From contig JASFNW010000003.1 of NCBI GenBank assembly GCA_050116835.1, positions 6,483 to 70,482 of the forward strand: 64,000 nucleotides of DNA, in the 5' to 3' direction. Below the pieces are notes generated by a model, which saw only the letters and a list, made by a program, of their open reading frames with translations, was not told where the DNA came from and made no database searches. A program made the position numbers and the translations under genes. Each line of letters opens with the position of its first letter. The first letter of the stretch is position 1. This document shows, piece by piece, positions 1 to 64,000 of this stretch. Source of the DNA: Desulfobacterales bacterium. GTDB taxonomy: Bacteria; Desulfobacterota; Desulfobacteria; Desulfobacterales; JAHEIW01.

Positions 1-183
1 GTGATAATTGCCCCGGCGAGTATCTGCGCCGAGGCAACCGGCGGCCTGCATTTCACGGGATTCCGATATAGAATGAAAGTCAAAACTATGAAATCCCGAA
101 GTTGTGCGTCCGGCAAATTAAGTGATAATGGGTATTCGGAGCGATTTCTCCTTGCGAAACCAATAAAAATGGGGTTATATTTA

Positions 184-212
184 TTGACTTTCAAAAAAAA
201 CTGCTGTAAACT
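184..212 (+). promoter_or_regulatory. sigma70-like promoter for the HU gene (TTGACT-17 nt-TAAACT)
   Basis: TTGACT lies at 184-189 and TAAACT at 207-212, separated by a 17-nt spacer. The site is about 60 nt upstream of the HU start codon. Confidence 0.5.
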
Positions 213-271
213 TTTTAAAAAAACCGCCAAGAAATATAACCAAAAACGAAATGTAAAAGAAGGAGGCAGAG

Positions 272-544
272 ATGACAAAGGCAGAATTGATTGACAAAAT
301 GGCAAAGGACGCTAAAGTTTCGAAAGTTGCCGCCGGCAAGGTTCTTGATTCTTTCATGAGCAATGTAACTAAAGCGTTGAAGAAAAAGAACGGCAAGGTC
401 ACCCTGGTGGGTTTCGGCACCTTTCAGAAAACCCGTCAGAAAGCACGCAAAGGCCGCAATCCCCAGACCGGCGCACCGATCAAAATTAAGGCCAAAAATG
501 TTGTTAAATTTAAGGCCGGCAAAAGTTTGAAGGCTGCCATCTAA
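272..544 (+). CDS. hup: HU family nucleoid-associated DNA-binding protein
   Basis: 90-aa ORF with HU/IHF hallmarks (MTKAEL..., GFGTF, RNPQTG). A GAAGGAGG SD lies 5 nt upstream and a hairpin terminator follows. Confidence 0.93.
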   Translation: MTKAELIDKMAKDAKVSKVAAGKVLDSFMSNVTKALKKKNGKVTLVGFGTFQKTRQKARKGRNPQTGAPIKIKAKNVVKFKAGKSLKAAI

Positions 545-561
545 TTTCACTTGACCTTTTT

Positions 562-610
562 AAAAAGGCAGCTTATCGGCATCCGTTGTGCCGATCGGCT
601 GCCTTTTTCA
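562..610 (+). terminator. Rho-independent terminator after hup
   Basis: GGCAGC (567-572) and GCTGCC (598-603) form a stem with inner CGGC/GCCG pairing, followed by a T-run. Confidence 0.75.
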
Positions 611-774
611 TTTTTTATCGGGCAAAATGTCCGTCTGCGAAACGCTGATTCCGAAGCCGCCCGCCGTCGAGTACAAACGTCATCATGATAAGTTAGTGCC
701 GCACGCTTGATTTCTTTTGGTCAGCCCTTAATTTTTACGGATAACGGGAGACCGCCTAATGGAGGGCAATCAGC

Positions 775-1089
775 ATGGGCACCAAACAGCCAGATTATCA
801 GGATGAAATTCTGGATGAAATCGATGAAAAAACAACCGAGCCGCCGATGTATAAGGTGCTGCTTCACAACGATGATTACACCCCGAAAGCATTCGTTGTC
901 GAAATTTTGATTGCTGTTTTTAATAAGTCCATAGACGTGGCCACAGGTCTCATGTGGCAGGTGCATCGAACCGGCGTCGGCGTATGTGGAATTTATCCTT
1001 ACGAGATGGCCGAAACCAAAATAAATCTTGTTACAAAGCTTGCGCGGGAAAACGGGTTCCCGCTGAAAGCCAGCATGGAAAAAGAGTAA
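775..1089 (+). CDS. clpS: ATP-dependent Clp protease adaptor ClpS
   Basis: 104-aa ORF with the ClpS core PPMYKVLLHNDDYTPKAFVVEIL....GVC...YEMAE. A GGAGGG SD lies upstream. Confidence 0.9.
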   Translation: MGTKQPDYQDEILDEIDEKTTEPPMYKVLLHNDDYTPKAFVVEILIAVFNKSIDVATGLMWQVHRTGVGVCGIYPYEMAETKINLVTKLARENGFPLKASMEKE

Positions 1090-1106
1090 ATCAAAAGGAA
1101 TGTATC

Positions 1107-1370
1107 ATGCAGTCATTGCAGGAAAATGATATTTTGACCAAGACGACCCGGTATAATCTGATTCGCAATGAAAGGCTCATCTACATCGACGTGCACGAAA
1201 CCAAGGCTGGGAACCTGGCAGGAAAGTTTGTGGCCGTGCCCAACCTGGTGAACATCGTCGCCAAACAGGAATTCCAGGGCACCGGTGACACAGAGGAAAT
1301 GGCACTGGAAAATTGCCTTCAAAAAATAAGGGAATTGGAAATCGAAGACCTTTTCCCCAGAGCGGTATAA
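1107..1370 (+). CDS. hypothetical small protein (87 aa)
   Basis: The internal ATG at 1107 of the 954..1370 ORF is preceded by an AAAAGGA SD and lies 18 nt after the clpS stop. No family was recognised. Confidence 0.5.
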   Translation: MQSLQENDILTKTTRYNLIRNERLIYIDVHETKAGNLAGKFVAVPNLVNIVAKQEFQGTGDTEEMALENCLQKIRELEIEDLFPRAV

Positions 1371-1456
1371 ATCGTTCGTCAACAATCAACATCCCCTTAC
1401 TTCAGCACTCCAGCCGTTCATGATTTCAATGCGAATGGGATACAGCAAGCTTGATG

Positions 1457-1909
1457 TTAGTCTGGCGATGGGTTGGCAATCTCCAAAATCTTTGTGATCT
1501 TTGGCTGGTAGGCATTTTGGGCGGCCATTTTATTCGCCCGAACTTTCATGATCCGCAGCGCAGCGAAAAAGAAGGCAAATCCCAGCAGAACAGACAGGGC
1601 CGATGGATTTACTGAGATGAGGGAAGATAGCATTTGTCCGAAGACAGCGCCGATGACCAGAAAAATAATGGGAAAAACATAGATTAAAAATGTGGCCTTC
1701 AATAAGGACCGGGTTTCAAAGCTCAAAACAATCCGATCCCCTTCTCTGGCACCGGCGATGTTTATCGCCTTGACTTCCATGTCCGGGCTGTTGCCGAGGG
1801 TATGGCACGAATTTCTTGCCGTGCATCCCTGGCAGGCGCCGCTCCGGGTTGTTTTGACCCAGGCAGTTTCAGAATCTGTCTGCAGGACGATGCCCTGTTC
1901 CGTCGCCAA
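1457..1909 (-). CDS. RseC/MucC family (SoxR-reducing system-like) membrane protein
   Basis: 150 aa with an N-terminal Cys cluster (CQGCTARNSC) followed by two TM helices, which is typical RseC architecture. The start is TTG with a GGGAG SD. Confidence 0.7.
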   Translation of the reverse strand: MATEQGIVLQTDSETAWVKTTRSGACQGCTARNSCHTLGNSPDMEVKAINIAGAREGDRIVLSFETRSLLKATFLIYVFPIIFLVIGAVFGQMLSSLISVNPSALSVLLGFAFFFAALRIMKVRANKMAAQNAYQPKITKILEIANPSPD

Positions 1910-1941
1910 TATTGACTCCCTATTTGAGTGAGTTGCTGTAT

Positions 1942-2162
1942 TTTGAAACGCTCATCGGTAAAATCTAAATTGAGCGATTGTCGAGGTTGCCGCAGCTACA
2001 CGAAAAATGCCGTTTCGCTATAGTTGACTATGCGGGACGGCATTTGACACAGTAGATGCGGTAAGATCGGCAATCCCGAAGGGTTTCAAATTAAAAATTA
2101 TGAAAAGATAAACTGCCTTGGAATTAAAAAAGTTTATCCTCATTTTTAATTTGAAACGCTCA
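1942..2162. repeat. structured intergenic element (nested hairpins bounded by a 13-nt direct repeat)
   Basis: TTTGAAACGCTCA occurs at 1942-1954 and again at 2150-2162. Internal stems are 2005-2013/2037-2045 (AAATGCCGT/ACGGCATTT), 2084-2098/2142-2156 and 2107-2114/2131-2138. A long imperfect stem pairs ~1975-2001 with ~2046-2075. Confidence 0.6.
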
Positions 2163-2164
2163 AT

Positions 2165-4267
2165 TTAGCTGGAAACTTCAGTCGACTCCTTGGTCTCATC
2201 GGTCTCGGTTGTTTTCGTGTGGACATAGCAGATCAACCCACATTGAAGACACCGATCCGCTTCTTGCTGAGCCGTACTGGCCGAGAAACCTTTTTCAATT
2301 TCACCGCATAGAGCCAGTTCTTTGCCGCTGCAAATGGGCATAATCTGACGCTGGCTGGGCTGCACATTTTCGACATGATACACATTTTGCACGGTTGATT
2401 GCGGGGTGATCACATGCTCGGTCAGGTTCGGTGATATCCCGTGCATGATCTGATGGATTGAGGCAGCCGCCCGACGACCCGCACCGATGGCCTTTATGGC
2501 AGCGCTATAATCCGCCAGCACGTCACCTTCTGCAAACAGACCGACTTCATCCTTAAGGGCGGGTTGTTTATATGGTTGGGTTCCTTCCCAGGACAAAATC
2601 ACATCCGGTGGTAAGTCCGCCGCATCGGTTCCCTGCGCTTCTTCACCCTCCGGTCTTGTCCGGGTAAAAACCAGTTCGGGAAACCGTCCGGTGGCAAATA
2701 TCAATGTCTGAGCCGCTAGACTCGTTGCTGCAGCGGTGTCGGCTTCGATATAGTCAACCTGTTTGAGCTGATCAGCTTCTCCAATTAGCCGATTAATTGC
2801 CACATTGTAAATAATGTTAAGATCGGACATGTCGCTTTCTTCCAGCTCTGCTTCTGAAATGGGACTGTTTTCCCAGCTCTCGCGGAACAAAACGGTGATG
2901 TTTGTTGCGCCCCTTTCCTTGCAAATTTTAGCGGCATCAAGCGCCAATTTACCCCCACCGGCAATCACAACATCAGGGGTAATCGATAGCGCCTCTGTCC
3001 GCTCGGCGCCAAATCGCATCAGATCAACCAGCATGTAGGTGCCGGGAATCGGTGATTCGATATCATCTGTCGCCCCGCGCGCCAGGCGGCTGTCCCATCC
3101 GCCGGCGGCCAGAAATACCGCGTCATAACCTTCCTCAAGCAATGATTGCAAAGAGAAATCACGACCCAGCACCTTTTGGGTTTCAATTTTAACGCCCATT
3201 TCAACGATGCCTTCAATATCCCAATCCAGTATCTCCTCGGGCAATCGATCCTTTGATATGGCACTTCTGAGCAGTCCTCCCAGTTTTGCGGTAGCTTCGA
3301 TTACCGTTGCATCGTGTCCCAGACGCGCCGTAAAAAACGCAACCGACAGACCTTCCACGCCGCCGCCGACAACCGCAATTTTACGGCCGGTATCCGGCGC
3401 CTTGTAAGGCAGGATGCGCTTGCCGCTTTCTTTTTCATAATCGGCGGCATAGCGCTTTAAAAAATTGATGGCCACCGGCTCATCAATATAATTTCGTCGG
3501 CATTCCAGCTCACAGGGTCGCGGACAAATTCGGCCAATTACAGCTGGGAAGGGATTGCGTTCCTTGATGACCTGAACGGCGCGGTGATTATTGCCAATTG
3601 AAATTTGATGAATGTATTCCCGGATATTAATACCGGCCGGGCACCCCCGCTGACAGGGTGTCGTGCATTCATCGGTCGTATATTCCCGGATAATCCTTCG
3701 CGTAATTGATGAAAGGTTAATAATGTGTTTGGGACACACGCGTTCGCAGGTTCCGCAGCCCGTGCATCTTTGTTCGATAACGACCGGCAAACCTTTGGGA
3801 CCCATTCGGATGGCATTAAAGGGACAGGCCCTGACACACGTTCCGAGGCCCAAACAGCCGATGGTACATACTTTCATGCCGCCGCCGAGCAATGCCACTG
3901 CCCGGCAATCATCAAGACCGTCGTACACATATTTGGTATCGGCATCCTCAACTCCAAAATAACAGCCCGGCTTGGCGATATCCGGCTCAACGGCTTCGAT
4001 CTTAACGCCCATAATCGCGGCAATGGCTTCAGCCACTTCCGCCCCGGCGGCCACACAAGAATTGGGTGCCGATGTACCGGCAACGATGGCCTCTGCGTTC
4101 GCGCTGCAACCCGGCAGCCCACAACCGCCTCAGTTGGCACCGGGCAATTCTTCTTCGATCGACAGAATCTTGGGATCAACATACACATAGAATACCTTGG
4201 ATGCGATGGCTAAAATAATGCTGATGGCCAATCCCATGCCGCCCATTAAAATGATTGCATCAACCAT
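2165..4267 (-). CDS. RnfB-like Fe-S domain / GltD(NfnB)-like FAD-NAD(P) oxidoreductase fusion with in-frame TGA (candidate Sec at codon 46)
   Basis: ATG 4267 with a GAGGTG SD opens a frame of 700 sense codons plus the stop codon. The only interruption is a TGA at 4132..4130. The N-terminus is a TM helix followed by LPGAN-TGA-GGCGLPGC (RnfB motif). This is followed by 2x[4Fe-4S] motifs, the GltD-type CPxxC...CPRPCELEC motifs and two GxGxxG dinucleotide folds. Confidence 0.75.
4095..4128 (-). promoter_or_regulatory. candidate bacterial SECIS hairpin immediately 3' of the in-frame UGA
   Basis: On the minus strand the upper stem is GCUGC/GCAGC with apical loop CGGGUU, 17-22 nt after the UGA. The lower stem is extendable with bulges. 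Folded by eye only. Confidence 0.45.
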
Positions 4268-4289
4268 TTGAACACCTCAGATCCATTTA

Positions 4290-6077
4290 TTATTCAATTG
4301 CATCAAATTTGCATTTTTCGAAGCACGTCATACATTTGATGCATTTTTCCTTATCGATAACCGCAACCGCTTTCTTTTTCCAGGTAATGGCCTCCACCGG
4401 GCAGGCTCGAAAACACATGCCGCATTTCGTACAGATTTCCGGTTGCACCTCAAATTTCAACAGCGCCACACAGCGTTTGGCCGGACATCGTTTTTTGATG
4501 ACATGAGCCTCGTATTCATCTCTAAAATATCGCAACGTCGAAAGCACCGGATTGGGTCCCGTCTGGCCCAAGCCGCATAGCGCCGCTTCCTTGATTGTAG
4601 CGGAGAGTTCCTCCAGGGTTGAAATATCTTCAGGGGCTCCGTGGCCTTCACAGATCTTTTCAAGCAGTTGCAGCAGACGCCGGGTGCCTTCACGACACGG
4701 TGTGCACTTCCCGCAGGATTCATCCTGCACGAAATCCATGAAAAAGCGCGCCATGTCGACCATGCAGGTATTTTCGTCCATCACAATCGCACCGCCCGAG
4801 CCCATGATGGCACCGACCTTGGCAATTTCTTCATAGTCTATAGGGATATCCAGATGTTGCTCGGGGACGCAACCGCCGGAAGGCCCCCCCAGCTGCACGG
4901 CTTTAAATTTTTTCTTGTTGGGAACCCCGCCGCCGATATCATAAATCATCGTTCTGAGCGTTGTGCCCATCGGCACTTCTACCAGGCCGATGTTGTTGAC
5001 ATCGCCAGAAAGCGCAAACACTTTGGTCCCCTTACTGCTTTCTGTACCAACACTGGCGTACCAGTCCCCGCCGTTGAGAATAATTTGTGAGATGTTGGCC
5101 AGGGTTTCGACATTGTTTAGAATAGTCGGTTTTTCCCATAAACCTTTTAGCGCTGGAAACGGAGGGCGGGGACGCGGCATCCCGCGTTTGCCCTCAATAG
5201 AGCGCATCAGGGCCGTCTCTTCCCCGCAAACAAACGCGCCGGCGCCCTGGTAGATGTCAATGTCGAAGTCAAAACCGGACCCCAGGATATTGCTGCCCAG
5301 CAATCCGTATTCCCGGGCCTGATCGATGGCAAGGCCCAATCTTCGGATAGCCAGCGGATATTCGGTGCGCGCATAAATGTAGCCCTGCCGGGCGTTGATT
5401 GCCCGCGCAGCAATCAGCATGCCTTCCAGCACGGCATGCGGATCGGATTCCAGTATGCTGCGATCCATAAACGCTCCCGGATCACCTTCATCTGCATTGC
5501 ACAACACGTATTTGCTGTCACCTCCGCTTTTGCTGGCAAACTCCCATTTGAGCCCGGTGGGGAACCCGGCGCCGCCGCGCCCTCTTAAACCCGATTTTTT
5601 TACCTCGGCGATGATTTCTTCCGGTTGCATTTCCTGTAAAGCCTTTGCGGCGCCGAAATACCCGTCACGGGCAATGTACTCGTCAATGACCTCCGGATCG
5701 ATGGCCCCTTTGTTGCGCATCGCCCAGAACATTTGATGCCTGAAAAAGGGGATTTCACTCATGCTGGGAATGGTTTCCTTGGAAGCCGGCTCCACATAAA
5801 ATAGCTTTTTGACCGGGCGCCCTTTGAGAAAATGTTCCTCAACCAGAAGTGGAATGTCTTTCACCTTCAGCTTCTGGTAAAAAATTCCCTCGGGCTGAAC
5901 CAGCATGACAGGCCCCACCGCACAAAAACCGTTGCAACCGGTCTCGATAATCTTAATTTCATCCGCAAGCCCCTGGCGCTCAAGCTCTTTTTGAAGTTCT
6001 TCCTGAAATATATGACTCTTATTTGCATGACAGCCTGTTCCGCCACACAACATTAACTGGGTTCTGACTTTATTCAT
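4290..6077 (-). CDS. NuoF/HydB-like NADH-binding FMN Fe-S subunit (N-terminal 2Fe-2S thioredoxin-like domain, C-terminal 2x[4Fe-4S])
   Basis: 595 aa with GLRGRGGAGFPTGLKW (FMN/NADH site), CGKCTPCREG (N3 cluster) and C-terminal CTKCGMCFRACP / CIKCMTCFEKC motifs. Confidence 0.92.
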   Translation of the reverse strand: MNKVRTQLMLCGGTGCHANKSHIFQEELQKELERQGLADEIKIIETGCNGFCAVGPVMLVQPEGIFYQKLKVKDIPLLVEEHFLKGRPVKKLFYVEPASKETIPSMSEIPFFRHQMFWAMRNKGAIDPEVIDEYIARDGYFGAAKALQEMQPEEIIAEVKKSGLRGRGGAGFPTGLKWEFASKSGGDSKYVLCNADEGDPGAFMDRSILESDPHAVLEGMLIAARAINARQGYIYARTEYPLAIRRLGLAIDQAREYGLLGSNILGSGFDFDIDIYQGAGAFVCGEETALMRSIEGKRGMPRPRPPFPALKGLWEKPTILNNVETLANISQIILNGGDWYASVGTESSKGTKVFALSGDVNNIGLVEVPMGTTLRTMIYDIGGGVPNKKKFKAVQLGGPSGGCVPEQHLDIPIDYEEIAKVGAIMGSGGAIVMDENTCMVDMARFFMDFVQDESCGKCTPCREGTRRLLQLLEKICEGHGAPEDISTLEELSATIKEAALCGLGQTGPNPVLSTLRYFRDEYEAHVIKKRCPAKRCVALLKFEVQPEICTKCGMCFRACPVEAITWKKKAVAVIDKEKCIKCMTCFEKCKFDAIE

Positions 6078-6235
6078 GCCGGACTCCCGCAGGTGCTTGT
6101 TGACTATTTAAGATTGATGTTAGCCTATTTTAGGCTTTCAGCCGAATTGAAAAGTTACAAATTGAATAGATATTTTTTAATCCAGAACTCGAAATATAAA
6201 AATGATAGAATTCCTCCAACATTCAATTATTCTTA

Positions 6236-6589
6236 TTACCACGACCCATCCAACCCCCGAAGTCCATTAACGTATAACCGGCCGCTGGCAACAAACAGTG
6301 AGTATTTGGTCAACATACAGGGCATTTCATAGAATTTTGCCAGTTCGATGACGGGCGCATCGGGTCTTTTGCCTCGAACAAACACCACCGCCGCCACGTC
6401 AGCAACTTTTGCGGTCCGCAAAACCTGCTCGGTTGTCAGACCGGTGAGCAGCAGTGCATCTTTGGCAACCGCCGACAACACATCTGCCATCAGATCAGCG
6501 CCGCCGGCTCCCACGACGTTGCGATCCAGCTGATCCTCCCCCGCTAACACATTGGCATCCAAAATATGCTGAACTTCAAAAAGTTTCAT
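6236..6589 (-). CDS. DRTGG domain protein
   Basis: 117 aa that aligns by eye with the two other DRTGG ORFs in this window (...VLAGEDQLDR.V.G....DLM.DVL...LLLTGLTT.QV.RTA...). Confidence 0.8.
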   Translation of the reverse strand: MKLFEVQHILDANVLAGEDQLDRNVVGAGGADLMADVLSAVAKDALLLTGLTTEQVLRTAKVADVAAVVFVRGKRPDAPVIELAKFYEMPCMLTKYSLFVASGRLYVNGLRGLDGSW

Positions 6590-6606
6590 CCGCTCTATGT
6601 CGCTGG

Positions 6607-7101
6607 CTACTCATACTTTTTTAAAACATCGATGACTTTATCAGCCTTGATATCACCGTAGGTATCCGCATCGACCACGAGCACCGGTGCCAGGCCGCAT
6701 GCCCCCAGACACCGGACAGCTTCCAGCGAAAAACGCCGGTCGTCGGTGGTGCCGCCTTCGCTGATATGGTATTCATTGCTGATACGGCTTATCACTTCCT
6801 TGATTCCCTTCACATAGCAGGCGGTGCCCATACAGGCCCTTATCTGGTGCCTTCCTTTGGGGGCCAAGGAAAATAATGAATAAAATGACGCGACGCCGAA
6901 AACTTCACTGCGCGACAGGTTGAGACCATCGCTGATATAATCAATCAGCTCAACCGGCAGCCACCCGACGACATCCTGACATTCACGCAAAACCCCAATA
7001 ATCGAACCCGGGATATTGCAGTTGGCGGCGATGATTTTATCAATTTTAAGCCACATTTCATCTGATATATCGGGATGTCCGGGACGGGTGTCAGGTGCCA
7101 T
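6607..7101 (-). CDS. NuoE/HydC-like thioredoxin-like [2Fe-2S] subunit
   Basis: 164 aa with the CMGTACYVKG ... CLGACGLAPV Cys pattern. A GAGGGAG SD lies upstream. Confidence 0.9.
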   Translation of the reverse strand: MAPDTRPGHPDISDEMWLKIDKIIAANCNIPGSIIGVLRECQDVVGWLPVELIDYISDGLNLSRSEVFGVASFYSLFSLAPKGRHQIRACMGTACYVKGIKEVISRISNEYHISEGGTTDDRRFSLEAVRCLGACGLAPVLVVDADTYGDIKADKVIDVLKKYE

Positions 7102-7334
7102 GTTCAGATCTCCCTCGTTTGCTCGTGTTTAAAACAGGACCGATTGAGGCGAATCGTTAACAATCATACTGGTTGGTCACCCATTACGCATACAACCGGG
7201 GCAGGATCAAGTGATCACCTGAATCTTGCATGCGTCGTTTTGGGCAATATTCAGGGATTAAGGGAGTTTGTATGTCACAATGTCATAAAAAAGTCAATGA
7301 GAACATAATGATTTTGGCCTCCGTGTCTGTTGGC

Positions 7335-7363
7335 TTGACGGCGCCACTGTGCTGAACTAAAAT
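7335..7363 (+). promoter_or_regulatory. sigma70-like promoter (TTGACG-17 nt-TAAAAT)
   Basis: TTGACG lies at 7335-7340 and TAAAAT at 7358-7363, upstream of the nucleoside phosphorylase gene. Confidence 0.5.
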
Positions 7364-7420
7364 AGTGTCTTTCTTAATCTTACCATCAAAGATTCACGTA
7401 CTGAAACCGTGAGGAAAACA

Positions 7421-8260
7421 ATGCACAATCTATCGCAGCGCCTGGCAGAGACGACCGCGTTTATCAAAAGCAAAACCGATGTCGTGCCGCATATCGGTTA
7501 CTTAACCGGCACCGGTCTGGGTGAAAGCGCCGAATCCATGACGATCGACACGGCCATCGAGTATCGAAACATCCCCCATTTTCCAATCTCAACGGTTCAA
7601 ACACATAAAGGCCGTTTGCTCACCGGTTGGCTGAGCGATTGCCCACTCATCGTCATGCAAGGCCGCTTTCATCTCTACGAGGGCTATCGTCCCACAGAGG
7701 TCGCCTACCCGGTTCGGTCGATGCAACAACTGGGCGTTAAGATTCTCATCCTTTCAAATGCCGCCGGCGGATTGAATCCCTCTTTTCGCCCCGGCGATAT
7801 CATGCTGATCAGCGACCATATCAACCTCACCCTCACAAACCCGCTCATCGGCCCCAATGATGAGCGCCTGGGCGTTCGTTTTCCGGATATGTCCAGCGCT
7901 TATAATCCGGAACTCATTTCCGCTGCCGAAGACGCCGCCCGGGCCGCCGGATTACAATTACAAAAAGGAGTTTATGTCGGCCTCAAAGGACCTGCACTCG
8001 AAACGCCGGCCGAAGTCGCATTTCTACAAACCATCGGAGCGGAAGCTGTGGGCTTCTCAACGGTACAGGAGGTTATCGCAGCCGTTCATGGTGGCCTGCG
8101 GGTAATGGGGATGTCCATCATTACCAATGTTCATAATCCCGCCGATCCGGTTCCGGCCGGCGTTGAAGAGATCATTGCCGTGGCCCAAAAGGCTGCGCCT
8201 TCACTGGAAACTATTCTTAAAGGAGTTGCCGGGAAAATCTATGAAACCGAAATCGACTGA
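7421..8260 (+). CDS. purine nucleoside phosphorylase (trimeric PNP/MTAP family)
   Basis: Contains HFP.STV..H.G, GRFH.YEG and SNAAGGLNP motifs. ATG 7421 with a GAGGAA SD is preferred over GTG 7409. Confidence 0.85.
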   Translation: MHNLSQRLAETTAFIKSKTDVVPHIGYLTGTGLGESAESMTIDTAIEYRNIPHFPISTVQTHKGRLLTGWLSDCPLIVMQGRFHLYEGYRPTEVAYPVRSMQQLGVKILILSNAAGGLNPSFRPGDIMLISDHINLTLTNPLIGPNDERLGVRFPDMSSAYNPELISAAEDAARAAGLQLQKGVYVGLKGPALETPAEVAFLQTIGAEAVGFSTVQEVIAAVHGGLRVMGMSIITNVHNPADPVPAGVEEIIAVAQKAAPSLETILKGVAGKIYETEID

Positions 8261-9560
8261 TATTTTGATCCTGAACGGTACCATCCTCACAATGGATAAC
8301 GACCAGACCATTTTAAAAGACGGCGGGTTGGCCATCGCCGAAGACCGCATTACCGCGATCGGGCCGGCTGCAGAATTTTCAGAGTGGCGGGCTTCGCAGG
8401 TGATCGACGTCGGCGGCGGAATCATCATGCCGGGCCTGATCAATACCCACACCCACGCCGCCATGACCTGCTTCAGAGGGCTGGCGGACGACCTTCAATT
8501 AATGTCCTGGCTTAACGATCATATTTTTCCGGCTGAAGCCAAACTGGATGAGCAAAAGGTCTATAGCGCCACCCTGCTGGCCTGCGCGGAAATGATTATG
8601 TCGGGCACCACCTGTTTTTGCGATATGTACCTGTTTGAGGATGCCGTGGCCCATGCCGCCGGTGATGCCGGTATGCGGGCGGTGGTCGGGGAAGTCCTGT
8701 ATGATTTTGATTCACCCAATTATGGGCCCATCGCCCAAGGATTCGAATATACCCGCAAGCTGGTCGATACCTGGCAACATCACCCGCGGGTCAGCATTGC
8801 CGTAGAACCGCATTCAGCCTATTTGTGCGCACCTGAATTGCTGCAGGAAGCATTTGACCTGGCACAGGATTTCAAGCTGCCGCTGGTAATCCATCTGGCT
8901 GAATCCGAAAGTGAAGTCGCGCAGGTTAAAGAACGTTTTGATCGGACACCGGTGCAACACCTTGCTGAACTCGGGCTTCTGGCCCCGAATGTGGTGGCCT
9001 GTCATTGTGTGGAGTTAACAGAAAAAGATATTACCTTGCTGAAACGTTATGATGTCAAAGTCGCACACAATGCGGAAAGCAACATGAAACTGGCCTCCGG
9101 CGTGGCGCCGATTCCCAAATTATTAGATGAGGGCATTTGCGTGGGATTGGGAACGGATGGTTGCGCCAGTAACAACAATCTGGATCTGTTTCTGGAAATG
9201 GATACCGTGGCCAAGCTCCATAAGGCCAAAACATTAGACCCCACCGTAATGGATGCACAGACGGTTCTTAAAATGGCCACCCTCAGAGGCGCACAGGTTT
9301 TGGGCCTTGAGTCGCATATCGGTTCGCTTGAAACAGGTAAAAAAGCCGATCTGATTATCGTTGACACGGCAAGACCGCATTTGACGCCCATGTACAACCC
9401 GGTTTCCCATATGGTGTATGCGGCGCAGGGCAGCGATGTTACGACAGTGATCATTGAGGGTGCCATTGTGATGGAGGACGGGCAGCTTAAAACCATGAAT
9501 CTCGACAGCGTTTTAGATGATGTCAACCGGATCGCACGGGACATCATAGCCGGAAAATAA
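8241..9560 (+). CDS. mtaD: amidohydrolase, MtaD-type 5'-methylthioadenosine/S-adenosylhomocysteine deaminase
   Basis: Contains MPGLINTHTH..MT.FRGLADDL.L..WL and GTDGCASNN motifs. ATG 8241 overlaps the PNP 3' end by 20 nt. Confidence 0.85.
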   Translation: MKPKSTDILILNGTILTMDNDQTILKDGGLAIAEDRITAIGPAAEFSEWRASQVIDVGGGIIMPGLINTHTHAAMTCFRGLADDLQLMSWLNDHIFPAEAKLDEQKVYSATLLACAEMIMSGTTCFCDMYLFEDAVAHAAGDAGMRAVVGEVLYDFDSPNYGPIAQGFEYTRKLVDTWQHHPRVSIAVEPHSAYLCAPELLQEAFDLAQDFKLPLVIHLAESESEVAQVKERFDRTPVQHLAELGLLAPNVVACHCVELTEKDITLLKRYDVKVAHNAESNMKLASGVAPIPKLLDEGICVGLGTDGCASNNNLDLFLEMDTVAKLHKAKTLDPTVMDAQTVLKMATLRGAQVLGLESHIGSLETGKKADLIIVDTARPHLTPMYNPVSHMVYAAQGSDVTTVIIEGAIVMEDGQLKTMNLDSVLDDVNRIARDIIAGK

Positions 9561-9693
9561 GGGCCTCGGGGAAGTTGGTTTAAATTCTTGGCCATCGCGC
9601 GGTGCGTTGCACAGTAACGGATTATCTATTTTGACATAGAATAGCGCTTTCAACAGGTGAAATGATATCGGATTTTAGACGAAAAGGTGAACG

Positions 9694-11010
9694 ATGACTT
9701 ACGATCTTGTCATCCACAACGGCACGCTTGTGACCGCCAATCGGCGATTTGAGATAATCCCCGATGGACTGCTGTGCATCAACGGAGACAAACTTGAACG
9801 CCTCGGGACCATTGCTGCCGAGCAACCACTGCCCGCAGCAACTGAAACGATCGATGCCGGCGGCGGCTTGATCATGCCGGGCCTGGTGAACAGTCACACC
9901 CATTTGCCCATGACTCTGTTTCGCGGTTTGGCCGACGACCTGCCGCTGGACAGCTGGTTGAACGACCATATCTTTCCGGCTGAAAGCGCTCACCTTCAAC
10001 CCGATAGCGTGCGCTGGGGGACGCTGCTGGCATGCGCTGAAATGCTGCTTTCAGGCACCACCACTTGCTGCGATGGGTATTTTTTTGAAGACCAAGTGGC
10101 CGAGGCCGTTGAAACCAGTGGTATGCGCGCCGTATTAGGCCAGGGGGTTATCGATTTTCCGGCGCCGGGGGTACCGGATCCCGAACACAATATAAAAATT
10201 CCGCGTGCGTTCATATCCAAATGGCAGCAAAGGTCTGCTTTGATCACCCCATCGGTGTTTTGCCATTCAGCGTACACCTGCAGCGGCGAAACTTTGAAAA
10301 ACGCCAAAAGGTTGAGTACGGACGCCGGCCTGCGCTTTCAAATCCATGCGGCCGAGACACAAGTCGAGGTCCGGCAGATCCGGCAAAAATATAACACCAC
10401 ACCCATCGGTTATTTAGATCAACTGGGGACACTGGATGAAAATACCTTATTGGTGCACTGTGTCTGGTTAGAGGAAGCGGATATTGAACGGATTGTAAAA
10501 AGCAAGGCCTGTATTTCCCATAATCCGGAAAGCAATGCCAAATTGGCTGCCGGAATCGCCCCGGCACCGCAACTTCTAAGAGCCGGCATCACGCTTGGGC
10601 TCGGGACCGATGGATGTGCAAGTAATAACAACCTGGATATGTATCATGAAATGGACATGGCTGCCAAAATTCACAAGGCAAAAACACATGATCCCACCAC
10701 CATGGATGCCCGAACCGTCGTAGAAATGGCTACCATCGGTGGCGCCCGGGCGATCGGGCTGGATCAGCAAATCGGTTCGCTCGAAGAGGGCAAACAAGCC
10801 GATGTGATCGTCGTCGAGAGCCGCAGCCCGCACCTGACGCCGATGTATCATCCTGAGTCCCATATCGTTTATACCGCAAAAAGCGCAGATGTTCGGGATG
10901 TGATCGTCGCCGGACGCATCCTGGTGCGCAATCGACAGATTCTCAGTTTGGATGTTGAGCGAATTATGTCAGAAGTCAACGAGATTGCCGATCAAATTCA
11001 AAGGAAATAA
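9694..11010 (+). CDS. second MtaD-type nucleoside deaminase paralog
   Basis: 438 aa that is colinear with the preceding ORF (MPGLVNSHTHLPMTLFRGLADDLPLDSWL, GTDGCASNNNLDM). An AAAGGTGA SD lies upstream. Confidence 0.85.
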   Translation: MTYDLVIHNGTLVTANRRFEIIPDGLLCINGDKLERLGTIAAEQPLPAATETIDAGGGLIMPGLVNSHTHLPMTLFRGLADDLPLDSWLNDHIFPAESAHLQPDSVRWGTLLACAEMLLSGTTTCCDGYFFEDQVAEAVETSGMRAVLGQGVIDFPAPGVPDPEHNIKIPRAFISKWQQRSALITPSVFCHSAYTCSGETLKNAKRLSTDAGLRFQIHAAETQVEVRQIRQKYNTTPIGYLDQLGTLDENTLLVHCVWLEEADIERIVKSKACISHNPESNAKLAAGIAPAPQLLRAGITLGLGTDGCASNNNLDMYHEMDMAAKIHKAKTHDPTTMDARTVVEMATIGGARAIGLDQQIGSLEEGKQADVIVVESRSPHLTPMYHPESHIVYTAKSADVRDVIVAGRILVRNRQILSLDVERIMSEVNEIADQIQRK

Positions 11011-11011
11011 A

Positions 11012-12721
11012 ATGAATATGACCGAAATTATTAAAGCCGCTCACGGCGAAAAACCCGTTGATGTGCTTCTCACCAACGGACGTATGGTCAATGTTTTAAC
11101 CGGTGAAATCGAACAGCAGGCAATCGCCATCAGCGATGGTTTTATTGTCGGTTTCGGCCAATATAAAGCCGAAAAGACTTTGGATTTAAACAACCGCTTT
11201 GTCGCGCCCGGCTTTATCGATTCCCACGTTCATATCGAAAGCGCCATGACCTGCATTTCCGAGTTTGCCCGGGCGGTCGTGGTGCATGGTACAACGGCCA
11301 TAGCCGCCGATCCGCATGAAATCGCCAATGTGATGGGGGCAGAGGGCATTGCTTATATGCTGCAATCGGCAAAAGAACAACCGGTCAATATTTACTTCAC
11401 ACTGCCTTCATGCGTGCCGGCAACTGATATGGAAACCGCCGGCGCCCGTCTGAACGCCGAAGATCTTGCACCCTTTTTTGATCATGAGAGAATTGTGGCG
11501 CTGGCTGAAATGATGAACTATCCGGGTGTCATCTTTGGCGACCCGGAAGTTCTGGCCAAAATACGCGCGGCCAAAAAGCACCGTAAGCCGGTCGACGGTC
11601 ATGCGCCCGGACTCAAGGGGCAGGCGCTGAATGCGTATGTCGCTGCCGGAGTGCAAAGTGATCATGAATGCACCACCGCCCGGGAAGCCAGAGAGAAGCT
11701 CGCTGCCGGGATGCATATTATGATCCGTCAGGGAACCGGCGCTAAAAATTTACAGGCACTGCTGGAGGCGGTAAACGCACGAACAGCCAGACGTATGATG
11801 TGGTGTACCGATGATCGCCACCCCCATGACCTGATCACAGAGGGCCATATCGATTCGATTGTGCGCGAAGCCATTCAATCCGGCCTGGACCCAATTTTAG
11901 CCATTCAAATGGCTACCCTAAATCCGGCTGAATATTTCCGATTGGACCACCTGGGCGCTATCGCGCCCGGCCGCCAGGCTGATCTGTTGGTATTTTCCAA
12001 TTTGCAAAAACCGATTGTCGAACAGGTATATTGCCGCGGTCTATTAACGGCTGAGAACGGAAAGGTTTTACCGCATATTCAAACACCGCCGTCTGCCACC
12101 ATTGCCCCGTCGATACAGGTTGATTTGCGGAAGATCGACTTGGCCATTGCTGACCAAAACAAGAGGATTCGGGCCATTGAAATCGAAGCCAATCAGTTGA
12201 TTACCCATGAGCGCATCGAACAGCCGACTATCGAGAACGGTCAGGCCGTAAGCGATCCATCAAGGGATTTGCTCAAAATCGCTGTTGTCGAACGCCACAG
12301 CGGCAGCGGTAATATCGGCAAAGGCTTTGTTAAAGGCTTCGGCCTCAGACACGGCGCCCTTGCCTCCAGTGTCGCCCACGATTCACACAATATCATCATT
12401 GTGGGCACAACCGATGCGGACATGCAAGCAGCATTGCAAACCGTGGTACAAATGGGCGGTGGTCTGGCAGCCGTGTCAAACCAAAAAGTTCTTGCCCGTC
12501 TGGCTTTGCCGCTGGCCGGTTTGATGTCTTTTGAACCGGTCGGTGAGGTGCGCAATCAACTGGACCGCTTGATCGGCAGCGTGCACAAGCTGGGAAGCGT
12601 CCTACCGGATCCTTTTATGACGCTATCCTTTTTGGCATTGCCGGTCATACCGGCATTGAAGCTGACCGATAAAGGCCTGATCGATGTAAACCGGTTTGAA
12701 GTTGTTTCTTTATTTGTGTGA
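11012..12721 (+). CDS. ade: adenine deaminase
   Basis: About 569 aa with PGFIDSHVHIES and the length and architecture typical of Ade. ATG 11012 follows an AAAGGAAA SD. Confidence 0.85.
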   Translation: MNMTEIIKAAHGEKPVDVLLTNGRMVNVLTGEIEQQAIAISDGFIVGFGQYKAEKTLDLNNRFVAPGFIDSHVHIESAMTCISEFARAVVVHGTTAIAADPHEIANVMGAEGIAYMLQSAKEQPVNIYFTLPSCVPATDMETAGARLNAEDLAPFFDHERIVALAEMMNYPGVIFGDPEVLAKIRAAKKHRKPVDGHAPGLKGQALNAYVAAGVQSDHECTTAREAREKLAAGMHIMIRQGTGAKNLQALLEAVNARTARRMMWCTDDRHPHDLITEGHIDSIVREAIQSGLDPILAIQMATLNPAEYFRLDHLGAIAPGRQADLLVFSNLQKPIVEQVYCRGLLTAENGKVLPHIQTPPSATIAPSIQVDLRKIDLAIADQNKRIRAIEIEANQLITHERIEQPTIENGQAVSDPSRDLLKIAVVERHSGSGNIGKGFVKGFGLRHGALASSVAHDSHNIIIVGTTDADMQAALQTVVQMGGGLAAVSNQKVLARLALPLAGLMSFEPVGEVRNQLDRLIGSVHKLGSVLPDPFMTLSFLALPVIPALKLTDKGLIDVNRFEVVSLFV

Positions 12722-12748
12722 GTCTTTCGGAACCCGCTTGACTTATCA

Positions 12749-12777
12749 TTGACACCGACGGCCCTTTACACTATACT
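12749..12777 (+). promoter_or_regulatory. near-consensus sigma70 promoter (TTGACA-17 nt-TATACT) for the sensory module
   Basis: TTGACA lies at 12749-12754 and TATACT at 12772-12777, about 100 nt upstream of the first DRTGG gene. Confidence 0.6.
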
Positions 12778-12878
12778 TTGCTGGCCTTAAGTATTCGGTA
12801 TGTTTCATTTTTGCCTTTTTAACCAGCTGGTGATAACCCAAACGGTCTTTTGAACCCATCGGAAAATGGAATCGGTAA

Positions 12879-13232
12879 ATGAAGATATCAGAAATTGTTG
12901 ACGCGCTGGATGCGACAGTCTTAGCCGGAGAGGACAAACTGGATGAAATCATCACCAGGTGCGGCGCCAGTGACCTGATGAGTGACGTGCTGGCCGGATT
13001 TTCTGAAGATTGTATCCTTTTAACCGGTTTGACGACCGTGCAGGTCATCCGCACGGCAATGGTGGCCGGGGTCGGGGCGGTGGTCATTGTCAGAAAGAAA
13101 CAGCCACCCCAGGAGGTAATTGATATGGCCAAAGACCAGGGTATTCCCCTGATATCAACCCCGTATTCGATGTTTGTCTCCTGCGGCAGATTGCATGCCT
13201 GCAATCTGACCGGGCTCGATGGGCAACGATAA
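12879..13232 (+). CDS. DRTGG domain protein
   Basis: 117 aa, a paralog of ORFs 6236..6589 and 15075..15425. Confidence 0.8.
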   Translation: MKISEIVDALDATVLAGEDKLDEIITRCGASDLMSDVLAGFSEDCILLTGLTTVQVIRTAMVAGVGAVVIVRKKQPPQEVIDMAKDQGIPLISTPYSMFVSCGRLHACNLTGLDGQR

Positions 13233-13293
13233 CCTGTCATGGGTCCCTGCCCGGCCACACCGAACAACCGCACAATCTAAAAATTTTAGACCC

Positions 13294-13734
13294 ATGCCCC
13301 AATTAAAAAGAAGCTTTCCGATCAAAGCCAGAGATTTCATTCGTGCGGGCGAAGCCTCGATCAATGTTCAAAATCTTCTCAAATCAATGGATTTCGAACC
13401 GCGCCTGATTCGGCGGATCGCCATCTGCGGCTATGAGAGCGAAATGAACGTGGTCATGCACGGTGGTGACGGCAAGCTGAGTATTGAACTGGACAGCGAC
13501 CGGCTGATTTTGGAAGTAAAGGATGATGGCCCGGGGATAGAAGACATTGAGCTGGCCATGCAGGCCGGCTACTCAACGGCCAACGATGACCATCGTGAGA
13601 TGGGTTTTGGCGCCGGCATGGGACTGCCGAACATGAAAAAAAATTCAGACCGGATTCATATCGAATCTCTAAAAAACAACGGCACCATCGTTCGAATGAT
13701 TTTTTTCATCCCTGACAAAGGAAAAATCGATTGA
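13294..13734 (+). CDS. GHKL-type anti-sigma-factor-like Ser/Thr kinase (RsbW/SpoIIAB-like HATPase_c)
   Basis: Has an N-box (ESEMNVVMHG), G1 (DDGPGI) and G2 (GFGAGMGL). The start was chosen at ATG 13294, and the upstream part of the ORF overlaps the DRTGG gene. Confidence 0.75.
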   Translation: MPQLKRSFPIKARDFIRAGEASINVQNLLKSMDFEPRLIRRIAICGYESEMNVVMHGGDGKLSIELDSDRLILEVKDDGPGIEDIELAMQAGYSTANDDHREMGFGAGMGLPNMKKNSDRIHIESLKNNGTIVRMIFFIPDKGKID

Positions 13735-15041
13735 GCAAAAAGCTAACCTCAACTTGTTTTGTCCGTTTTGACCAAGACCTGTGCGCCGGCCGCGGGCAAT
13801 GTCTGAAGGTCTGCCCCACCAAAGCCATCCGGATCAAAAACAAGAAGGCCGTGCGGATTGTTGAGCAATGTATCGGTTGCGGGGAATGCATTCGCGTCTG
13901 CCGCGAACGCGCCGTGAGTGCAGCAACCGAGGGACCTGAAATCCTCAGCGACGATCAAGTTGCTATTGCGCTGGTATCACCGGTTCTCTACGCGCAGTTT
14001 CCCGGAGTCATGCCCAAGGATGTGCTGCTCGGTCTCCGTCAAATGGGTTTCCAACACACTATCGACATGTCCTATTTTCTTGAAATGTTCCAGTATGCCA
14101 CCGAAGAATTCATCAGTCGCAACCGCACGTCCAAACAGGCCCCCTGGCCCCTGATTTCACCCATATGCCCGATTGTCGTTCGGCTGATTGCCTTTAAATT
14201 TCCCAACCTGTTGCCCAACGTCCTGCCGGTACTGCGGCCGGTGGCCTTGATGGCGCGCGAAGTCAAACGACACCTCATTCCCGAATACCTGGACAAAGAC
14301 CGGGCGGTTGTTTTATACTACATCAACCCCTGCCCGACCAAAAAAGATCCCGTATGTTTGCCGGCACGCAAACGGCCTGTGCCGACAGAAATTGCTCTGG
14401 GAATCAACGATATCTATCCGGAACTGTTAAGACATGTGGAGCAGATTAAAGCAGCGGATGCCATTCCCTTCTATCAGACCCGTTTTGAATACGAAACATG
14501 TGCCACCGGCAACGCCTCCATGTGGGGCATGTCCGGCGGCGAAATCGCCGACATGGATATCGAGCGGTCCCTGGCGGTTTCAGGCATAGAGGAAACCATT
14601 CACTATCTTGAAAAAATCGAAATGGGGCTGTTTCAGGATATTGAATATATCGAGTTGCGCACCTGTCGGGAAGGCTGCCTGGGCGGCGTGCTCAACGCCA
14701 TCGATAAATATCTGGCCAAAAGCACCGTTCAAAAAATGATCAAAAGATACGGCCTTGGCCGCCGCTTGCATCGCGAAAATATTTTGCGGATGTACGAGAA
14801 AGGCGAGTTTCAAAGCGAAAAGGATCCGTCCAAGCTGACAAGTCTGTTTGGCGCCCGCAAAGCGGCGCTGTCAATTGATTCGATGCAAGAAATTGACAAA
14901 GTGATGCAGCTGATCAAAGGGGCCAACTGCACTGTATGCGGCGCTCCAGACTGCCGTACATTTGCCGAAGATGTAGTGCGGGGCGAAGCGGTTTTAAAAG
15001 AATGTCTGTTCATCGCTGCGCAAAGGAAGACAAAACGGTAA
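13731..15041 (+). CDS. HydS-like (putative sensory) [FeFe]-hydrogenase large-subunit homolog with N-terminal 2x[4Fe-4S] and C-terminal RnfB-type Fe-S domain
   Basis: Ferredoxin motifs are CAGRGQCLKVCP and CIGCGECIRVC. H-cluster-like motifs are SPICP, NPCPTKKD and ELRTCREGCLGG. The C-terminus carries GANCTVCGAPDC. The TTG start overlaps the previous stop codon. Confidence 0.8.
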   Translation: MSKKLTSTCFVRFDQDLCAGRGQCLKVCPTKAIRIKNKKAVRIVEQCIGCGECIRVCRERAVSAATEGPEILSDDQVAIALVSPVLYAQFPGVMPKDVLLGLRQMGFQHTIDMSYFLEMFQYATEEFISRNRTSKQAPWPLISPICPIVVRLIAFKFPNLLPNVLPVLRPVALMAREVKRHLIPEYLDKDRAVVLYYINPCPTKKDPVCLPARKRPVPTEIALGINDIYPELLRHVEQIKAADAIPFYQTRFEYETCATGNASMWGMSGGEIADMDIERSLAVSGIEETIHYLEKIEMGLFQDIEYIELRTCREGCLGGVLNAIDKYLAKSTVQKMIKRYGLGRRLHRENILRMYEKGEFQSEKDPSKLTSLFGARKAALSIDSMQEIDKVMQLIKGANCTVCGAPDCRTFAEDVVRGEAVLKECLFIAAQRKTKR

Positions 15042-15074
15042 TCCGCCAAATCGACATGAAAGGATGCTGCCAAA

Positions 15075-15425
15075 ATGGTGGTCAAAGACCTGGTGGAAAG
15101 ATTCGAACTCGAGGTGGCCGGCGGGCAAAATGGGCTCGACCGCGAGGTGAACGGGGGATATTGCGGCGATCTGTTAAGCGAGGTGATGGGCAACGCCCCG
15201 GCCGGAAGTGTCTGGTTAACCGTTCAGGGGCATCAGAATATCGTGGCCGTTGCGGTGCTGCGCGAATTGGCCGCTATTATCATTACCGGCGGCCAGAAAC
15301 CGGATGCGGAAACCATCCAAAAAGCGGACCAGGAAGGCATTCCAGTTTTGCAGGGCCCGGATTCGTCATTTCGACTGGCCGGTCGACTTTTCAGCGCCGG
15401 GGTCGGGAACCCATCATCCGAATAA
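15075..15425 (+). CDS. DRTGG domain protein
   Basis: 116 aa with LDREVNGGYCGDLLSEVMGNA...NIVAVAVLRELAAIIITGG, typical of the DRTGG proteins found in hydrogenase loci. Confidence 0.8.
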   Translation: MVVKDLVERFELEVAGGQNGLDREVNGGYCGDLLSEVMGNAPAGSVWLTVQGHQNIVAVAVLRELAAIIITGGQKPDAETIQKADQEGIPVLQGPDSSFRLAGRLFSAGVGNPSSE

Positions 15426-15483
15426 TCTGCGATCCGGGAGAAATAGCAGCGCAGAGGTGAGCGTACATAAAAATTTAATCACT

Positions 15484-15555
15484 AAGGTCACGAAGCGCAG
15501 GAAGGCCATAAAGAAAGCATTCATAATTATCATTAATCCGTCTGTGTTCTTCGTC
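15484..15555. repeat. degenerate ~70-nt intergenic repeat (copy 1)
   Basis: AAGGTCACGAAGCGCAGG...ATAAAGAAAGC...TGTGTTCTTCGTC aligns by eye with the reverse complement of 16401..16465. Confidence 0.5.
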
Positions 15556-15653
15556 TGCTTCGGGGTTAGAAAGTAGTACCAAATGAAACAATTAATGGTT
15601 GCAAGCATGATTTGGAACCCATTTTGTTTTATGGCGGTGGAGGAATTCAGCCG

Positions 15654-16391
15654 GTGTTAAAAAAAATCAAAGCCGACCTCCACATTCACTCCTGCCTCTC
15701 ACCCTGCAGTGACTGGGACATGAGCCCCAGAAAGATTGTTGAAAAAAGTCTCGAGCAGCAGCTTGATTTAATCGCCATTTGTGATCACAATACCGCCGAG
15801 AACGTTGCCGCAACCATGCGCGCGGGCAAGCGGCAGGGTATTGCTGTTCTGCCGGGAATGGAAATTTGCTCCAGGGAAGAAGTGCATCTGGTCACCCTCT
15901 TTGAAAGAATCGAAGATGCCCGGAAAATGCAGGAATTTATTTACAAGCATCTCAGCGGTAAAAATCAGCCACAGGTATTCGGGCATCAGGTGGTTGCCGA
16001 TGAGCACGATCAAGTCCTGGGCGAAAATTCCCGCCTGCTGATCGGCGCCACCGGGCTGAGTTTGATTGATATTGTGAACAAGGCTCATCACATCGGTGGC
16101 ATCTGTATCAGTTCCCATGTGGACCGCCCATCTTACAGTTTAATCGGTCAGCTGGGATTTATTCCCGAAGATCTTCAATTAGACGCCGTCGAGGTATCCT
16201 ACCGCGTGCCCCTTAAAAAAGCGCGCATCCAGATTCCGGGCATCGGCAGCTATCCGTGCGTGACAGCTTCGGATGCTCATTTTTTACACGACATCGGCAA
16301 GGTGTGGACGGAATTCTTTCTAGCTGCGCCAAGCTTTGAAGAACTGGCGCTGGCATTAACCGGCAAAGAAGGACGCCATATCATCAATTAG
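15654..16391 (+). CDS. PHP (polymerase/histidinol phosphatase) domain protein
   Basis: Contains KADLHIHSCLSPCSD and ICDHNT motifs. GTG 15654 with a GGAGGA SD 8 nt upstream is preferred over TTG 15612. Confidence 0.8.
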   Translation: MLKKIKADLHIHSCLSPCSDWDMSPRKIVEKSLEQQLDLIAICDHNTAENVAATMRAGKRQGIAVLPGMEICSREEVHLVTLFERIEDARKMQEFIYKHLSGKNQPQVFGHQVVADEHDQVLGENSRLLIGATGLSLIDIVNKAHHIGGICISSHVDRPSYSLIGQLGFIPEDLQLDAVEVSYRVPLKKARIQIPGIGSYPCVTASDAHFLHDIGKVWTEFFLAAPSFEELALALTGKEGRHIIN

Positions 16392-16400
16392 TTTCCATCC

Positions 16401-16465
16401 GGGAAGAACACAAAGAAATTGATGATTTTACTTTATTCCGCGTGCACCTTGATGACCTTTATGGT
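16401..16465. repeat. degenerate ~70-nt intergenic repeat (copy 2, inverted)
   Basis: The reverse complement ACCATAAAGGTCATCAAGGTGCACGCGGAATAAAG...TGTGTTCTTCCC matches copy 1. Confidence 0.5.
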
Positions 16466-16535
16466 AAAAAAAAATTGTCCGATAATCGCAGACGGCCAAT
16501 CATCGACCGACAATGACTTTGAAAATTAGATTTAT

Positions 16536-17093
16536 ATGCGTGAGTTATCCTTACATATATTAGATGTCGTCGAAAACGGAATTACCGCCGGGGCGAATTG
16601 CATCTGGATCAAGGTTGAAGAAGACCATCAGTCCGATCAGCTTAAAATCGCAATTCGCGATAACGGCCGGGGCATGCCGATTGAAAAACTGCAGAATATC
16701 AACGATCCCTTTATCACATCCCGTATCACGCGCAGGGTCGGTTTGGGGCTCTCGCTATTAGCCGCCGCGGCCGAGCGCTGCGAAGGGACTGTGCGGGCTG
16801 ACACGGTACCCGGCAAAGGGACCGAGGTTGAAGCAACCTTTCAACATAGCCATATCGACCGCGCCCCACTAGGCGATATGGCGGCCACGATTACAACGCT
16901 TATCATCGGAAACCCGGGAATTGATTTTGTCTATTCACATCGCATCGATGGCGAGGAATTTAGTCTGGATACGCGTGAATTCCGGGCCGAAATGGAAGAT
17001 CTATCACTGTCTGACCCGGTGGTTGTCCATCATTTAGCCGAATCGATCCGATCCTCGCTCAAAGAACTGACGACAAATGAAGATGCATCTTAA
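16536..17093 (+). CDS. GHKL-superfamily ATP-binding protein (histidine-kinase-like ATPase without sensor or DHp domain)
   Basis: 185 aa with HILDVVENG (N-box), IRDNGRGMP (G1) and GLGLSLL (G2). Confidence 0.75.
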   Translation: MRELSLHILDVVENGITAGANCIWIKVEEDHQSDQLKIAIRDNGRGMPIEKLQNINDPFITSRITRRVGLGLSLLAAAAERCEGTVRADTVPGKGTEVEATFQHSHIDRAPLGDMAATITTLIIGNPGIDFVYSHRIDGEEFSLDTREFRAEMEDLSLSDPVVVHHLAESIRSSLKELTTNEDAS

Positions 17094-17110
17094 ATCTCAG
17101 GAGGCAACAG

Positions 17111-17479
17111 ATGGCAAAGTTGACAATTGAAGATCTCAAAAAAATTAAGGAAAAAACCGCCAAGGAAACCTCACTGCGAGAGGGCCCCGCCAAAATAAAA
17201 GTGACCGTGCATATGGGAACCTGCGGCATTGCTGCCGGAGCCCGCAATGTTATGAGCGCCTTGATGGAAGAAATGGCGGAAACCGATCGTCAGGACATTC
17301 GCGTCGTAGCTGCCGGCTGCATGGGAATGTGCTCCAGCGAGCCCAATGTCACCATCGAAACGGAAGGCAGCGAACCCATCGTCTATCAGCTCATGGACGC
17401 CAACAAAATGCGACAGGTCTTCAGGCGTCATGTCCTGCTGGGCGAAGTTCAGACTGACTTTGCCTTAGCCAAAATGTAA
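17111..17479 (+). CDS. thioredoxin-like [2Fe-2S] ferredoxin
   Basis: 122 aa with the Cys pattern GTCGIAAGA ... AAGCMGMCSSEP. A CAGGAGG SD lies upstream. Confidence 0.8.
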   Translation: MAKLTIEDLKKIKEKTAKETSLREGPAKIKVTVHMGTCGIAAGARNVMSALMEEMAETDRQDIRVVAAGCMGMCSSEPNVTIETEGSEPIVYQLMDANKMRQVFRRHVLLGEVQTDFALAKM

Positions 17480-17715
17480 TCAAGCTGCTGTCCATTGTCC
17501 ATAGAGCGTTGTCCGTTGCTAAAAGGATTCAGGTGTTGGTGATATTTACCACTGGCTGCTGGATCCGTGTCAACGACAAATAACGGATGGGTGCTTCTGT
17601 TGATTCCCTGCTCACTGCCAGAAGCAAGAAACCAGCAGCAAAAAATGATGATGCCTGCTTGACTGCCGAAGCTTATCAAGCGAACGAGAGACATCTGAAA
17701 CCCACAAGATTGAAT

Positions 17716-18822
17716 ATGAAAGTAGATGGAAAAGATCTAAGGACAATCTGGCTAAGCGCCGATGGGAAATCGGTCAAAATCATAGACCAGCGTCGTCTGC
17801 CGCATGAATTGGTACTGATCGATTTAACTACCGTTGACGATGCGATCACGGCCATTAGAGACATGGCAGTTCGGGGTGCCCCCTTGATCGGCGCCACCGG
17901 CGCATACGGTGTTTATCTGGCAGCCTTGAACGCTCCCCGGCATCCAATTGACGACAGTTACTGGCTTGCCGAATGCGAACGTCTCAAATCCGCTCGGCCG
18001 ACGGCAGTCAATCTTACCTGGGCGGTAGACAGAATGCTCGCCGAGGTGCTGAAAGAAGATCAGCCGGACAAACGCCTTGCTGCCGCCAGAGATCAGGCTG
18101 CTTCAATTACCGAACAGGAAGTGGACCGGTGTAAAAAAATTGGCGAACACGGGCTGCCGCTGATCGAGGCGATCAGTCAGCGCAAGCAGGGTCGACCGGT
18201 TAATGTGCTGACGCACTGCAATGCCGGCTGGCTGGCCTGTATCGAGCACGGTACCGCCACCGCCCCGATCTATGCGGCATTTGAGCGGGGTATCGATTTG
18301 CACGTCTGGGTGGACGAAACCCGACCGCTCAATCAGGGAAATCGCCTGACCGCCTGGGAACTGGGGAAGCACGGTGTCAAACACACCATCATCACCGATA
18401 ATGCCGGCGGTTATATAATGCAACAGGGTAACGTGGATATCGTCATCGTCGGCACGGACCGCACAACAGCCACCGGCGATGTCGCCAATAAAATCGGCAC
18501 TTATTTAAAGGCGTTGGCCGCCAAAGACAATAACGTTCCGTTTTACGTGGCCCTGCCCTCCAGCACATTCGATTGGAATCTAAAAAACGGCATCAAAGAA
18601 ATCCCCATCGAAGAGCGGAATCCGGATGAAATTCGCTATATCGAGGGGCTGGCAAACAACAAAAAGGAACGCGTGCTCATTTGCCCGGCGGATAGTGCTG
18701 CCGCCAATTATGCATTTGATGTGACACCCTCACGGCTGATCACCGGCTTCATAACCGAACGCGGTATCTGCAAGGCAACGCCGAAGGATATAAAACGACT
18801 ATTCCCAGAGCGATATAGCTGA
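17716..18822 (+). CDS. mtnA: S-methyl-5-thioribose-1-phosphate isomerase (eIF-2B alpha/beta/delta family)
   Basis: Contains IDQRRLPHE, MAVRGAPLIG, THCNAG and GTDRTTATGDVANKIGTY motifs. ATG 17716 was chosen because the upstream part of the ORF is repeat-rich leader. Confidence 0.85.
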   Translation: MKVDGKDLRTIWLSADGKSVKIIDQRRLPHELVLIDLTTVDDAITAIRDMAVRGAPLIGATGAYGVYLAALNAPRHPIDDSYWLAECERLKSARPTAVNLTWAVDRMLAEVLKEDQPDKRLAAARDQAASITEQEVDRCKKIGEHGLPLIEAISQRKQGRPVNVLTHCNAGWLACIEHGTATAPIYAAFERGIDLHVWVDETRPLNQGNRLTAWELGKHGVKHTIITDNAGGYIMQQGNVDIVIVGTDRTTATGDVANKIGTYLKALAAKDNNVPFYVALPSSTFDWNLKNGIKEIPIEERNPDEIRYIEGLANNKKERVLICPADSAAANYAFDVTPSRLITGFITERGICKATPKDIKRLFPERYS

Positions 18823-18846
18823 ACACTTATTGAATGAAGACACCGC

Positions 18847-19329
18847 ATGCTGACAGAACTTGAAAAGAAAATAATAGCCTCAATCCAGGAAGATATGGCT
18901 GTTACCGAGCGGCCCTATTTGGCTATTGCTGAGGAACTGGGCATTACTGAAACAGACCTGCTCGAACGTCTAAAAGAGCTCAGCCGGCGCGGCGTCATCC
19001 GGCGCTTTGGGGCAACGCTGCGGCATCAACGCGCTGGATTCAGCGCCAATGCAATGGTGGCCTGGATCGTTGATAAGGACCGCATCGAAGAAGTCGGTCA
19101 GAAAATGGCATCCTTTGATCAGGTATCGCACTGTTACCAGCGCAATCCCGCCCCGGACTGGCCGTACAATCTGTATACTATGGTACACGCAGACAGCGAG
19201 CAAGCCTGCCATGAGACGGCGCGTAAAATGTCCAGAACCACTTCCGTGCAGGACTACACTCTGCTGTTCAGCCGCAAAGAATTAAAAAAAACATCGATGG
19301 TGTACTTCCCGTCCGATGAAGAAAGTTAA
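18847..19329 (+). CDS. Lrp/AsnC-type AhbA/AhbB (NirD/L/G/H)-like siroheme decarboxylase family protein
   Basis: 160 aa with an N-terminal wHTH, then RRFGATLRH...GF.ANAMVAW and a C-terminal KELKKTSMVYF motif characteristic of this family. Confidence 0.7.
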   Translation: MLTELEKKIIASIQEDMAVTERPYLAIAEELGITETDLLERLKELSRRGVIRRFGATLRHQRAGFSANAMVAWIVDKDRIEEVGQKMASFDQVSHCYQRNPAPDWPYNLYTMVHADSEQACHETARKMSRTTSVQDYTLLFSRKELKKTSMVYFPSDEES

Positions 19330-19434
19330 AGCATGTTTGTCGTCCGGTGTCAGTTGTCAGTCGCGTGCCTTTTCTGCCCATCAACGCTTCTATTCTATCA
19401 CTTGTCCGTTATTAGGAGCTGATTTAAATAAAGC

Positions 19435-20874
19435 GTGGATCGCAAAAGGAACGCCCCAATAGCTCGGCGGTTGAGATACTTTTTAAACGACGGACCCCTA
19501 ACAACCGACAACGGCAGATCCGTGAAACGAGACGTTCCCCATATTCTGCTGGTCAACCCCTGGATTCATGACTTCGCCGCGTATGATTTCTGGGCCAAGC
19601 CGCTGGGTTTGCTGACCCTTGCCGGATTGCTCAGAACCCATGGCATACAGGTATCCTATATTGATTGTCTCGACCGCTTTCACCCGAAAGCACCGACCAG
19701 CGACCCATCCGCCCGCTGGGGCCGGGGGCCCTATTTAAAATCTCCAATCGACAAACCGCGCGGCCTCGAGGACATTCAACGTCGTTTTTGCCGTTATGGT
19801 ATCAAACCCCGCTGGTTTGCCGAAGACCTGCAACAGTTACCGGCACCGGACCTGGTCCTGGTGACCTCATTAATGACCTACTGGTATCCCGGTGTTAAAG
19901 AAACCATTGCCGCTTTGCATGATGTTTTTCCGAAGACCGCCATTATTTTAGGCGGCATTTACGCCAGTCTATGTAAGGATCATGCCCGCAAATGCGCCGG
20001 CGCAGACGACATTGTCGTGGGACCGGCCGAAGAAGCCGTCTTTGACACGATCGCCCGGCACACGGGTTACAAGGTGACTGCCCGCTTTGACCTCCAAAAT
20101 CTCGATAGTTATCCCTACCCTGCCTACGATTTGCAGAACTGTATCAATTATGTGCCCCTGTTGACATCACGCGGCTGTCCGTTTAAGTGCACTTACTGCG
20201 CTTCGCATTTTCTCAGCCCAAATCGACTGCGGCGCAGTCCGGAGGCGGTGATCGAAGAGATCAAGTTCTGGCATCAGACCCATATCATCAGCGATTTTGT
20301 GCTGTATGATGATGCCTTTCTGGTCGACGCTGAAAGACATGCATTGCCGCTTATGGAAAAAATCATTCAGGCCGACCTGGGCCTGCGGTTTCACACGCCC
20401 AATGCCGTTCACATTCGCGGCCTTAACGCTGAGACGGCGCGGCTGATGTACAGCGCAGGGTTTACAACCCTGCGCTTAGGCCTGGAAACGGCTGAGTTCG
20501 ACGCACGCGGCGACATGGACCACAAGGTGACGCATGCCGACTTCAAAAAAGCTGCCAGAAACCTGAAAGCAGCCGGTTTTACAAAAGACCAGGTAGGCGC
20601 CTATTTACTGATGGGGTTGCCGGGCCAGAATCTGGCCGCCGTCGAGCGCTCGATACGAGCTGTTCAGAAAGCTGGCATAACGCCGATCCTGGCCTACTAC
20701 TCGCCGATTCCGCACACCGCCTTGTGGCCGACTGCCGTAAGCGCATCCCGCTACGATCTGGCGGCCGACCCGATTTTTGCCAATAACTCAATATTTCCCT
20801 GCCAGTCTGAAACATTTGACTGGGAAACGATCAGCGCTTTAAAAGAACTTGCTTCGGGTCCGAACACACAATAA
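19435..20874 (+). CDS. B12-binding-domain (class B) radical SAM protein
   Basis: Has a Rossmann-like N-domain (ILLVNPWIHDFAAYDFW) followed by the CPFKCTYC (CX3CX2C) motif. The start is uncertain: it may be GTG 19435 or GTG 19522. Confidence 0.75.
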   Translation: MDRKRNAPIARRLRYFLNDGPLTTDNGRSVKRDVPHILLVNPWIHDFAAYDFWAKPLGLLTLAGLLRTHGIQVSYIDCLDRFHPKAPTSDPSARWGRGPYLKSPIDKPRGLEDIQRRFCRYGIKPRWFAEDLQQLPAPDLVLVTSLMTYWYPGVKETIAALHDVFPKTAIILGGIYASLCKDHARKCAGADDIVVGPAEEAVFDTIARHTGYKVTARFDLQNLDSYPYPAYDLQNCINYVPLLTSRGCPFKCTYCASHFLSPNRLRRSPEAVIEEIKFWHQTHIISDFVLYDDAFLVDAERHALPLMEKIIQADLGLRFHTPNAVHIRGLNAETARLMYSAGFTTLRLGLETAEFDARGDMDHKVTHADFKKAARNLKAAGFTKDQVGAYLLMGLPGQNLAAVERSIRAVQKAGITPILAYYSPIPHTALWPTAVSASRYDLAADPIFANNSIFPCQSETFDWETISALKELASGPNTQ

Positions 20875-20939
20875 AGTCTTTATGTCCTGGCGTGCTTCGT
20901 GGTAAATGGTTCTTTTCAAACCAAACGGAGAGATGAAAA

Positions 20940-22409
20940 ATGATTGGTCTAAAAGCCGTAGATCTGAAAAAGCAAAAAATCGAGACACTTGTCGTGCCCG
21001 TGTGCGCGGACAAAAGAATCCATGATGATCGTGCAATTAACGCTATTATCCAAAAGGCCTTAAAACTGAAAGAATTTGAGGCCGATAAAGACGAGCGGGT
21101 CACGCTTTATGATGTGAAGGGTCTTGCCGCCGAGCGCGTTATCTGTGTGGGCCTGGGCGAAATGAAAAAAATCGATCTCGATGGCTTACGCTCATTTTGC
21201 GGTTCAGCCGTCAATATGGGTATTCAATCCGGTTTCGAGACCATCTGGGTCGCTGTACCGGAGTCCAAAAGCATTAAAATGAAACCGCCGGATGCGGTCG
21301 AAGCCATGATGGAAGGCGCCTGTCTGGGAAATCATATATTTGACAAATACAAAAAGGAAAAGAAAAAGAAACCGCTGAAACAAATCAATTTTTGGATCAA
21401 GCCGCCGGCCCCGGGCAAACTGAGACGCATCGCGCCCAGAGTCCGCAAGGTATGTGACGGCACGATCCTGGCACGCGAGTGGATTAGCACACCATCGAAC
21501 GACAAAACGCCGGAACGGCTCACCCGGGAAATCGTCTCACAGGCCCGCAAATACGGCCTAAAAACCCGCGTGTTGCGTGAAAAAGAGCTAAAACAACTTA
21601 AATTTGGCGCTCTTTTGGCGGTTGCAGCCGGCAGCCGCAGCAAACCCAGCCTGGTGATCTTGGAGCACAAGCCGCCCGACGCAAAAAAATCGCTGGCGCT
21701 GGTCGGCAAAGGGGTCACATTTGATTCCGGAGGTTTGAATATTAAAACCGGCAACAGCATGGCCGGCATGAAAGCCGATATGTCGGGAGCCGCGGTGGTG
21801 GCTGCCACCATCGTCACCCAGGCCCGGCTGAAAAGCAAAACACACGTCGTCGGCGCCATCCCCATTGTGGAGAATATGCCCTCGGGCGAGGCTACCCGGC
21901 CCGGCGACATCGTGCGCAGCCATGCCGGCAAAACCATTGAGATCGGCAACACGGATGCCGAAGGCCGCCTGATTTTAATTGACGCCATGTCGTATGTCGT
22001 CAAAAAACACAAACCGAAGATGATGATCGATCTGGCGACCCTGACCGGCGCCTGTGTAGTGGCCCTGGGCGAAAAAATCGCCGGGGTTTTTACATCAGAT
22101 GATCGACTGTCAAATGCCATTCAGGCAGCCGGAGAGAAAACCCATGAACGTTGCTGGCCGATGCCGCTGCCCGAAGATTATAAAGAGCTTCTTAAAAGCG
22201 ATTTTGCTGATATCAACAATATGTCCAGCTCACGCTGGGGAGGAGCGATTACGGCCGCTTTATTTTTATCAGAATTTAGCGGCGACACCCGTTGGGCCCA
22301 TATCGATATTGCCGGCCCGGCTTATAACAAAAAGGGCAATGCCTATTGCGGCCCAGGCGGTACCGGATTTGGGGTGCGGTTGTTGTGCGACCTGATCCAA
22401 CAGTTATAA
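20940..22409 (+). CDS. pepA: leucyl aminopeptidase (M17)
   Basis: 489 aa with VGKGVTFDSGG and NTDAEGRL motifs. Confidence 0.92.
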   Translation: MIGLKAVDLKKQKIETLVVPVCADKRIHDDRAINAIIQKALKLKEFEADKDERVTLYDVKGLAAERVICVGLGEMKKIDLDGLRSFCGSAVNMGIQSGFETIWVAVPESKSIKMKPPDAVEAMMEGACLGNHIFDKYKKEKKKKPLKQINFWIKPPAPGKLRRIAPRVRKVCDGTILAREWISTPSNDKTPERLTREIVSQARKYGLKTRVLREKELKQLKFGALLAVAAGSRSKPSLVILEHKPPDAKKSLALVGKGVTFDSGGLNIKTGNSMAGMKADMSGAAVVAATIVTQARLKSKTHVVGAIPIVENMPSGEATRPGDIVRSHAGKTIEIGNTDAEGRLILIDAMSYVVKKHKPKMMIDLATLTGACVVALGEKIAGVFTSDDRLSNAIQAAGEKTHERCWPMPLPEDYKELLKSDFADINNMSSSRWGGAITAALFLSEFSGDTRWAHIDIAGPAYNKKGNAYCGPGGTGFGVRLLCDLIQQL

Positions 22410-22428
22410 ATCGTGAAAGGACACTGAC

Positions 22429-23559
22429 TTGATTGAATATGCCGAGGTAATGCGTAGCGGCGATAAAAGCGGCAATGAAATGGTGGTGCGCTTCCGGCTG
22501 CCTTCCGGTCTCGAAATTTTCGGGCTACCGACTAAAAATTTTTACGGCGGCCACTGGGATCTGGGGCCAACCTGGAATTATGCTGTCATGACCGCTAGCC
22601 CTTTTCTGGTGGATGCCGGTCGTTTCGGCCAAGGTAAACGGCTGGTGGCAATGATGGGAGAGATCGGCATAACGGCCGCCGACCTTGATTTTGTTCTCAT
22701 CAGCCACAGCCATGAAGATCACGACGGCGGGCTGGCCGAGTTAATCGATGCCACCCGACTCAAAGTCAAAGCCCACGCCATTTATGATCACCTGATCCGG
22801 CAATATCCGTCGCAGTCTCCGGAATCAAAAAAGAAAAAATTTCCGGCCAAATGCTGGCATTGCCCGATGCCGGAGTCATTCTATACCGAAAATTGTCTCG
22901 GATACCATGCGGTATTACAGGGATTAAAAGTTGAGCCGATCGGCGATGGCGAAACTGAAATCGAGCCGGACGTACGCACCTATCACCTGCCGGGGCATAG
23001 TCCGGATTGTCTGGCCGTCCTGCTGGATGAGGAAGCCATCATCGTGGGTGACATCATTCTGCCGGATATCTCGCCATGGCCGACGCGTAAAGCTTTGTTT
23101 GACGAAATCGCAGCGGTGGTCAGGCCCGACTACACGGATGCAGCGGCCATCTTTGGTTTGCGCCGCTACATCCAGTCTCTCAAAAAATTAATCCAAATTG
23201 CCCGCGAGCATCCGCAAATGATCGTGCTTCCCGCTCATCGGTTTTATTACAATGGCCGCTGGAACCCTGTCGATCTTGAAAGCAGAGCTAAGGAACTGCT
23301 GGCCCACCACATTGAACGCTGCGGGGCGATCATCGAAATTTTTAAGAGCGGACCCAAAACCGCTGAAGAAATTGCCGCCGTGCATTTTGAAGAAAGATTG
23401 CTCGAGGGCTTCGGCAGCATCATGGCCGCCAATGAAATTGTCAGTCACTGCGAATTGTTGATCGAAAGCGGTGACGTAACAATGGTGAATGGCAATGCCT
23501 ACACAGCCACCGGCAGTCTGCAATTTGAAACCTACATCAAAAACTTAGGCACAGAGTAA
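22429..23559 (+). CDS. MBL-fold metallo-hydrolase
   Basis: Contains the HSHEDHDGG motif. The start is TTG 22429, with ATG 22450 as an alternative. Confidence 0.75.
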   Translation: MIEYAEVMRSGDKSGNEMVVRFRLPSGLEIFGLPTKNFYGGHWDLGPTWNYAVMTASPFLVDAGRFGQGKRLVAMMGEIGITAADLDFVLISHSHEDHDGGLAELIDATRLKVKAHAIYDHLIRQYPSQSPESKKKKFPAKCWHCPMPESFYTENCLGYHAVLQGLKVEPIGDGETEIEPDVRTYHLPGHSPDCLAVLLDEEAIIVGDIILPDISPWPTRKALFDEIAAVVRPDYTDAAAIFGLRRYIQSLKKLIQIAREHPQMIVLPAHRFYYNGRWNPVDLESRAKELLAHHIERCGAIIEIFKSGPKTAEEIAAVHFEERLLEGFGSIMAANEIVSHCELLIESGDVTMVNGNAYTATGSLQFETYIKNLGTE

Positions 23560-23567
23560 CGATTCCC

Positions 23568-24437
23568 ATGAACAAAACAACAAATCCGGCAATCTGGATA
23601 AAGCAGGCTATTGAAGATTATATTGAGCATTCGCCGCAGAATACACTTCTAAACAAAGAAAATGACCGGGCCTTTGATACGCCTCTGGTTGGCTTTTCAA
23701 AAGGGGATGACCCCATTTGGGAAACATACAAAGAAGTTGTCGGTCCCTTCCACTGGACCCCTCTGGAGATATTCAACAAAACCTTTCACGGGCTTTCCGC
23801 GAAATCTGAAGATTTGACGGTTATCAGCTGGATTCTGCCTCAAACGCGGCAAACCCGGGCCGACAACCGTAAACAGACGGCCTATCCCGCAGAACGCTGG
23901 GCCCGGGCCCGCATCTTCGGTGAAGAGGTAAACGTGAAGCTTCGAAAACACGTGGTGGCAATTCTGCAAAAGCGCGGCTGCGCGGCCATGGCCCCGATGC
24001 TTTCCGACCTGTGGAAAATGGAAAAATCGGCCCCATATGTGATTGCATCAACCTGGTCCGAACGCCATGCGGCTTATGCTGCGGGGCTGGGAACTTTCGG
24101 CCTCTGCGATGGACTCATTACCCCGAGGGGCAAGGCCATGCGCACCGGGTCCGTCATCGCTCGAATCCAAATCGCACCGACAAAAAGGCCCTATAGCGAT
24201 CACCATGCCTATTGCCTCTATTACACCGACGGGATTTGCGGCAAGTGTATCGCCCGCTGCCCGGTCGAAGCGCTCAGCGCAGCCGGCCATGACAAGATCA
24301 AATGCCGTGATTATCTTAGACCGACTACACAGGATTATGTCAAATCCCATTACGGCTTCGACGGATACGGTTGCGGGTTATGCCAGACAAAGGTGCCCTG
24401 CGAATCAAAGATACCCACGAGAAAGGATGTTGAATAA
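23568..24437 (+). CDS. QueG/RdhA-like 4Fe-4S double-cluster protein
   Basis: 289 aa with C-terminal motifs CGKCIARCP and CGLCQTKVPC. Confidence 0.65.
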   Translation: MNKTTNPAIWIKQAIEDYIEHSPQNTLLNKENDRAFDTPLVGFSKGDDPIWETYKEVVGPFHWTPLEIFNKTFHGLSAKSEDLTVISWILPQTRQTRADNRKQTAYPAERWARARIFGEEVNVKLRKHVVAILQKRGCAAMAPMLSDLWKMEKSAPYVIASTWSERHAAYAAGLGTFGLCDGLITPRGKAMRTGSVIARIQIAPTKRPYSDHHAYCLYYTDGICGKCIARCPVEALSAAGHDKIKCRDYLRPTTQDYVKSHYGFDGYGCGLCQTKVPCESKIPTRKDVE

Positions 24438-24477
24438 AAATTTTGCCTGAACAACCTTCAAGCAGATAGGAGCAAAA

Positions 24478-24570
24478 TTGAACACTGTTAAACTTAGCGG
24501 AACAGACCTGGAGATTTCTGAAATCGGCTTCGGGGGCATACCGATCATTCCCCGGTACAAAAACGAATAG
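24478..24570 (+). pseudogene. 5' remnant of an aldo/keto reductase gene
   Basis: The 30 codons LNTVKLSGTDLEISEIGFGGIPIIP... match the canonical AKR N-terminus (KLG.TGLEVS.IGFGG) and then end at a TAG. No continuation was found in any frame. Confidence 0.55.
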
Positions 24571-24653
24571 GATATGGGTTTTACATTTCAGCAAAGCCGG
24601 ATTTTCCAATCCGGCGGGGCTTCGCGCCGGCTTCAGGCCAAAAGGAGATCCCC

Positions 24654-24857
24654 ATGGAAATGAAAAAAGTGCTGGCCGGGTGGAACAGGATCTGTCCCGG
24701 CTGCAACATCGGACGTAAATATCCGGACTCAATTATCGGCAAAAAAGTCAGAAAACACTGGAAGAAAGGCTGCATGGCCCATGACGCTTATGTCGAGGTA
24801 TACGGCAGTGATGAGCCTTGCCCGCCGTCCATCCGTAAAAAATCCAAAGACAAGTAA
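24654..24857 (+). CDS. small Cys-rich hypothetical protein (67 aa)
   Basis: An AAGGAGA SD lies 6 nt upstream of the ATG. The protein is basic with CPGC...C...C residues. No family was recognised. Confidence 0.45.
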   Translation: MEMKKVLAGWNRICPGCNIGRKYPDSIIGKKVRKHWKKGCMAHDAYVEVYGSDEPCPPSIRKKSKDK

Positions 24858-24950
24858 CAATATACCCGGTGCCCGGAATCGTTCGGGAGGGAACTTTTCG
24901 CCCCGCATAGTATTGCGCCCAACTGTAATCGTCATTGCGATGATCTTCAT

Positions 24951-26258
24951 TCATACCCCGTCTGACAATCTGACCTTAACTGATCTTGCGTGCGCCCCCA
25001 GCCCCTCAATTTCGGCCAGACGCACGATATCGGCGGCCTCGCGTCGAAAGGCGTTTCGGGTGTACTGGATAACGCTGGTCTTTTTGATGAAATTATCCAC
25101 GGACAGCGCAGATGCAAACCGGGCCGTGCCAGCGGTGGGCAGAACGTGATTGGGCCCGGCCATGTAGTCGCCCACCGGTTCGGGAGTATAGTCTCCCACA
25201 AATACGGCTCCCGCATGGCGGATTTGGCCCACCACCTCGAACGGATCCCGTAGTTGCAGCTCGAGGTGCTCCGGAGCGATGCGGTTGGCCATGGCGATGG
25301 CATCGGTCATGGTCTTGACCACAAAAATCGCGCCGAACTTTTGCAGCGATTCTTTGGCGATGTCCATGCGCGCCAAGTCCGGGAGCTGTTCCGTGATTTG
25401 TTGGGCAACGGCTTTGGCCTGTTTAACCGAATCCGTGATCAATAGGGCTGAAGCCAGGGTATCGTGCTCGGCCTGAGAAAGCAGGTCTGCCGCGATAAAA
25501 TCCGGCCGGGCACCGTCATCAGCGATGACCAGGATTTCGCTGGGGCCGGCAATCGAATCGATCCCCACGGTCCCCATTAGTAATTTCTTGGCCAGAGTAA
25601 CGTAAATGTTGCCGGGCCCCACAATCACATCGACGTTGGGAATCGTTTCGGTGCCGTATGTCAGAGCGGCAACGGCCCAGGCACTGCCGGCTTTGTAAAC
25701 CGCATCGGCCCCGGCCTTTTTGGCCGCCACCAGCAGGTGGGGGCTCACCGCTCCGGTTCTGGTCGGCGGTGTCACCATCACAATCTGTTTGACACCCGCA
25801 ACCTTGGCCGGAATTACGCCCATCAGCACCGACGACACCAGCGGTGTCTGCCCTCCCCTGGCGCCGGGCACATAAACCCCGGCGGCATCGACCGGATGAA
25901 CGAGCTGACCCAGCAGGGTGCCGGGCCGTTCGGTCTGCATCCAGGACCGGCGACGCTGAAGTTCGTGGAATGCTTTGATATTGGCGGCCGCACGGTTCAG
26001 GGCCCGGGTGAAAGTTCGATCCACCTTTTGGGCTGCCTCTGAAAATTCTTTTTCAGTCACCCGCAACGTTCGGGAGGTCACGCGTTTTGAGTCAAACTGG
26101 TGGGTATAGGAAAGGACGGCTCGATCCCCCCGTTTGCGGACGTCTTCACAGATCCGATTGACTGCTGCCATATCCTTTTTGAGAAAAACAAGACCGCGAT
26201 CAACAATACGGGCAACACGTTGCTCGGCTGAGCGTGACGGATAATGATAAATTTTCAT
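24951..26258 (-). CDS. hisD: histidinol dehydrogenase
   Basis: 435 aa with the SQAEHD motif and overall HisD colinearity. Confidence 0.92.
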   Translation of the reverse strand: MKIYHYPSRSAEQRVARIVDRGLVFLKKDMAAVNRICEDVRKRGDRAVLSYTHQFDSKRVTSRTLRVTEKEFSEAAQKVDRTFTRALNRAAANIKAFHELQRRRSWMQTERPGTLLGQLVHPVDAAGVYVPGARGGQTPLVSSVLMGVIPAKVAGVKQIVMVTPPTRTGAVSPHLLVAAKKAGADAVYKAGSAWAVAALTYGTETIPNVDVIVGPGNIYVTLAKKLLMGTVGIDSIAGPSEILVIADDGARPDFIAADLLSQAEHDTLASALLITDSVKQAKAVAQQITEQLPDLARMDIAKESLQKFGAIFVVKTMTDAIAMANRIAPEHLELQLRDPFEVVGQIRHAGAVFVGDYTPEPVGDYMAGPNHVLPTAGTARFASALSVDNFIKKTSVIQYTRNAFRREAADIVRLAEIEGLGAHARSVKVRLSDGV

Positions 26259-26324
26259 GAGCTGAATCCTTCCTTAATAGAGCCTATTTCAATCTGCCTG
26301 GAGTGGGCTAATCTTTTCCGTATA

Positions 26325-26385
26325 TCGCGGCAAGATGCCGCTCCCACATCGATTTGTCAACAGTGGGAGTGGCTTCCAGCCAAGA
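26325..26385. repeat. inverted pair of REP-like elements (TCGCGG..GCCGCTCCCACA)
   Basis: TCGCGGCAAGATGCCGCTCCCACA lies at 26325-26348. The inverted copy CAGTGGGAGTGGCTTCCAGCCAAG lies at 26361-26384, and the related element spans about 26362-26385. The same element occurs at 30383-30406. Confidence 0.65.
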
Positions 26386-26600
26386 ATGATCAACTAGTTT
26401 GAAATAAGTTCACTCGAAAGTTGTCCGATACATATAAAGAATTTATATGGACCTTTGCAAGCAATAACCGGCAAAGATCTTGACATTGGCCTTTAATCCG
26501 AATATGTGAATTAAGGATATACTTGGATTAACCAGAAATTACAAATAAACACACCAGATCTATGGTGACCTACCATTCAACTTAAAAAAAGGAGGTGCAA

Positions 26601-28343
26601 ATGGACCAGATTCTAAGAATCAATATGGGTGCAGACGGTGGACCGGCGGTTAAAACCGAACCGCCGGGCGACTATGCCGGCGCGGGCGGCCGCGGACTGA
26701 CGTCGGCTATCGTCTCAAAGGAGGTTCCTCCGTTGTGCCACCCGCTGGGAGAAGACAACAAGCTGGTTATCGCACCGGGGCTGTTAAGCGGCTCCACGGC
26801 AGCGATGTCCGGCCGTTTGTCGGTAGGATGTAAAAGCCCGCTGACCGGCGGCATCAAGGAAGCCAACGCCGGCGGACAACCGTCACAGATGCTCGGCCGT
26901 TTGGGTTATGCCGCTATCGTGCTCGAAGGCAAACCCAAGGCTGACACAATGTATAAAATTTTAATCAACAAAGACGGGGTCGATATCCAGGAAGCCAGTG
27001 ACCTGTGCATGCTCGGAAATTACGACCTCGTCGACAGAATGAAGGCCGAATATGGTGATAAAATCAGCTGCATATCCATCGGACCGGCCGGCGAAATGAA
27101 ATTGGCTGGCGCTTCAGTGGCCTGTACCGATATGGAACTCAGACCTACCCGCCATGCCGGTCGCGGTGGTGTCGGGGCGGTTATGGGCGCAAAAGGCGTC
27201 AAGGTGATCGTCATTGACGATGCCGGAATGAAGATGAGGCCACCCAAAGATCCCGAAAAATTCAAAGAAGCCAACAAAGAGTGGGTCGCCGGCCTGAAAA
27301 AACACCCGGTCAGCGGTGAGGGACTGCCTGCATACGGCACCAATGTGCTGACAAACGTCATTAACGAAGCCGGTGCGTATCCCACTAAAAATTTCATGTG
27401 GGGCCGCTTCGACACCTGTGATAAGATCAGTGGGGAAACTCAGGCGGCGCTGGAGGAAGAGCGCGGCGGCAAAGGTGCCGCAACCCATGGTTGCCACCGG
27501 GGCTGTATCATCCGCTGCTCCGGTACCTTCTTGAACAAAGACGGCCAGTACCTGACCAAACAACCCGAATATGAGACCGTCTGGGCCCACGGCGGAAACT
27601 GCGGCATTGACGATATAGATGCTATTGCCATGCTGGATCGACTTGATGATGATTATGGACTGGATACGATTGAAATGGGCGCCACCATTGCAGTTGCCAT
27701 GGAGGCAGGTGTGGCTGAATTCGGCGATGCCGAAGCCGCTATAAACCTCGTAAAGGAAGTTGGCAAGGGAACCCCTCTGGGACGAATTCTGGGCAGCGGC
27801 GCTGCCGTAACCGGCAAGGTTTTCGGCGTCGAGAGGGTCCCGGTTGTAAAAGGACAGTCCATGCCGGCTTACGATCCCCGCGGTGTTCAGGGCATCGGCG
27901 TAACCTACGCCACCACTACCATGGGCGCAGATCATACGGCGGGCTATGCAGTGGCATCCAATATCATGGGGGTTGGCGGAAGTGTGGATCCGTTGAAACC
28001 GGAAGGTCAAATTGAGCTTTCGCGAAACCTTCAGATAGCCACGGCCGCTGTTGACGCGACCGGTATGTGCCTGTTCGTTGCATTTCCGGTGCTCGATCAA
28101 CCGGAAACGTTTCAGGCCCTGATCGATATGATTAATGCTTTTTACGGGTTAAGCCTGACAGCCGACGACGTTACCGAATTGGGCAAATCGATTCTGAAGA
28201 ATGAACGCGAATTTAATCTCGCGGCCGGATTAACTGCTAAAGACGATAGGTTGCCCGAGTACTTTAAGAAAGAAAAATTGCCGCCTCATGACATCACTTT
28301 CGAGGTGAAAGATGAGGAACTGGATCAGGTATTTAACTGGTAA
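26601..28343 (+). CDS. aor: tungsten-type aldehyde:ferredoxin oxidoreductase
   Basis: Has a typical AOR N-terminus (RINMG..., GGRGL, SPLTGG) and the Cys motif HGCHRGCIIRC. ATG 26601 follows a GGAGG SD. Confidence 0.9.
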   Translation: MDQILRINMGADGGPAVKTEPPGDYAGAGGRGLTSAIVSKEVPPLCHPLGEDNKLVIAPGLLSGSTAAMSGRLSVGCKSPLTGGIKEANAGGQPSQMLGRLGYAAIVLEGKPKADTMYKILINKDGVDIQEASDLCMLGNYDLVDRMKAEYGDKISCISIGPAGEMKLAGASVACTDMELRPTRHAGRGGVGAVMGAKGVKVIVIDDAGMKMRPPKDPEKFKEANKEWVAGLKKHPVSGEGLPAYGTNVLTNVINEAGAYPTKNFMWGRFDTCDKISGETQAALEEERGGKGAATHGCHRGCIIRCSGTFLNKDGQYLTKQPEYETVWAHGGNCGIDDIDAIAMLDRLDDDYGLDTIEMGATIAVAMEAGVAEFGDAEAAINLVKEVGKGTPLGRILGSGAAVTGKVFGVERVPVVKGQSMPAYDPRGVQGIGVTYATTTMGADHTAGYAVASNIMGVGGSVDPLKPEGQIELSRNLQIATAAVDATGMCLFVAFPVLDQPETFQALIDMINAFYGLSLTADDVTELGKSILKNEREFNLAAGLTAKDDRLPEYFKKEKLPPHDITFEVKDEELDQVFNW

Positions 28344-28368
28344 ATGAACAATGTGGGTTTTCTCGAAT

Positions 28369-28400
28369 GGGGAGTCCCCTTCTGGGTCTCCCCATTTTTT
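28369..28400 (+). terminator. Rho-independent terminator after aor
   Basis: A GGGGAG/CTCCCC stem is followed by a T6 run. Confidence 0.7.
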
Positions 28401-28477
28401 CTGTTTATTTTTGTGCGATCATATGGTCGCTATTTTTACGTGACGATTTCAAACGCACTGGAGCTCGATATTGAACA

Positions 28478-29095
28478 ATGGACATCAATGATCCAAAACT
28501 ACCAAATCTTCGGCTTGTCGTGAAAGCCGATCTGATTCCACGATTCTCAAAATTGCTGGCTTCCGGTTTCAGAATGAACATTGAGACCGGTCGCAGCATC
28601 AAAGAATTGTTTTGTGGCCCGTTCGGCATTGCTGAAGACTACTTTGATAATCGAATCCAGACGGTCTTCTTAGATGGTAAGGCAGTCGATAATGTTGATA
28701 CCGCTTGGGTCAAAGATGGCTCCAGGGTGGCGCTATCGGCCGCCATGCCCGGACTGGTGGGCGCAACTTTTCGCAAGGGGGGCCGCTATGCGCCTTTCCG
28801 CGGCTCGATATCCTACTTGGCATCAAAGAATGCCGATGCAGGGGGCAAGGGTGTCATAACACTGAAATTTTTTAACATGATCGCAAAAGAGCTGGGACCA
28901 GCGTTTATGCAGAAAGGTGTGATCATTGAAGGCAAACGCTTTCATGAATTTGTGCTGCAAAACTCGGTGGATCTAAGAGCCGCCTGCCGCGCAATTTATC
29001 TAAATGAAGAAAAAACAGGCGTTGACGGGTTATTAGAGCGGAACTGGGAGAATAGGGATATTTTTTTAACGGTTGCACCTGAGCAGAAATCTTAA
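28478..29095 (+). CDS. hypothetical protein (205 aa) adjacent to aor
   Basis: A long ORF with no antisense competitor and its own terminator. No family was recognised. Confidence 0.6.
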   Translation: MDINDPKLPNLRLVVKADLIPRFSKLLASGFRMNIETGRSIKELFCGPFGIAEDYFDNRIQTVFLDGKAVDNVDTAWVKDGSRVALSAAMPGLVGATFRKGGRYAPFRGSISYLASKNADAGGKGVITLKFFNMIAKELGPAFMQKGVIIEGKRFHEFVLQNSVDLRAACRAIYLNEEKTGVDGLLERNWENRDIFLTVAPEQKS

Positions 29096-29119
29096 AAAAA
29101 GTTGCTTACAAATCACGCT

Positions 29120-29150
29120 AAAAAAGGCTGCCCGTATGGGCAGCCTTTTG
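29120..29150. terminator. bidirectional terminator between convergent genes
   Basis: AAAAAA-GGCTGCCC-GTAT-GGGCAGCC-TTTTG. Confidence 0.75.
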
Positions 29151-29180
29151 CGTTTGGATGATCGCCTGCACTTCTGAGCA

Positions 29181-30359
29181 TTAGTCACACAGCTCAAACA
29201 GGGCGGCTGCGCCCATACCGCCGCCGATACACATAGATTCAACGCCGTATTTTACCCCGCGCTGCTTCATATTGCTGAGCAGAGTGGCGCACAGCTTGGC
29301 GCCGGTGCAGCCCAGGGGATGCCCCAGGGCGATGGCGCCGCCGTGAATGTTGATGTTTTGCTGATCGATTCCAAGTTTATTAATACAGTAAAGAGCTTGC
29401 GAAGCAAAGGCCTCGTTGATTTCAAACAAATTAATATCTTTTAAGTCCATGCCGGTCAGTTTCATCAGTTTGGGGATCGCCAGCGCCGGTCCGATGCCCA
29501 TTTCATCCGGTTTGCAGCCCACGGTGGTATAGCCCTTAAACTTGGCAATCGGCTGGACACCCAGCGCTTCGACTTTGTTTTCACTCATAATAACACTGGC
29601 CGCCGCTCCGTCGGTCATCTGGGACGAGTTGCCGGCGGTCACCGAGCCGCCGGCGGCAAATACCGGATTCAGGCCGGCCAGCCCTTCCAGGGTCGTATCC
29701 TCCCGGATGCCGTCATCAAAATCCTGCAAAAAGGCTTCTTTTTTATAGGTCCCATCTTTTTGCGGAACGTAACGGGTGGCCGGGGTGGGCACAAGCTCTT
29801 TATACAACTTTTTGTTTTTGGCCTCGGCGGCTTTCATCTGGGATTGATAGGCAAATTCATCCTGGGCTTGGCGGGAGACATCGTAGCGGTTGGCCACGTT
29901 TTCAGCGGTAATGCCCATCGAAACATACAGGTCGGCCATTTTTTTAGTGTATTCCGGATGCGGCCGCGGCAGATTGCCGCCCATGGGGACATAGGTCATG
30001 GACTCCAGGCCGCCGCCGATGACGATATCCGACCAGCCGGCCATGACCCGCAAGGCGGATTGGGCAATGGCTTCCAGACCCGAAGCGCAGAAGCGGTTGA
30101 CGGTGGCCCCGGTCACAGCAACAGGGAATCCGGCAATCTGTGAGGCGATCCGCCCGATATTCAGTCCCTGCTCGGCCTCGGGAAACGAGCAGCCGATCAT
30201 GATGTCTTCGACATCTTTTTTTTCAAGCCCTTTGGTTTTGTCGACGGCCGCTTCCAAAATAAAAGTCAGCAAATCCTCCGGCCGGGTATCTTTAAAAGCG
30301 CCTTTGCTTCGTTTACACCCCGGTGTTCTAATCGATGTCACGATATAGGCATCTCTCAT
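29181..30359 (-). CDS. acetyl-CoA C-acyltransferase (thiolase)
   Basis: Contains thiolase motifs (NRFCASGL, GGGMG near the C-terminus). ATG 30359 lies 7 nt after an AGGAGGA SD. Confidence 0.9.
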   Translation of the reverse strand: MRDAYIVTSIRTPGCKRSKGAFKDTRPEDLLTFILEAAVDKTKGLEKKDVEDIMIGCSFPEAEQGLNIGRIASQIAGFPVAVTGATVNRFCASGLEAIAQSALRVMAGWSDIVIGGGLESMTYVPMGGNLPRPHPEYTKKMADLYVSMGITAENVANRYDVSRQAQDEFAYQSQMKAAEAKNKKLYKELVPTPATRYVPQKDGTYKKEAFLQDFDDGIREDTTLEGLAGLNPVFAAGGSVTAGNSSQMTDGAAASVIMSENKVEALGVQPIAKFKGYTTVGCKPDEMGIGPALAIPKLMKLTGMDLKDINLFEINEAFASQALYCINKLGIDQQNINIHGGAIALGHPLGCTGAKLCATLLSNMKQRGVKYGVESMCIGGGMGAAALFELCD

Positions 30360-30382
30360 GATCATTCCTCCTATTATGGCTT

Positions 30383-30406
30383 TCGCGGCTGGAAGCCGCT
30401 CCCACA
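30383..30406. repeat. REP-like element TCGCGGCTGGAAGCCGCTCCCACA
   Basis: Contains an internal GCGGCT/AGCCGC hairpin. It belongs to the same family as the pair at 26325-26385. Confidence 0.6.
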
Positions 30407-30503
30407 AAACGCAATATCCATTAACTCATTCCAATTTAATTTAATCAATTATGTTTTAACCATTAATTTTGTTAAGAAATGAGGGATTTTTTTGATCAGC
30501 AAG

Positions 30504-30563
30504 GCCGCACAAGGGTTTATGCCTGAGGCGTACTTACAGTACGTTGAAGGCATAAACCCGCGG
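30504..30563. repeat. nested hairpin element 3' of the FadB-like gene
   Basis: GGGTTTATGCCT (30513-30524) pairs with AGGCATAAACCC (30548-30559). An inner CGTAC/GTACG stem closes a TTACA loop. Confidence 0.55.
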
Positions 30564-30597
30564 AGAACACCGCCCATCGGAAAATTAGCCATTTCCA

Positions 30598-33003
30598 TTA
30601 ATTCCTGAGGGGTTTGCCGGTGGTGAGCATATGATCAATGCGCGCCAGCGTTTTTTCCTCTTTTAACAGGTCAATGAAAACTTCACGCTCCAAGGTCAGG
30701 ATCACATCTTCATCCACTTTGGCATTATCCCGCACGTCTCCGCCGCCGATCACATAGGCAATCTTTTTGGCCAGAAACGCATCATACTCGGATATAAACT
30801 TACCGCTGAGCATATTGGACACTTCCGCAGCGACCATTCCCTGGGCGGCCTGACCCAGGACTTTTACCGGGCGTTTTAGCGGCGGCGCATAGCCTTCGTC
30901 CACCATCTTCAAGACTTCCTTTTTAGCCTCGCCGATCAGATAGTCGCGATTAAAAACGATGCGATCACAGGGACCCAAAAAGCCGTTGGCGCGGGCATCG
31001 GCCGCCGAGGTCGTCACTTTGGCCATGGCGATCGCCATAAACACCGGGAGGAAAAATTTGGCCAGATCAAAATCGGTTACCACCGCGGGCAAAGCGCTCA
31101 TGCATTTTTTCATCAGGTTCAAGCAGCCGCCACCGGCCGGAATCAGGCCGACGCCGATTTCCACCTGCCCCATATACAGTTCGGCATGGGCGACAATCTT
31201 ATCCGCCGCCAGGCAAACCTCGCAGCCCCCGCCCAGTGTCAAGCCATAGGGCGCCGCCACGAACGGAAACGGCGCGTAGCGCAACTCCTGAAGACCGTAC
31301 TGTAAATTTTTAATCAGTGTATCGATATCCGCATAGCGATTGGCCTTGGCCGCTGTGCTCATGTCGGCCAGGTTGGCTCCGGCAGAAAAGGCGCCCGGCA
31401 TGCCGCCGGCCTGGTTGCCGATGACCAGTCCGATTCCCTCGCGATCGACAAATTCTCTGGCAGAATGAAGCGCTTCGACAATTTGCTGATTCAATGAATT
31501 CATTTTGGTGTGAAACTCGAGACCGAAAACCCCGTCGTCAAGGTCGATCAGGGATGCGGATTCAGAGTTTTGAACGACCTTATTCTGCGCCTTCAAAGCG
31601 GCCAGGGAAATGATATTGGGGCTGACCACCTTTTCCTGATAACTTTCGGATTCAAAATCGTAGAAAAACACGGCGCCGTTTTCCATTTTGTAAAAAGCGG
31701 TGTGTCCGGCCGCGAGCATCTTCTTCACTTTTGGCGGCACCTTAAATCCATCCGCTTCCATACGGGCAGCCGATTTTTGCAGACCGATGGCATCCCAGGT
31801 TTCAAACGGCCCCATCTCCAGATTGAATCCCCAGCGCATGGCATTGTCAATCTCCACGATGGTCTCGGCAATTTCCGGAATTCGGTTGGCTGCATAGATC
31901 AGGTTGTTGGCCACCGCTTTCCAGGCAAAACGGGCGCCCCTGTCTTCGCCATAGATAACAGCCTTCATCTTTTCGGGTAAAGTGGCGGCTTTTTGGGCTT
32001 CCGCCAAACACGGCAAATCCACCGGTTGGGCCTCTTCGTACTCAAATGTTTCCGGATTCAGGACTTTGCGGATTTTTTGCCAGTCCGGTGTCAGTTCGGT
32101 TTTATAGAAGCCGCTCTGACTCTTTTTGCCCAGCAGGTTCTTTTCGATCATGGTATTCACAAATTCCGGCAGGACAAAGCTGTCCCGATCCTCATCATGG
32201 GCAATCAGCTCGTAGGTATTTTTCGCCACATGCGCCAGGGTATCCAGACCAACGATATCGGCCGTTTTAAACATTCCGGTGCGCGGTCGGCCCATGACCG
32301 GTCCAAAGAGGGCGTCCACCTCCGGAATGGATACTTCCTCATCGAGCATCAGCTGCATCACTTTGACCATGGCCTGCACGCCGATGCGATTGCCGACAAA
32401 ATTCGGCGTGTCCTTGGCCCAAACAATGCCCTTGCCCAGAATCCGTTCTCCAAAATCGGCCATAAAGTCCAGGATCTCAGGCAGGGTTTCTTCACCCGGT
32501 ATGATTTCCAACAACTTCATATAGCGCACCGGGTTAAAAAAATGGGTCCCCAAGAAATGCTGTTTAAAGGCCTTACCGCGACCTTTGGACATGGCTTTTA
32601 AGGGGATGCCGGACGTATTGGAGGAAACGATACTATCTTTTTTTCGTACCGGTTCGATGCGCTTAAACAGATCCTGCTTGATTTTTAAATTTTCGACGAC
32701 AACTTCAACGATCCAATCGCATTCGGCAATTTTGTCAAAATCATCCGCCAGGTTACCAATTGAAATGCGCTTGGCATCCTGGGGGGACATGAACAGAGCA
32801 GGTTTATTTGCCAGAGCCGCATCCAAACCGGCCTTAACGATGCGATTGCGGGCCACCGGATCATTTTTTTCTTCCTCTTTTAAGTCCGGGGGAACAATAT
32901 CCAGCAGTAGTGTTTTTATTCCGGTTCCGGCCAGCAGCGCGGCAATGCCGCCCCCCATAATTCCGGAACCGATCACTGCGGCCAATCTGATCTTCCTTGG
33001 CAT
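30598..33003 (-). CDS. bifunctional 3-hydroxyacyl-CoA dehydrogenase / enoyl-CoA hydratase (FadB/FadJ-like, HAD domain N-terminal)
   Basis: 801 aa with an N-terminal GSGIMGGGIA NAD fold and a C-terminal crotonase-fold segment. A GAGGAGGAGG SD lies upstream. Confidence 0.9.
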   Translation of the reverse strand: MPRKIRLAAVIGSGIMGGGIAALLAGTGIKTLLLDIVPPDLKEEEKNDPVARNRIVKAGLDAALANKPALFMSPQDAKRISIGNLADDFDKIAECDWIVEVVVENLKIKQDLFKRIEPVRKKDSIVSSNTSGIPLKAMSKGRGKAFKQHFLGTHFFNPVRYMKLLEIIPGEETLPEILDFMADFGERILGKGIVWAKDTPNFVGNRIGVQAMVKVMQLMLDEEVSIPEVDALFGPVMGRPRTGMFKTADIVGLDTLAHVAKNTYELIAHDEDRDSFVLPEFVNTMIEKNLLGKKSQSGFYKTELTPDWQKIRKVLNPETFEYEEAQPVDLPCLAEAQKAATLPEKMKAVIYGEDRGARFAWKAVANNLIYAANRIPEIAETIVEIDNAMRWGFNLEMGPFETWDAIGLQKSAARMEADGFKVPPKVKKMLAAGHTAFYKMENGAVFFYDFESESYQEKVVSPNIISLAALKAQNKVVQNSESASLIDLDDGVFGLEFHTKMNSLNQQIVEALHSAREFVDREGIGLVIGNQAGGMPGAFSAGANLADMSTAAKANRYADIDTLIKNLQYGLQELRYAPFPFVAAPYGLTLGGGCEVCLAADKIVAHAELYMGQVEIGVGLIPAGGGCLNLMKKCMSALPAVVTDFDLAKFFLPVFMAIAMAKVTTSAADARANGFLGPCDRIVFNRDYLIGEAKKEVLKMVDEGYAPPLKRPVKVLGQAAQGMVAAEVSNMLSGKFISEYDAFLAKKIAYVIGGGDVRDNAKVDEDVILTLEREVFIDLLKEEKTLARIDHMLTTGKPLRN

Positions 33004-33032
33004 GATGACCTCCTCCTCAGGTTAAAATAAAA

Positions 33033-33056
33033 AAATGAATGAATATTCATTCATTT
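33033..33056. promoter_or_regulatory. perfect 24-bp palindromic operator AAATGAATGAATATTCATTCATTT
   Basis: A perfect inverted repeat that overlaps the -10 of the predicted FadB-like promoter. The half-site pattern GAATGA-N4-TCATTC is repeated at 33212-33227. Confidence 0.65.
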
Positions 33057-33081
33057 AACAGATTTCGCAGACACCTGTCAA
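33053..33081 (-). promoter_or_regulatory. sigma70-like promoter of the beta-oxidation operon (TTGACA-17 nt-TTAAAT)
   Basis: On the minus strand, TTGACA lies at 33081-33076 and TTAAAT at 33058-33053, with a 17-nt spacer. Confidence 0.55.
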
Positions 33082-33211
33082 TAAAAACCTTAAAAACATG
33101 GCACGAAATATATGGATTTAATTTAAATGCTTATATATATTAAAAATATTTGATTATCCCATCAGAAATGGGCCATTTTCCAAAGCCAGCCCAAACCCCA
33201 TTCATGGATAT

Positions 33212-33227
33212 GAATGATTATTCATTC
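33212..33227. promoter_or_regulatory. second operator-like site GAATGATTATTCATTC
   Basis: Has the same half-sites as the 24-bp palindrome and lies about 170 nt further upstream. Confidence 0.45.
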
Positions 33228-33305
33228 CTTTAGCTTGGATTGGCACGGAACGGCCCCAGGCTGGAAATCCTAAAAAAATTTTCCCGCTGGAACACTCAGC
33301 ACGCG

Positions 33306-34262
33306 TTAATCGGCCTGAAATTGCTTGGGCCCGAAAAGCATAATCTTCTTTTGCTTGGGCGCTGATGGGACGGCTTCCGGCTGTGAAAGTTTCTCTGTTA
33401 CTTTGGCGGTCTTTTTGGATCGCTGATCCATGGGTTGGGTCGTTAGGCGTAACGTGGATGGAATATAGATCTCGTTTCCCACGAGCAGAAATTCAGGGTC
33501 AATATCAGGATTGGCAGCGGCAATCGCTTTTTTGTTGCTTGCACTGCCGGTGTACCATTTGGCAATATCTGATAATTTTTCGTCCGTTTGAGTGACCGTA
33601 TGGGCAAAATAGCCGGGCAACGTTCGAGCGACAACCTTGCGGGGTAATCGTTTTCTGGTTTTCATCATCTCCGGTGGAATTTGAATCCGATGGCCCAGCA
33701 CAATATGATTGGGATTTAAGTCTGGATTTGCCTTTGCCAGCGCTTTCCAGTTGCCATAATGCCCCGTGTACCACTTGGCAATCAAACTTAAGGTTTCACC
33801 GCGCCATCTCACCTGGTGAACAAAATAATGAACGCGGTGCTTGGCGGCAAAGGCTTCAGTGGGCGGTGTTTTCTTTTTAACCAGTTTTGCTGGAATTAAA
33901 ATTGGAGTATTCGCAGGGATGCGCTCGGGATTAAGCTTCGGATTTGCATGCGCCAGCTGCCTCCAATTTTCTGAATCGCCCGTGAACCATTCGGCAATGC
34001 CCGGCAGTGTCTCATGGGCCCATTGGGTTTGGTAAACCACATATTTCGAATTTTTAGGATAAGGCTCAAGAGCAGATGGTTCAGCGTCATCGGATGAAAA
34101 TTTGGCTTCCATCGTATGCCATTTTTTTTTGAACCAGCTTTTTGAATTTTCGTATTTTTGATTGAATTCCATTTCTTTGACCGTGGCACAACCAAACAAC
34201 AGCACCACAATCATCCCGCCGATCATGCCCCTGGTGACCATCTGTTTAATGAATGCGACCAT
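33306..34262 (-). CDS. LysM-repeat lipoprotein (three LysM domains)
   Basis: Has a lipobox LLFGC and three repeats of the form (E.L..IA.W(F/Y)TG....W..(L/I)A.ANP...P..(I/L)......I.IP). An AAGGAG SD lies inside the 3' end of the upstream gene. Confidence 0.85.
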   Translation of the reverse strand: MVAFIKQMVTRGMIGGMIVVLLFGCATVKEMEFNQKYENSKSWFKKKWHTMEAKFSSDDAEPSALEPYPKNSKYVVYQTQWAHETLPGIAEWFTGDSENWRQLAHANPKLNPERIPANTPILIPAKLVKKKTPPTEAFAAKHRVHYFVHQVRWRGETLSLIAKWYTGHYGNWKALAKANPDLNPNHIVLGHRIQIPPEMMKTRKRLPRKVVARTLPGYFAHTVTQTDEKLSDIAKWYTGSASNKKAIAAANPDIDPEFLLVGNEIYIPSTLRLTTQPMDQRSKKTAKVTEKLSQPEAVPSAPKQKKIMLFGPKQFQAD

Positions 34263-34267
34263 GAAAA

Positions 34268-36091
34268 TTACTCCTTGTCTTGCTGTATTTGCTCTAATAA
34301 GGCGACAGCTGATGTATTTGCCGGATTGATATCAATCGCCCGTCTGAGATTTTTAACACACTGGCTGCGTTCGCCCATCTGCTCCTGCACCATGGCAAGA
34401 TTAAACAAGGCCTCATCAAGGAAATCCGGTTCCAGTTTCACAACCCGTGCGTACATTTCTTTGGCCTGCGGGAAATCTTCAATGGTTGCATAGATGTATC
34501 CGAGGTTAAAAAAAGACTCCGGACGAAGCGGTTCCAGCTCGGCAGCCTTACGGTAGCTGGCGATCGCTCGTGGAAAATCGTTTTCAGAAACGTAGACGTA
34601 TCCAAGATTTAACAGGGCCGGAACGCTGTCAGGCTCAAATTCCAGCGCTCTGAGAAGGGCGCTTTTGGCCGATGGTGGATCCGTTGCGAGTAACTCTTCA
34701 GCCATGCCTTGTAAAGCGGCTGAAAAGTCTGCTGAAAATTCACGCAGCGCAGAAGGCTCCGCAGCCAGCACCGATTCAAACAGTGCTACAGCCGAGGCAA
34801 ATTGCCTGGCCTCAAGCGCTTGCCGGGCGGTCTTGATTTGTTCATCGGCAGGGTTCGTCGCCGGCTTCGGGGTGGTTAGGACCAGCGAATATGCCGCAAC
34901 CGACCGGTCTGAAGGGGTAAACGGCAATTCGGCCAGACTGAGATTAAAGACGATGCCCAAAATAACCAGCACCGCAGCCGGCGTAAAACGCCAGAGGGTT
35001 TGTTGAAACGGGGACGGTTGTAATGCGGCCGCCGGTTGGGTTTCCGGTAGAAAAACGGTACTGCCGGTATTGTCACTATCGCGTGAAGAGGCGTGGTTGT
35101 CCAGTGACGGCAGGACGCTTTCGACCTGCTTGTTGGTCCACAGAGCGCTTTCTTCTACGGCAAACTCTTCTTTGAAAAAATCTTTGATAAAACTGGCAAA
35201 GCTTCGGCTGTTGGGTCGCACAGACAGCTCAAAAATGCATTCCTCTATTTCGGCTAGCATCTGGCCGCAGGTCTGATAGCGTTCGTCGGGTTCTTTCGCA
35301 AGCGCCCGGTCGACGACGGCATAAAGTTTATCGGGAAGGTCAGGCCGCAGCTTTTTCAGCGGCGTGAACTGCGCCTCGCGCACCTGGCTGTATATGTGCA
35401 TGGTTTCGCCTTCAAACATTTTTCGGCCTGCTATCAATTCATACAATATGATGCCGGTGGAAAAGATGTCCGAGCGGTGGTCGATGACGTGGCCCATGGC
35501 CTGCTCCGGCGACATATAGGCAATTTTGCCTTTAATCAAGCCTTCATGGGTGGTGCTATTATGACTGGCAGCTTTGGCGATGCCGAAATCGATGATTTTC
35601 ACCTGTCCTTCATATGTCAGAAAGATATTTTGGGGGTTGATATCTCGATGAATGATATTCAGGGGTTTACCTTGCAGGTCCCTGAGTTTATGAGAATAAT
35701 CAAGCCCGGTACAAATGCGCGAAACAATGTAAAGCGCGCTTTCAAGATCCAGCGAACGACCACATTTTCTGAGCTTGTGGATCAGTTTGCGTAAATCTTT
35801 GCCGAAAAGATATTCCATGGCGATGAAGTATTCGCCGTCAATACTGCCAAAATCATAAATCTGGATGATGTTTTCATGCTGAAGCAGGGCGGCCAGTTTG
35901 GCCTCATCAATAAACGCCTTGACCAGATTGCCTTCACCGGAGAGGTGCGGCAGTATTTTTTTGATCGCAACACGTTTCTCAAAGCCGTGATCGCGGGTGA
36001 CGTTGGCGCGATACAGTTCGGCCATACCCCCCACAGCAATTTTTTGCAGCAGCTGGTATTTGCCGAATTGTTGGGTCTTAAGGTCTTTCAT
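34268..36091 (-). CDS. Hanks-type Ser/Thr protein kinase with TM segment and C-terminal TPR repeats
   Basis: Contains VAIKKI, HRDINPQNIF, DFGIAKA and YMSPEQ motifs, with TPR-like repeats in the C-terminal third. Confidence 0.9.
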   Translation of the reverse strand: MKDLKTQQFGKYQLLQKIAVGGMAELYRANVTRDHGFEKRVAIKKILPHLSGEGNLVKAFIDEAKLAALLQHENIIQIYDFGSIDGEYFIAMEYLFGKDLRKLIHKLRKCGRSLDLESALYIVSRICTGLDYSHKLRDLQGKPLNIIHRDINPQNIFLTYEGQVKIIDFGIAKAASHNSTTHEGLIKGKIAYMSPEQAMGHVIDHRSDIFSTGIILYELIAGRKMFEGETMHIYSQVREAQFTPLKKLRPDLPDKLYAVVDRALAKEPDERYQTCGQMLAEIEECIFELSVRPNSRSFASFIKDFFKEEFAVEESALWTNKQVESVLPSLDNHASSRDSDNTGSTVFLPETQPAAALQPSPFQQTLWRFTPAAVLVILGIVFNLSLAELPFTPSDRSVAAYSLVLTTPKPATNPADEQIKTARQALEARQFASAVALFESVLAAEPSALREFSADFSAALQGMAEELLATDPPSAKSALLRALEFEPDSVPALLNLGYVYVSENDFPRAIASYRKAAELEPLRPESFFNLGYIYATIEDFPQAKEMYARVVKLEPDFLDEALFNLAMVQEQMGERSQCVKNLRRAIDINPANTSAVALLEQIQQDKE

Positions 36092-36283
36092 CTGAAAAAT
36101 GATTCCTCAATTTTGGATCACATGTGCCGCTGGTGTGGTTTTGGCACTCCGCAAGAGGTGTGCGCCCTCCACCTGAATTTGGCGCTTCTGTTTCATCAAC
36201 CTGAAATCTGGCATGTATATCGGCCGTTTGGCCGGAATACTTGAATGGCGGGATGAGGCCATTATCTGTCGTCGACCTTAAGA

Positions 36284-36375
36284 CTTAGGTGCCCACCATC
36301 CCAAATATCGGGTCACTGGGTTGCTTGCGGGTAATCCATCTGCATATCGCCTATCAGAAAAAAACATGGCCTTTC
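36284..36375. repeat. ~90-nt MITE-like repeat (copy 1)
   Basis: CTTAGGTGC..CATCCCAAATATCGGGTCACTGGG....GCATATCGCCTATCAGAAAAAAACATGGCC aligns with 52771-52861 (inverted) and 52891-52955 (direct). Confidence 0.65.
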
Positions 36376-36438
36376 TTCTAATTAAATGATGCCCCTGTCC
36401 TAAATTATTTTCGTAATTTTTTTAGTTAATATAAATGT

Positions 36439-36582
36439 AAACCCATCTCAAAAATAGTAGATCACACCCAAGGGCAAGGCGAAAATCGATTCAAAAGCGG
36501 AGCATACACGTCAGTATTCGAGCATTTTGAATCGGTTTTTAAAGCAGCCCTTGGGCGTTAGATACATTTTTGAGGTGGGTTT
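36439..36582. repeat. nested long hairpin abutting the stop codon of the S1P-lyase-like gene
   Basis: The outer arm 36439-36475 pairs with 36547-36582. An inner AAAATCGATTCAAAA/TTTTGAATCGGTTTT stem encloses an apical ATAC-ACGTCA-GTAT hairpin. Confidence 0.6.
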
Positions 36583-38109
36583 TTAGAGTTTGTAGAGCAG
36601 GTCGATATACCGCTTCAACAAATCCCCCACCAGGCTGCGCACAGGCAGATTGGCCCCCAGGCCGTAGATGGGCGCCATCGTTCCGGATGAATCGGGATTC
36701 TCACGCACATGATCAACTGCGGCCTTTAAATCATGAATAAATCGTTCGGTCACTCCCGGCTGGGTATGCCGCAGGGTTACGCACAGGTGAACGCAGGCAG
36801 GATGGTGGAGACCGTTTAGACTCCAGCCCCGAGAAGATAGATAATCCATGATCTGATAAATATCCAACGTCTTGGAACCGAAAGCGATGACCCATAGCGG
36901 ATCTCCCAGAATGTACACTTCGGGAATATCTTGAATCCCATTTTTTATTCTGGCGGCGGCTTCCAATATTTGCTGGGTAGCTGCTAAATAGCCGTCTTTG
37001 CCGATTTTGACCATTGCGGCCCAGCAGGCGGCGCTTAAGGCTCCCGGTCGACTGCCGGCGAAAGTTGGTGAAAAATAAAGCCCCCCGGGCCATTCCGTTG
37101 TCGCAAAATACTGATAGCGGCGCAACGTCGGATTCCGATATAAGATGACGGAGGTTCCTTTGGCTGCAAAACCATATTTATGCGTGTCGGCCGAGATGGA
37201 TGTCACTCCGGGTAATCGAAAGTCGAACAACGGAACCGCATAGCCCAATTGTTCGGCCCATGGCAAAACAAAGCCACCCAGGCAGGCATCAGTGTGAAAC
37301 CCGATGCCCTTTTCTCTGGCCAGCTCGGACAGTTCCTCAATTGGATCCACCACGCCGTGGGGAAAGCAAGGCGCCGATCCGATCAGCAGGATGGTATGCT
37401 GCGTGAGGGCATCGCGGGCTGCCGTTACATCGGCCCGATAATCGGCGCCCACCGGGATGCGTTTAATTTTGATTTGAAAATACTCTGCCGCTTTATCAAA
37501 GGCAGCATGTGCGCTGACGGGCACAATCATCTCTGGCCGCGTAACATGTTTTTGATCGCGGGCCCAATCGCGATACGTTTTCATCGCCAGCAAGATACTT
37601 TCGGTGCCGCCGGATGTTACAACACCGCAGATCTCTCGATCCGGATCCGTTGCGGCCGCCTGCGGATCGGCACCCAGCATCCTGGCGGTCATGGACACAA
37701 TCTCTGATTCGTACTTGGCGCTGCTGGGCCATAGATCGGTGTGCAGGGGATTGCTCTGGGAGTTTAACATATAAACCTGGTCTAAAAAATCAATGTGGGC
37801 TGCATCGCCGTGGTAAACAGCCCCTGAGGCATAGCCGTCTTTCCATTTAGACTGCTCCAGATCAGACAGGGCTCGCATTTCCTCTAAAATGGCTGACGCT
37901 TCGCGGCCCGTGTCCGGTATGGCGGCATAGGTGTCAAATTGCTGCCGATAGGGCTTAACGACCGTTTCAAGATCGTGCAGCAGGTGGTCGAATTCTTGTT
38001 CTACCTTTCGTTCGACCGCTGGCAGGTTTTTGAGTCGATTGAAAATCCAGGTCGCAATGCGGGGATTGAGCCTTCCGAGAATGCCTTCGTTGAGTTTTTT
38101 GATGTCCAT
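36583..38109 (-). CDS. PLP-dependent group II decarboxylase-fold enzyme, sphingosine-1-phosphate lyase-like
   Basis: 508 aa with [12 protein letters not shown] and [22 protein letters not shown]...[15 protein letters not shown]. These motifs closely resemble the eukaryotic SGPL1/Dpl1 signature as recalled. Confidence 0.8.
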
Positions 38110-38139
38110 TTATCCTCATCCATTTTAGACCAGCGGTAT

Positions 38140-39753
38140 TTAAGATTTCCGCCGGGGCATCCGTTCGTCGATTGATATGTCCGGCGTCTGGCTGCGATTC
38201 AGGCGCTTGTAGATTCGCCGGTTGCGTTTGTATAGCTCTAAAAACTGGCGGTATAAGCCATCATAGATGCTACGGTTATTTGGATTGGGTAGATAGGTAT
38301 GGGAAATTTTGACCTGATCGGGGATATCTTCAACCGCCAGATGCCCCAAAGCAATAGAAGCGAGAAACGCAGCGCCACGCAAATTGGCCTGAATAGGCGC
38401 ATTGATCTGGTTGATCGTCCGGTTAAGAACATCTGCAAAAATCTGGCACCAGACGCTGGAATTGGCCCCCCCGCCGATAAAACGGATGGGGTCCAGGCGC
38501 CGTTTGATAAATTTTTCAACATATTCCAGCAACCACCTTGAATTATAGGCCACCCCTTCGAAAATCGCCCTGATCACATGCGCGCGGGTGGTATTCAATG
38601 AAACGTTAAACAGTCCTGCGCGCACCGAATCGTTTTCGACAGGCGTTCGCTCACCGTATAACCAGGGCGTGAAAATCACATTGTTGCTGCCGGCCGGCGC
38701 ATTACCGGCAATTTCGTCAAATATTTTATAAGCATCCGACGGCCGCTCTTGCGGGCGCATCATATTGTCTTTTAGGAAGGTTAAGCAGGCGCCGGCGGTT
38801 TCCTGTTCATTGGCGATAAAATAACGATTCGGTATCGCCGACGGCAGCGCCGCCATATTATGGATCAGATCCGTTTTTTTAAACGGCACATGGCAGGTGA
38901 TCCAGGACGAGGTCCCTACGTAAAGGTGACCTTCAAAATCCCTGACCGCACCGGAACCAATAGCGGCGCTGTGCAGATCCGGCGTGCCGGTGATAACAGG
39001 CGTCTCTGGCTTGAGACCCAGCTCTAGCGCAACTTCTTTTTTAATCGGACCCAGAATGTCGACTGCTCGCTTGAGTTCGGGAAATTTCTCGCGGGGAATG
39101 CCGAATATGCGCAAGAGCCTGTCGTCATAGACCACGCGGGTAAGATCACGATTGTCGGTTATCCAGTGAAGTGCAATTGAGTCGTAAGAAGCGGCAAAGC
39201 GTCCGGTGAACCGGAGGTTAATATAATCTTTTGGCTCCAGGAATTTAAAGGTTTGGCGGTAGACCTGCGGAAATTCTGATTTTAAGAACAGGATATGCGC
39301 GATCGGATCTTTACCGGCATGCCCCGGTGCGCCCCCGGTTAAGCGCAACCAGCGGCTGAGCTTCGGCAGGCTGTAGCCTTCAATATTGATCAATCCACCG
39401 GTGACCTGCTCAACATAGCGCCGGCCGCGCGTGTCCATCCAGATAATTGCATTGGCCAGGGCCCGACCGCTTGAATCGACGGCCACCGTTCCAGACCATT
39501 GGGTGGTACAACTGACACAGACGATGTCTGCGGCTGGCACCCAGCGTTTTTCTAAAACCCGTTTAGCCGTTTTAAGGACAGCCTGCCACCATTGATCCGG
39601 TATTTGTTCGGCCCCCCCATGGGGCACAATCAGCAGGTCAACGTTCTCAAATTCATAATCAACGACCTCACCCCGGGTGGAAATCAGTGCTGATTTTGGC
39701 CCGGAGGTGCCCAGATCAATAGCGAGAATATATTTTTCTGTGCTGGCTGTCAC
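38140..39753 (-). CDS. FGGY-family carbohydrate kinase
   Basis: 537 aa with the N-terminal motif ILAIDLGTSGPK and overall FGGY colinearity. The GTG start has no clear SD. Confidence 0.8.
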   Translation of the reverse strand: MTASTEKYILAIDLGTSGPKSALISTRGEVVDYEFENVDLLIVPHGGAEQIPDQWWQAVLKTAKRVLEKRWVPAADIVCVSCTTQWSGTVAVDSSGRALANAIIWMDTRGRRYVEQVTGGLINIEGYSLPKLSRWLRLTGGAPGHAGKDPIAHILFLKSEFPQVYRQTFKFLEPKDYINLRFTGRFAASYDSIALHWITDNRDLTRVVYDDRLLRIFGIPREKFPELKRAVDILGPIKKEVALELGLKPETPVITGTPDLHSAAIGSGAVRDFEGHLYVGTSSWITCHVPFKKTDLIHNMAALPSAIPNRYFIANEQETAGACLTFLKDNMMRPQERPSDAYKIFDEIAGNAPAGSNNVIFTPWLYGERTPVENDSVRAGLFNVSLNTTRAHVIRAIFEGVAYNSRWLLEYVEKFIKRRLDPIRFIGGGANSSVWCQIFADVLNRTINQINAPIQANLRGAAFLASIALGHLAVEDIPDQVKISHTYLPNPNNRSIYDGLYRQFLELYKRNRRIYKRLNRSQTPDISIDERMPRRKS

Positions 39754-39790
39754 TTTATCGGAAAAAGCGCCATTTCTAAATGGGAACTAT

Positions 39791-41134
39791 TTAATGACCG
39801 ACAGCTTGAACCCGCTGCTGGGTAAACGCCGTCTCCTCCCTTAATTTTTCTTTGCGCACGCGGTTGAATTCAGTCTCTATGGCGACAAAGGCCTTAACAA
39901 TTTCCGGATCGAAGTGTCGGCCTTTTAAGCGGATGATCATCGATCTGGCTTTTGCGTGAGAATAGGCTTCTTTGTAAAATCGTTTGGTAGTTAAGGCATC
40001 GTACACGTCGGCTATCGCAATGATGCGCGCAGATAAAGGGATTTGTTCGCCCTTTAGTCCGCGGGGGTACCCTGAACCGTCCCATTTTTCGTGGTGGTTG
40101 TATGCAATTTCCTTGCCCATGTCCAAAAAGGACTTGCCCTCAATCTGAGACTCGATTGCCTTTAAGGCATTGCCGCCCATCAGGGTATGGCGCTTGATGA
40201 TATCAAATTCATCTTCAGTCAATTCCCCGGGTTTTAGCAAAAGCGCATCCGGCGTGCCGACTTTACCGATATCGTGCAGAATTGCAGATTGGTAGATATC
40301 GTCGATATATTGCTGATCGATGCGATCAGCAAATTTGGGATTCTTGGCCAATTGCACCGCAAGAACTCTGGCATACTCCCGAATTCTTTCCAGGTGGGTG
40401 CCGGTACCTTCGTCGCGGTATTCGGCAAGCTTGGCAAGACCCAGAATTGTTGCGCTGCGGGCTTCATGTACTTTTCTGTAGGATTCCAAAAGATCCATTT
40501 CCATTTTCTTTTTTTCGGTCCGGTCCCGCAGGACGCCTCGATATCCGATGGGCACCCCTCTGGCATCCTGCAGTAAAGAAGCTGAAGCTTCAATGAACAA
40601 GGTCGCCCCCTCGATATTAAATTCGCAGTCAAAGGCCTTAACCGGTCTGCCGCTGCGGCGGCATTTCAAAAAGGTTTCGTATATTAATCCGGCATTCTTG
40701 TCATCCATAACATCCCAAAAATTCATAAATCGCAGATCCGTTTTAGGCACACCAAGAATTTTACTCAACGAGTCGTTTCCAAAAATAATATACCCCTCAA
40801 AGTCGATTTCATAGTAGCCCTCTTCGATATTTTCAAGAATCGTTCGGTATTTTTCCTCACTTTCTTTTAATGCTTCCAGCGCCCGGTTGCGTTCATTAAT
40901 GGTAAATTGTACGTGGGAGCCGAACATTAAGAAAAGGCAAAATACGATTAGCCGCGGCCACACATCACTGATGTTGGGCCCGAAGATTTCTTGGTAAAAA
41001 CTAATTTCCTCCGGTGAAAATACATTGAGAAGAGATTCCAGAGCCCAGTACAATGCGCCCAGAAATATAGCGGTCAGAACCATATAATCGGCCAAATCAA
41101 CACGATTGTTCATTCGTTTTTTTAATTTTTTCAT
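39791..41134 (-). CDS. membrane-anchored PAS / HD-GYP domain phosphohydrolase
   Basis: Two N-terminal TM helices and a PAS-like segment are followed by HD..K and HHEKWDGSGYPRGL (HD-GYP). Confidence 0.85.
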   Translation of the reverse strand: MKKLKKRMNNRVDLADYMVLTAIFLGALYWALESLLNVFSPEEISFYQEIFGPNISDVWPRLIVFCLFLMFGSHVQFTINERNRALEALKESEEKYRTILENIEEGYYEIDFEGYIIFGNDSLSKILGVPKTDLRFMNFWDVMDDKNAGLIYETFLKCRRSGRPVKAFDCEFNIEGATLFIEASASLLQDARGVPIGYRGVLRDRTEKKKMEMDLLESYRKVHEARSATILGLAKLAEYRDEGTGTHLERIREYARVLAVQLAKNPKFADRIDQQYIDDIYQSAILHDIGKVGTPDALLLKPGELTEDEFDIIKRHTLMGGNALKAIESQIEGKSFLDMGKEIAYNHHEKWDGSGYPRGLKGEQIPLSARIIAIADVYDALTTKRFYKEAYSHAKARSMIIRLKGRHFDPEIVKAFVAIETEFNRVRKEKLREETAFTQQRVQAVGH

Positions 41135-41270
41135 ATAGTTATATCGCTTACGGCTGCCAAATATTGACGCCCCGGGCAGTGTTTGATAGAATATTATAGG
41201 TTGAAGGCCAGCAGCTGTATGGCCACATCTGGTAAATGTCTTAACTCGCTAACTCTAATAAGGTCATATA

Positions 41271-41552
41271 ATGAACTCGAGAATTAAGCAATATATCTTG
41301 ATCGGCATCCTGGTGGCCGCCGGGTATTTCATTATGAATAACCATATCATAATCTATGGCAAGGATGTCCACCTTTTAAAAAAAACCTCAATGCATCTGC
41401 ACTATACTTTTTTCAGCGTCAAGGGAAAAAAACCGGCTAAAATCCTGGAAATTGACTATCTGCGGGATGCGGGTATCGGCGATTTGCTCGTGGAATTGGG
41501 GGTCATTGATGACGAGCAAAGGTTTAACCTGGAAAACGAATATTATGAATAG
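41271..41552 (+). CDS. hypothetical membrane-anchored protein (93 aa)
   Basis: Has an N-terminal TM helix. It is an isolated ORF flanked by hairpins, and no family was recognised. Confidence 0.45.
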   Translation: MNSRIKQYILIGILVAAGYFIMNNHIIIYGKDVHLLKKTSMHLHYTFFSVKGKKPAKILEIDYLRDAGIGDLLVELGVIDDEQRFNLENEYYE

Positions 41553-41662
41553 CCGGCGGCATTCTTAACGCCAAAATTCGTCTTATCCCGAAAATGCAAA
41601 TAATCTCCATTTTCATGCATAAATCAGATATTAGCTTATCTGAAAACCCGACACGATTGCAC

Positions 41663-43753
41663 TCAACAAATGGCATTTAATTCAAGCGTCATGGGTCGAT
41701 CTTCTTCGCTTTTCCCTGTAAACCTTATGGGACCGGGCTTTCTGAAATGATCCTCCGCTGAATCAGCCGCCAACCACTTTTCGCGATTGGCCTTGACGAC
41801 CTGAAATGCGGCTGAACGAACGTCGACGATGCTCTTTTCCAGTACAAGCGCCAGACGGCCTTTACGCTCTTCAAGATGCATCAGCGGTGCAATGGGAATG
41901 CCGATCGGTTCCCATTTTGAAAAATCCTGCTCCAAGCTACGAATGGCGGCCATTTGTCCGGTAGCCCCATTGGCGATCAGGCTGAATACGGTCAACCCCA
42001 GGTTATAGGTATAGATGCAATCAAATCGGGTCGGGTCATTTCCGCGGCCGTCATAACCGTAAAAATGATTCTGGGTTTTAAAAGAAGGAACCGACTTTTT
42101 AAAGATCTTTTCAACCACCAACGGAATGTCCTGACGATCTGTGATCATTTTCGCGTCGACTAAAGACTGCCGTAACGTTTTCAACGATATAATCTCAGAT
42201 CTTCTTAATAAAATTTCAGCCTGTTGGTAATCTTCAAATAGCAGCGGACCAAAGGCATCCGGATCCAGGTCCGCTTGTTGCAATGTTTTGCGATAGTAAT
42301 TTTTATGAATACCCAGGCGGTAGCGGCCCTGCTCTTTCAAAATGTTCAGATAATCTTTTACCAGATCCATGAGGACTTTTTCAGTTTCAACCTGCGAAAA
42401 TGGAAAATTGCCGTGGCTGTCTCTTTCCATTAAAAGCCCTTCCTGAAAAAAGGCCGGAATGTCATTGAACAGGTCATCATCACGCGTATTCCAGAGCGTA
42501 AAAGAGGTGTCCTCTCTGGAGCGTTGCGCCAGGCGGCGCAGATACTCCAGCTTATCTTCCAGCAGGGCAAAAGCAGAATGAAAATCTTTGTCGTGGGTTT
42601 GGTTATATTCGGCGATAAGGGTATTGAGCTTTATAATGAAAACCTGAATCTCGTTGATGAACTCCAGAACACCTTCGGGCACAACAATAACACCGTAATT
42701 TTTCCCGATGGCCGCGCGCCTTACAATTCCTTCACAAATCACCCGTGACAGATGCCGCAGCGTTATGCCGTATGCATGATAATCGACCGTGCCGTTTTTT
42801 TGGGCCTTTTCAAGCCGCTGCCGGTCTACATAATCGGCCAGGTCCTCGCCGATGAGAGTCATGTTTGCATGGGTTTGCAGGGTAACTTCCAGGGCCAGGT
42901 GACTGGCCACCCGGCCCATGACTTTGCAAATGTGCCAGTATTTTACATCAGAGCTGCTGTCGGTGCACAAATTGCTGATAGAATTGGCAAAGGCCCGTGC
43001 GGCGGTATGAAATCCGAAAGACATCGCACACAGGACGCTGCCGTTATCATCTCTGACCTGAATATCACCGTCGATTGTTTTGGGAACGCCGATCACCTGG
43101 ACGCCATCGGCAAACATTTCCTGCGCTAAAAAAGCAGCATTGGTGTTGGAATCATCGCCGCCGACGATGACGAGGGCGTCTAAATCGAGTTTTTTGCAGG
43201 TTTCCCGACAGCGTGCTATCTTGTCCGGCGTATCGATCTTCGTACGACCGGTTTTGATCATGGTAAAACCACCGATATTCCGATACGCGTCCACCAGATC
43301 ATCATTGAGTTCGAGTGTTTCGTTTTCGATAATCCCATCCGGACCGATCAAGAAACCAAAAACCCTGGATTTCGGGTTGGCCTTTTTGACGGCATCGTAA
43401 AGACCGGCAATGACATTATGTCCGCCGGGAGCCGGCCCTCCCGAAAAAACGATGCCGATATGCCTTTTTTGCTGATATGTTTTGGACAGCGCTGCATCAG
43501 CCGTTTTGAGGCCTTCGATTTTCTGGACTGGATTGTTGATTATATCGGACAGCTGTTTGGCCGCCTCCTTGTCCACTGTGAATTTAAATTCATCCACCGG
43601 ATGCAGGCGTGAAAATGCTTGCGAAAGCGCGCTGCAAACCGCTGGTGAATATTGTCTTCTTTCGAGCAATTCGGCGTTCACATCTTCGGTGACCTCTAAC
43701 ACCTTGGGGTGCTTTAACAGATCCGGTGTAGATATTGGCTTTTTTCCTGACAT
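41663..43753 (-). CDS. pfp: pyrophosphate-dependent phosphofructokinase (long-form PfkA family)
   Basis: Contains GGDDS and PKTIDGD motifs, which are the Asp/Lys PPi-specific signatures rather than GGDGS/GTIDND. ATG 43753 follows a GGAGA SD. Confidence 0.85.
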   Translation of the reverse strand: MSGKKPISTPDLLKHPKVLEVTEDVNAELLERRQYSPAVCSALSQAFSRLHPVDEFKFTVDKEAAKQLSDIINNPVQKIEGLKTADAALSKTYQQKRHIGIVFSGGPAPGGHNVIAGLYDAVKKANPKSRVFGFLIGPDGIIENETLELNDDLVDAYRNIGGFTMIKTGRTKIDTPDKIARCRETCKKLDLDALVIVGGDDSNTNAAFLAQEMFADGVQVIGVPKTIDGDIQVRDDNGSVLCAMSFGFHTAARAFANSISNLCTDSSSDVKYWHICKVMGRVASHLALEVTLQTHANMTLIGEDLADYVDRQRLEKAQKNGTVDYHAYGITLRHLSRVICEGIVRRAAIGKNYGVIVVPEGVLEFINEIQVFIIKLNTLIAEYNQTHDKDFHSAFALLEDKLEYLRRLAQRSREDTSFTLWNTRDDDLFNDIPAFFQEGLLMERDSHGNFPFSQVETEKVLMDLVKDYLNILKEQGRYRLGIHKNYYRKTLQQADLDPDAFGPLLFEDYQQAEILLRRSEIISLKTLRQSLVDAKMITDRQDIPLVVEKIFKKSVPSFKTQNHFYGYDGRGNDPTRFDCIYTYNLGLTVFSLIANGATGQMAAIRSLEQDFSKWEPIGIPIAPLMHLEERKGRLALVLEKSIVDVRSAAFQVVKANREKWLAADSAEDHFRKPGPIRFTGKSEEDRPMTLELNAIC

Positions 43754-44141
43754 ATCGATCTCCGCAAAACAAGTAGATTGAAAGAATGCGATGCCAAAAG
43801 GCATTCGCTAACGAGGATTTTACCCAACCTCTTTATAGGGTGTCAATATTATGTGCAATAATGAATTTTATCAAGGATAAGCTGTCATTTCATTGTGACA
43901 CAAATTGAATACCGTTTAAAGGCTGAATGCTTTTGATTTAAAGAACCCAAGTTTAAAAAACGACTTGCCATTTATAACGATTGTGATAAGTATGCATCGT
44001 TTATCGCGGCAGTCGTCTGAGCTGCCAGAGGCCAATTACTCCGAAACCCAAAACCATCGTCAATGCACTGAACAGGAGCGGAATTGCTATCGTTTCCGTT
44101 CCCGGGAGGTAAATTTAAACCCTATAAGGAGGAGGTTCGGC

Positions 44142-44969
44142 ATGAAAAAAGTATTGGTATTGAGTTTGGTGGCGCTCTTTGCCGCCGGGTTTATTTTCAG
44201 TACATCCGTGCTCGGCGCTGACATAGAGCTGGCCAAAAAATCGACGGTTGAAAAAATACTGAAAAGAGGTGAGCTGCGTGTCGGCTTTGAATCCGGCTAC
44301 ATTCCGTTTGAAATGACCGATAAAAAGGGAAATTTTATCGGTTTTGATATGGACTTCGCCCGCAGAATGGCCAAGGAAATGGGCGTCAAGTTCGTGCCGG
44401 TCAATACCGAATGGGACGGCATTATCCCGGCTTTGATGACCGACAAGTTCGACATCATCATGGGGGGCATGACCATCACTCAGGAAAGGAATTTGAAAAT
44501 CAATTTTTCCGATCCTTACATCGTTGTCGGCCAGACCATCCTATTGAACAAAAAACATGAAGGTAAGGTCAAATCCTACAAGGACCTCAACGATCCCAAA
44601 TACATCCTGACCTCCCGACTGGGCACCACCGGCGAGCAGGCCATAAAAAGATATATCCCCAAAGCCACCTACAAATCATTTCAGACCGAAGCCGACGCCG
44701 GTCTTGAAGTGATCAACGGCAAAGCCGATGCCCTCGTGTACGATTTGCCCTTCTGCGGGTATCTGTACGGCAGCCAGGGCAAAGGCAAGACGGTCTTTTT
44801 GGACGAACCGTTCACCTATGAACCCCTGGCCTGGGCCGTCAACAAAGGCGACCCGGATTTTCTCAACTGGCTCAATAACTTCTTGCGACAGACCAAGGGC
44901 GACGGATTCTATGACCGGCTCTATCAGAAGTGGATTATTGGATCAGACTGGAAAAAAGAGTTGGAATAA
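44142..44969 (+). CDS. amino-acid ABC transporter substrate-binding protein (family 3)
   Basis: Has a signal peptide MKKVLVLSLVALFAAG, and ATG 44142 follows an AAGGAGGAGG SD. The fold looks typical of polar amino-acid SBPs. Confidence 0.88.
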   Translation: MKKVLVLSLVALFAAGFIFSTSVLGADIELAKKSTVEKILKRGELRVGFESGYIPFEMTDKKGNFIGFDMDFARRMAKEMGVKFVPVNTEWDGIIPALMTDKFDIIMGGMTITQERNLKINFSDPYIVVGQTILLNKKHEGKVKSYKDLNDPKYILTSRLGTTGEQAIKRYIPKATYKSFQTEADAGLEVINGKADALVYDLPFCGYLYGSQGKGKTVFLDEPFTYEPLAWAVNKGDPDFLNWLNNFLRQTKGDGFYDRLYQKWIIGSDWKKELE

Positions 44970-45006
44970 TCGGCCGGAATCGACCCTTTCGTTTGCTGGA
45001 TAATGG

Positions 45007-45047
45007 AAAAGGCCGGCCGTTCCCCCGGGGGGCGACCGGCCTTTTTT
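45007..45047 (+). terminator. Rho-independent terminator or attenuator after the SBP gene
   Basis: AAAAGGCCGGCCG....CGACCGGCCTTTTTT. Confidence 0.7.
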
Positions 45048-45139
45048 GCAAACGGGCAATTTAAACTGAGCGCAGAAGATTTATCGGTTTTCATTGGGAA
45101 GATCTTCAGCCATAACCCTCCAGACCACCTATATACGCC

Positions 45140-46150
45140 ATGAAACCATCAAAACACCAGCGAATAGCCGCACGGCCCCAATCCTATTACTTGTGGGTGG
45201 GCGTCTTCTGTGTGTTTGCCGCGGTTGTCATCGGTCTGTTTTATTATGCCACCCAGAAAATCGAATACGTCTGGCGCTGGAACCGCGTGCCGATATACTT
45301 TGCCTACAAGGATACGATCGAAATCACATCGGAAATCGACGGTGATGTTGCCTCGATCACAAAAGAAGGCGAGACGGCCACCATTACGGTCAAAGGCCTG
45401 GATGAAACAGCCGCTTATGAAGTCCCGGCCGCCGGAGTCGAAGTCGACGATGGCGAGGTCATCTCCATTGGCGATCCGCTCGCATCCTATTCCGAATGGA
45501 AACCCGGTCTTCTGATCGTAGGGTTGTGGATTACGCTCAAGATCAGTATTCTGGCAACCATTTTTGGCGTCATCATCGGTATCATCGGCGGCCTGACGCG
45601 TCTTTCGGGAAACCCGGCGCTTAAATGGACCACCATGATCTATGTGGAAATCATTCGGGGTTCACCCTTGCTGGTTCAGATCCTGATCTGGTACTTTATC
45701 CTGGGTACGGTCATCAATGAACTGCTGGCCGCCTATGGCGTGGGGCGCATTCCGGCCTGGTGGTACGGGGTGGCGTCTTTGGCCTGTTTTGCAGGCGCTT
45801 ATGTCACCGAGATCGTCCGCGCCGGCATCCAATCGATTCATCGCGGCCAAATGGAAGCCGCGCGCTCGCTGGGAATGAGTTACGGCCAGGCCATGCGCTA
45901 TATCATCATGCCCCAGGCCTTACGCCGAATTTTACCCCCCCTGGCAGGCCAGTTTATCAGCCTCATCAAAGATTCTTCGCTGCTGGGCATCATTGCCATT
46001 CGGGAATTGACGAAAGCAGCCCGGGAGGCCGTGACGGCCAGCCTGCAGCCATTTGAAGTTTTTATGCTATGTGCCATACTGTATCTGGTATTAACGTTTA
46101 CCTTATCCATGCTCGTTCAACATCTTGAAAGAAGGATGGCCATCTCGTGA
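45140..46150 (+). CDS. amino-acid ABC transporter permease with ~120-aa N-terminal extension
   Basis: The C-terminal two thirds have a His/Glu/Gln/Arg permease pattern ([12 protein letters not shown], the EAA-like motif [22 protein letters not shown]). Confidence 0.85.
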
Positions 46151-46878
46151 TTGAAGTGCAACATGTCAATAAAACGTTTCATGTCCCCCACGAGGTCAAA
46201 GCCCTGGTGGATGTGTCAACCCAAATCAAAGCCGGGGATGTGGTGGTGGTCTGCGGGCCTTCCGGATCAGGGAAAAGTACGCTTCTCAGGTGCCTCAATC
46301 GTCTCGAGAAGGCCGACTCCGGTCACATTTATATCGACGGCGTCGATGTGCTCGATCACAAGACGAATATCAACAAGTTGCGCGCCGAAGTGGGGATGGT
46401 CTTTCAGTCCTTTAACCTTTTCCCGCATAAATCGGTATTTGACAACATTGTTCTGGCACAGAAAGTAGTTCGCAAACGCTCGACGGCAGAGGCCAGGGAA
46501 AAGGCCGATTTCCTGCTGAAAAAGGTCGGTATCCATGACAAATCCGGTGCCTTTCCGGATAATTTGTCCGGCGGTCAGCAGCAGCGGGTCGCCATTGCAC
46601 GTGCCCTGGCCATGGATCCCAAGGTCATGCTGTTTGACGAACCGACCTCGGCGCTGGATCCGGAAATGATCGGCGAAGTGCTGGATGTCATGAAAACGCT
46701 GGCCAAAGAGGGCATGACCATGGTGTGCGTGACCCATGAAATGGGTTTTGCCCGGGAGGTGGCTGATAGTGTAATTTTTATGGATGAAGGGGCCATCATC
46801 GAAGTCGGCACTCCCGAACACTTTTTCAAAAATCCCACCCATAAGCGCACCAAGCTATTTTTGAGTCAGATCCTTTGA
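46147..46878 (+). CDS. amino-acid ABC transporter ATP-binding protein
   Basis: Has Walker A (GPSGSGKST), the LSGGQQQR signature and Walker B ([11 protein letters not shown]). The GTG start overlaps the permease stop codon. Confidence 0.92.
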
Positions 46879-47002
46879 TTCGAATAATGCAATTCATCGC
46901 CGTTCTATAATTTAGATCTGCGGAATTTTTTGCTTGCACAAAAGAAATATACCACATCTTGTACCCAACCCACTAAATTTATACCTTAAGTTGTGTTTTT
47001 TC

Positions 47003-47031
47003 TTTACAAGCGCCCCACATCCTGATATGAT
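47003..47031 (+). promoter_or_regulatory. sigma70-like promoter (TTTACA-17 nt-TATGAT) with no CDS downstream
   Basis: TTTACA lies at 47003-47008 and TATGAT at 47026-47031. A terminator-like hairpin plus T7 run ends at 47123. Confidence 0.4.
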
Positions 47032-47254
47032 TTGTCAGTGAAAATCAAAACTGTTTTTTCCATCTTCTTGCAAGCCAAAATTTGCCTGAAAATGATATGG
47101 AAGGCAAACCTGAGGCTTTTTTTACCCCTATCGAGCGTAAACAAAATGAAAAACAGGGGTAGAACTAAAAATTATAGATCTTCTGTTCGGACTATAAAAC
47201 TGAACAGGTCTTATACAGTGGATTTGGTATTAAAAGGGATTTTTTCTATTTTGT

Positions 47255-47382
47255 TTACCCTTTGGGAAAGCCGATCTCACCCCATCTTCTGCGTTGCCAA
47301 GGGCCAGCGGTAGACAACTACAGCAAAGCCCTTGGACGCCTTGAAACTGGGGCAACCTCGGCTTTCGCTCAATTAGGGTTAA
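47255..47382. ncRNA. candidate rod-like structured RNA upstream of smc (strand undetermined)
   Basis: Long interrupted helix: ACCCT/AGGGT; GAAAGCCGA (47266-74) with TCGGCTTTC (47358-66); CCCCA/TGGGG; GCG..CCAAGGGC with GCCCTTGG.CGC; and an apical GTAG-ACAA-CTAC hairpin. No ORF is present. Confidence 0.35.
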
Positions 47383-47468
47383 AGATACAGAAACCCGTCT
47401 GCAATTCAACATCAGCTACCACCCATAGTGTGTTTATTTGGTAAAATGATCCGGGGAGATCTTGATAT

Positions 47469-50400
47469 ATGAAATTAAAAAAGCTTGAAATTACGGGATT
47501 CAAATCCTTTTATGATAAAGCCGGAATTGCTTTTCCACAAGGCGTTTCCGCTGTGGTCGGCCCCAATGGTTGTGGCAAGAGCAACATCATTGACGCATTG
47601 AGATGGGTCATGGGAGAGCAAAGTGTCAAGCAACTGCGGGGCAAAAAAATGGAAGATGTCATTTTTTCCGGGGCCAATGCCAAACCACCGCTAAACATGG
47701 CCGAAGTCTCGTTAACTCTGGCCAACGATAATGGAGATAGCCCCGAGGAGTTAAAAGACTTCACCGAAATCAACCTCACCCGCCGCCTCTATCGCTCCGG
47801 GGAAAGTGCTTATTTTCTTAACAAACAACCGTGCCGGTTGAAAGATATCCACAATGTCTTCTGGGGCAGCGGACTGGGCTCAAAATCATATGCCATTATC
47901 CAGCAGGGAAGGATCGGCGCCATCACCGATGCGAGCCCGGAAGAGCTTCGCTTCTTTATCGAAGAAGCCGCCGGCGTCACCCGCTATAAAAACCGCAAAG
48001 CAGAGGCCCTGCGCAAAATCGATGTTACCAAAAACAATTTATTGCGTGTAACAGACATTGTCCTGGAAATTAAGCGTCAGATGGCCAGCCTCAAACGTCA
48101 GGCCCGTAAAGCCGAAATTTACAATAATTACCGTATCCAGATTAAGGCTTTTGAGACCTTTCTTGGCCTGCATTACTACGATGATTATGCCCGCCAGATC
48201 CGGGAATCCGATACCCTCCTGCAGGAGCTGCAGGATCTGGATATCAGCCGTACCACCGAGATAAAAAAACTGGACGCCACAGTTGAAGAAATCAAGCTGA
48301 AGCGCTGGCAAAAAAATCAGGAAATATCAGAACAAAAATCAAATCAATACGAAACCCAGCGCAGTATCGACCGCACTGAAAATGACCGGCTCCATTTGCG
48401 CGGTGAAGTGAAAAGATTATCTGAAGAAATTTCGGAGTTAATCGCCATACGGGCTGAACTGGAACACAAAAATCAGGAGATGCTTTCTGAAATTGAACAG
48501 GTCAAAAGCGAAATGGCTGAAGTGAATGAAGAGATTGCCGCCAAAAAATCAACTATCAGCGCGGAAAAAATGGCCAGCGAAGGCATTGCCGACAAATTAG
48601 CGGCACTCAATCAAGATCAAGAATCCAACAAATCCCGCTTGATGGACTTGATCGCGCGGGAGGCACAGTACAAAAACATCTACCAGACCACAATCCATAA
48701 TAAGGAAAGTTTGCAAAAACGCCTGTCAGGGGTTGAAGAGGAAGAGAATCAGGCCCGCGAACAAATCCAAAGTGCCCGCAAGCAAGAGGAAACTGCCGGC
48801 CAACAGCTGACGACGATAAAAGACGGCATACAGGGTCTGGAAGAGCAGATCGCCTCGGCCGGCAGCCAGCTGGCGCAAAAAAACAACGCCCTTGGCAAGC
48901 AGGTCAAATTGACCCAGACGCTCGAGCTGGAACGCAACACCGTTAAATCCAATTTAAACACCCTCAAGAAAATGGCCGACGATTTTGAGTGGTATCGCGA
49001 CGGTGTCAAGGCGATCATGAAGTCCCGCAACACCGATGAGCCTGCCATCAGCGCGAACACATCTAATAAGATCATCGGACTTATGGCAGATATTATCGAG
49101 GCCAACCCGACATTCGAAGCAGCTGTGGAGGCGGTTCTGGGTGATGCGCTTCAATACATCATCGTTCAGGACCAGGATGCCGGCCTCGAAGCCATTCATT
49201 ATTTGCAAGCTCGCCAGGCCGGACGAAGCGGATTCATCCCGCTTTCCGCTTTGGAACCGGCCGACAAGCTTCAGACGGATGCGCCCGTGTCCGGCTCGCT
49301 GCTATTTGATCAGATTACGGTGAAGCCCGGTTATGAAGCCATTGTCAGGACCCTTCTCGGTCATGTGGTTTTTACAGATGACATGACCGATGCCATCGAG
49401 ATGTATAATCGCAACGGCACATCCAAGACGATTGTTACCAAAAATGGTGATGTCATTACGCCGCAGGGTTTTCTGGTTGGCGGCAGCAAAGATAAACTCA
49501 ACGGCATTCTGGCCAAAAAACAAGAGCTCAAAGCGCTAAAGCGACAGTCCATTAAACTCGACCAGAAACTGGAAGATGCCCGCTCGGATCAGAACCGATT
49601 GGAATCAGAGGCGCGCCAGCTTGAAATTCAGCTGCAAAAACTCACAGAACAAAAAAATGACGCCGTCAAAAAGGAAATTGAAGCCGAAAAAGAACTGGTG
49701 CGCGCGTCCGAAGAGCTTAAAAATGCCGAGCGCCACTTTGAAATCGTGATGCTCGAAAAAGAAAAACTGCAGGGTGAAGCCAGTGATGTCGACGCTGAAA
49801 TGACCAAATACAATACAGCCCTGAACGATCTGTCCGCTGAGGTCCAAGCGGCTCAAAATAAAGTTTCCCATCTTTCGGCTTCTATCAGCACGGTGTCCGC
49901 AGAATTGGAACAATACCAGCAGAAGGTGGTTGACCTTCAATTGCAACTCACGGCGTTGGATGCAAAATTGGAAAATGCCAACAACAGTTTGCGGCGATTA
50001 AATGAATTTCATAATGACAGCCTGAACAGGCTCAAACAGCTTGGACAGGAAATTCGCACCAAGCAACAAAAGAAAGAAAGCGCTGAACAACACATAACCG
50101 AATTCGATCAAAAACTCTCCGAGATGTATAAAATGATGGAAGCCCTCGATCAGTCGCTAAAGGCCAATGAGGCGCATTACGAGTCCATTGACGGGCAACT
50201 TCAGGAAAGTGACAACAAAATATCGAAGATAAAAAGCGAACGTGAACAGATTCTGGAAAAAGTCAGGCTGTTGGAGCTGGAACAATCTGAACGCAAAATC
50301 AAAAAAGAAAATGTTGCCAGTCGGTTGGAAGAAAAATATCGGACATCGTTTACGGCCTTAAGGGAAGGGTTCAAACAGGATTCAGAAGCCCTCGAACTGA

Positions 50401-51077
50401 CTGATGGGAAAACCATCGAACAGATAGAAACGGAGCTGGAAACCGTTCAGAACAAAATAGAGCGAATTGTCGATGTGAATTTAGGCGCCATCAGAGAATA
50501 CGAGCAGTTGAAGGACCGTTACGATTTTCTGATAGAACAACGCGATGATTTGGAGCGTGCCATTGAAGATCTGCACAAGGTGATCAAGAAAATTAATGCG
50601 ATCACGCAAAAACGCTTCCTGAAGACGTTTGATCTCATCAATGAAAAATTAAAGGAAGTCTTTCCCAAGCTTTTTGGCGGCGGTCAGGCCGTGCTGATCT
50701 TAAAGGAACCCCACCTGCCTTTGGAGACCGGTGTGGAATTTATGGTCCACCCGCCGGGTAAAAAACTGACCCGCTTGAGCCTTCTTTCGGGCGGTGAAAA
50801 GGCTATGGCGGCAATTGCATTTATATTTTCAATCTTTCTGATCAAACCGGCTGCTTTTTGTCTTCTGGATGAAATCGATGCCCCTCTGGATGACGCCAAT
50901 GTCTACCGGTTCAATGAATTGCTAAAAATTATTGGCGAAAAATCACAAATTGTTATGATTACGCACAATAAGCGCAGCATGGAATTTGCCGATACATTGT
51001 TCGGAATTACCATGGAAGAAAAGGGAATCTCAAAGGTTGTCTCCGTTAATTTTGAAACCGCGCAATCTGCTAACTAA
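47469..51077 (+). CDS. smc: chromosome segregation protein SMC
   Basis: 1202 aa with an N-terminal GPNGCGKSN motif, long coiled coils, a hinge and a C-terminal LSGGEK...LDEIDAPLD motif. Confidence 0.95.
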   Translation: MKLKKLEITGFKSFYDKAGIAFPQGVSAVVGPNGCGKSNIIDALRWVMGEQSVKQLRGKKMEDVIFSGANAKPPLNMAEVSLTLANDNGDSPEELKDFTEINLTRRLYRSGESAYFLNKQPCRLKDIHNVFWGSGLGSKSYAIIQQGRIGAITDASPEELRFFIEEAAGVTRYKNRKAEALRKIDVTKNNLLRVTDIVLEIKRQMASLKRQARKAEIYNNYRIQIKAFETFLGLHYYDDYARQIRESDTLLQELQDLDISRTTEIKKLDATVEEIKLKRWQKNQEISEQKSNQYETQRSIDRTENDRLHLRGEVKRLSEEISELIAIRAELEHKNQEMLSEIEQVKSEMAEVNEEIAAKKSTISAEKMASEGIADKLAALNQDQESNKSRLMDLIAREAQYKNIYQTTIHNKESLQKRLSGVEEEENQAREQIQSARKQEETAGQQLTTIKDGIQGLEEQIASAGSQLAQKNNALGKQVKLTQTLELERNTVKSNLNTLKKMADDFEWYRDGVKAIMKSRNTDEPAISANTSNKIIGLMADIIEANPTFEAAVEAVLGDALQYIIVQDQDAGLEAIHYLQARQAGRSGFIPLSALEPADKLQTDAPVSGSLLFDQITVKPGYEAIVRTLLGHVVFTDDMTDAIEMYNRNGTSKTIVTKNGDVITPQGFLVGGSKDKLNGILAKKQELKALKRQSIKLDQKLEDARSDQNRLESEARQLEIQLQKLTEQKNDAVKKEIEAEKELVRASEELKNAERHFEIVMLEKEKLQGEASDVDAEMTKYNTALNDLSAEVQAAQNKVSHLSASISTVSAELEQYQQKVVDLQLQLTALDAKLENANNSLRRLNEFHNDSLNRLKQLGQEIRTKQQKKESAEQHITEFDQKLSEMYKMMEALDQSLKANEAHYESIDGQLQESDNKISKIKSEREQILEKVRLLELEQSERKIKKENVASRLEEKYRTSFTALREGFKQDSEALELTDGKTIEQIETELETVQNKIERIVDVNLGAIREYEQLKDRYDFLIEQRDDLERAIEDLHKVIKKINAITQKRFLKTFDLINEKLKEVFPKLFGGGQAVLILKEPHLPLETGVEFMVHPPGKKLTRLSLLSGGEKAMAAIAFIFSIFLIKPAAFCLLDEIDAPLDDANVYRFNELLKIIGEKSQIVMITHNKRSMEFADTLFGITMEEKGISKVVSVNFETAQSAN

Positions 51078-51121
51078 ATTCAGAGGCCCGACACCAGCTC
51101 TCTTTGAAATCAAGATCAGAT

Positions 51122-52129
51122 ATGATTTTTCGCAAATCAAAAAAAAACAAGCCGGATACCGAAACGTCTTTAACAGAGCTATCTGAAAATGGCACTGAAG
51201 ACCCGCAGGAGCAAACGGCAGCGGAGCCGCCCGGCGGCTATTTTCAGCGACTGAAGGAACGACTCGCAAAGACTCGCAAAACGTTTTCCGGTGGTTTTGA
51301 TAAGATTTTTTCGCACAAACAAAAGATAGATGAAGAACTTCTGGAAGAGCTCGAGGAATTGTTGATTACATCGGATATCGGCGTCCAGACTGCGTTGACA
51401 CTTGTGGAAAAAATCGCATCCTCGAAAATCTCCGATGTAGATGAAATCAAATACTTGCTAAAAGCTGAGATATTGTCCATTCTTGCGCCTCAGACAACAA
51501 AATCAGCCGAAACCTTGGCCTCCCCACGGGTCATCATGGTGGTCGGGGTCAACGGCACCGGTAAAACAACCACAATTGGCAAACTGGCTGCACGCGCCGC
51601 TCAATCCGGTCAAAAGGTCATGATCGGCGCTGCGGATACATTTCGCGCGGCTGCGATCGATCAACTTATGATTTGGGCTGAACGTGCTAAGGCGGATATC
51701 GTCAAACATCAGGAGATGGCCGATCCCGCAGCGGTTGCCTACGATGCGGTGGAGGCGGCAAAAGCCCGCGGCGCCGACCTGGTACTCATTGATACCGCCG
51801 GACGATTGCATACCAAAGTAAATTTAATGGAAGAATTAAAAAAAATAAAACGCGCCATTTCCAAGACCATACCGGACGCACCCCATGAAGTGTTGCTTAT
51901 TTTGGACGCCACCACCGGCCAGAATGCGATATCGCAGGCCGAATTATTCAATGATGCCCTTGGTGTTACGGGCCTGGCCCTGACCAAGCTTGATGGCACC
52001 GCCAAAGGCGGCATCGTTATCAGCATATGCAATAGTCTGAAAATACCCTTAAAATATATCGGTATCGGCGAACAAATTGATGATTTACAAAGATTTGATG
52101 CCGCCAAATTTGTGGATGCCTTAATTTAA
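51122..52129 (+). CDS. ftsY: signal recognition particle receptor FtsY
   Basis: Has an acidic N-terminus followed by an NG domain (GVNGTGKTTT, DTAGR, TKLDG). ATG 51122 was chosen as the start. Confidence 0.92.
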   Translation: MIFRKSKKNKPDTETSLTELSENGTEDPQEQTAAEPPGGYFQRLKERLAKTRKTFSGGFDKIFSHKQKIDEELLEELEELLITSDIGVQTALTLVEKIASSKISDVDEIKYLLKAEILSILAPQTTKSAETLASPRVIMVVGVNGTGKTTTIGKLAARAAQSGQKVMIGAADTFRAAAIDQLMIWAERAKADIVKHQEMADPAAVAYDAVEAAKARGADLVLIDTAGRLHTKVNLMEELKKIKRAISKTIPDAPHEVLLILDATTGQNAISQAELFNDALGVTGLALTKLDGTAKGGIVISICNSLKIPLKYIGIGEQIDDLQRFDAAKFVDALI

Positions 52130-52384
52130 GATTGGCTTTTGACCGTCATGGATGAACGAATTTTAAAAGCTGTCAAAGCCTGGAATCGGGAAAAATTTGA
52201 TAGTTATCACTCTGTAAATGCTACTATGCAGCCGTTCAGCGGAGATTATTTTAAAAAAAGTGTTGTAAAATGTAGATTTCTGTTGACATCGATTTTATCT
52301 TTCTATATGGAAACAGGCAAATAGGCGATCGGTTCATATTCACCATAACACAAGATCGACAAAACTAGAAGGGGGTAAAGCATT

Positions 52385-52657
52385 ATGACAAAGGCAGAAC
52401 TTGTAGAAAAAGCAGCCAAGGACGCAAAAATTTCAAAAGTTGCAGCTGCAGCTGCGCTCAACTCGTTTATGGATGGTGTGACCAAAGCACTGAAGAAAAA
52501 GAACGGCAAGGTTACGCTGGTCGGCTTCGGTACTTTTCAGAAAGTGCGCCGTAAAGCCCGCAAGGGACGTAATCCGCAAACCGGCGCGCCGATCAAAATT
52601 AAAGCCACCAATGTGGTTAAATTCCGACCCGGCAAAAAACTCAGAGACGCCGTTTAA
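52385..52657 (+). CDS. hup: HU family DNA-binding protein (second paralog)
   Basis: 90 aa that is colinear with ORF 272..544. An AAGGGGG SD lies upstream and a strong terminator follows. Confidence 0.93.
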   Translation: MTKAELVEKAAKDAKISKVAAAAALNSFMDGVTKALKKKNGKVTLVGFGTFQKVRRKARKGRNPQTGAPIKIKATNVVKFRPGKKLRDAV

Positions 52658-52671
52658 GCCAATCCGAAGAG

Positions 52672-52711
52672 AAAACGGGCGATCTATGCCAAGCATAGAT
52701 CGCCCGTTTTG
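52672..52711 (+). terminator. Rho-independent terminator after the second hup
   Basis: AAAACGGGCGATCTATGC-CAA-GCATAGATCGCCCGTTTT. Confidence 0.85.
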
Positions 52712-52770
52712 TTTACAGAAGCTGCCTTAAAAATGCATTTCGCATTGCTGCTGCATGCATCAAAAATGTC

Positions 52771-52955
52771 CAAAGGGCATGTTTCTTTCTGAAAGGCGAT
52801 ATGCGGATAACAACCCACAAAGTGCCCAGTGGCCCGATATTTAGGATGATCTGCACCTAAGCCATTGGGTTATGAACCACTGCAAATCGAATCCCAAATA
52901 TCGGGCCACCGGTAATTTGCCAATCATATCGCCTTGAAGAAAATGACATGCCCGG
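52771..52955. repeat. head-to-head pair of the ~90-nt MITE-like repeat
   Basis: 52771-52861 is a reverse-complement copy of 36284-36375. 52891-52955 is a direct partial copy (ATCCCAAATATCGGGCCACCGG...ATCATATCGCCTTGAAGAAAATGACATGCCC). Confidence 0.65.
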
Positions 52956-52987
52956 TACTTCTTTATGTACATCTTTCAATACGATCT

Positions 52988-53269
52988 TCAGTAAGTGATA
53001 TCAAAGCGTTTAAAATCTCCGGCAAAATCCTGCCAGTTCAGGTCCACATTTTCGACAACCGCCAGATTGGGGCCTTCCTGGCACCATTGCAGAACGGCAT
53101 CAACAGATTCCTGCCCACCTTCAAACACGGCTTCGACTGTGCCGTCAGGCCGATTTCGGACCCAGCCCACAACGCCGAACTGCTCCGCTGCACGTTGCGT
53201 TTCCACCCGAAAAAAAACGCCCTGAACCCTTCCGGATATGATGACATGGGCGCGTACCTGTTCTTCCAT
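52988..53269 (-). CDS. acyP: acylphosphatase
   Basis: 93 aa with the V.G.VQGV.FR motif. ATG 53269 follows a GGGGAGGG SD. Confidence 0.85.
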   Translation of the reverse strand: MEEQVRAHVIISGRVQGVFFRVETQRAAEQFGVVGWVRNRPDGTVEAVFEGGQESVDAVLQWCQEGPNLAVVENVDLNWQDFAGDFKRFDITY

Positions 53270-53377
53270 GCGGCCCTCCCCGTGTGTCGCGCAGCATCGC
53301 GCCTGCGCGAAGGTTAACTCACTCATTGAAAATGGGTTGCCCAATGTCGCCCGTCCAAAGCGGGTTCGCCCATTTCC

Positions 53378-56127
<2,750 letters not shown>

Positions 56128-56261
56128 CTATTACAGGTCGTCTGACAAATTATTCCGAACAGAAAAGGTCTTTTGGTCAGTTATTCGTTAATTGCTATTG
56201 GTTATTTGGTTTTGCACCAATGATCGAAATGTCGTAACCAATAACTGATAACCAATAACAA

Positions 56262-56516
56262 TCATTGCGGTTTGTGCAATGATGTCAGCTCCTCTTTGAC
56301 CTCATCGATGATATCGTACAACCACATCAGATCCTCTATGGTCAGCCGGCCGGCTTTTACCGGCGCTCTTTCGGTTCCGTCCTTTTTTAATAAAATTCGC
56401 GGTCCGATTTGAACCTTCGGCTCGCTTTCACCATATTGATTGATAGAAACCACCAAGCCGGTTTCATCACATTTCCACTTCTTTAATACCACATCTTTTC
56501 CCGGATCATACGGCAT
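56262..56516 (-). CDS. hypothetical small protein (84 aa; possibly YdbC/PC4-like fold)
   Basis: ATG 56516 follows a GGAGGT SD. The resemblance to bacterial PC4-like ssDNA-binding proteins is weak and from memory only. Confidence 0.5.
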   Translation of the reverse strand: MPYDPGKDVVLKKWKCDETGLVVSINQYGESEPKVQIGPRILLKKDGTERAPVKAGRLTIEDLMWLYDIIDEVKEELTSLHKPQ

Positions 56517-56590
56517 AGCTACCTCCAATCAGATAGAACATTTTTCATCCTAATCGCGAAATTGCAGAATATCGGCATTTTCTTTTTTTT

Positions 56591-56671
56591 ACCACGAAAA
56601 CACGAAAGCAAAAAAGCACGAAATTTATTTGGTCTGCTTTTCGTGATTTCGTTCTTTCGTGCTCTCGTGGT
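56591..56671. repeat. palindromic CACGAAA-rich element
   Basis: ACCACGAAAACACGAAAGCAAAAAAGCACGAAAT pairs with ATTTCGTTCTTTCGTGCTCTCGTGGT. Related motifs occur at 20891-20903, 15484-15555 and 16401-16465. Confidence 0.6.
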
Positions 56672-57135
56672 TATTTTTCTTCATGGGTTCAGGCGTGTTC
56701 GATTCAGGTGTTAACAAATCTAATGGGTCAAAAATCGCTTGTCAATCAGTCTTTTCCAATTAAAAATACTTGACAACTATAGGCATCCCAGATATCGCAA
56801 CCGCACAGTTTAGTTCCAGCGGACAGTTGTCAGAGGGAGATATCAGAAGACAGATGATAGATGACGGAAGCTTCAGGCATGAACGATAATATGGCAGATC
56901 AAGCTTTTCTTCTGTCTAATGTCTTAGGTTATCTTTCATGCTGATGGCCTCTGGCGCTGGCATCCTGCTATCGGAAAACAATCATGAGCGCTTTGCCAGT
57001 AGACAGTCTGCGGCGAACTCAGCTGAAGCGAAGCGAGCAGCCAGCAACAAAAGAAATAGGACCCTGAACCCTTAACCCTGCGTGCCGCGCCATAGCCCGA
57101 AGGGCGACGGCGGGAACCTTTGAACCTTCGTAAAG

Positions 57136-58329
57136 ATGCCAATACCAACGCCCTTTCACGACAGAACCGCTGCCTTGTGCACCAGTTATCAATGGGCTGA
57201 TTGGGCCGGTTATTGCGCCGTGTCTTCCTATAAGCTGCCCAATGACGGCGAATACTACAGCCTGCGTCATGCTGCCGGCATAATGGATATCAGCCCGCTT
57301 TTTAAATACGAAGTGAGCGGACCGGATGCGGCTGCGTTTTTGTCCCGCGTCATGACCAAAAATATTGAAACCATTCCCGTCGGCCGCGCGGGTTATTGCT
57401 GCTGGTGTGATGATTTCGGCAAAATGATCGATGATGGAACTGTGTTTCGTTTGGGTACAGATTGCTTGCGCGTTCATACCGCTGAGCCGATGTTGGCATG
57501 GTTCAACCAGTTTAACCGCGGGTTTGATGTCATTGTCAAAGATATCAGCGCCGATATTGCTGCGGTTGCGATTCAGGGGCCGACAGCCCGTGAAATTTTA
57601 AAACAGGTCTCCGATATCGATCTGGACGCACTGGCGTATTATAGCGTGGTGAGCGCTCAAATAGATCAGTCGCCGGTGCTGATATCGCGCACCGGATATA
57701 CCGGTGATTTGGGATATGAGCTGTGGGTTGAAAATGCAGATGCCCTGTCCCTTTGGGATACCCTGATGGCCGCCGGAAAGCCTTATTTATTACAGCCTTT
57801 TGGACTGGATGTTCTGGATATTGCCCGGATCGAGGCCGGCCTTATTTTGAATGGCGTCGAGTTTCACAATGCAGCCCATTGCCTGGTTGAATCACAAAAA
57901 TCGACACCCTATGAGCTGGGACTGGGCTGGACAGTCGACCTCCATCGAGAACCTTTTTGCGGTCAGCGAGCGCTGATCGCCGAGCAGGCGACCGGGTCTC
58001 GGCTTGCCCTCGTCGGGCTTGAGCTGGACTGGGATGAACAGGAAGCGCTTTATGCCGAACATGGCCTGCCCGTCCAGGTGCATCCTGGCGCCTGGCGAAA
58101 CGGCGTGCCGGTTTATGATGATAAGGGCAGGCGCCAAATTGGCAAAGCCACCAGCGGTGCCTGGTCACCCCTGGTCAAAAAAAATTTGGCGCTGGCATCG
58201 GTGGAAGTGCCTTACGCCAAGGCCGGGACGATGCTCAAAATCGAATATACCGTGGAATACCAGCGCAAAACCATCACCGCGGAGGTCGCTAAAATGCCAT
58301 TTTATAATCCCGAGCATAAGAGGCGCTAA
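57136..58329 (+). CDS. aminomethyltransferase (GcvT) family, folate-binding protein
   Basis: 397 aa with the GcvT-family pattern (HAAGIMDISPL.KYEVSGPDA..FL, TGYTGDLGYELW). Confidence 0.8.
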   Translation: MPIPTPFHDRTAALCTSYQWADWAGYCAVSSYKLPNDGEYYSLRHAAGIMDISPLFKYEVSGPDAAAFLSRVMTKNIETIPVGRAGYCCWCDDFGKMIDDGTVFRLGTDCLRVHTAEPMLAWFNQFNRGFDVIVKDISADIAAVAIQGPTAREILKQVSDIDLDALAYYSVVSAQIDQSPVLISRTGYTGDLGYELWVENADALSLWDTLMAAGKPYLLQPFGLDVLDIARIEAGLILNGVEFHNAAHCLVESQKSTPYELGLGWTVDLHREPFCGQRALIAEQATGSRLALVGLELDWDEQEALYAEHGLPVQVHPGAWRNGVPVYDDKGRRQIGKATSGAWSPLVKKNLALASVEVPYAKAGTMLKIEYTVEYQRKTITAEVAKMPFYNPEHKRR

Positions 58330-58333
58330 TTGT

Positions 58334-59953
58334 ATGGATCCAATCGCACCCCCGTTTCATTCTGATATCCCGACAAAAAGTTATGATGCCATTGTCGTCG
58401 GAGGCGGTCATAATGGACTTGTCTGCGCAGCATATCTGGCAAAAGCCGGCAGGAAAGTACTGGCATTGGAAAATAGACATATCCTGGGGGGAGCGGCTGC
58501 CAGCGATGAGATATTTCCGGGTTTTACTTTTTCGGTTTATTCCTATGTCGTCAGCCTGTTTCGTCCGCATATCGTCCGTGAACTCGAACTTACCCGGCAC
58601 GGCTACCAGGTCATCCCGCTGGAATGCACATTCACACCGTTTCCCGACGGGGAATCCATGACGCGCTGCGGTGACCCGGAGGCCACCCGACGCGAAATCG
58701 CACGCTTCAGTCCAGCCGATGCGGAAATGGCGCCGCGCTTTTCTTTAGCCATGACGCAAATGGCCCGTTTTATAAAACACATGATAGACTCACCGGCCCC
58801 GGATCCGGCCGCTTTGAGAATCAACGAACTGCTCAAATTGTTCGGTTTGGGACGCCGCTTCAAATCACTGGCCGACGGCGATAAATATATTTTCACCAAA
58901 ATGATGACCATGAGTGCCGTTGAGTTTTTACGTTTGTGGTTTGAATCCGATCGTTTGATCGGGCCCATGTCGGTCAGCGGCATCATCGGCACCTTTTTAG
59001 GCGTGCGCTCTCCGGGAACGGCTTATGTCCTGCTGCACCATTATATGGGTGAAATCGACGGTGCCTTTCGCTCATGGGGACTTTCCAAGGGCGGCACAGG
59101 TGGCGTCAGCCTGGCCTGCGCGCGCGCTGCTCGATCATACGGCGCCGACATACGCACCGAAGCGGCAGTGGAAAAAATTATCTTAAAGCAGGGAAAAGCC
59201 GTCGGCGTCGTCGTTCGCGGCGGGCATGAAATCAAAGGTCAGACCGTCATCTCGGCTGCCGATGCCCATCAAACTTTTTTCAAGCTGGTGGGTGAACAGC
59301 ACTTGGATGCTGATTTTGTACAACGGCTGAGGCGCTTTAAATACAGAGGCAGTTCCGCCAAAGTGAATCTGGCTGTGGACCGTCTGCCGGATTTCAGCAG
59401 CAAACCGGGGGACGGGCCCCATCTGCGCGGCGATATCACCATTGCTCCGGGTGTCGAGTACCTGGAAAAAGCCTATGATGACGCCAAATACGGCGATTTT
59501 TCAGAACACCCCTTTTTGGATATCGTTATCCCCTCTTTGACCGATCCCACCATCGCGCCGCCGGGCAAACACGTGATTTCGATTTTCGTTCAATATGCAC
59601 CCTACCACATAAAAGAAGGCGCCGCCCAGTGGCCGACAAAACGGGAAGCTCTTGGAGATACAGTCGTCGATACGCTGGCCGAATACTGTCCGAGACTAAA
59701 AGACAGCATTCTGCACCGTCAGGTCGTCACACCCTGGGATCTGGAGCAAGATGTGGGATTGACCGAGGGCAATATTTTTCAGGGCGAATTGAGCCTTGAG
59801 CAGTTGGGCCCGTTTCGCCCGGTTTCCGGCTGGTCGCGCTATCAGACGCCCATCGATAATCTCTGGATGTGCGGTTCCTGCGTTCACCCGGGCGGCGGTA
59901 TCATGGGCGCTCCCGGCGAACTGGCAGCCAAGTCATTACTTAAGTCTATTTAA
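58334..59953 (+). CDS. CrtI/phytoene-desaturase-family NAD(P)/FAD-dependent oxidoreductase
   Basis: The start ATG 58334 lies 5 nt after the GcvT-like stop. Contains YDAIVVGGGHNGLVCAAYLAKAG...LE....GG and the C-terminal motif CGS..HPGGGI.G.PG. Confidence 0.82.
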   Translation: MDPIAPPFHSDIPTKSYDAIVVGGGHNGLVCAAYLAKAGRKVLALENRHILGGAAASDEIFPGFTFSVYSYVVSLFRPHIVRELELTRHGYQVIPLECTFTPFPDGESMTRCGDPEATRREIARFSPADAEMAPRFSLAMTQMARFIKHMIDSPAPDPAALRINELLKLFGLGRRFKSLADGDKYIFTKMMTMSAVEFLRLWFESDRLIGPMSVSGIIGTFLGVRSPGTAYVLLHHYMGEIDGAFRSWGLSKGGTGGVSLACARAARSYGADIRTEAAVEKIILKQGKAVGVVVRGGHEIKGQTVISAADAHQTFFKLVGEQHLDADFVQRLRRFKYRGSSAKVNLAVDRLPDFSSKPGDGPHLRGDITIAPGVEYLEKAYDDAKYGDFSEHPFLDIVIPSLTDPTIAPPGKHVISIFVQYAPYHIKEGAAQWPTKREALGDTVVDTLAEYCPRLKDSILHRQVVTPWDLEQDVGLTEGNIFQGELSLEQLGPFRPVSGWSRYQTPIDNLWMCGSCVHPGGGIMGAPGELAAKSLLKSI

Positions 59954-60117
59954 TTATTATGGGTTATTGGCTATTCGTGGGCAGTGCTATTTTCCAGCTA
60001 GCAGAGGACAGACTGTCTGACAAATATGCCATTTGTTCCATCTGACTTCTGTCGTCTGACCTCGGTCATCTGATAATTATTACCCTAATAAGGGAAATAA
60101 AGAATCACCGTTAACTT

Positions 60118-61674
60118 ATGAATACATCAACTAACAACACCTACGATGTGATTGTGATCGGTGCCGGACACAACGGTTTGACCGCCGCTGCCCTGCTCGC
60201 AAAGGCGGGTCGCAAGGTCCTGGTCCTCGAAAGGCGCAGTACCATCGGCGGCCTGGCGGCCGGCGAGGAATTTCACCCGGGATACCACACCACCGGCGTT
60301 TTGCACGATAGCGGCCAGGTTCGGGCTCCGGTTGTCAGGCGCCTTGATTTAACGTCACACGGCTTGGAAATCCGCCCGGGAAGGCCATCCTTTCTGGCAT
60401 TGGACTCTGAAGATCAGGGCATGCTTCTGGGTCCCAAAGAGCACCGCACAGCCAAAGAAATTCATTCTTACTCACCTGAAGACGCCAAACAATATCGCCG
60501 GTACCGCAAATTTATCCGGCAGGTTGCCGGGGTGGTCAATCGCTTTTTCGACCAAATTCCGCCGGCAACCGATTCGTCGGATGGGCGCACGCTATGGGAT
60601 CTTTTTAAAACCGGTTTTGCGCTGCGGCGCCTGGGTAGGTCCACCATGCTGGATTTGATGCGCATTGCCCCCATGTGTGTCGCTGACTGGCTCAATGAAT
60701 GGTTTGACAATAGCCGTCTAAAAGCCGCACTGGCCGGAACCGGATTAAGCGGCAATTTTACCGGCCCCTGGAGCCCCGGTTCTGCATTTAACCTGCTTTT
60801 GTGGGAGTGCACCGCCGGATACAGGATCGAAGGCGGTCCGCGCTCGTTGATTGCTGCTCTTGAAAAGGCGGTTCTATCCCAGGGGGCCGAGATTCGAACC
60901 GATGCTCAAGTTAATGAAATCCGTGTTGACGATGGACAGACCAAGGGGGTAGTGTTAAAAAACGGCGAGTCGATTCAGGCCGCCATCGTAGCAGCATCCT
61001 GCGACCCCCGGCATACTTTTTTGGATCTTGTGCCGGCTAGGCAGATTGAAAGCTGGCAGGAACATCGCATGCAGCATATCCGCGGTGTCGGCACGACCGC
61101 CAAAGTAAATCTGGCGCTGAATATATCACTCGAATTTAAGAGCCGTGCGGGCGAAAAAATTGCTTTTGCACGCACAGGCCATCACCTCGACCACCTCGAA
61201 AAAGCGTTTGACGCCTGCAAGTACGGCCGGTTTTTAACCGACCCCATCCTTGATATCCATATTCCCTCCGTATCAAATCCGGATCTGGCTCCAGCGGGGC
61301 ACAGCGTGGTTTCGATTCTGGTGCAGTTTGTGCCCTATCGGTTACAAACGCGCTGGGACCGTGACCAAACTGAAAAGCTGGGAGATACGGTCGTCCATAC
61401 CTTGGAACAGTATGTGCCCGGTCTGACCGATGCAGTTGTTGCCCGCCAAGTGCTGTCTCCGGTTGATCTGGAACAGCGCTATGGTCCGGTGCAAGGGCAT
61501 ATCCTGCACGCCGAGCACGCCCTGGATCAGTTGATCTTAAGACCCACACCGGAATGTGCTCGCTACCGCACAGCAATCGACGGTTTGTACCTGTGCGGCA
61601 GTGGCAGCCACCCGGGCGGCGGCATCACCTGCGGCCCGGGCGCCCTGGCTGCCTCTGTTATCGCACAAGCCTAA
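60118..61674 (+). CDS. second CrtI-family NAD(P)/FAD-dependent oxidoreductase (paralog)
   Basis: 518 aa that is colinear with the preceding ORF (YDVIVIGAGHNGLTAAALLAKAG, CGSGSHPGGGITCGPG). Confidence 0.82.
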   Translation: MNTSTNNTYDVIVIGAGHNGLTAAALLAKAGRKVLVLERRSTIGGLAAGEEFHPGYHTTGVLHDSGQVRAPVVRRLDLTSHGLEIRPGRPSFLALDSEDQGMLLGPKEHRTAKEIHSYSPEDAKQYRRYRKFIRQVAGVVNRFFDQIPPATDSSDGRTLWDLFKTGFALRRLGRSTMLDLMRIAPMCVADWLNEWFDNSRLKAALAGTGLSGNFTGPWSPGSAFNLLLWECTAGYRIEGGPRSLIAALEKAVLSQGAEIRTDAQVNEIRVDDGQTKGVVLKNGESIQAAIVAASCDPRHTFLDLVPARQIESWQEHRMQHIRGVGTTAKVNLALNISLEFKSRAGEKIAFARTGHHLDHLEKAFDACKYGRFLTDPILDIHIPSVSNPDLAPAGHSVVSILVQFVPYRLQTRWDRDQTEKLGDTVVHTLEQYVPGLTDAVVARQVLSPVDLEQRYGPVQGHILHAEHALDQLILRPTPECARYRTAIDGLYLCGSGSHPGGGITCGPGALAASVIAQA

Positions 61675-61738
61675 TTACGGGAGAGGTCCATGATGCCCGC
61701 TTGTCTTTCCACCGCCGATCGGATTTGGGGTATTGACG

Positions 61739-62824
61739 CTAAAACCATTTTTTGCGCTTGAAATAAACAAGCATGGAAACCGCCGTGGCGATCATCAGCA
61801 GCCAGACCGTTGGATACATGAATTTGAAATGGAGCTCCGGCATAAATTCAAAATTCATACCGTAAACTCCAGCGATAAATGTCAGGGGAATAAAAGTGGC
61901 GGCAAAAATCGTGAGGACCTGCATCACTTCATTCATTTTGTAGCTGACCATTGACAGATACCCGTCCAACATACCGGCGGCCAGTTCGCGAAAACTGATA
62001 ATCGTATCTTTTACCTGCATAAAATGATCGTTAACATCGCGAAAAAAAACACGGGTGTCGTCAGTTATCAGCAATACCTCTTCTTTCATCATCCCGGACA
62101 AGGCCTCACGCAGAGGTAAAACGGCTCTTAAAAAAAGCAATAAATCCCGTTTGAGCGTTTGTAATTCGTGGATCAGGACCGAGTCGGATTTTTCACTCAA
62201 TTCTATTTCCAAACGCTCGATGTGCTCACCAAACTTTTCTACAACGGCATAATAGTGATCGACGATCAGATCAACGAGGCGATAGGCCAGATAATCACAG
62301 CCGCTTGTGCGCACCCGCCTGTTTTCGGTCTGCAGCTGTTTTCGAACCGCGTCAAAAACATCGCCGGGCTCTTCCTGAAAAGAAATTAGAAAGTGTTTTC
62401 CGAGGATCAGACTGACATTTTCTTTATGAAAGGATTCTTTTTCATTCGAATAAGTAATCATTTTAAGCACGATAAAAATATAGTCATCGTATGCTTCAAA
62501 TTTTATCCGCTGCCTGGGGTTGACAATGTCTTCTAAAACAAGCGGGTGAATATCGAATAATTGTCCGATCTCGGCCACAAGGTCCGTATCGGTAATGCCT
62601 GCCACGTTGATCCAGCTGTTTGTCGGGCTGTCTTTAAGTTCGCGGAGGTCAGCGGTTGTCTTAATCTGCCGTTGTTCATAGGTCTTGTGATCAAAATCAA
62701 TCAATGTAATCTCGGTGGGCCTGGCCGGTTTTTCATCAAAAGAAGTCAATGTGCCCGGCGACTGTCCGATCTTACTGGATTTTTTCTGGTAAAGTCTCAG
62801 CGGTATGCTTTTCATTTTTCGCAT
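61739..62824 (-). CDS. corA: magnesium/cobalt transporter CorA
   Basis: Has the YGMNFEFMPEL (GMN) motif before the last TM helix. ATG 62824 lies 6 nt after a GGAGGA SD. Confidence 0.9.
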   Translation of the reverse strand: MRKMKSIPLRLYQKKSSKIGQSPGTLTSFDEKPARPTEITLIDFDHKTYEQRQIKTTADLRELKDSPTNSWINVAGITDTDLVAEIGQLFDIHPLVLEDIVNPRQRIKFEAYDDYIFIVLKMITYSNEKESFHKENVSLILGKHFLISFQEEPGDVFDAVRKQLQTENRRVRTSGCDYLAYRLVDLIVDHYYAVVEKFGEHIERLEIELSEKSDSVLIHELQTLKRDLLLFLRAVLPLREALSGMMKEEVLLITDDTRVFFRDVNDHFMQVKDTIISFRELAAGMLDGYLSMVSYKMNEVMQVLTIFAATFIPLTFIAGVYGMNFEFMPELHFKFMYPTVWLLMIATAVSMLVYFKRKKWF

Positions 62825-62849
62825 GATTCGTCCTCCTATGGTCGTTGTC

Positions 62850-62881
62850 AAAAAAACGTTCCGATTGCAGAACGTTTTTTT
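62850..62881 (-). terminator. intrinsic-terminator-like hairpin in the corA leader (candidate attenuator)
   Basis: On the minus strand, an AACGTTC-TGCAATCG-GAACGTT stem-loop is followed by a U7 run. It ends 25 nt upstream of the corA ATG. Confidence 0.55.
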
Positions 62882-63295
62882 GCGACAACACTTATGCCGC
62901 CATCCTTTTTTCGGAACATTTCAATGACAAGCGGTATAAATATGGGGGGCAACATATAAAGCGGCCCTCGTAATCTTAAAAGATGCAACTGGAAAAATAA
63001 AGACAACCTAAAACCAATGGATGCTGGCCACGGTGATAGAGGGTTCAATTGGCACAATGCATATGCAAATCTTGTCCATTTTGCAAGGACCGGAGTCGGA
63101 CATAACGGATCTGAATCGATATTACTGACAGATCGATATGCATCGAGCTGTTGGGGCATAACTATGGAGAGTGGGTCAAATCCCATGCCCGGGCAATTAG
63201 ATGATGAGTGGCTGGATTGGGATTCAAAAAATAAATTACAATAAAATATTTTGCCCGAAAAACAATAACTAATTGATATTTCTAATAATTTTATG

Positions 63296-63324
63296 TTGAC
63301 ATCCCTTTTGATAATTCATATCAA
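63296..63324 (+). promoter_or_regulatory. sigma70-like promoter (TTGACA-17 nt-TATCAA)
   Basis: TTGACA lies at 63296-63301 and TATCAA at 63319-63324, upstream of the RHH-domain ORF in an AT-rich region. Confidence 0.5.
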
Positions 63325-63377
63325 TCTTGCTGAACAGTTCTTGCATTCATTTAAGGTTATAAAACAACGTTAGAGCC

Positions 63378-63923
63378 ATGAATCCCGAAGAGAAACCATT
63401 TAAAAAGGATCAAAAATCGATTTCGATCAAGATCTCGGCGGCCTTGAAGCGCAAACTGGACATCAGAAGAAGAAAGACCGGAGAAACTCAGAGCGAAATC
63501 ATTGAACGGGCAATTTCGGAATTTCTGGCGGCCAGGCAGGAACTGGAGCAGCATCACTTCCGACAGAAATTAATGACCCAACAGCTGCATGACATCGCCA
63601 ACGATCTGAGAAGAGTTGTGCAAAAAATCGATAAAGTTGCCCCTGAACAGGAACCGCGCGACCGCAAAAGTCCAAACGTGATATTGATCGGTAAAAAACA
63701 CCCCTGGCACAATCATCCCCAGAAAAAAAAAATTTTTCAGATCGTCAAAGATATGCATCGCGTTGGCGCCAATCTGACAATGATCGCATCTGCCCTAAAT
63801 CTTGAAGGATTACAGACGTTTAGTCAGAATGGCCAATGGAGGGCGGCGGATATCGAGAAGATCGTTACAGAAATAAAGAAAGAGCGTGATTATGTACCGC
63901 CACTCTATTCCTTGCCTGAATAA
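63378..63923 (+). CDS. ribbon-helix-helix (CopG/Arc-like) protein with C-terminal recombinase-type DNA-binding segment
   Basis: The N-terminus ISIKISAALKRKLDIRRRKTGETQSEIIERAISEFL has an RHH pattern. The C-terminus MIASALNLEGLQTFSQNGQWRAADIEKIV resembles the helix segment of serine-recombinase 'recombinase' domains. Confidence 0.6.
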   Translation: MNPEEKPFKKDQKSISIKISAALKRKLDIRRRKTGETQSEIIERAISEFLAARQELEQHHFRQKLMTQQLHDIANDLRRVVQKIDKVAPEQEPRDRKSPNVILIGKKHPWHNHPQKKKIFQIVKDMHRVGANLTMIASALNLEGLQTFSQNGQWRAADIEKIVTEIKKERDYVPPLYSLPE

Positions 63924-64000
63924 CGTCGGCTCTTAATTGTTGGCGCCGTCGACAGCAACAGAAAATAGCACAGCTGCCCGCAACGAAAATGCAAACAAGA

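Follow-up and report, generated by a model that had tools for sequence, protein, structure and literature searches.

The question raised by this locus is whether a single in-frame TGA in a gene of a Desulfobacterales bacterium ends a short peptide or is read as selenocysteine (Sec) within one long protein. The window, the whole 64,000-nucleotide stretch of DNA analysed, holds a minus-strand open reading frame (4267..2165) which runs from an ATG at 4267..4265 to a stop at 2165, with a lone internal TGA at 4132..4130 (codon 46). Direct reading of the window bears out the original prediction here: the span is a multiple of three (2103 nt, or 701 codons encoding 700 residues plus the stop), and retranslation reproduces exactly the proposed translation with the TGA at residue 46. 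The list of open reading frames places the gene start at GTG 4054 only because of this TGA. The true start is assigned to 4265..4278 (minus strand), comprising ATG 4267-4265 and, 5 nt ahead of it as had been suggested, the Shine-Dalgarno sequence GAGGTG at 4278-4273; the upstream NuoF-like frame ends in a TAA at 4292..4290, leaving the expected gap of 22 nt before the ATG. The N-terminus M-x-(D/E/T/A)-A, kept among orthologues, further supports this start. Frame, domains, structure matches and full-length Cys orthologues mark 2165..4267 as a complete coding sequence for a predicted RnfB–GltD fusion selenoprotein with Sec at residue 46. On this comparative evidence the UGA at 4132..4130 is very probably a selenocysteine codon within a single 700-residue gene.

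The predicted protein consists of an N-terminal TM helix, an FdI domain (PF04060), a 2x[4Fe-4S] ferredoxin domain, Fer4_20 and an FAD/NAD(P)-binding GltD/NfnA-like module, in that order. The hydrophobic helix, a putative membrane anchor at about residues 4-25 (4193..4258, minus strand; AIILMGGMGLAISIILAIASKVF), aligns with the N-terminal region of solved RnfB chains, where a TM helix spans residues 1-29 (PMC9588780). FdI occupies residues 41-72 (4052..4147, minus strand) and matches PF04060, 'putative Fe-S cluster', over profile positions 1-32 of 33 (E = 6.7e-11), whilst the Fer4 domains lie at residues 137-184. A TM helix, an FdI C-x2-C-x4-C-x16/17-C domain and then a 2x[4Fe-4S] ferredoxin domain make up the layout of RnfB; the protein scores 86.3 bits against TIGR01944, for which the cut-off is 68.7, and residues 5-193 align end-to-end with solved RnfB chains (7zc6_B, over residues 5-192, E = 5.7e-53; a second at E = 3e-50). 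Residues 199-635 align with NfnA (9n5u_A, E = 4e-73), a StnA/NfnA-type match being found also at 2e-69. Homology thus identifies an RnfB module fused with a GltD/NfnA-like FAD/NAD(P)H module, and the membrane-anchored RnfB-GltD fusion originally proposed is backed by domain, profile and structure matches.

The UGA (4130..4132, minus strand) falls at the first ligand position of a U-x2-C-x4-C-x16-C [4Fe-4S] motif, in the local sequence ...ELPGAN-U-GGCGLPGCSANAEAIVAG..., the predicted FdI ligands being Sec46, Cys49 (4123-4121), Cys54 (4108-4106) and Cys71 (4057-4055). That it stands in for the first Cys of an RnfB-type motif, as had been claimed, agrees with the PF04060 match, which begins at profile position 1, and with the solved RnfB chains 7zc6_B, 9eri_B and 8ahx_B, all of which have Cys at the matching site. 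In RnfB the CxxCx4Cx17C motif of FdI has been described as a [4Fe-4S] site, and the domain itself as the mobile [4Fe-4S] RnfB-1 carrier, too mobile for modelling in 7zc6 (PMC9588780). By analogy, the selenolate of Sec46 would be a direct ligand of the [4Fe-4S] cluster.

The alignment proposed in the original prediction as a check was made with the window and 80 genomes of different species (81 sequences), and it reveals a clean Cys/Sec column at residue 46. The codon is TGA in 28 sequences, TGC in 44 and TGT in nine (53 Cys forms in total), and the frame is intact on both sides of it in 81/81. The flanks are near-identical in Sec and Cys forms (...ELPGAN[U/C]GGCGLPGC...); ELPGANCGGCGLPGC is the matching stretch in full-length Cys orthologues (P0002-P0004 and P0120), which are 71-85% identical. 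An in-frame UGA aligned with Cys in homologues, with flanks kept on both sides, is what a selenoprotein gene should display. Over the 44 codons upstream of the TGA, the Sec clade retains a mean amino-acid identity of 80% with 64% of codon differences synonymous, so that this N-terminal region does not appear decayed; the corresponding values are 92% and 82% for the stretch of 25 codons that leads from the TGA to the mis-called start. Cys forms have the same pattern of conservation either side of the codon. As read from these substitutions, this is protein-level purifying selection upstream and downstream of the TGA, and both sides would thus be translated.

Directly downstream of the UGA lies a predicted SECIS apical hairpin (4103..4118, minus strand), with a stem of GCUGC (4118-4114) and GCAGC (4107-4103) enclosing the loop CGGGUU (4113-4108). 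Its coordinates and spacing are as first described: the hairpin occupies +12..+27, the stem begins 11 nt after the UGA and the loop covers +17..+22. When the U of the UGA is numbered 1, the stem starts at nucleotide 15 and G23 and U24 fall in the loop. The 11-nt spacing and the loop G23/U24 agree with the minimal SECIS of E. coli fdhF, in which G23 and U24 are important (PMC8659212), so the claim of bacterial SECIS geometry holds. Columns +10..+27 are invariant in 28/28 Sec sequences, bar one loop base, the frozen block reaching 4120. Among the 28 Sec forms, synonymous diversity is zero solely at codons +4, +5, +6, +8 and +9; frozen degenerate codons thus number 5/5 in the stem versus 0/77 elsewhere nearby (Fisher p = 3.7e-8). 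Flanking third positions in Sec forms are as variable as in Cys forms, and Cys forms vary freely over the hairpin codons. All five stem pairs are present in every one of the 28 TGA-bearing sequences and in three of three recent Cys revertants, yet in only five of 50 other Cys forms. A SECIS-like stem-loop after the UGA, with a G in its apical loop, is therefore conserved among UGA-bearing orthologues, and the freezing of synonymous sites over it is, on comparative grounds, a SECIS signature.

The hairpin by itself proves nothing: two segments, of 76 and 45 nt, when folded singly had energies that did not improve on those of shuffled sequence (z = +0.27 and +0.46), and in so GC-rich a coding sequence such scores are uninformative. 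What lifts it above chance is the recurrence of this TGA in 27 further species-level genomes, together with synonymous freezing exactly over the hairpin. The argument for the stem rests on this freezing, since the covariation test on the 28 Sec sequences came out empty, all five pairs being invariant. A scan of 3950..4300 against Rfam at E <= 10 matched no family. RNAalifold, applied to the 28 Sec sequences, prefers another consensus, whose first helix (+1..+17, with a 3-nt loop) competes for the stem bases. This helix was rejected as the SECIS: it starts right at the UGA, is broken in five of the 28 and does not account for the invariant codons +7 to +9.

Three other explanations of the TGA can be set against selenocysteine. 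A sequencing or assembly error for TGC or TGT would require a change of one base; this is hardly credible when 27 further species-level genomes, each assembled independently, have the same codon, when the exact AAY-TGA-hairpin string is present in 102 metagenome contig stretches, and when the TGA co-occurs with a clade-specific frozen hairpin. Very improbable, too, is a genuine stop, by which the locus would yield a 45-residue membrane peptide and a separately initiated soluble enzyme of 623-641 residues, or would be a pseudogene. Public gene calls do divide one orthologous locus (L081) into a 45-aa and a 641-aa frame, and 116/120 best database matches are 606-643 aa long. Such a stop, however, would leave the TM helix on a separate peptide and sever a four-ligand Fe-S motif just behind its first ligand position. 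Conservation in the region is highest over the 25 codons that separate the TGA from the called start, and in each of the 28 TGA genomes these codons share one frame with the sequence on either side. Furthermore, no conserved downstream position carries an SD/ATG, the starts chosen by gene callers differ (623, 629, 639 and 641 aa), and the frozen hairpin would be left unexplained.

The third alternative accepts read-through of the UGA but takes the inserted residue to be something other than Sec, or Sec only in part: near-cognate Cys or Trp would be inserted, and the hairpin would promote read-through or pausing in a general way. In line with this, no Sec machinery was found in the 64-kb window, the hairpin lacks covariation and an Rfam match, and Cys, as used by 53 orthologues, is chemically adequate. 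Against it stand the canonical bacterial placement of the hairpin and the G/U content of its loop, a lineage that uses Sec heavily, the listing of RnfB-type UxxC selenoproteins in catalogues, and a clade-wide TGA which, being one step from TGC or TGT, argues for selection for something beyond Cys. Read-through of this kind is improbable, and the reading of the UGA as Sec is preferred.

Within the window, selA, selB, selC, selD and tRNA-Sec were all sought and not found: Pfam scans of about 40 window ORFs gave no SelA, SelB or SelD, ARAGORN returned no tRNA-Sec in the window or in the 28 Sec loci, and no Sec machinery was found in the flanks of those loci. A window scan for other long ORFs broken by one or two TGAs produced no convincing selenoprotein candidate. 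Meanwhile, one TGA-bearing orthologue (L019) derives from the Olavius Delta-1 symbiont, which has a very large documented selenoproteome, SelD included (PMC1976440). Among cultured Desulfobacteraceae, selA, selB and selD are present, with selC as well in D. autotrophicum. Judged solely by its relatives, the source genome would be Sec-competent.

In a neighbour-joining tree the Sec forms make up one clade, with three Cys sequences (L007, L009 and L020) nested inside it as revertants. The tree shows a single change from Cys to Sec, within one clade of Desulfobacterales, and at least three later returns to Cys, each of which left behind a fossil hairpin with all five stem pairs intact. Thus a single gain of Sec was followed by repeated loss in which the SECIS was kept as a fossil.

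Comparison with known systems suggests how the codon would be decoded. At the UGA, the minimal bacterial SECIS 5'-GCUGC-CGGGUU-GCAGC-3', itself lying inside the coding sequence for G-L-P-G-C-S, would recruit SelB·GTP·Sec-tRNASec; Sec would be inserted and translation would go on. Within the small FdI domain, Sec46, Cys49, Cys54 and Cys71 would then together supply the U-x2-C-x4-C-x16-C site. By homology with Rnf, the [4Fe-4S] cluster of FdI would be carried on a flexible tether beside the membrane helix, shuttling electrons towards membrane subunits.

The gene lies in an operon of the order NuoE-like, DRTGG, HydB-type NuoF, RnfB–GltD and RseC, all on the minus strand. Domain scans and synteny place a NuoE/HydC-like thioredoxin-like [2Fe-2S] subunit at 6607..7101 and a DRTGG-domain protein at 6236..6589. 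Directly upstream of RnfB–GltD, at 4290..6077, is a NuoF/HydB-type flavoprotein subunit with an N-terminal 2Fe-2S domain, an FMN site and a C-terminal 2x[4Fe-4S] domain; its best solved relatives are HydB/NfnB of electron-bifurcating enzymes (7t2r_B, 1e-259; 9n5u_B, 1e-211). An RseC/MucC-family membrane protein (1457..1909) was recognised by domain and profile scans, and in most loci the RseC gene is found directly downstream of RnfB–GltD. Gene order indicates that RnfB–GltD is co-transcribed with these four neighbours.

A classical rnf operon was considered and rejected, as rnfCDGEA are not adjacent in the window or at any examined locus; no rnf genes were found in the window, nor within ±10 kb in two orthologous loci (L081 and L082). 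The neighbours are instead NuoE-like, DRTGG, NuoF-like and RseC genes, and the closest solved relatives of the operon are electron-bifurcating subunits of the NfnABC/Stn type and not members of a classical rnf operon. HydB-type and HydC-type (NuoE) subunits together with a GltD-like NADP(H) subunit are the gene content of NfnABC/StnABC, and by analogy the complex would probably act as a NADH/NADPH/ferredoxin oxidoreductase of an NfnABC/Stn-like kind, tethered to the membrane. Association with an Rnf core in trans is possible.

A number of parallels can be drawn with known systems. With the electron-bifurcating Bfu-family NfnABC/StnABC transhydrogenases (9n5u, 8oh5 and 9bov) the locus shares the GltD part, the HydB/NfnB-type NuoF and the NuoE/HydC-like subunit. 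It differs in that its 'A' subunit carries an N-terminal RnfB membrane-anchor/FdI module and, in comparison with StnA/NfnA, is without the long C-terminal formate-dehydrogenase-like part; the locus also co-encodes the RseC membrane protein. Solved RnfB proteins (7zc6_B of C. tetanomorphum, 9eri_B of A. woodii and 8ahx_B of A. vinelandii) have in common with the present one the TM helix, the FdI CxxCx4Cx16-17C motif and the 2x[4Fe-4S] domain, but they have Cys at the Sec site, extra ferredoxin modules in place of GltD and rnfCDGEAB operons. Within Desulfobacteraceae, a 'large RnfB' of about 700 aa with NAD-binding sites has been described in the Rnf2 complex of the Desulfobacula toluolica Tol2 type (PMC5109826, PMC11887813). 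Compared by description, it is equal in size, combines an RnfB Fe-S part with a nucleotide-binding part and comes from the same bacterial group, but it is placed in an rnf2 gene cluster and no Sec has been reported in it (PMC5109826, PMC11887813). For D. multivorans only five selenoprotein genes are listed, RnfB not among them (PMC5109826, PMC11887813).

Selenoproteins of RnfB type have already been catalogued, and the present gene is a further, mis-annotated case. The catalogued proteins (representatives ABC78902.1 and WP_258165141.1) likewise have an RnfB-type N-terminal module and a UxxC motif, here U-G-G-C. They are distinguished from the window protein, which is a 700-residue GltD/NfnA-like fusion in a NuoE/NuoF operon rather than an rnf operon. 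Against NF005503, residues 3-261 of the window protein score 177.6 bits (E = 3e-52), below the equivalog cut-off of 252 bits; being a fusion, it has just the module in common. No primary description or alignment of an RnfB-type selenoprotein was found in the text and supplements of the GOS paper, and literature searches pairing RnfB with selenocysteine or selenoprotein gave no explicit description. The understanding of selenocysteine decoding is unchanged by this case.

The original prediction regarded Sec at an Fe-S ligand as unusual, a view which does not stand, since Sec at ligand positions for Fe-S or other metals is no exception in prokaryotic selenoproteins (PMC13188914). Sec lies at or close to a metal or Fe-S site in RnfC, HdrA, FrhD/VhuD, HgcB and CopZ-like 2Fe-2S proteins (PMC5029168, PMC13188914). 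These too are Sec/Cys electron-transfer pairs of anaerobes, especially Deltaproteobacteria (PMC5029168, PMC13188914), but of other protein families and other cluster sites. For biochemistry, the locus offers a well-supported example of a mobile electron-shuttle domain whose [4Fe-4S] cluster is predicted to have Sec as a ligand, with close natural Cys controls.

It is tempting to consider, though only tentatively, that the Sec-ligated FdI is the swinging shuttle of an undescribed membrane-tethered NfnABC/Stn-like complex, Se having been recruited to tune that cluster. The complex (NuoE-NuoF-RnfB/GltD-RseC) would then connect a module for flavin-based bifurcation to a partner in the membrane, which could be RseC or an Rnf core whose genes lie elsewhere, and Se would tune the potential or kinetics of the cluster in one abundant clade of sediment Desulfobacterales. 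If so, Sec/Cys orthologue pairs at 82-85% identity, including the three revertants, would be a ready-made test of a selenolate ligand on [4Fe-4S].

Throughout this clade the gene is mis-called nearly every time. Shortened to 606-643 residues, the 116 database relatives lack both the first Fe-S domain and the membrane anchor, and an orphan ORF of 45 residues remains where the gene is mis-called. Metabolic reconstructions of abundant sediment sulfate reducers thus mistake a membrane-linked redox complex for a soluble 'FAD-dependent oxidoreductase'. Elsewhere in the window, a HydS-like ORF (13731..15041, plus strand) contains at its C-terminus the paralogous Fe-S domain that had been proposed, a PF04060 domain reading ...LIKGANCTVCGAPDC...; a second recoding site at 15039 was rejected, as the stop of this gene is a TAA and is followed by a separate DRTGG gene.

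The RnfB–GltD fusion gene occupies a frame of 701 codons on the minus strand (4267..2165) whose lone internal stop is a TGA at codon 46 (4132..4130), and its conceptual translation is the same as that of the original prediction. A minus-strand read from 4400 to 3950 bore out the proposed start, ATG 4267..4265, with GAGGTG (4278..4273) at a spacing of 5 nt, as well as the 22-nt gap from the TAA of the upstream ORF (4292..4290). It is the TGA alone that makes the mechanical ORF list place the start at GTG 4054. Comparative evidence supports reading this triplet as a true selenocysteine codon, shared across a clade and served by a minimal SECIS inside the ORF; the selenocysteine takes the place of the Cys that would otherwise be the first ligand in the [4Fe-4S] site of FdI.

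The best 120 matches in a collection of 5.8 billion proteins (71-100% identity) are mostly shortened by a mis-called start: 116 are 606-643 residues long and without PF04060. The false start differs from caller to caller among the shortened entries (P0005-P0119, 606-643 residues), and at one orthologous locus, L081, public calls render the Sec gene as two ORFs, an orphan of 45 residues (9818-9955) and a shortened enzyme (10001-11926). The four remaining matches (P0002, P0003, P0004 and P0120) have 694-701 residues with PF04060 present; these long relatives read ...ELPGANCGGCGLPGCSANAEAIVAG..., placing Cys exactly at the position of the TGA.

A genome scan at one genome per species gave 80 loci, nearly all from MAGs labelled Desulfobacterales or related Deltaproteobacteria, together with Desulfonema magnum. 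The motif was located in all 80 and in the window, and the anticipated Cys/Sec column was found at codon 46, with TGA in 28 sequences versus TGC (44) or TGT (9) in 53. One TGA form deep within the Desulfobacterales Sec clade (L025, JAIVWA010000054.1) carries the record name 'Gammaproteobacteria bacterium'; its contig is probably mis-binned. An exact-pattern scan found 102 further metagenome contig stretches with AAY-TGA and the identical downstream string, two of them labelled as sediment metagenome assemblies. A base-call error is excluded because the TGA recurs in these stretches and in other genomes. In all 81 sequences the frame is unbroken, over the 45 codons before the TGA/Cys codon as well as after it. 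Within the TGA clade, both sides evolve as coding sequence does: mean amino-acid identity is 80% over the 44 codons upstream and 92% over the 25 codons from the TGA to the mis-called start, with synonymous shares of codon differences of 64% and 82%, respectively. These figures are at least as high as those of the Cys orthologues, which rules out both a decayed leader and a pair of independent genes.

All 28 TGA sequences carry GGGCUGCCGGG(U/C/G)UGCAGC directly 3' of the UGA. The SECIS-type hairpin proposed there pairs G12-C16 with G23-C27 (numbered after the UGA; 4118..4114 with 4107..4103) around the loop CGGGUU (4113..4108). Counting the U of UGA as 1, the stem begins at nt 15 and the loop includes G23 and U24, giving the same 11-nt spacing and G23/U24 as the minimal E. 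coli fdhF SECIS (PMC8659212), although the bulged U17 of fdhF is absent. Per-codon and per-column analysis revealed zero synonymous diversity in the Sec clade at codons +4, +5, +6, +8 and +9 (G, L, P, C, S). Codon +7 varies at its third base only, a loop position, and all other degenerate codons from -24 to +59 vary, so that five of five stem codons are frozen against none of 77 others (Fisher p = 3.7e-8). The same residues are encoded by 2-5 codons each in 50 Cys orthologues (diversity 0.38-0.70). All five stem pairs form in 28 of 28 Sec sequences versus five of 50 Cys sequences outside the clade.

Covariation is absent among the 28 Sec sequences because the five stem pairs never vary. Single-sequence folding of the hairpin region was no better than that of shuffles, and Rfam gave no match to it. 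The RNAalifold consensus of the Sec sequences favours another structure, whose first helix, a 7-bp hairpin GGCGGYU-GYG-GGCUGCC at +1..+17 (4129-4113, minus strand), shares bases with the 5' arm of the stem proposed here. This hairpin is intact in 23 of 28 Sec and seven of 50 Cys sequences. As the SECIS itself it was rejected: it is interrupted in the other five Sec sequences, leaves the freezing within codons +7 to +9 unexplained, and would lie within the ribosome during UGA decoding. It could instead compete with, or precede, formation of the SECIS.

In a neighbour-joining tree built from 78 full-length proteins, all Sec forms fall into one clade. Nested inside it are three Cys sequences (L007, L009 and L020; TGC at locus positions 6136, 3381 and 6136), all of which retain the complete hairpin sequence. 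The simplest history would be that Sec replaced Cys once and that Cys then returned in three recent reversions, with the SECIS kept as a fossil. There is a precedent in the SECIS-like remnants described for Cys sequences derived from Sec homologues (PMC1794560).

A Pfam scan with Cys placed at position 46 identified PF04060 'putative Fe-S cluster' (residues 41-72, from profile position 1), a 2x[4Fe-4S] ferredoxin domain (137-184), Fer4_20 (201-282) and a pyridine-nucleotide-disulfide oxidoreductase fold. Residues 5-193 align end to end with structurally characterised RnfB, that of C. tetanomorphum (7zc6_B, E = 5.7e-53) and that of A. woodii (9eri_B, E = 3.2e-50); for A. vinelandii RnfB (8ahx_B) the alignment covers the first 94 residues. 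In each of the three, Cys occupies the site of Sec, in the segment LPGANCGGCG(F/L)(A/P)GC or a variant; with the PF04060 match, this upholds the assignment of the TGA to the first Cys of an RnfB-type Fe-S motif. The paper on the C. tetanomorphum structure describes this segment as a TM helix with a small FdI domain after it, where a [4Fe-4S] cluster is expected at a CxxCx4Cx17C motif that also occurs in the corrinoid iron-sulfur protein; a swinging motion of FdI between the fixed clusters of RnfB and the RnfA/E metal site is proposed (PMC9588780). The spacing here is U46-x2-C49-x4-C54-x16-C71, and by homology Sec46 would be the first ligand of this mobile cluster.

A selenoprotein of RnfB type is already known. 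The catalogued family (model PRK07118 / NF005503, motif UxxC, representatives ABC78902.1 and WP_258165141.1) is attributed to a 2008 GOS study (PMC9312934, PMC13188914), but was not found in that paper or its supplements. NF005503, the NCBI model 'RnfABCDGE type electron transport complex subunit B', matches residues 3-261 at 177.6 bits, below its 252-bit equivalog cut-off; the protein passes the broader TIGR01944 rnfB model (86.3 bits against 68.7). The Sec column is likely that of the catalogued family. Selenoprotein forms of RnfC are known too (PMC5029168), and metal or Fe-S binding is predicted for about one fifth of selenoprotein families (PMC13188914). Full-text searches of the literature turned up no paper with an explicit description of a Sec-containing RnfB or large RnfB-GltD fusion. 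The gene thus adds a member and no new kind; its value lies in the correction of a systematically mis-annotated gene, in natural Sec/Cys pairs usable for Fe-S chemistry, and in the unusual NuoEF-RnfB/GltD-RseC operon.

That operon (1457-7101, minus strand) comprises a NuoE/HydC-like protein (7101..6607), a DRTGG protein (6589..6236), a HydB-type NuoF homologue with extra N-terminal 2Fe-2S and C-terminal 2x[4Fe-4S] domains (6077..4290), RnfB-GltD, and an RseC/MucC membrane protein (1909..1457). NuoF is immediately upstream in all Sec loci with enough upstream sequence, and RseC downstream wherever that flank was covered (including L081); the DRTGG gene was detected in only about half. The order NuoE-NuoF-RnfB/GltD-RseC also occurs in many Cys loci (e.g. 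L082). Other Cys loci read DRTGG-RnfB/GltD(-RseC) without NuoE/NuoF upstream (L032, L033, L037, L047, L053, L054, L057, L059, L061-L063, L067, L073, L076), so the genomic context of the fusion protein takes at least two forms; the Desulfonema magnum locus, of the DRTGG-RnfB/GltD-RseC type, has exonuclease VII and an SNF2 helicase as unrelated neighbours. No rnfCDGEA genes adjoin RnfB-GltD in any locus inspected.

The best solved relatives of the complex are NfnABC (9n5u) and 8oh5/9bov. Among solved proteins, the C-terminal 510 residues are nearest to NfnA of an NfnABC complex (9n5u_A, E = 4e-73), 9bov_A (2e-69) and 8oh5_C (1e-58), and the NuoF homologue to HydB/NfnB of electron-bifurcating hydrogenases and Nfn (7t2r_B at 1e-259; 7q4v_B, 8a6t_B, 9n5u_B). 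Its BC core is the one seen in Bfu-type electron-bifurcating enzymes, combined with an 'A' subunit in which a membrane anchor and FdI domain of RnfB type replace the hydrogenase or FDH-like module; no description of a membrane-tethered Bfu-like arrangement was found. The complex may be a membrane-tethered NfnABC/Stn-like NADH/NADPH/ferredoxin module, which the RnfB-type helix and FdI domain would link to a membrane partner. By description the gene resembles the '~700-aa large RnfB with NAD-binding sites' of the Tol2-type Rnf2 complex in Desulfobacteraceae, reported with Sec unmentioned (PMC5109826, PMC11887813), and may be that subunit or a paralogue.

The 64-kb window holds no tRNA genes, no SelA, SelB or SelD among the roughly 40 of its ORFs scanned with Pfam and no second ORF convincingly interrupted by TGA, and the flanks of the 28 Sec loci hold no tRNA-Sec, so the Sec competence of the source genome would rest on its relatives. 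D. multivorans encodes selA, selB and selD. The Olavius Delta-1 symbiont, itself the source of a TGA form (L019), had the largest selenoproteome reported at the time, SelD included (PMC1976440).

The opposite strand carries a regulatory-looking cluster (13219-17093), some 6 kb away from the operon, made up of a histidine-kinase-like ATPase, a HydS-like [FeFe]-hydrogenase homologue, a DRTGG protein (~15076-15430), a PHP-domain protein and a second HATPase protein. The HydS-like protein ends, as predicted, in a paralogous PF04060 domain of Cys form (GANCTVCGAPDC). The counterparts of HydS-like and DRTGG proteins form one fused protein of 560 residues in L082; here they are separated by TAA 15039-15041. 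Divergent from the operon is a purine-salvage-like cluster (7409-12721, plus strand) of a PNP/UDP phosphorylase, two amidohydrolases and an adenine deaminase, with the same neighbours in L081. Its ORF 8127-9560 overlaps 7409-8260 by 134 nt, so the real start is probably further downstream than listed. An AFOR_N/AFOR_C aldehyde:ferredoxin oxidoreductase (26595-28343, plus strand) adjoins a beta-oxidation pair, a thiolase (29181-30407) and a fused 3-hydroxyacyl-CoA dehydrogenase/enoyl-CoA hydratase (30598-33003), which together look like ordinary anaerobe metabolism.

Follow-up and report, generated by a model that had tools for sequence, protein, structure and literature searches.

The window, a stretch of 64,000 nucleotides from the draft genome of a member of the Desulfobacterales, carries on its minus strand a gene (36583-38109) for a PLP-dependent decarboxylase-like protein of 508 amino acids (Pyridoxal_deC, 3.9e-14). 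The nearest NCBIfam model of this open reading frame is the MfnA-type tyrosine decarboxylase, with a score below the cut-off. A 490-nt spacer lies upstream of the Ser/Thr-kinase/LysM genes, and its gene-proximal end is occupied by a nested palindrome that had been predicted at 36439-36582. All arms were found as placed in that prediction. The outer arms at 36439-36475 and 36547-36582 are 94% complementary over 36439-36455/36566-36582, a second stem at 36482-36496/36525-36539 is 93% complementary, and the apical hairpin ATAC-ACGTCA-GTAT occupies 36504-36517. Folding of 166 nt around the palindrome gave a single long hairpin on either strand, with -73.4 kcal/mol (z -11.9) on the plus strand and -62.6 kcal/mol (z -9.4) on the minus strand, and the native folding energy of the region was matched by none of 200 shuffles. 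The right arm had been said to end at the base before a TAA stop codon on the complementary strand, and indeed the TTA at 36583-36585, which starts one base past the arm, is the reverse complement of the TAA of the decarboxylase frame. No open reading frame of 60 or more amino acids overlaps the palindrome.

Iterated nhmmer searches in the window's own 5.18-Mb draft genome (G000) returned 96 merged loci, 57 of them full length, of a dispersed, non-coding hairpin unit of about 150 nt. At the level of BLAST, matches were present in 21 of 21 genomes of the genus, in all three of a sister genus and, within the order, in several further families. With a covariance model based on 33 copies, the search was extended to 150 other sampled genomes across the phylum; 23 of them, from 20 of 111 genera, gave full-length matches. 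Rfam gave no match across the whole window apart from chance-level ones with E values of 6-10. Pairwise identity of the copies within the genome has a median of 65% and a maximum of 98%; the window copy is 92% identical to its best match in its own genome and 94% identical to the orthologue in the sister genome G021. The arms thus recur as a repeat family, as had been proposed for checking, and the palindrome is neither unique nor poorly conserved, two of the properties that had been named as speaking against it. The 96 loci and the genus-wide matches support the suggestion of a recurrent structured element at gene ends. In a distant relative from the same phylum with a complete genome, head-to-tail arrays of the family were seen at G118:C1:897170-900319 (L192) and at other places. 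The arrays have a period of about 355 nt, of which 150 nt are the element and about 205 nt a repeated spacer, and the strand of the element switches between the chromosome halves.

The ends of the unit were set by comparison with the 57 full copies and by an empty-site comparison at another copy. Aligned with their flanks, the full copies read TA-(G/A)AAnnnn-[126-nt core]-nnnnTT(C/T)-TA. Applied to the window copy, this family comparison refines the limits, which run from the TA at 36438-36439 to the TA at 36584-36585. The whole element with both flanking TAs (36438-36585, plus strand) matches the family HMM and the covariance model (C3:42917-43068, 153.6 bits). Its left, distal outer arm (36440-36475, plus strand) holds the variable outermost stem and a conserved TAGAT internal-loop motif, the right, gene-proximal outer arm spans 36547-36583 (plus strand), and the inner stem AAAATCGATTCAAAA / TTTTGAATCGGTTTT encloses the apex (36482-36539, plus strand). 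The apex of the window copy is GGAGCATACACGTCAGTATTCGAGCATT, that of the family consensus GGAGCGTACACGATAGTACGCGAGCATT. The proximal TA (36584-36585, minus strand) forms the first two bases of the TAA stop at 36583-36585, with 36583 as the terminal base of the element, and the distal TA (36438-36439, plus strand) is the other copy of the presumed TA target duplication. The flanking TA of the element is thus the TA of the decarboxylase stop codon, and the first base of the element itself is the third base of that stop.

Within the family, conservation is highest at the apex and lowest at the ends. The outermost stem varies among copies, yet it is complementary inside each copy. The consensus structure has 45 pairs, with 95.8% of the cells paired, and 35 of the 45 pairs have changed on both sides, compared with 20.5 +/- 1.9 in column shuffles and 11-23 in structures slid by 1-3 columns. 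Covariation extends along the whole length of the element and the internal loops are conserved. Compensated changes were also found in place at the same locus: the window copy has AAAAAC/ATTTT where G021 has AAGAAC/GTTCT, and in subfamily B at the decarboxylase locus ACGGGTCT/AGACCCGT stands against ACTGGCCT/AGGCCAGT. A hypervariability of the outer stem was considered for subfamily A, where one pair of copies with 98% identical cores has different, compensated outer stems; with n=11 this pair does not stand out and is suggestive only.

The two strands of the element are not equivalent. On the better-folding strand, which served as the model strand, G.U pairs number 210 against 24 A.C mismatches in a 49-copy alignment, and the consensus energy is -40.8 as against -25.5 on the other strand. 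Copy by copy, the model strand has the lower folding energy in 56 of the 57 full copies, with a mean of -71.5 vs -59.2 kcal/mol. The structure is kept on one strand only, and this strand is antisense to the docked gene. At the window copy it is the plus strand, antisense to the decarboxylase.

Insertion was assessed by comparing filled and empty sites between sister species. A non-docked copy at G000:C80:9056, 12 nt upstream of a ribosome-binding site, reads GGTTTC-TA-[GAAGTTATC...GATAACTTC]-TA-ATAATA with the ends GAAG...CTTC, and the empty site in G020 and G021 reads GGTTTC-TA-ATATTC. In G012 an apparent remnant of 9 nt is present at this site. A docked copy at C26:6205 is shared with G016 and missing in G020, G015 and G012; in the filled genomes the protein ends one codon earlier (TCT-TAG), and the distal junction CTA-G is compatible with a TA duplication at TAG. 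The C12 and C83 loci are likewise compatible with a TA duplication, and the C41 locus has three empty orthologues and degenerate ends. Taken together, these site comparisons, of which C80:9056 is the only fully clean one, are read as showing that insertion duplicates a TA and that the family has been gained or lost between sister species.

The position of the copies relative to genes was counted against 3982 crude genes (open reading frames of at least 120 codons). A gene 3' end was found at the same element end in 46 of the 57 full copies. In 38 of these 46 the distance from the stop to the 126-nt core is 8-12 nt, which makes the stop codon the last trinucleotide of the outer stem, and in four more the stop is formed by an inner TTTTA. 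Overall, the terminal TA(G/A) serves as the stop of a real gene in 42-46 of the 57 full copies. At the opposite end of the element a gene tail lies within 20 nt in only 2 of the 57. Partial copies dock in the same way in 17 of 39 cases, many of these being solo proximal arms; many degraded copies have kept the proximal arm alone and still sit on the stop. The docked stops are TAA in 33, TAG in 10 and TGA in one case, compared with 46/23/30% genome-wide. Of 23 docked copies inspected by eye, about 21 have a third stop base that is paired with the final base of the distal arm; this base therefore belongs to the element. The 15 non-docked copies occur in either orientation relative to local transcription, and at least eight copies sit 12-40 nt upstream of a co-directional next gene. 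An orientation set by the replication strand, as in IS200/IS605-type elements, was not borne out by local GC skew (50:33, 60%, the same as for all genes), a weak test in a draft genome. Nor does the original third stop base always follow the distal TA: a purine is found there in only about 50-57% of the copies, below the expectation for an unchanged entry into TAA or TAG. No published description of an exact docking on stop codons with a locked orientation was found in the literature searched, and the words "stop codon" and "orientation" are absent from a 2024 review of prokaryotic MITEs.

The stop codon of the decarboxylase has been used more than once. In 13 sister genomes the C terminus of the protein is conserved or near-identical, irrespective of the element that follows. 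The subfamily of the window element is found at this stop in G000 and G021 only, and a different subfamily is found on the same stop in G012, G020, G015, G016, G008 and G019. Degenerate or other hairpins follow the stop in G018, G005, G009 and G013, and no member of the hairpin family was found after the gene in G014 and G003. Nearly every orthologue of the decarboxylase is followed by some long hairpin, the families differing. At the C12 locus the corresponding stop, TAG in G000, is TAA in G012 and carries there a palindrome of about 150 nt (TAATTTCCTGTCTGG...CCAGACAGGAAATTA) that looks unrelated. At the C37 locus the same stop carries a member of another hairpin family, that of the element at 30496-30600, in G016 and a 20-nt proximal remnant only in G012. 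The same stop codon is in this way used by different families in sister species at three loci. Elements that differ in kind also differ in their outer stems when they share a stop; these stems are hence carried along by the element and do not derive from the target by copying. Turnover at the same stops further shows that which stop codon is present depends on the element's end. The possibility that the outer stem is an inverted copy of the target or of the last codons was also dismissed because the palindrome stops at the stop codon and the same outer stem is found at different loci. The window element probably entered the TA of the decarboxylase stop and replaced an older element there.

Gene order breaks exactly at the window element (L019-L031 vs window 36092-36438); the DNA downstream of the decarboxylase can be aligned only between G000 and G021, and the other sister genomes have unrelated sequence past their element. 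In the orthologue of the gene docked at G000:C83:13663 (G012:C168, L241) the usual stop is missing, with CCT GAA for CCT TAA, and the reading frame extends by about 10 codons into AACGGGC-type repeats, which are another repeat family.

The original prediction had also held that the architecture matches two other elements of the window, at 1942-2162 and 30504-30563. This was correct in kind, as all three belong to palindromic repeat families with antisense-strand folding, and incorrect in sequence: the elements near 1931-2165 and 30496-30600 are not members of the family by sequence, and the family has a single match on this contig. The element at 30496-30600, referred to as the "30504" element, follows a minus-strand gene with its stop at 30598-30600 and represents a family of 19 loci. 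Its full unit starts on TAA or TAG, the outer stem varies, and the apex reads GTAC-N5-GTAC. In 17 of 18 near-full copies a stop is found 23-42 nt away from the core, on the same side and in one orientation, and folding favours the strand antisense to the docked genes in 18 of 18 copies. The "1942" element (1931-2165), a 222-nt structured insert, represents a third dispersed family of 26 loci. A gene stop lies 1-11 nt from one end in seven of its copies, and in 17 of 17 copies greater stability is found on the same strand, the one antisense to the docked genes. The "30504" family docks as the family of the palindrome does, and the "1942" family does so in part.

Two repeats that do not form a full-length hairpin served as controls. 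A 104-nt TA-flanked repeat with the ends TATAGTCGTTGTCAAAAAA...GACAAGCGGTATA (66 loci, one at L004:1839-1950, G000:C12) showed no docking and a mild skew in the end that faces a gene tail (22 vs 35); no DDE_3 gene as a partner of this repeat was found in five sister genomes. An 87-nt repeat with the conserved CATCCCAAATATCGG...GGCATATCGCCTATCAGAAAATAACATG, present in the window at 36284-36375 and 52771-52861 and at 52 loci in all, showed neither docking nor orientation bias; it does not resemble a MITE flanked by TA and may represent a promoter or leader module. Neither repeat has a consistent strand asymmetry in folding. As these non-hairpin repeats are undocked, docking is not a general outcome of TA targeting and selection and goes with the hairpin families.

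Judged on sequence, the element would fall under a broad definition of MITEs: it is short (<300 bp), non-coding and multicopy, has terminal inverted repeats, and shows TA duplication and presence/absence between genomes. The terminal repeats, (TA)(G/A)AAnnnn...nnnnTT(C/T)(TA), are complementary within each copy and less conserved than the centre, which is atypical, and a related autonomous insertion sequence with the same ends was not found. A close likeness in these respects is to the Correia elements of Neisseria (CREE/NEMIS), which are also non-coding and multicopy, measure about 105-155 bp, form a long hairpin, duplicate a TA, lie close to genes and are co-transcribed with them, and have no assigned transposase ("orphan" MITE). 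They even share motif words in a similar order, with GTAC-N5-6-GTAC near the centre and CGCCTTG(Y)CC in one arm. The 26-bp ends of Correia elements are conserved, however, whereas here the ends vary and the apex is conserved. The family HMM gave no nhmmer match to 14 real Correia copies from commensal Neisseria with the filters off (--max) and E <= 1000, and the maximal local alignment score of 28 is within the shuffle range (23.8 +/- 2.4). Membership was therefore rejected, as there is no homology to the Correia consensus or its 26-bp inverted repeat, and the motif words remain a lead only. The likeness to Correia elements concerns how the element works and does not amount to membership. To our knowledge, stop-codon docking with a locked orientation has not been reported for Correia elements.

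Other small repeats resemble the element in part. Like REPIN/REP-RAYT systems (PMC3116915, PMC2817692, PMC3733652), it is a dispersed, covarying hairpin repeat with long vertical persistence in a genome that has RAYT-like genes; REPINs are thought to act as single strands (PMC3116915, PMC2817692, PMC3733652). In contrast to these systems, it has no GTAG/CGTC tag, no REP doublet and a TA duplication, and no RAYT gene is flanked by copies. SPRITE, ERIC, RUP and BOX (PMC3049150, PMC2759123) are likewise small structured repeats enriched just 3' of genes. SPRITEs are terminator-like and lie close to 3' ends, mostly within 200 bp (PMC3049150, PMC2759123). These repeats are described near gene ends but not on the stop codon, and their strand distribution mirrors coding bias (~60%); the SPRITE paper and a stem-loop survey report enrichment near 3' ends and no stop-codon docking. 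As to a simple terminator, a scan for intrinsic (Rho-independent) terminators over 35900-36900 found none, and the 150-nt hairpin has about 40% G+C, with some copies in operon-like spacers, which does not fit such a terminator, whose stem is short and G+C-rich with a U tract immediately after it.

The attC sites of integrons, imperfect palindromes of 57-141 nt, follow a gene at its 3' end and have an orientation locked to that gene. Their folded bottom (antisense) strand is the active one, and their sequence is free while the structure is kept. The hairpin family differs in that the gene does not move with the element, no cassette arrays are formed and a TA is duplicated on insertion; its copies are dispersed beside conserved genes, unlike cassette arrays. 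Judged by eye, no R''-L''...L'-R' boxes with an unpaired spacer are present and only AAC...GTT is found at the ends, in a continuous stem, so the element was not classed as an attC site.

A mobilising enzyme was searched for in several ways. Among the family loci of this genome no copy and no arm pair encloses a gene. DDE_3 (IS630-type) is represented in this genome by a 25-bit fragment at a contig end only, and gave no match in five sister genomes, of which three are well assembled (assemblies of 30-80 contigs were included; insertion sequences are often unassembled in drafts). An origin as an IS630/Tc1-mariner-derived MITE was set aside on these grounds: the TA duplication is present, but no host DDE_3 transposase with matching inverted repeats was found. 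The genome has eight paralogous genes for proteins of about 335 amino acids that combine a RAYT-like Y1 (HUH) domain (NF047646, 69.6 bits, below the cut-off) with a C terminus like domain IV of DnaA (DnaA_C), one at G000:C1:5576-6580 (L032:1429-2436) and seven diverged paralogues (L033-L039). Of the 151 genomes sampled in the phylum, 84 have this gene family, frequently as multiple copies. Where the element is present the gene family was counted in 15 of 23 genomes, and where it is absent in 68 of 127; two genomes in which the element scored 12-18 matches each have no Y1 match at E <= 1e-10, and none of the genes is flanked by element copies. The Y1+DnaA_C genes were consequently rejected as the mobiliser, being neither adjacent to copies nor associated with them across the 151 genomes. 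A truncated IntI-like gene of 176 amino acids, the N-terminal half only, lies at G000:C196:4149-4679 (L040:1459-1989) and scores 163.8 bits to TIGR02249 over half the model (cut-off 265). Its 7.8-kb contig ends in a copy of the hairpin element. A link to integrons was rejected, as only this truncated gene is present and no attC array was seen. No reverse transcriptase linked to the hairpin family was found.

We favour, with a probability of about 0.8, the reading that the palindrome is a copy of a non-autonomous, orphan, hairpin-type family of TA-duplicating miniature transposons, a MITE in the broad sense and of the Correia/ERIC kind. The unit proper reads (G/A)AA...TT(C/T), so that when it enters a TAA or TAG stop at its TA, the host TA and the first base of the element rebuild the stop; it would be moved by a transposase acting in trans. 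Transcription of the decarboxylase would then probably run into the window copy, which would form the 3' end of the mRNA and lie upstream of the promoter region for the kinase operon. Speaking against a miniature transposon are the failure to find a transposase with matching ends, the eight Y1 genes that neither lie beside copies nor co-occur with them, the single fully clean empty site, a pattern of variable ends and conserved apex that is unlike classical MITEs, and a one-strand structure for which a double-strand cut-and-paste enzyme has no need. In a rival reading the folded antisense strand itself would be recognised, by an HUH enzyme (RAYT, IS200/IS605-like) or by a tyrosine recombinase as in attC, with directional insertion at gene ends. 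We consider such a single-strand mobilisation unlikely, although the hairpin is maintained on the gene-antisense strand only, with covariation over its full length and conserved internal loops, and the bottom strand of integron attC sites has the same polarity as the folded strand of the family. Two other hairpin families have this polarity and at least one docks alike, eight RAYT-like Y1 genes and a truncated IntI-like gene are present in the genome, and three loci have a stop that is occupied by one family in one species and by another in a sister species. Against it stand the TA duplication observed at C80:9056, the lack of a GTAG/CGTC REP doublet, of R''/R' boxes with an unpaired spacer and of cassette arrays, and the Y1 genes without co-occurrence (15/23 vs 68/127). 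Moreover, the orientation follows the gene and not replication (GC skew of 60%, as for all genes), and non-docked copies lie either way round relative to transcription. We know of no IS200/IS605, RAYT or integron reaction that leaves a TA duplication.

Selection by the host for a gene-end RNA module is in our view still harder to sustain. Copies would then persist because the 3' hairpin of the mRNA stabilises the message or ends transcription, and mobility would be a means of delivery only. The position directly at gene 3' ends, the post-stop long hairpins from different families in nearly all decarboxylase orthologues and the compensated changes between same-locus copies across species agree with this proposal, and parallels are available in SPRITE, REP, ERIC and NEMIS (PMC3049150, PMC1590033). 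Yet the mRNA strand folds worse in 56 of 57 copies, with a G.U pair of the other strand becoming an A.C mismatch in the mRNA. The terminator scan was empty at the window copy, the at least eight copies placed 12-40 nt before a co-directional gene cannot be strong terminators, and stabilisation does not need zero distance to the stop. If the well-folding strand were instead functional as RNA, it could give cis-antisense small RNAs or be an RNA intermediate copied into DNA at stops, with, speculatively, a 3' end ...CUA/...UUA that pairs with UAG/UAA. Conserved wobble pairs, covarying stems and a conserved loop are typical of structured RNAs, the 3'-terminal trinucleotides of this strand complement both stop codons used, and priming on the stop codon would yield both docking and orientation. 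Still, there is no conserved promoter beside the copies, no Rfam match and no linked reverse transcriptase, and the clean TA-duplicated insertion at C80:9056 lies 12 nt upstream of a ribosome-binding site and not at a stop, which leaves an RNA-level element with very little probability. A unique, locus-specific terminator or a chance palindrome, for which nothing speaks beyond the position after a gene, is refuted by the 96 loci in the genome, the matches in genus and phylum and the z values of -9 to -12.

On the reading as a miniature transposon, the preference for stop codons and for one orientation has to be accounted for separately. Biased survival is our tentative answer. Long palindromes in neutral DNA would be lost quickly, whereas imprecise loss of a copy on a stop codon would damage the gene, so that the copy would be locked in; in the opposite orientation, the mRNA would carry a hairpin stronger by about 12 kcal/mol where the ribosome terminates, and such copies would be purged. 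The degraded copies that keep the stop-proximal arm and the non-docked copies in either orientation point in this direction, and a purine after the distal TA in only about 50-57% of copies fits preferential survival where precise excision no longer restores the stop. Against survival alone, stop-codon TAs make up by a rough estimate some 3% of the TA sites in tolerated DNA, so very many insertions would be needed. An insertion mechanism that reads both the strand and the gene end is rated almost as probable, and the remainder falls to other causes. Such a strand-aware insertion is kept alive by the single-strand conservation and the repeated use of the same stops. In its most specific form, an undescribed mechanism would direct hairpin elements to the TA of TAA or TAG stops and so produce docking and orientation in the act of insertion, a proposal that we regard as doubtful; the mechanism may be a single-strand or RNA-templated reaction with a 3' ...CUA/...UUA pairing to the stop, or a coupling to the end of translation or transcription. 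If homing at insertion were true, several unrelated hairpin families would be substrates of one "stop-codon-homing" machinery.

Small palindromic repeats are common in bacteria and are usually described loosely as "near gene ends". The hairpin family sits on stop codons with nucleotide precision, supplies the third stop base, avoids TGA and has its stable strand opposite the mRNA. In practical terms, the elements break assemblies, shift stops by about one codon and mark places where turnover has recurred at gene ends in genomes of uncultured sulfate reducers. If the bias arises at insertion, mobile DNA would have an unknown route to sense the ends of genes; if it arises by survival, a selfish element would persist as part of the stop codon of its host.
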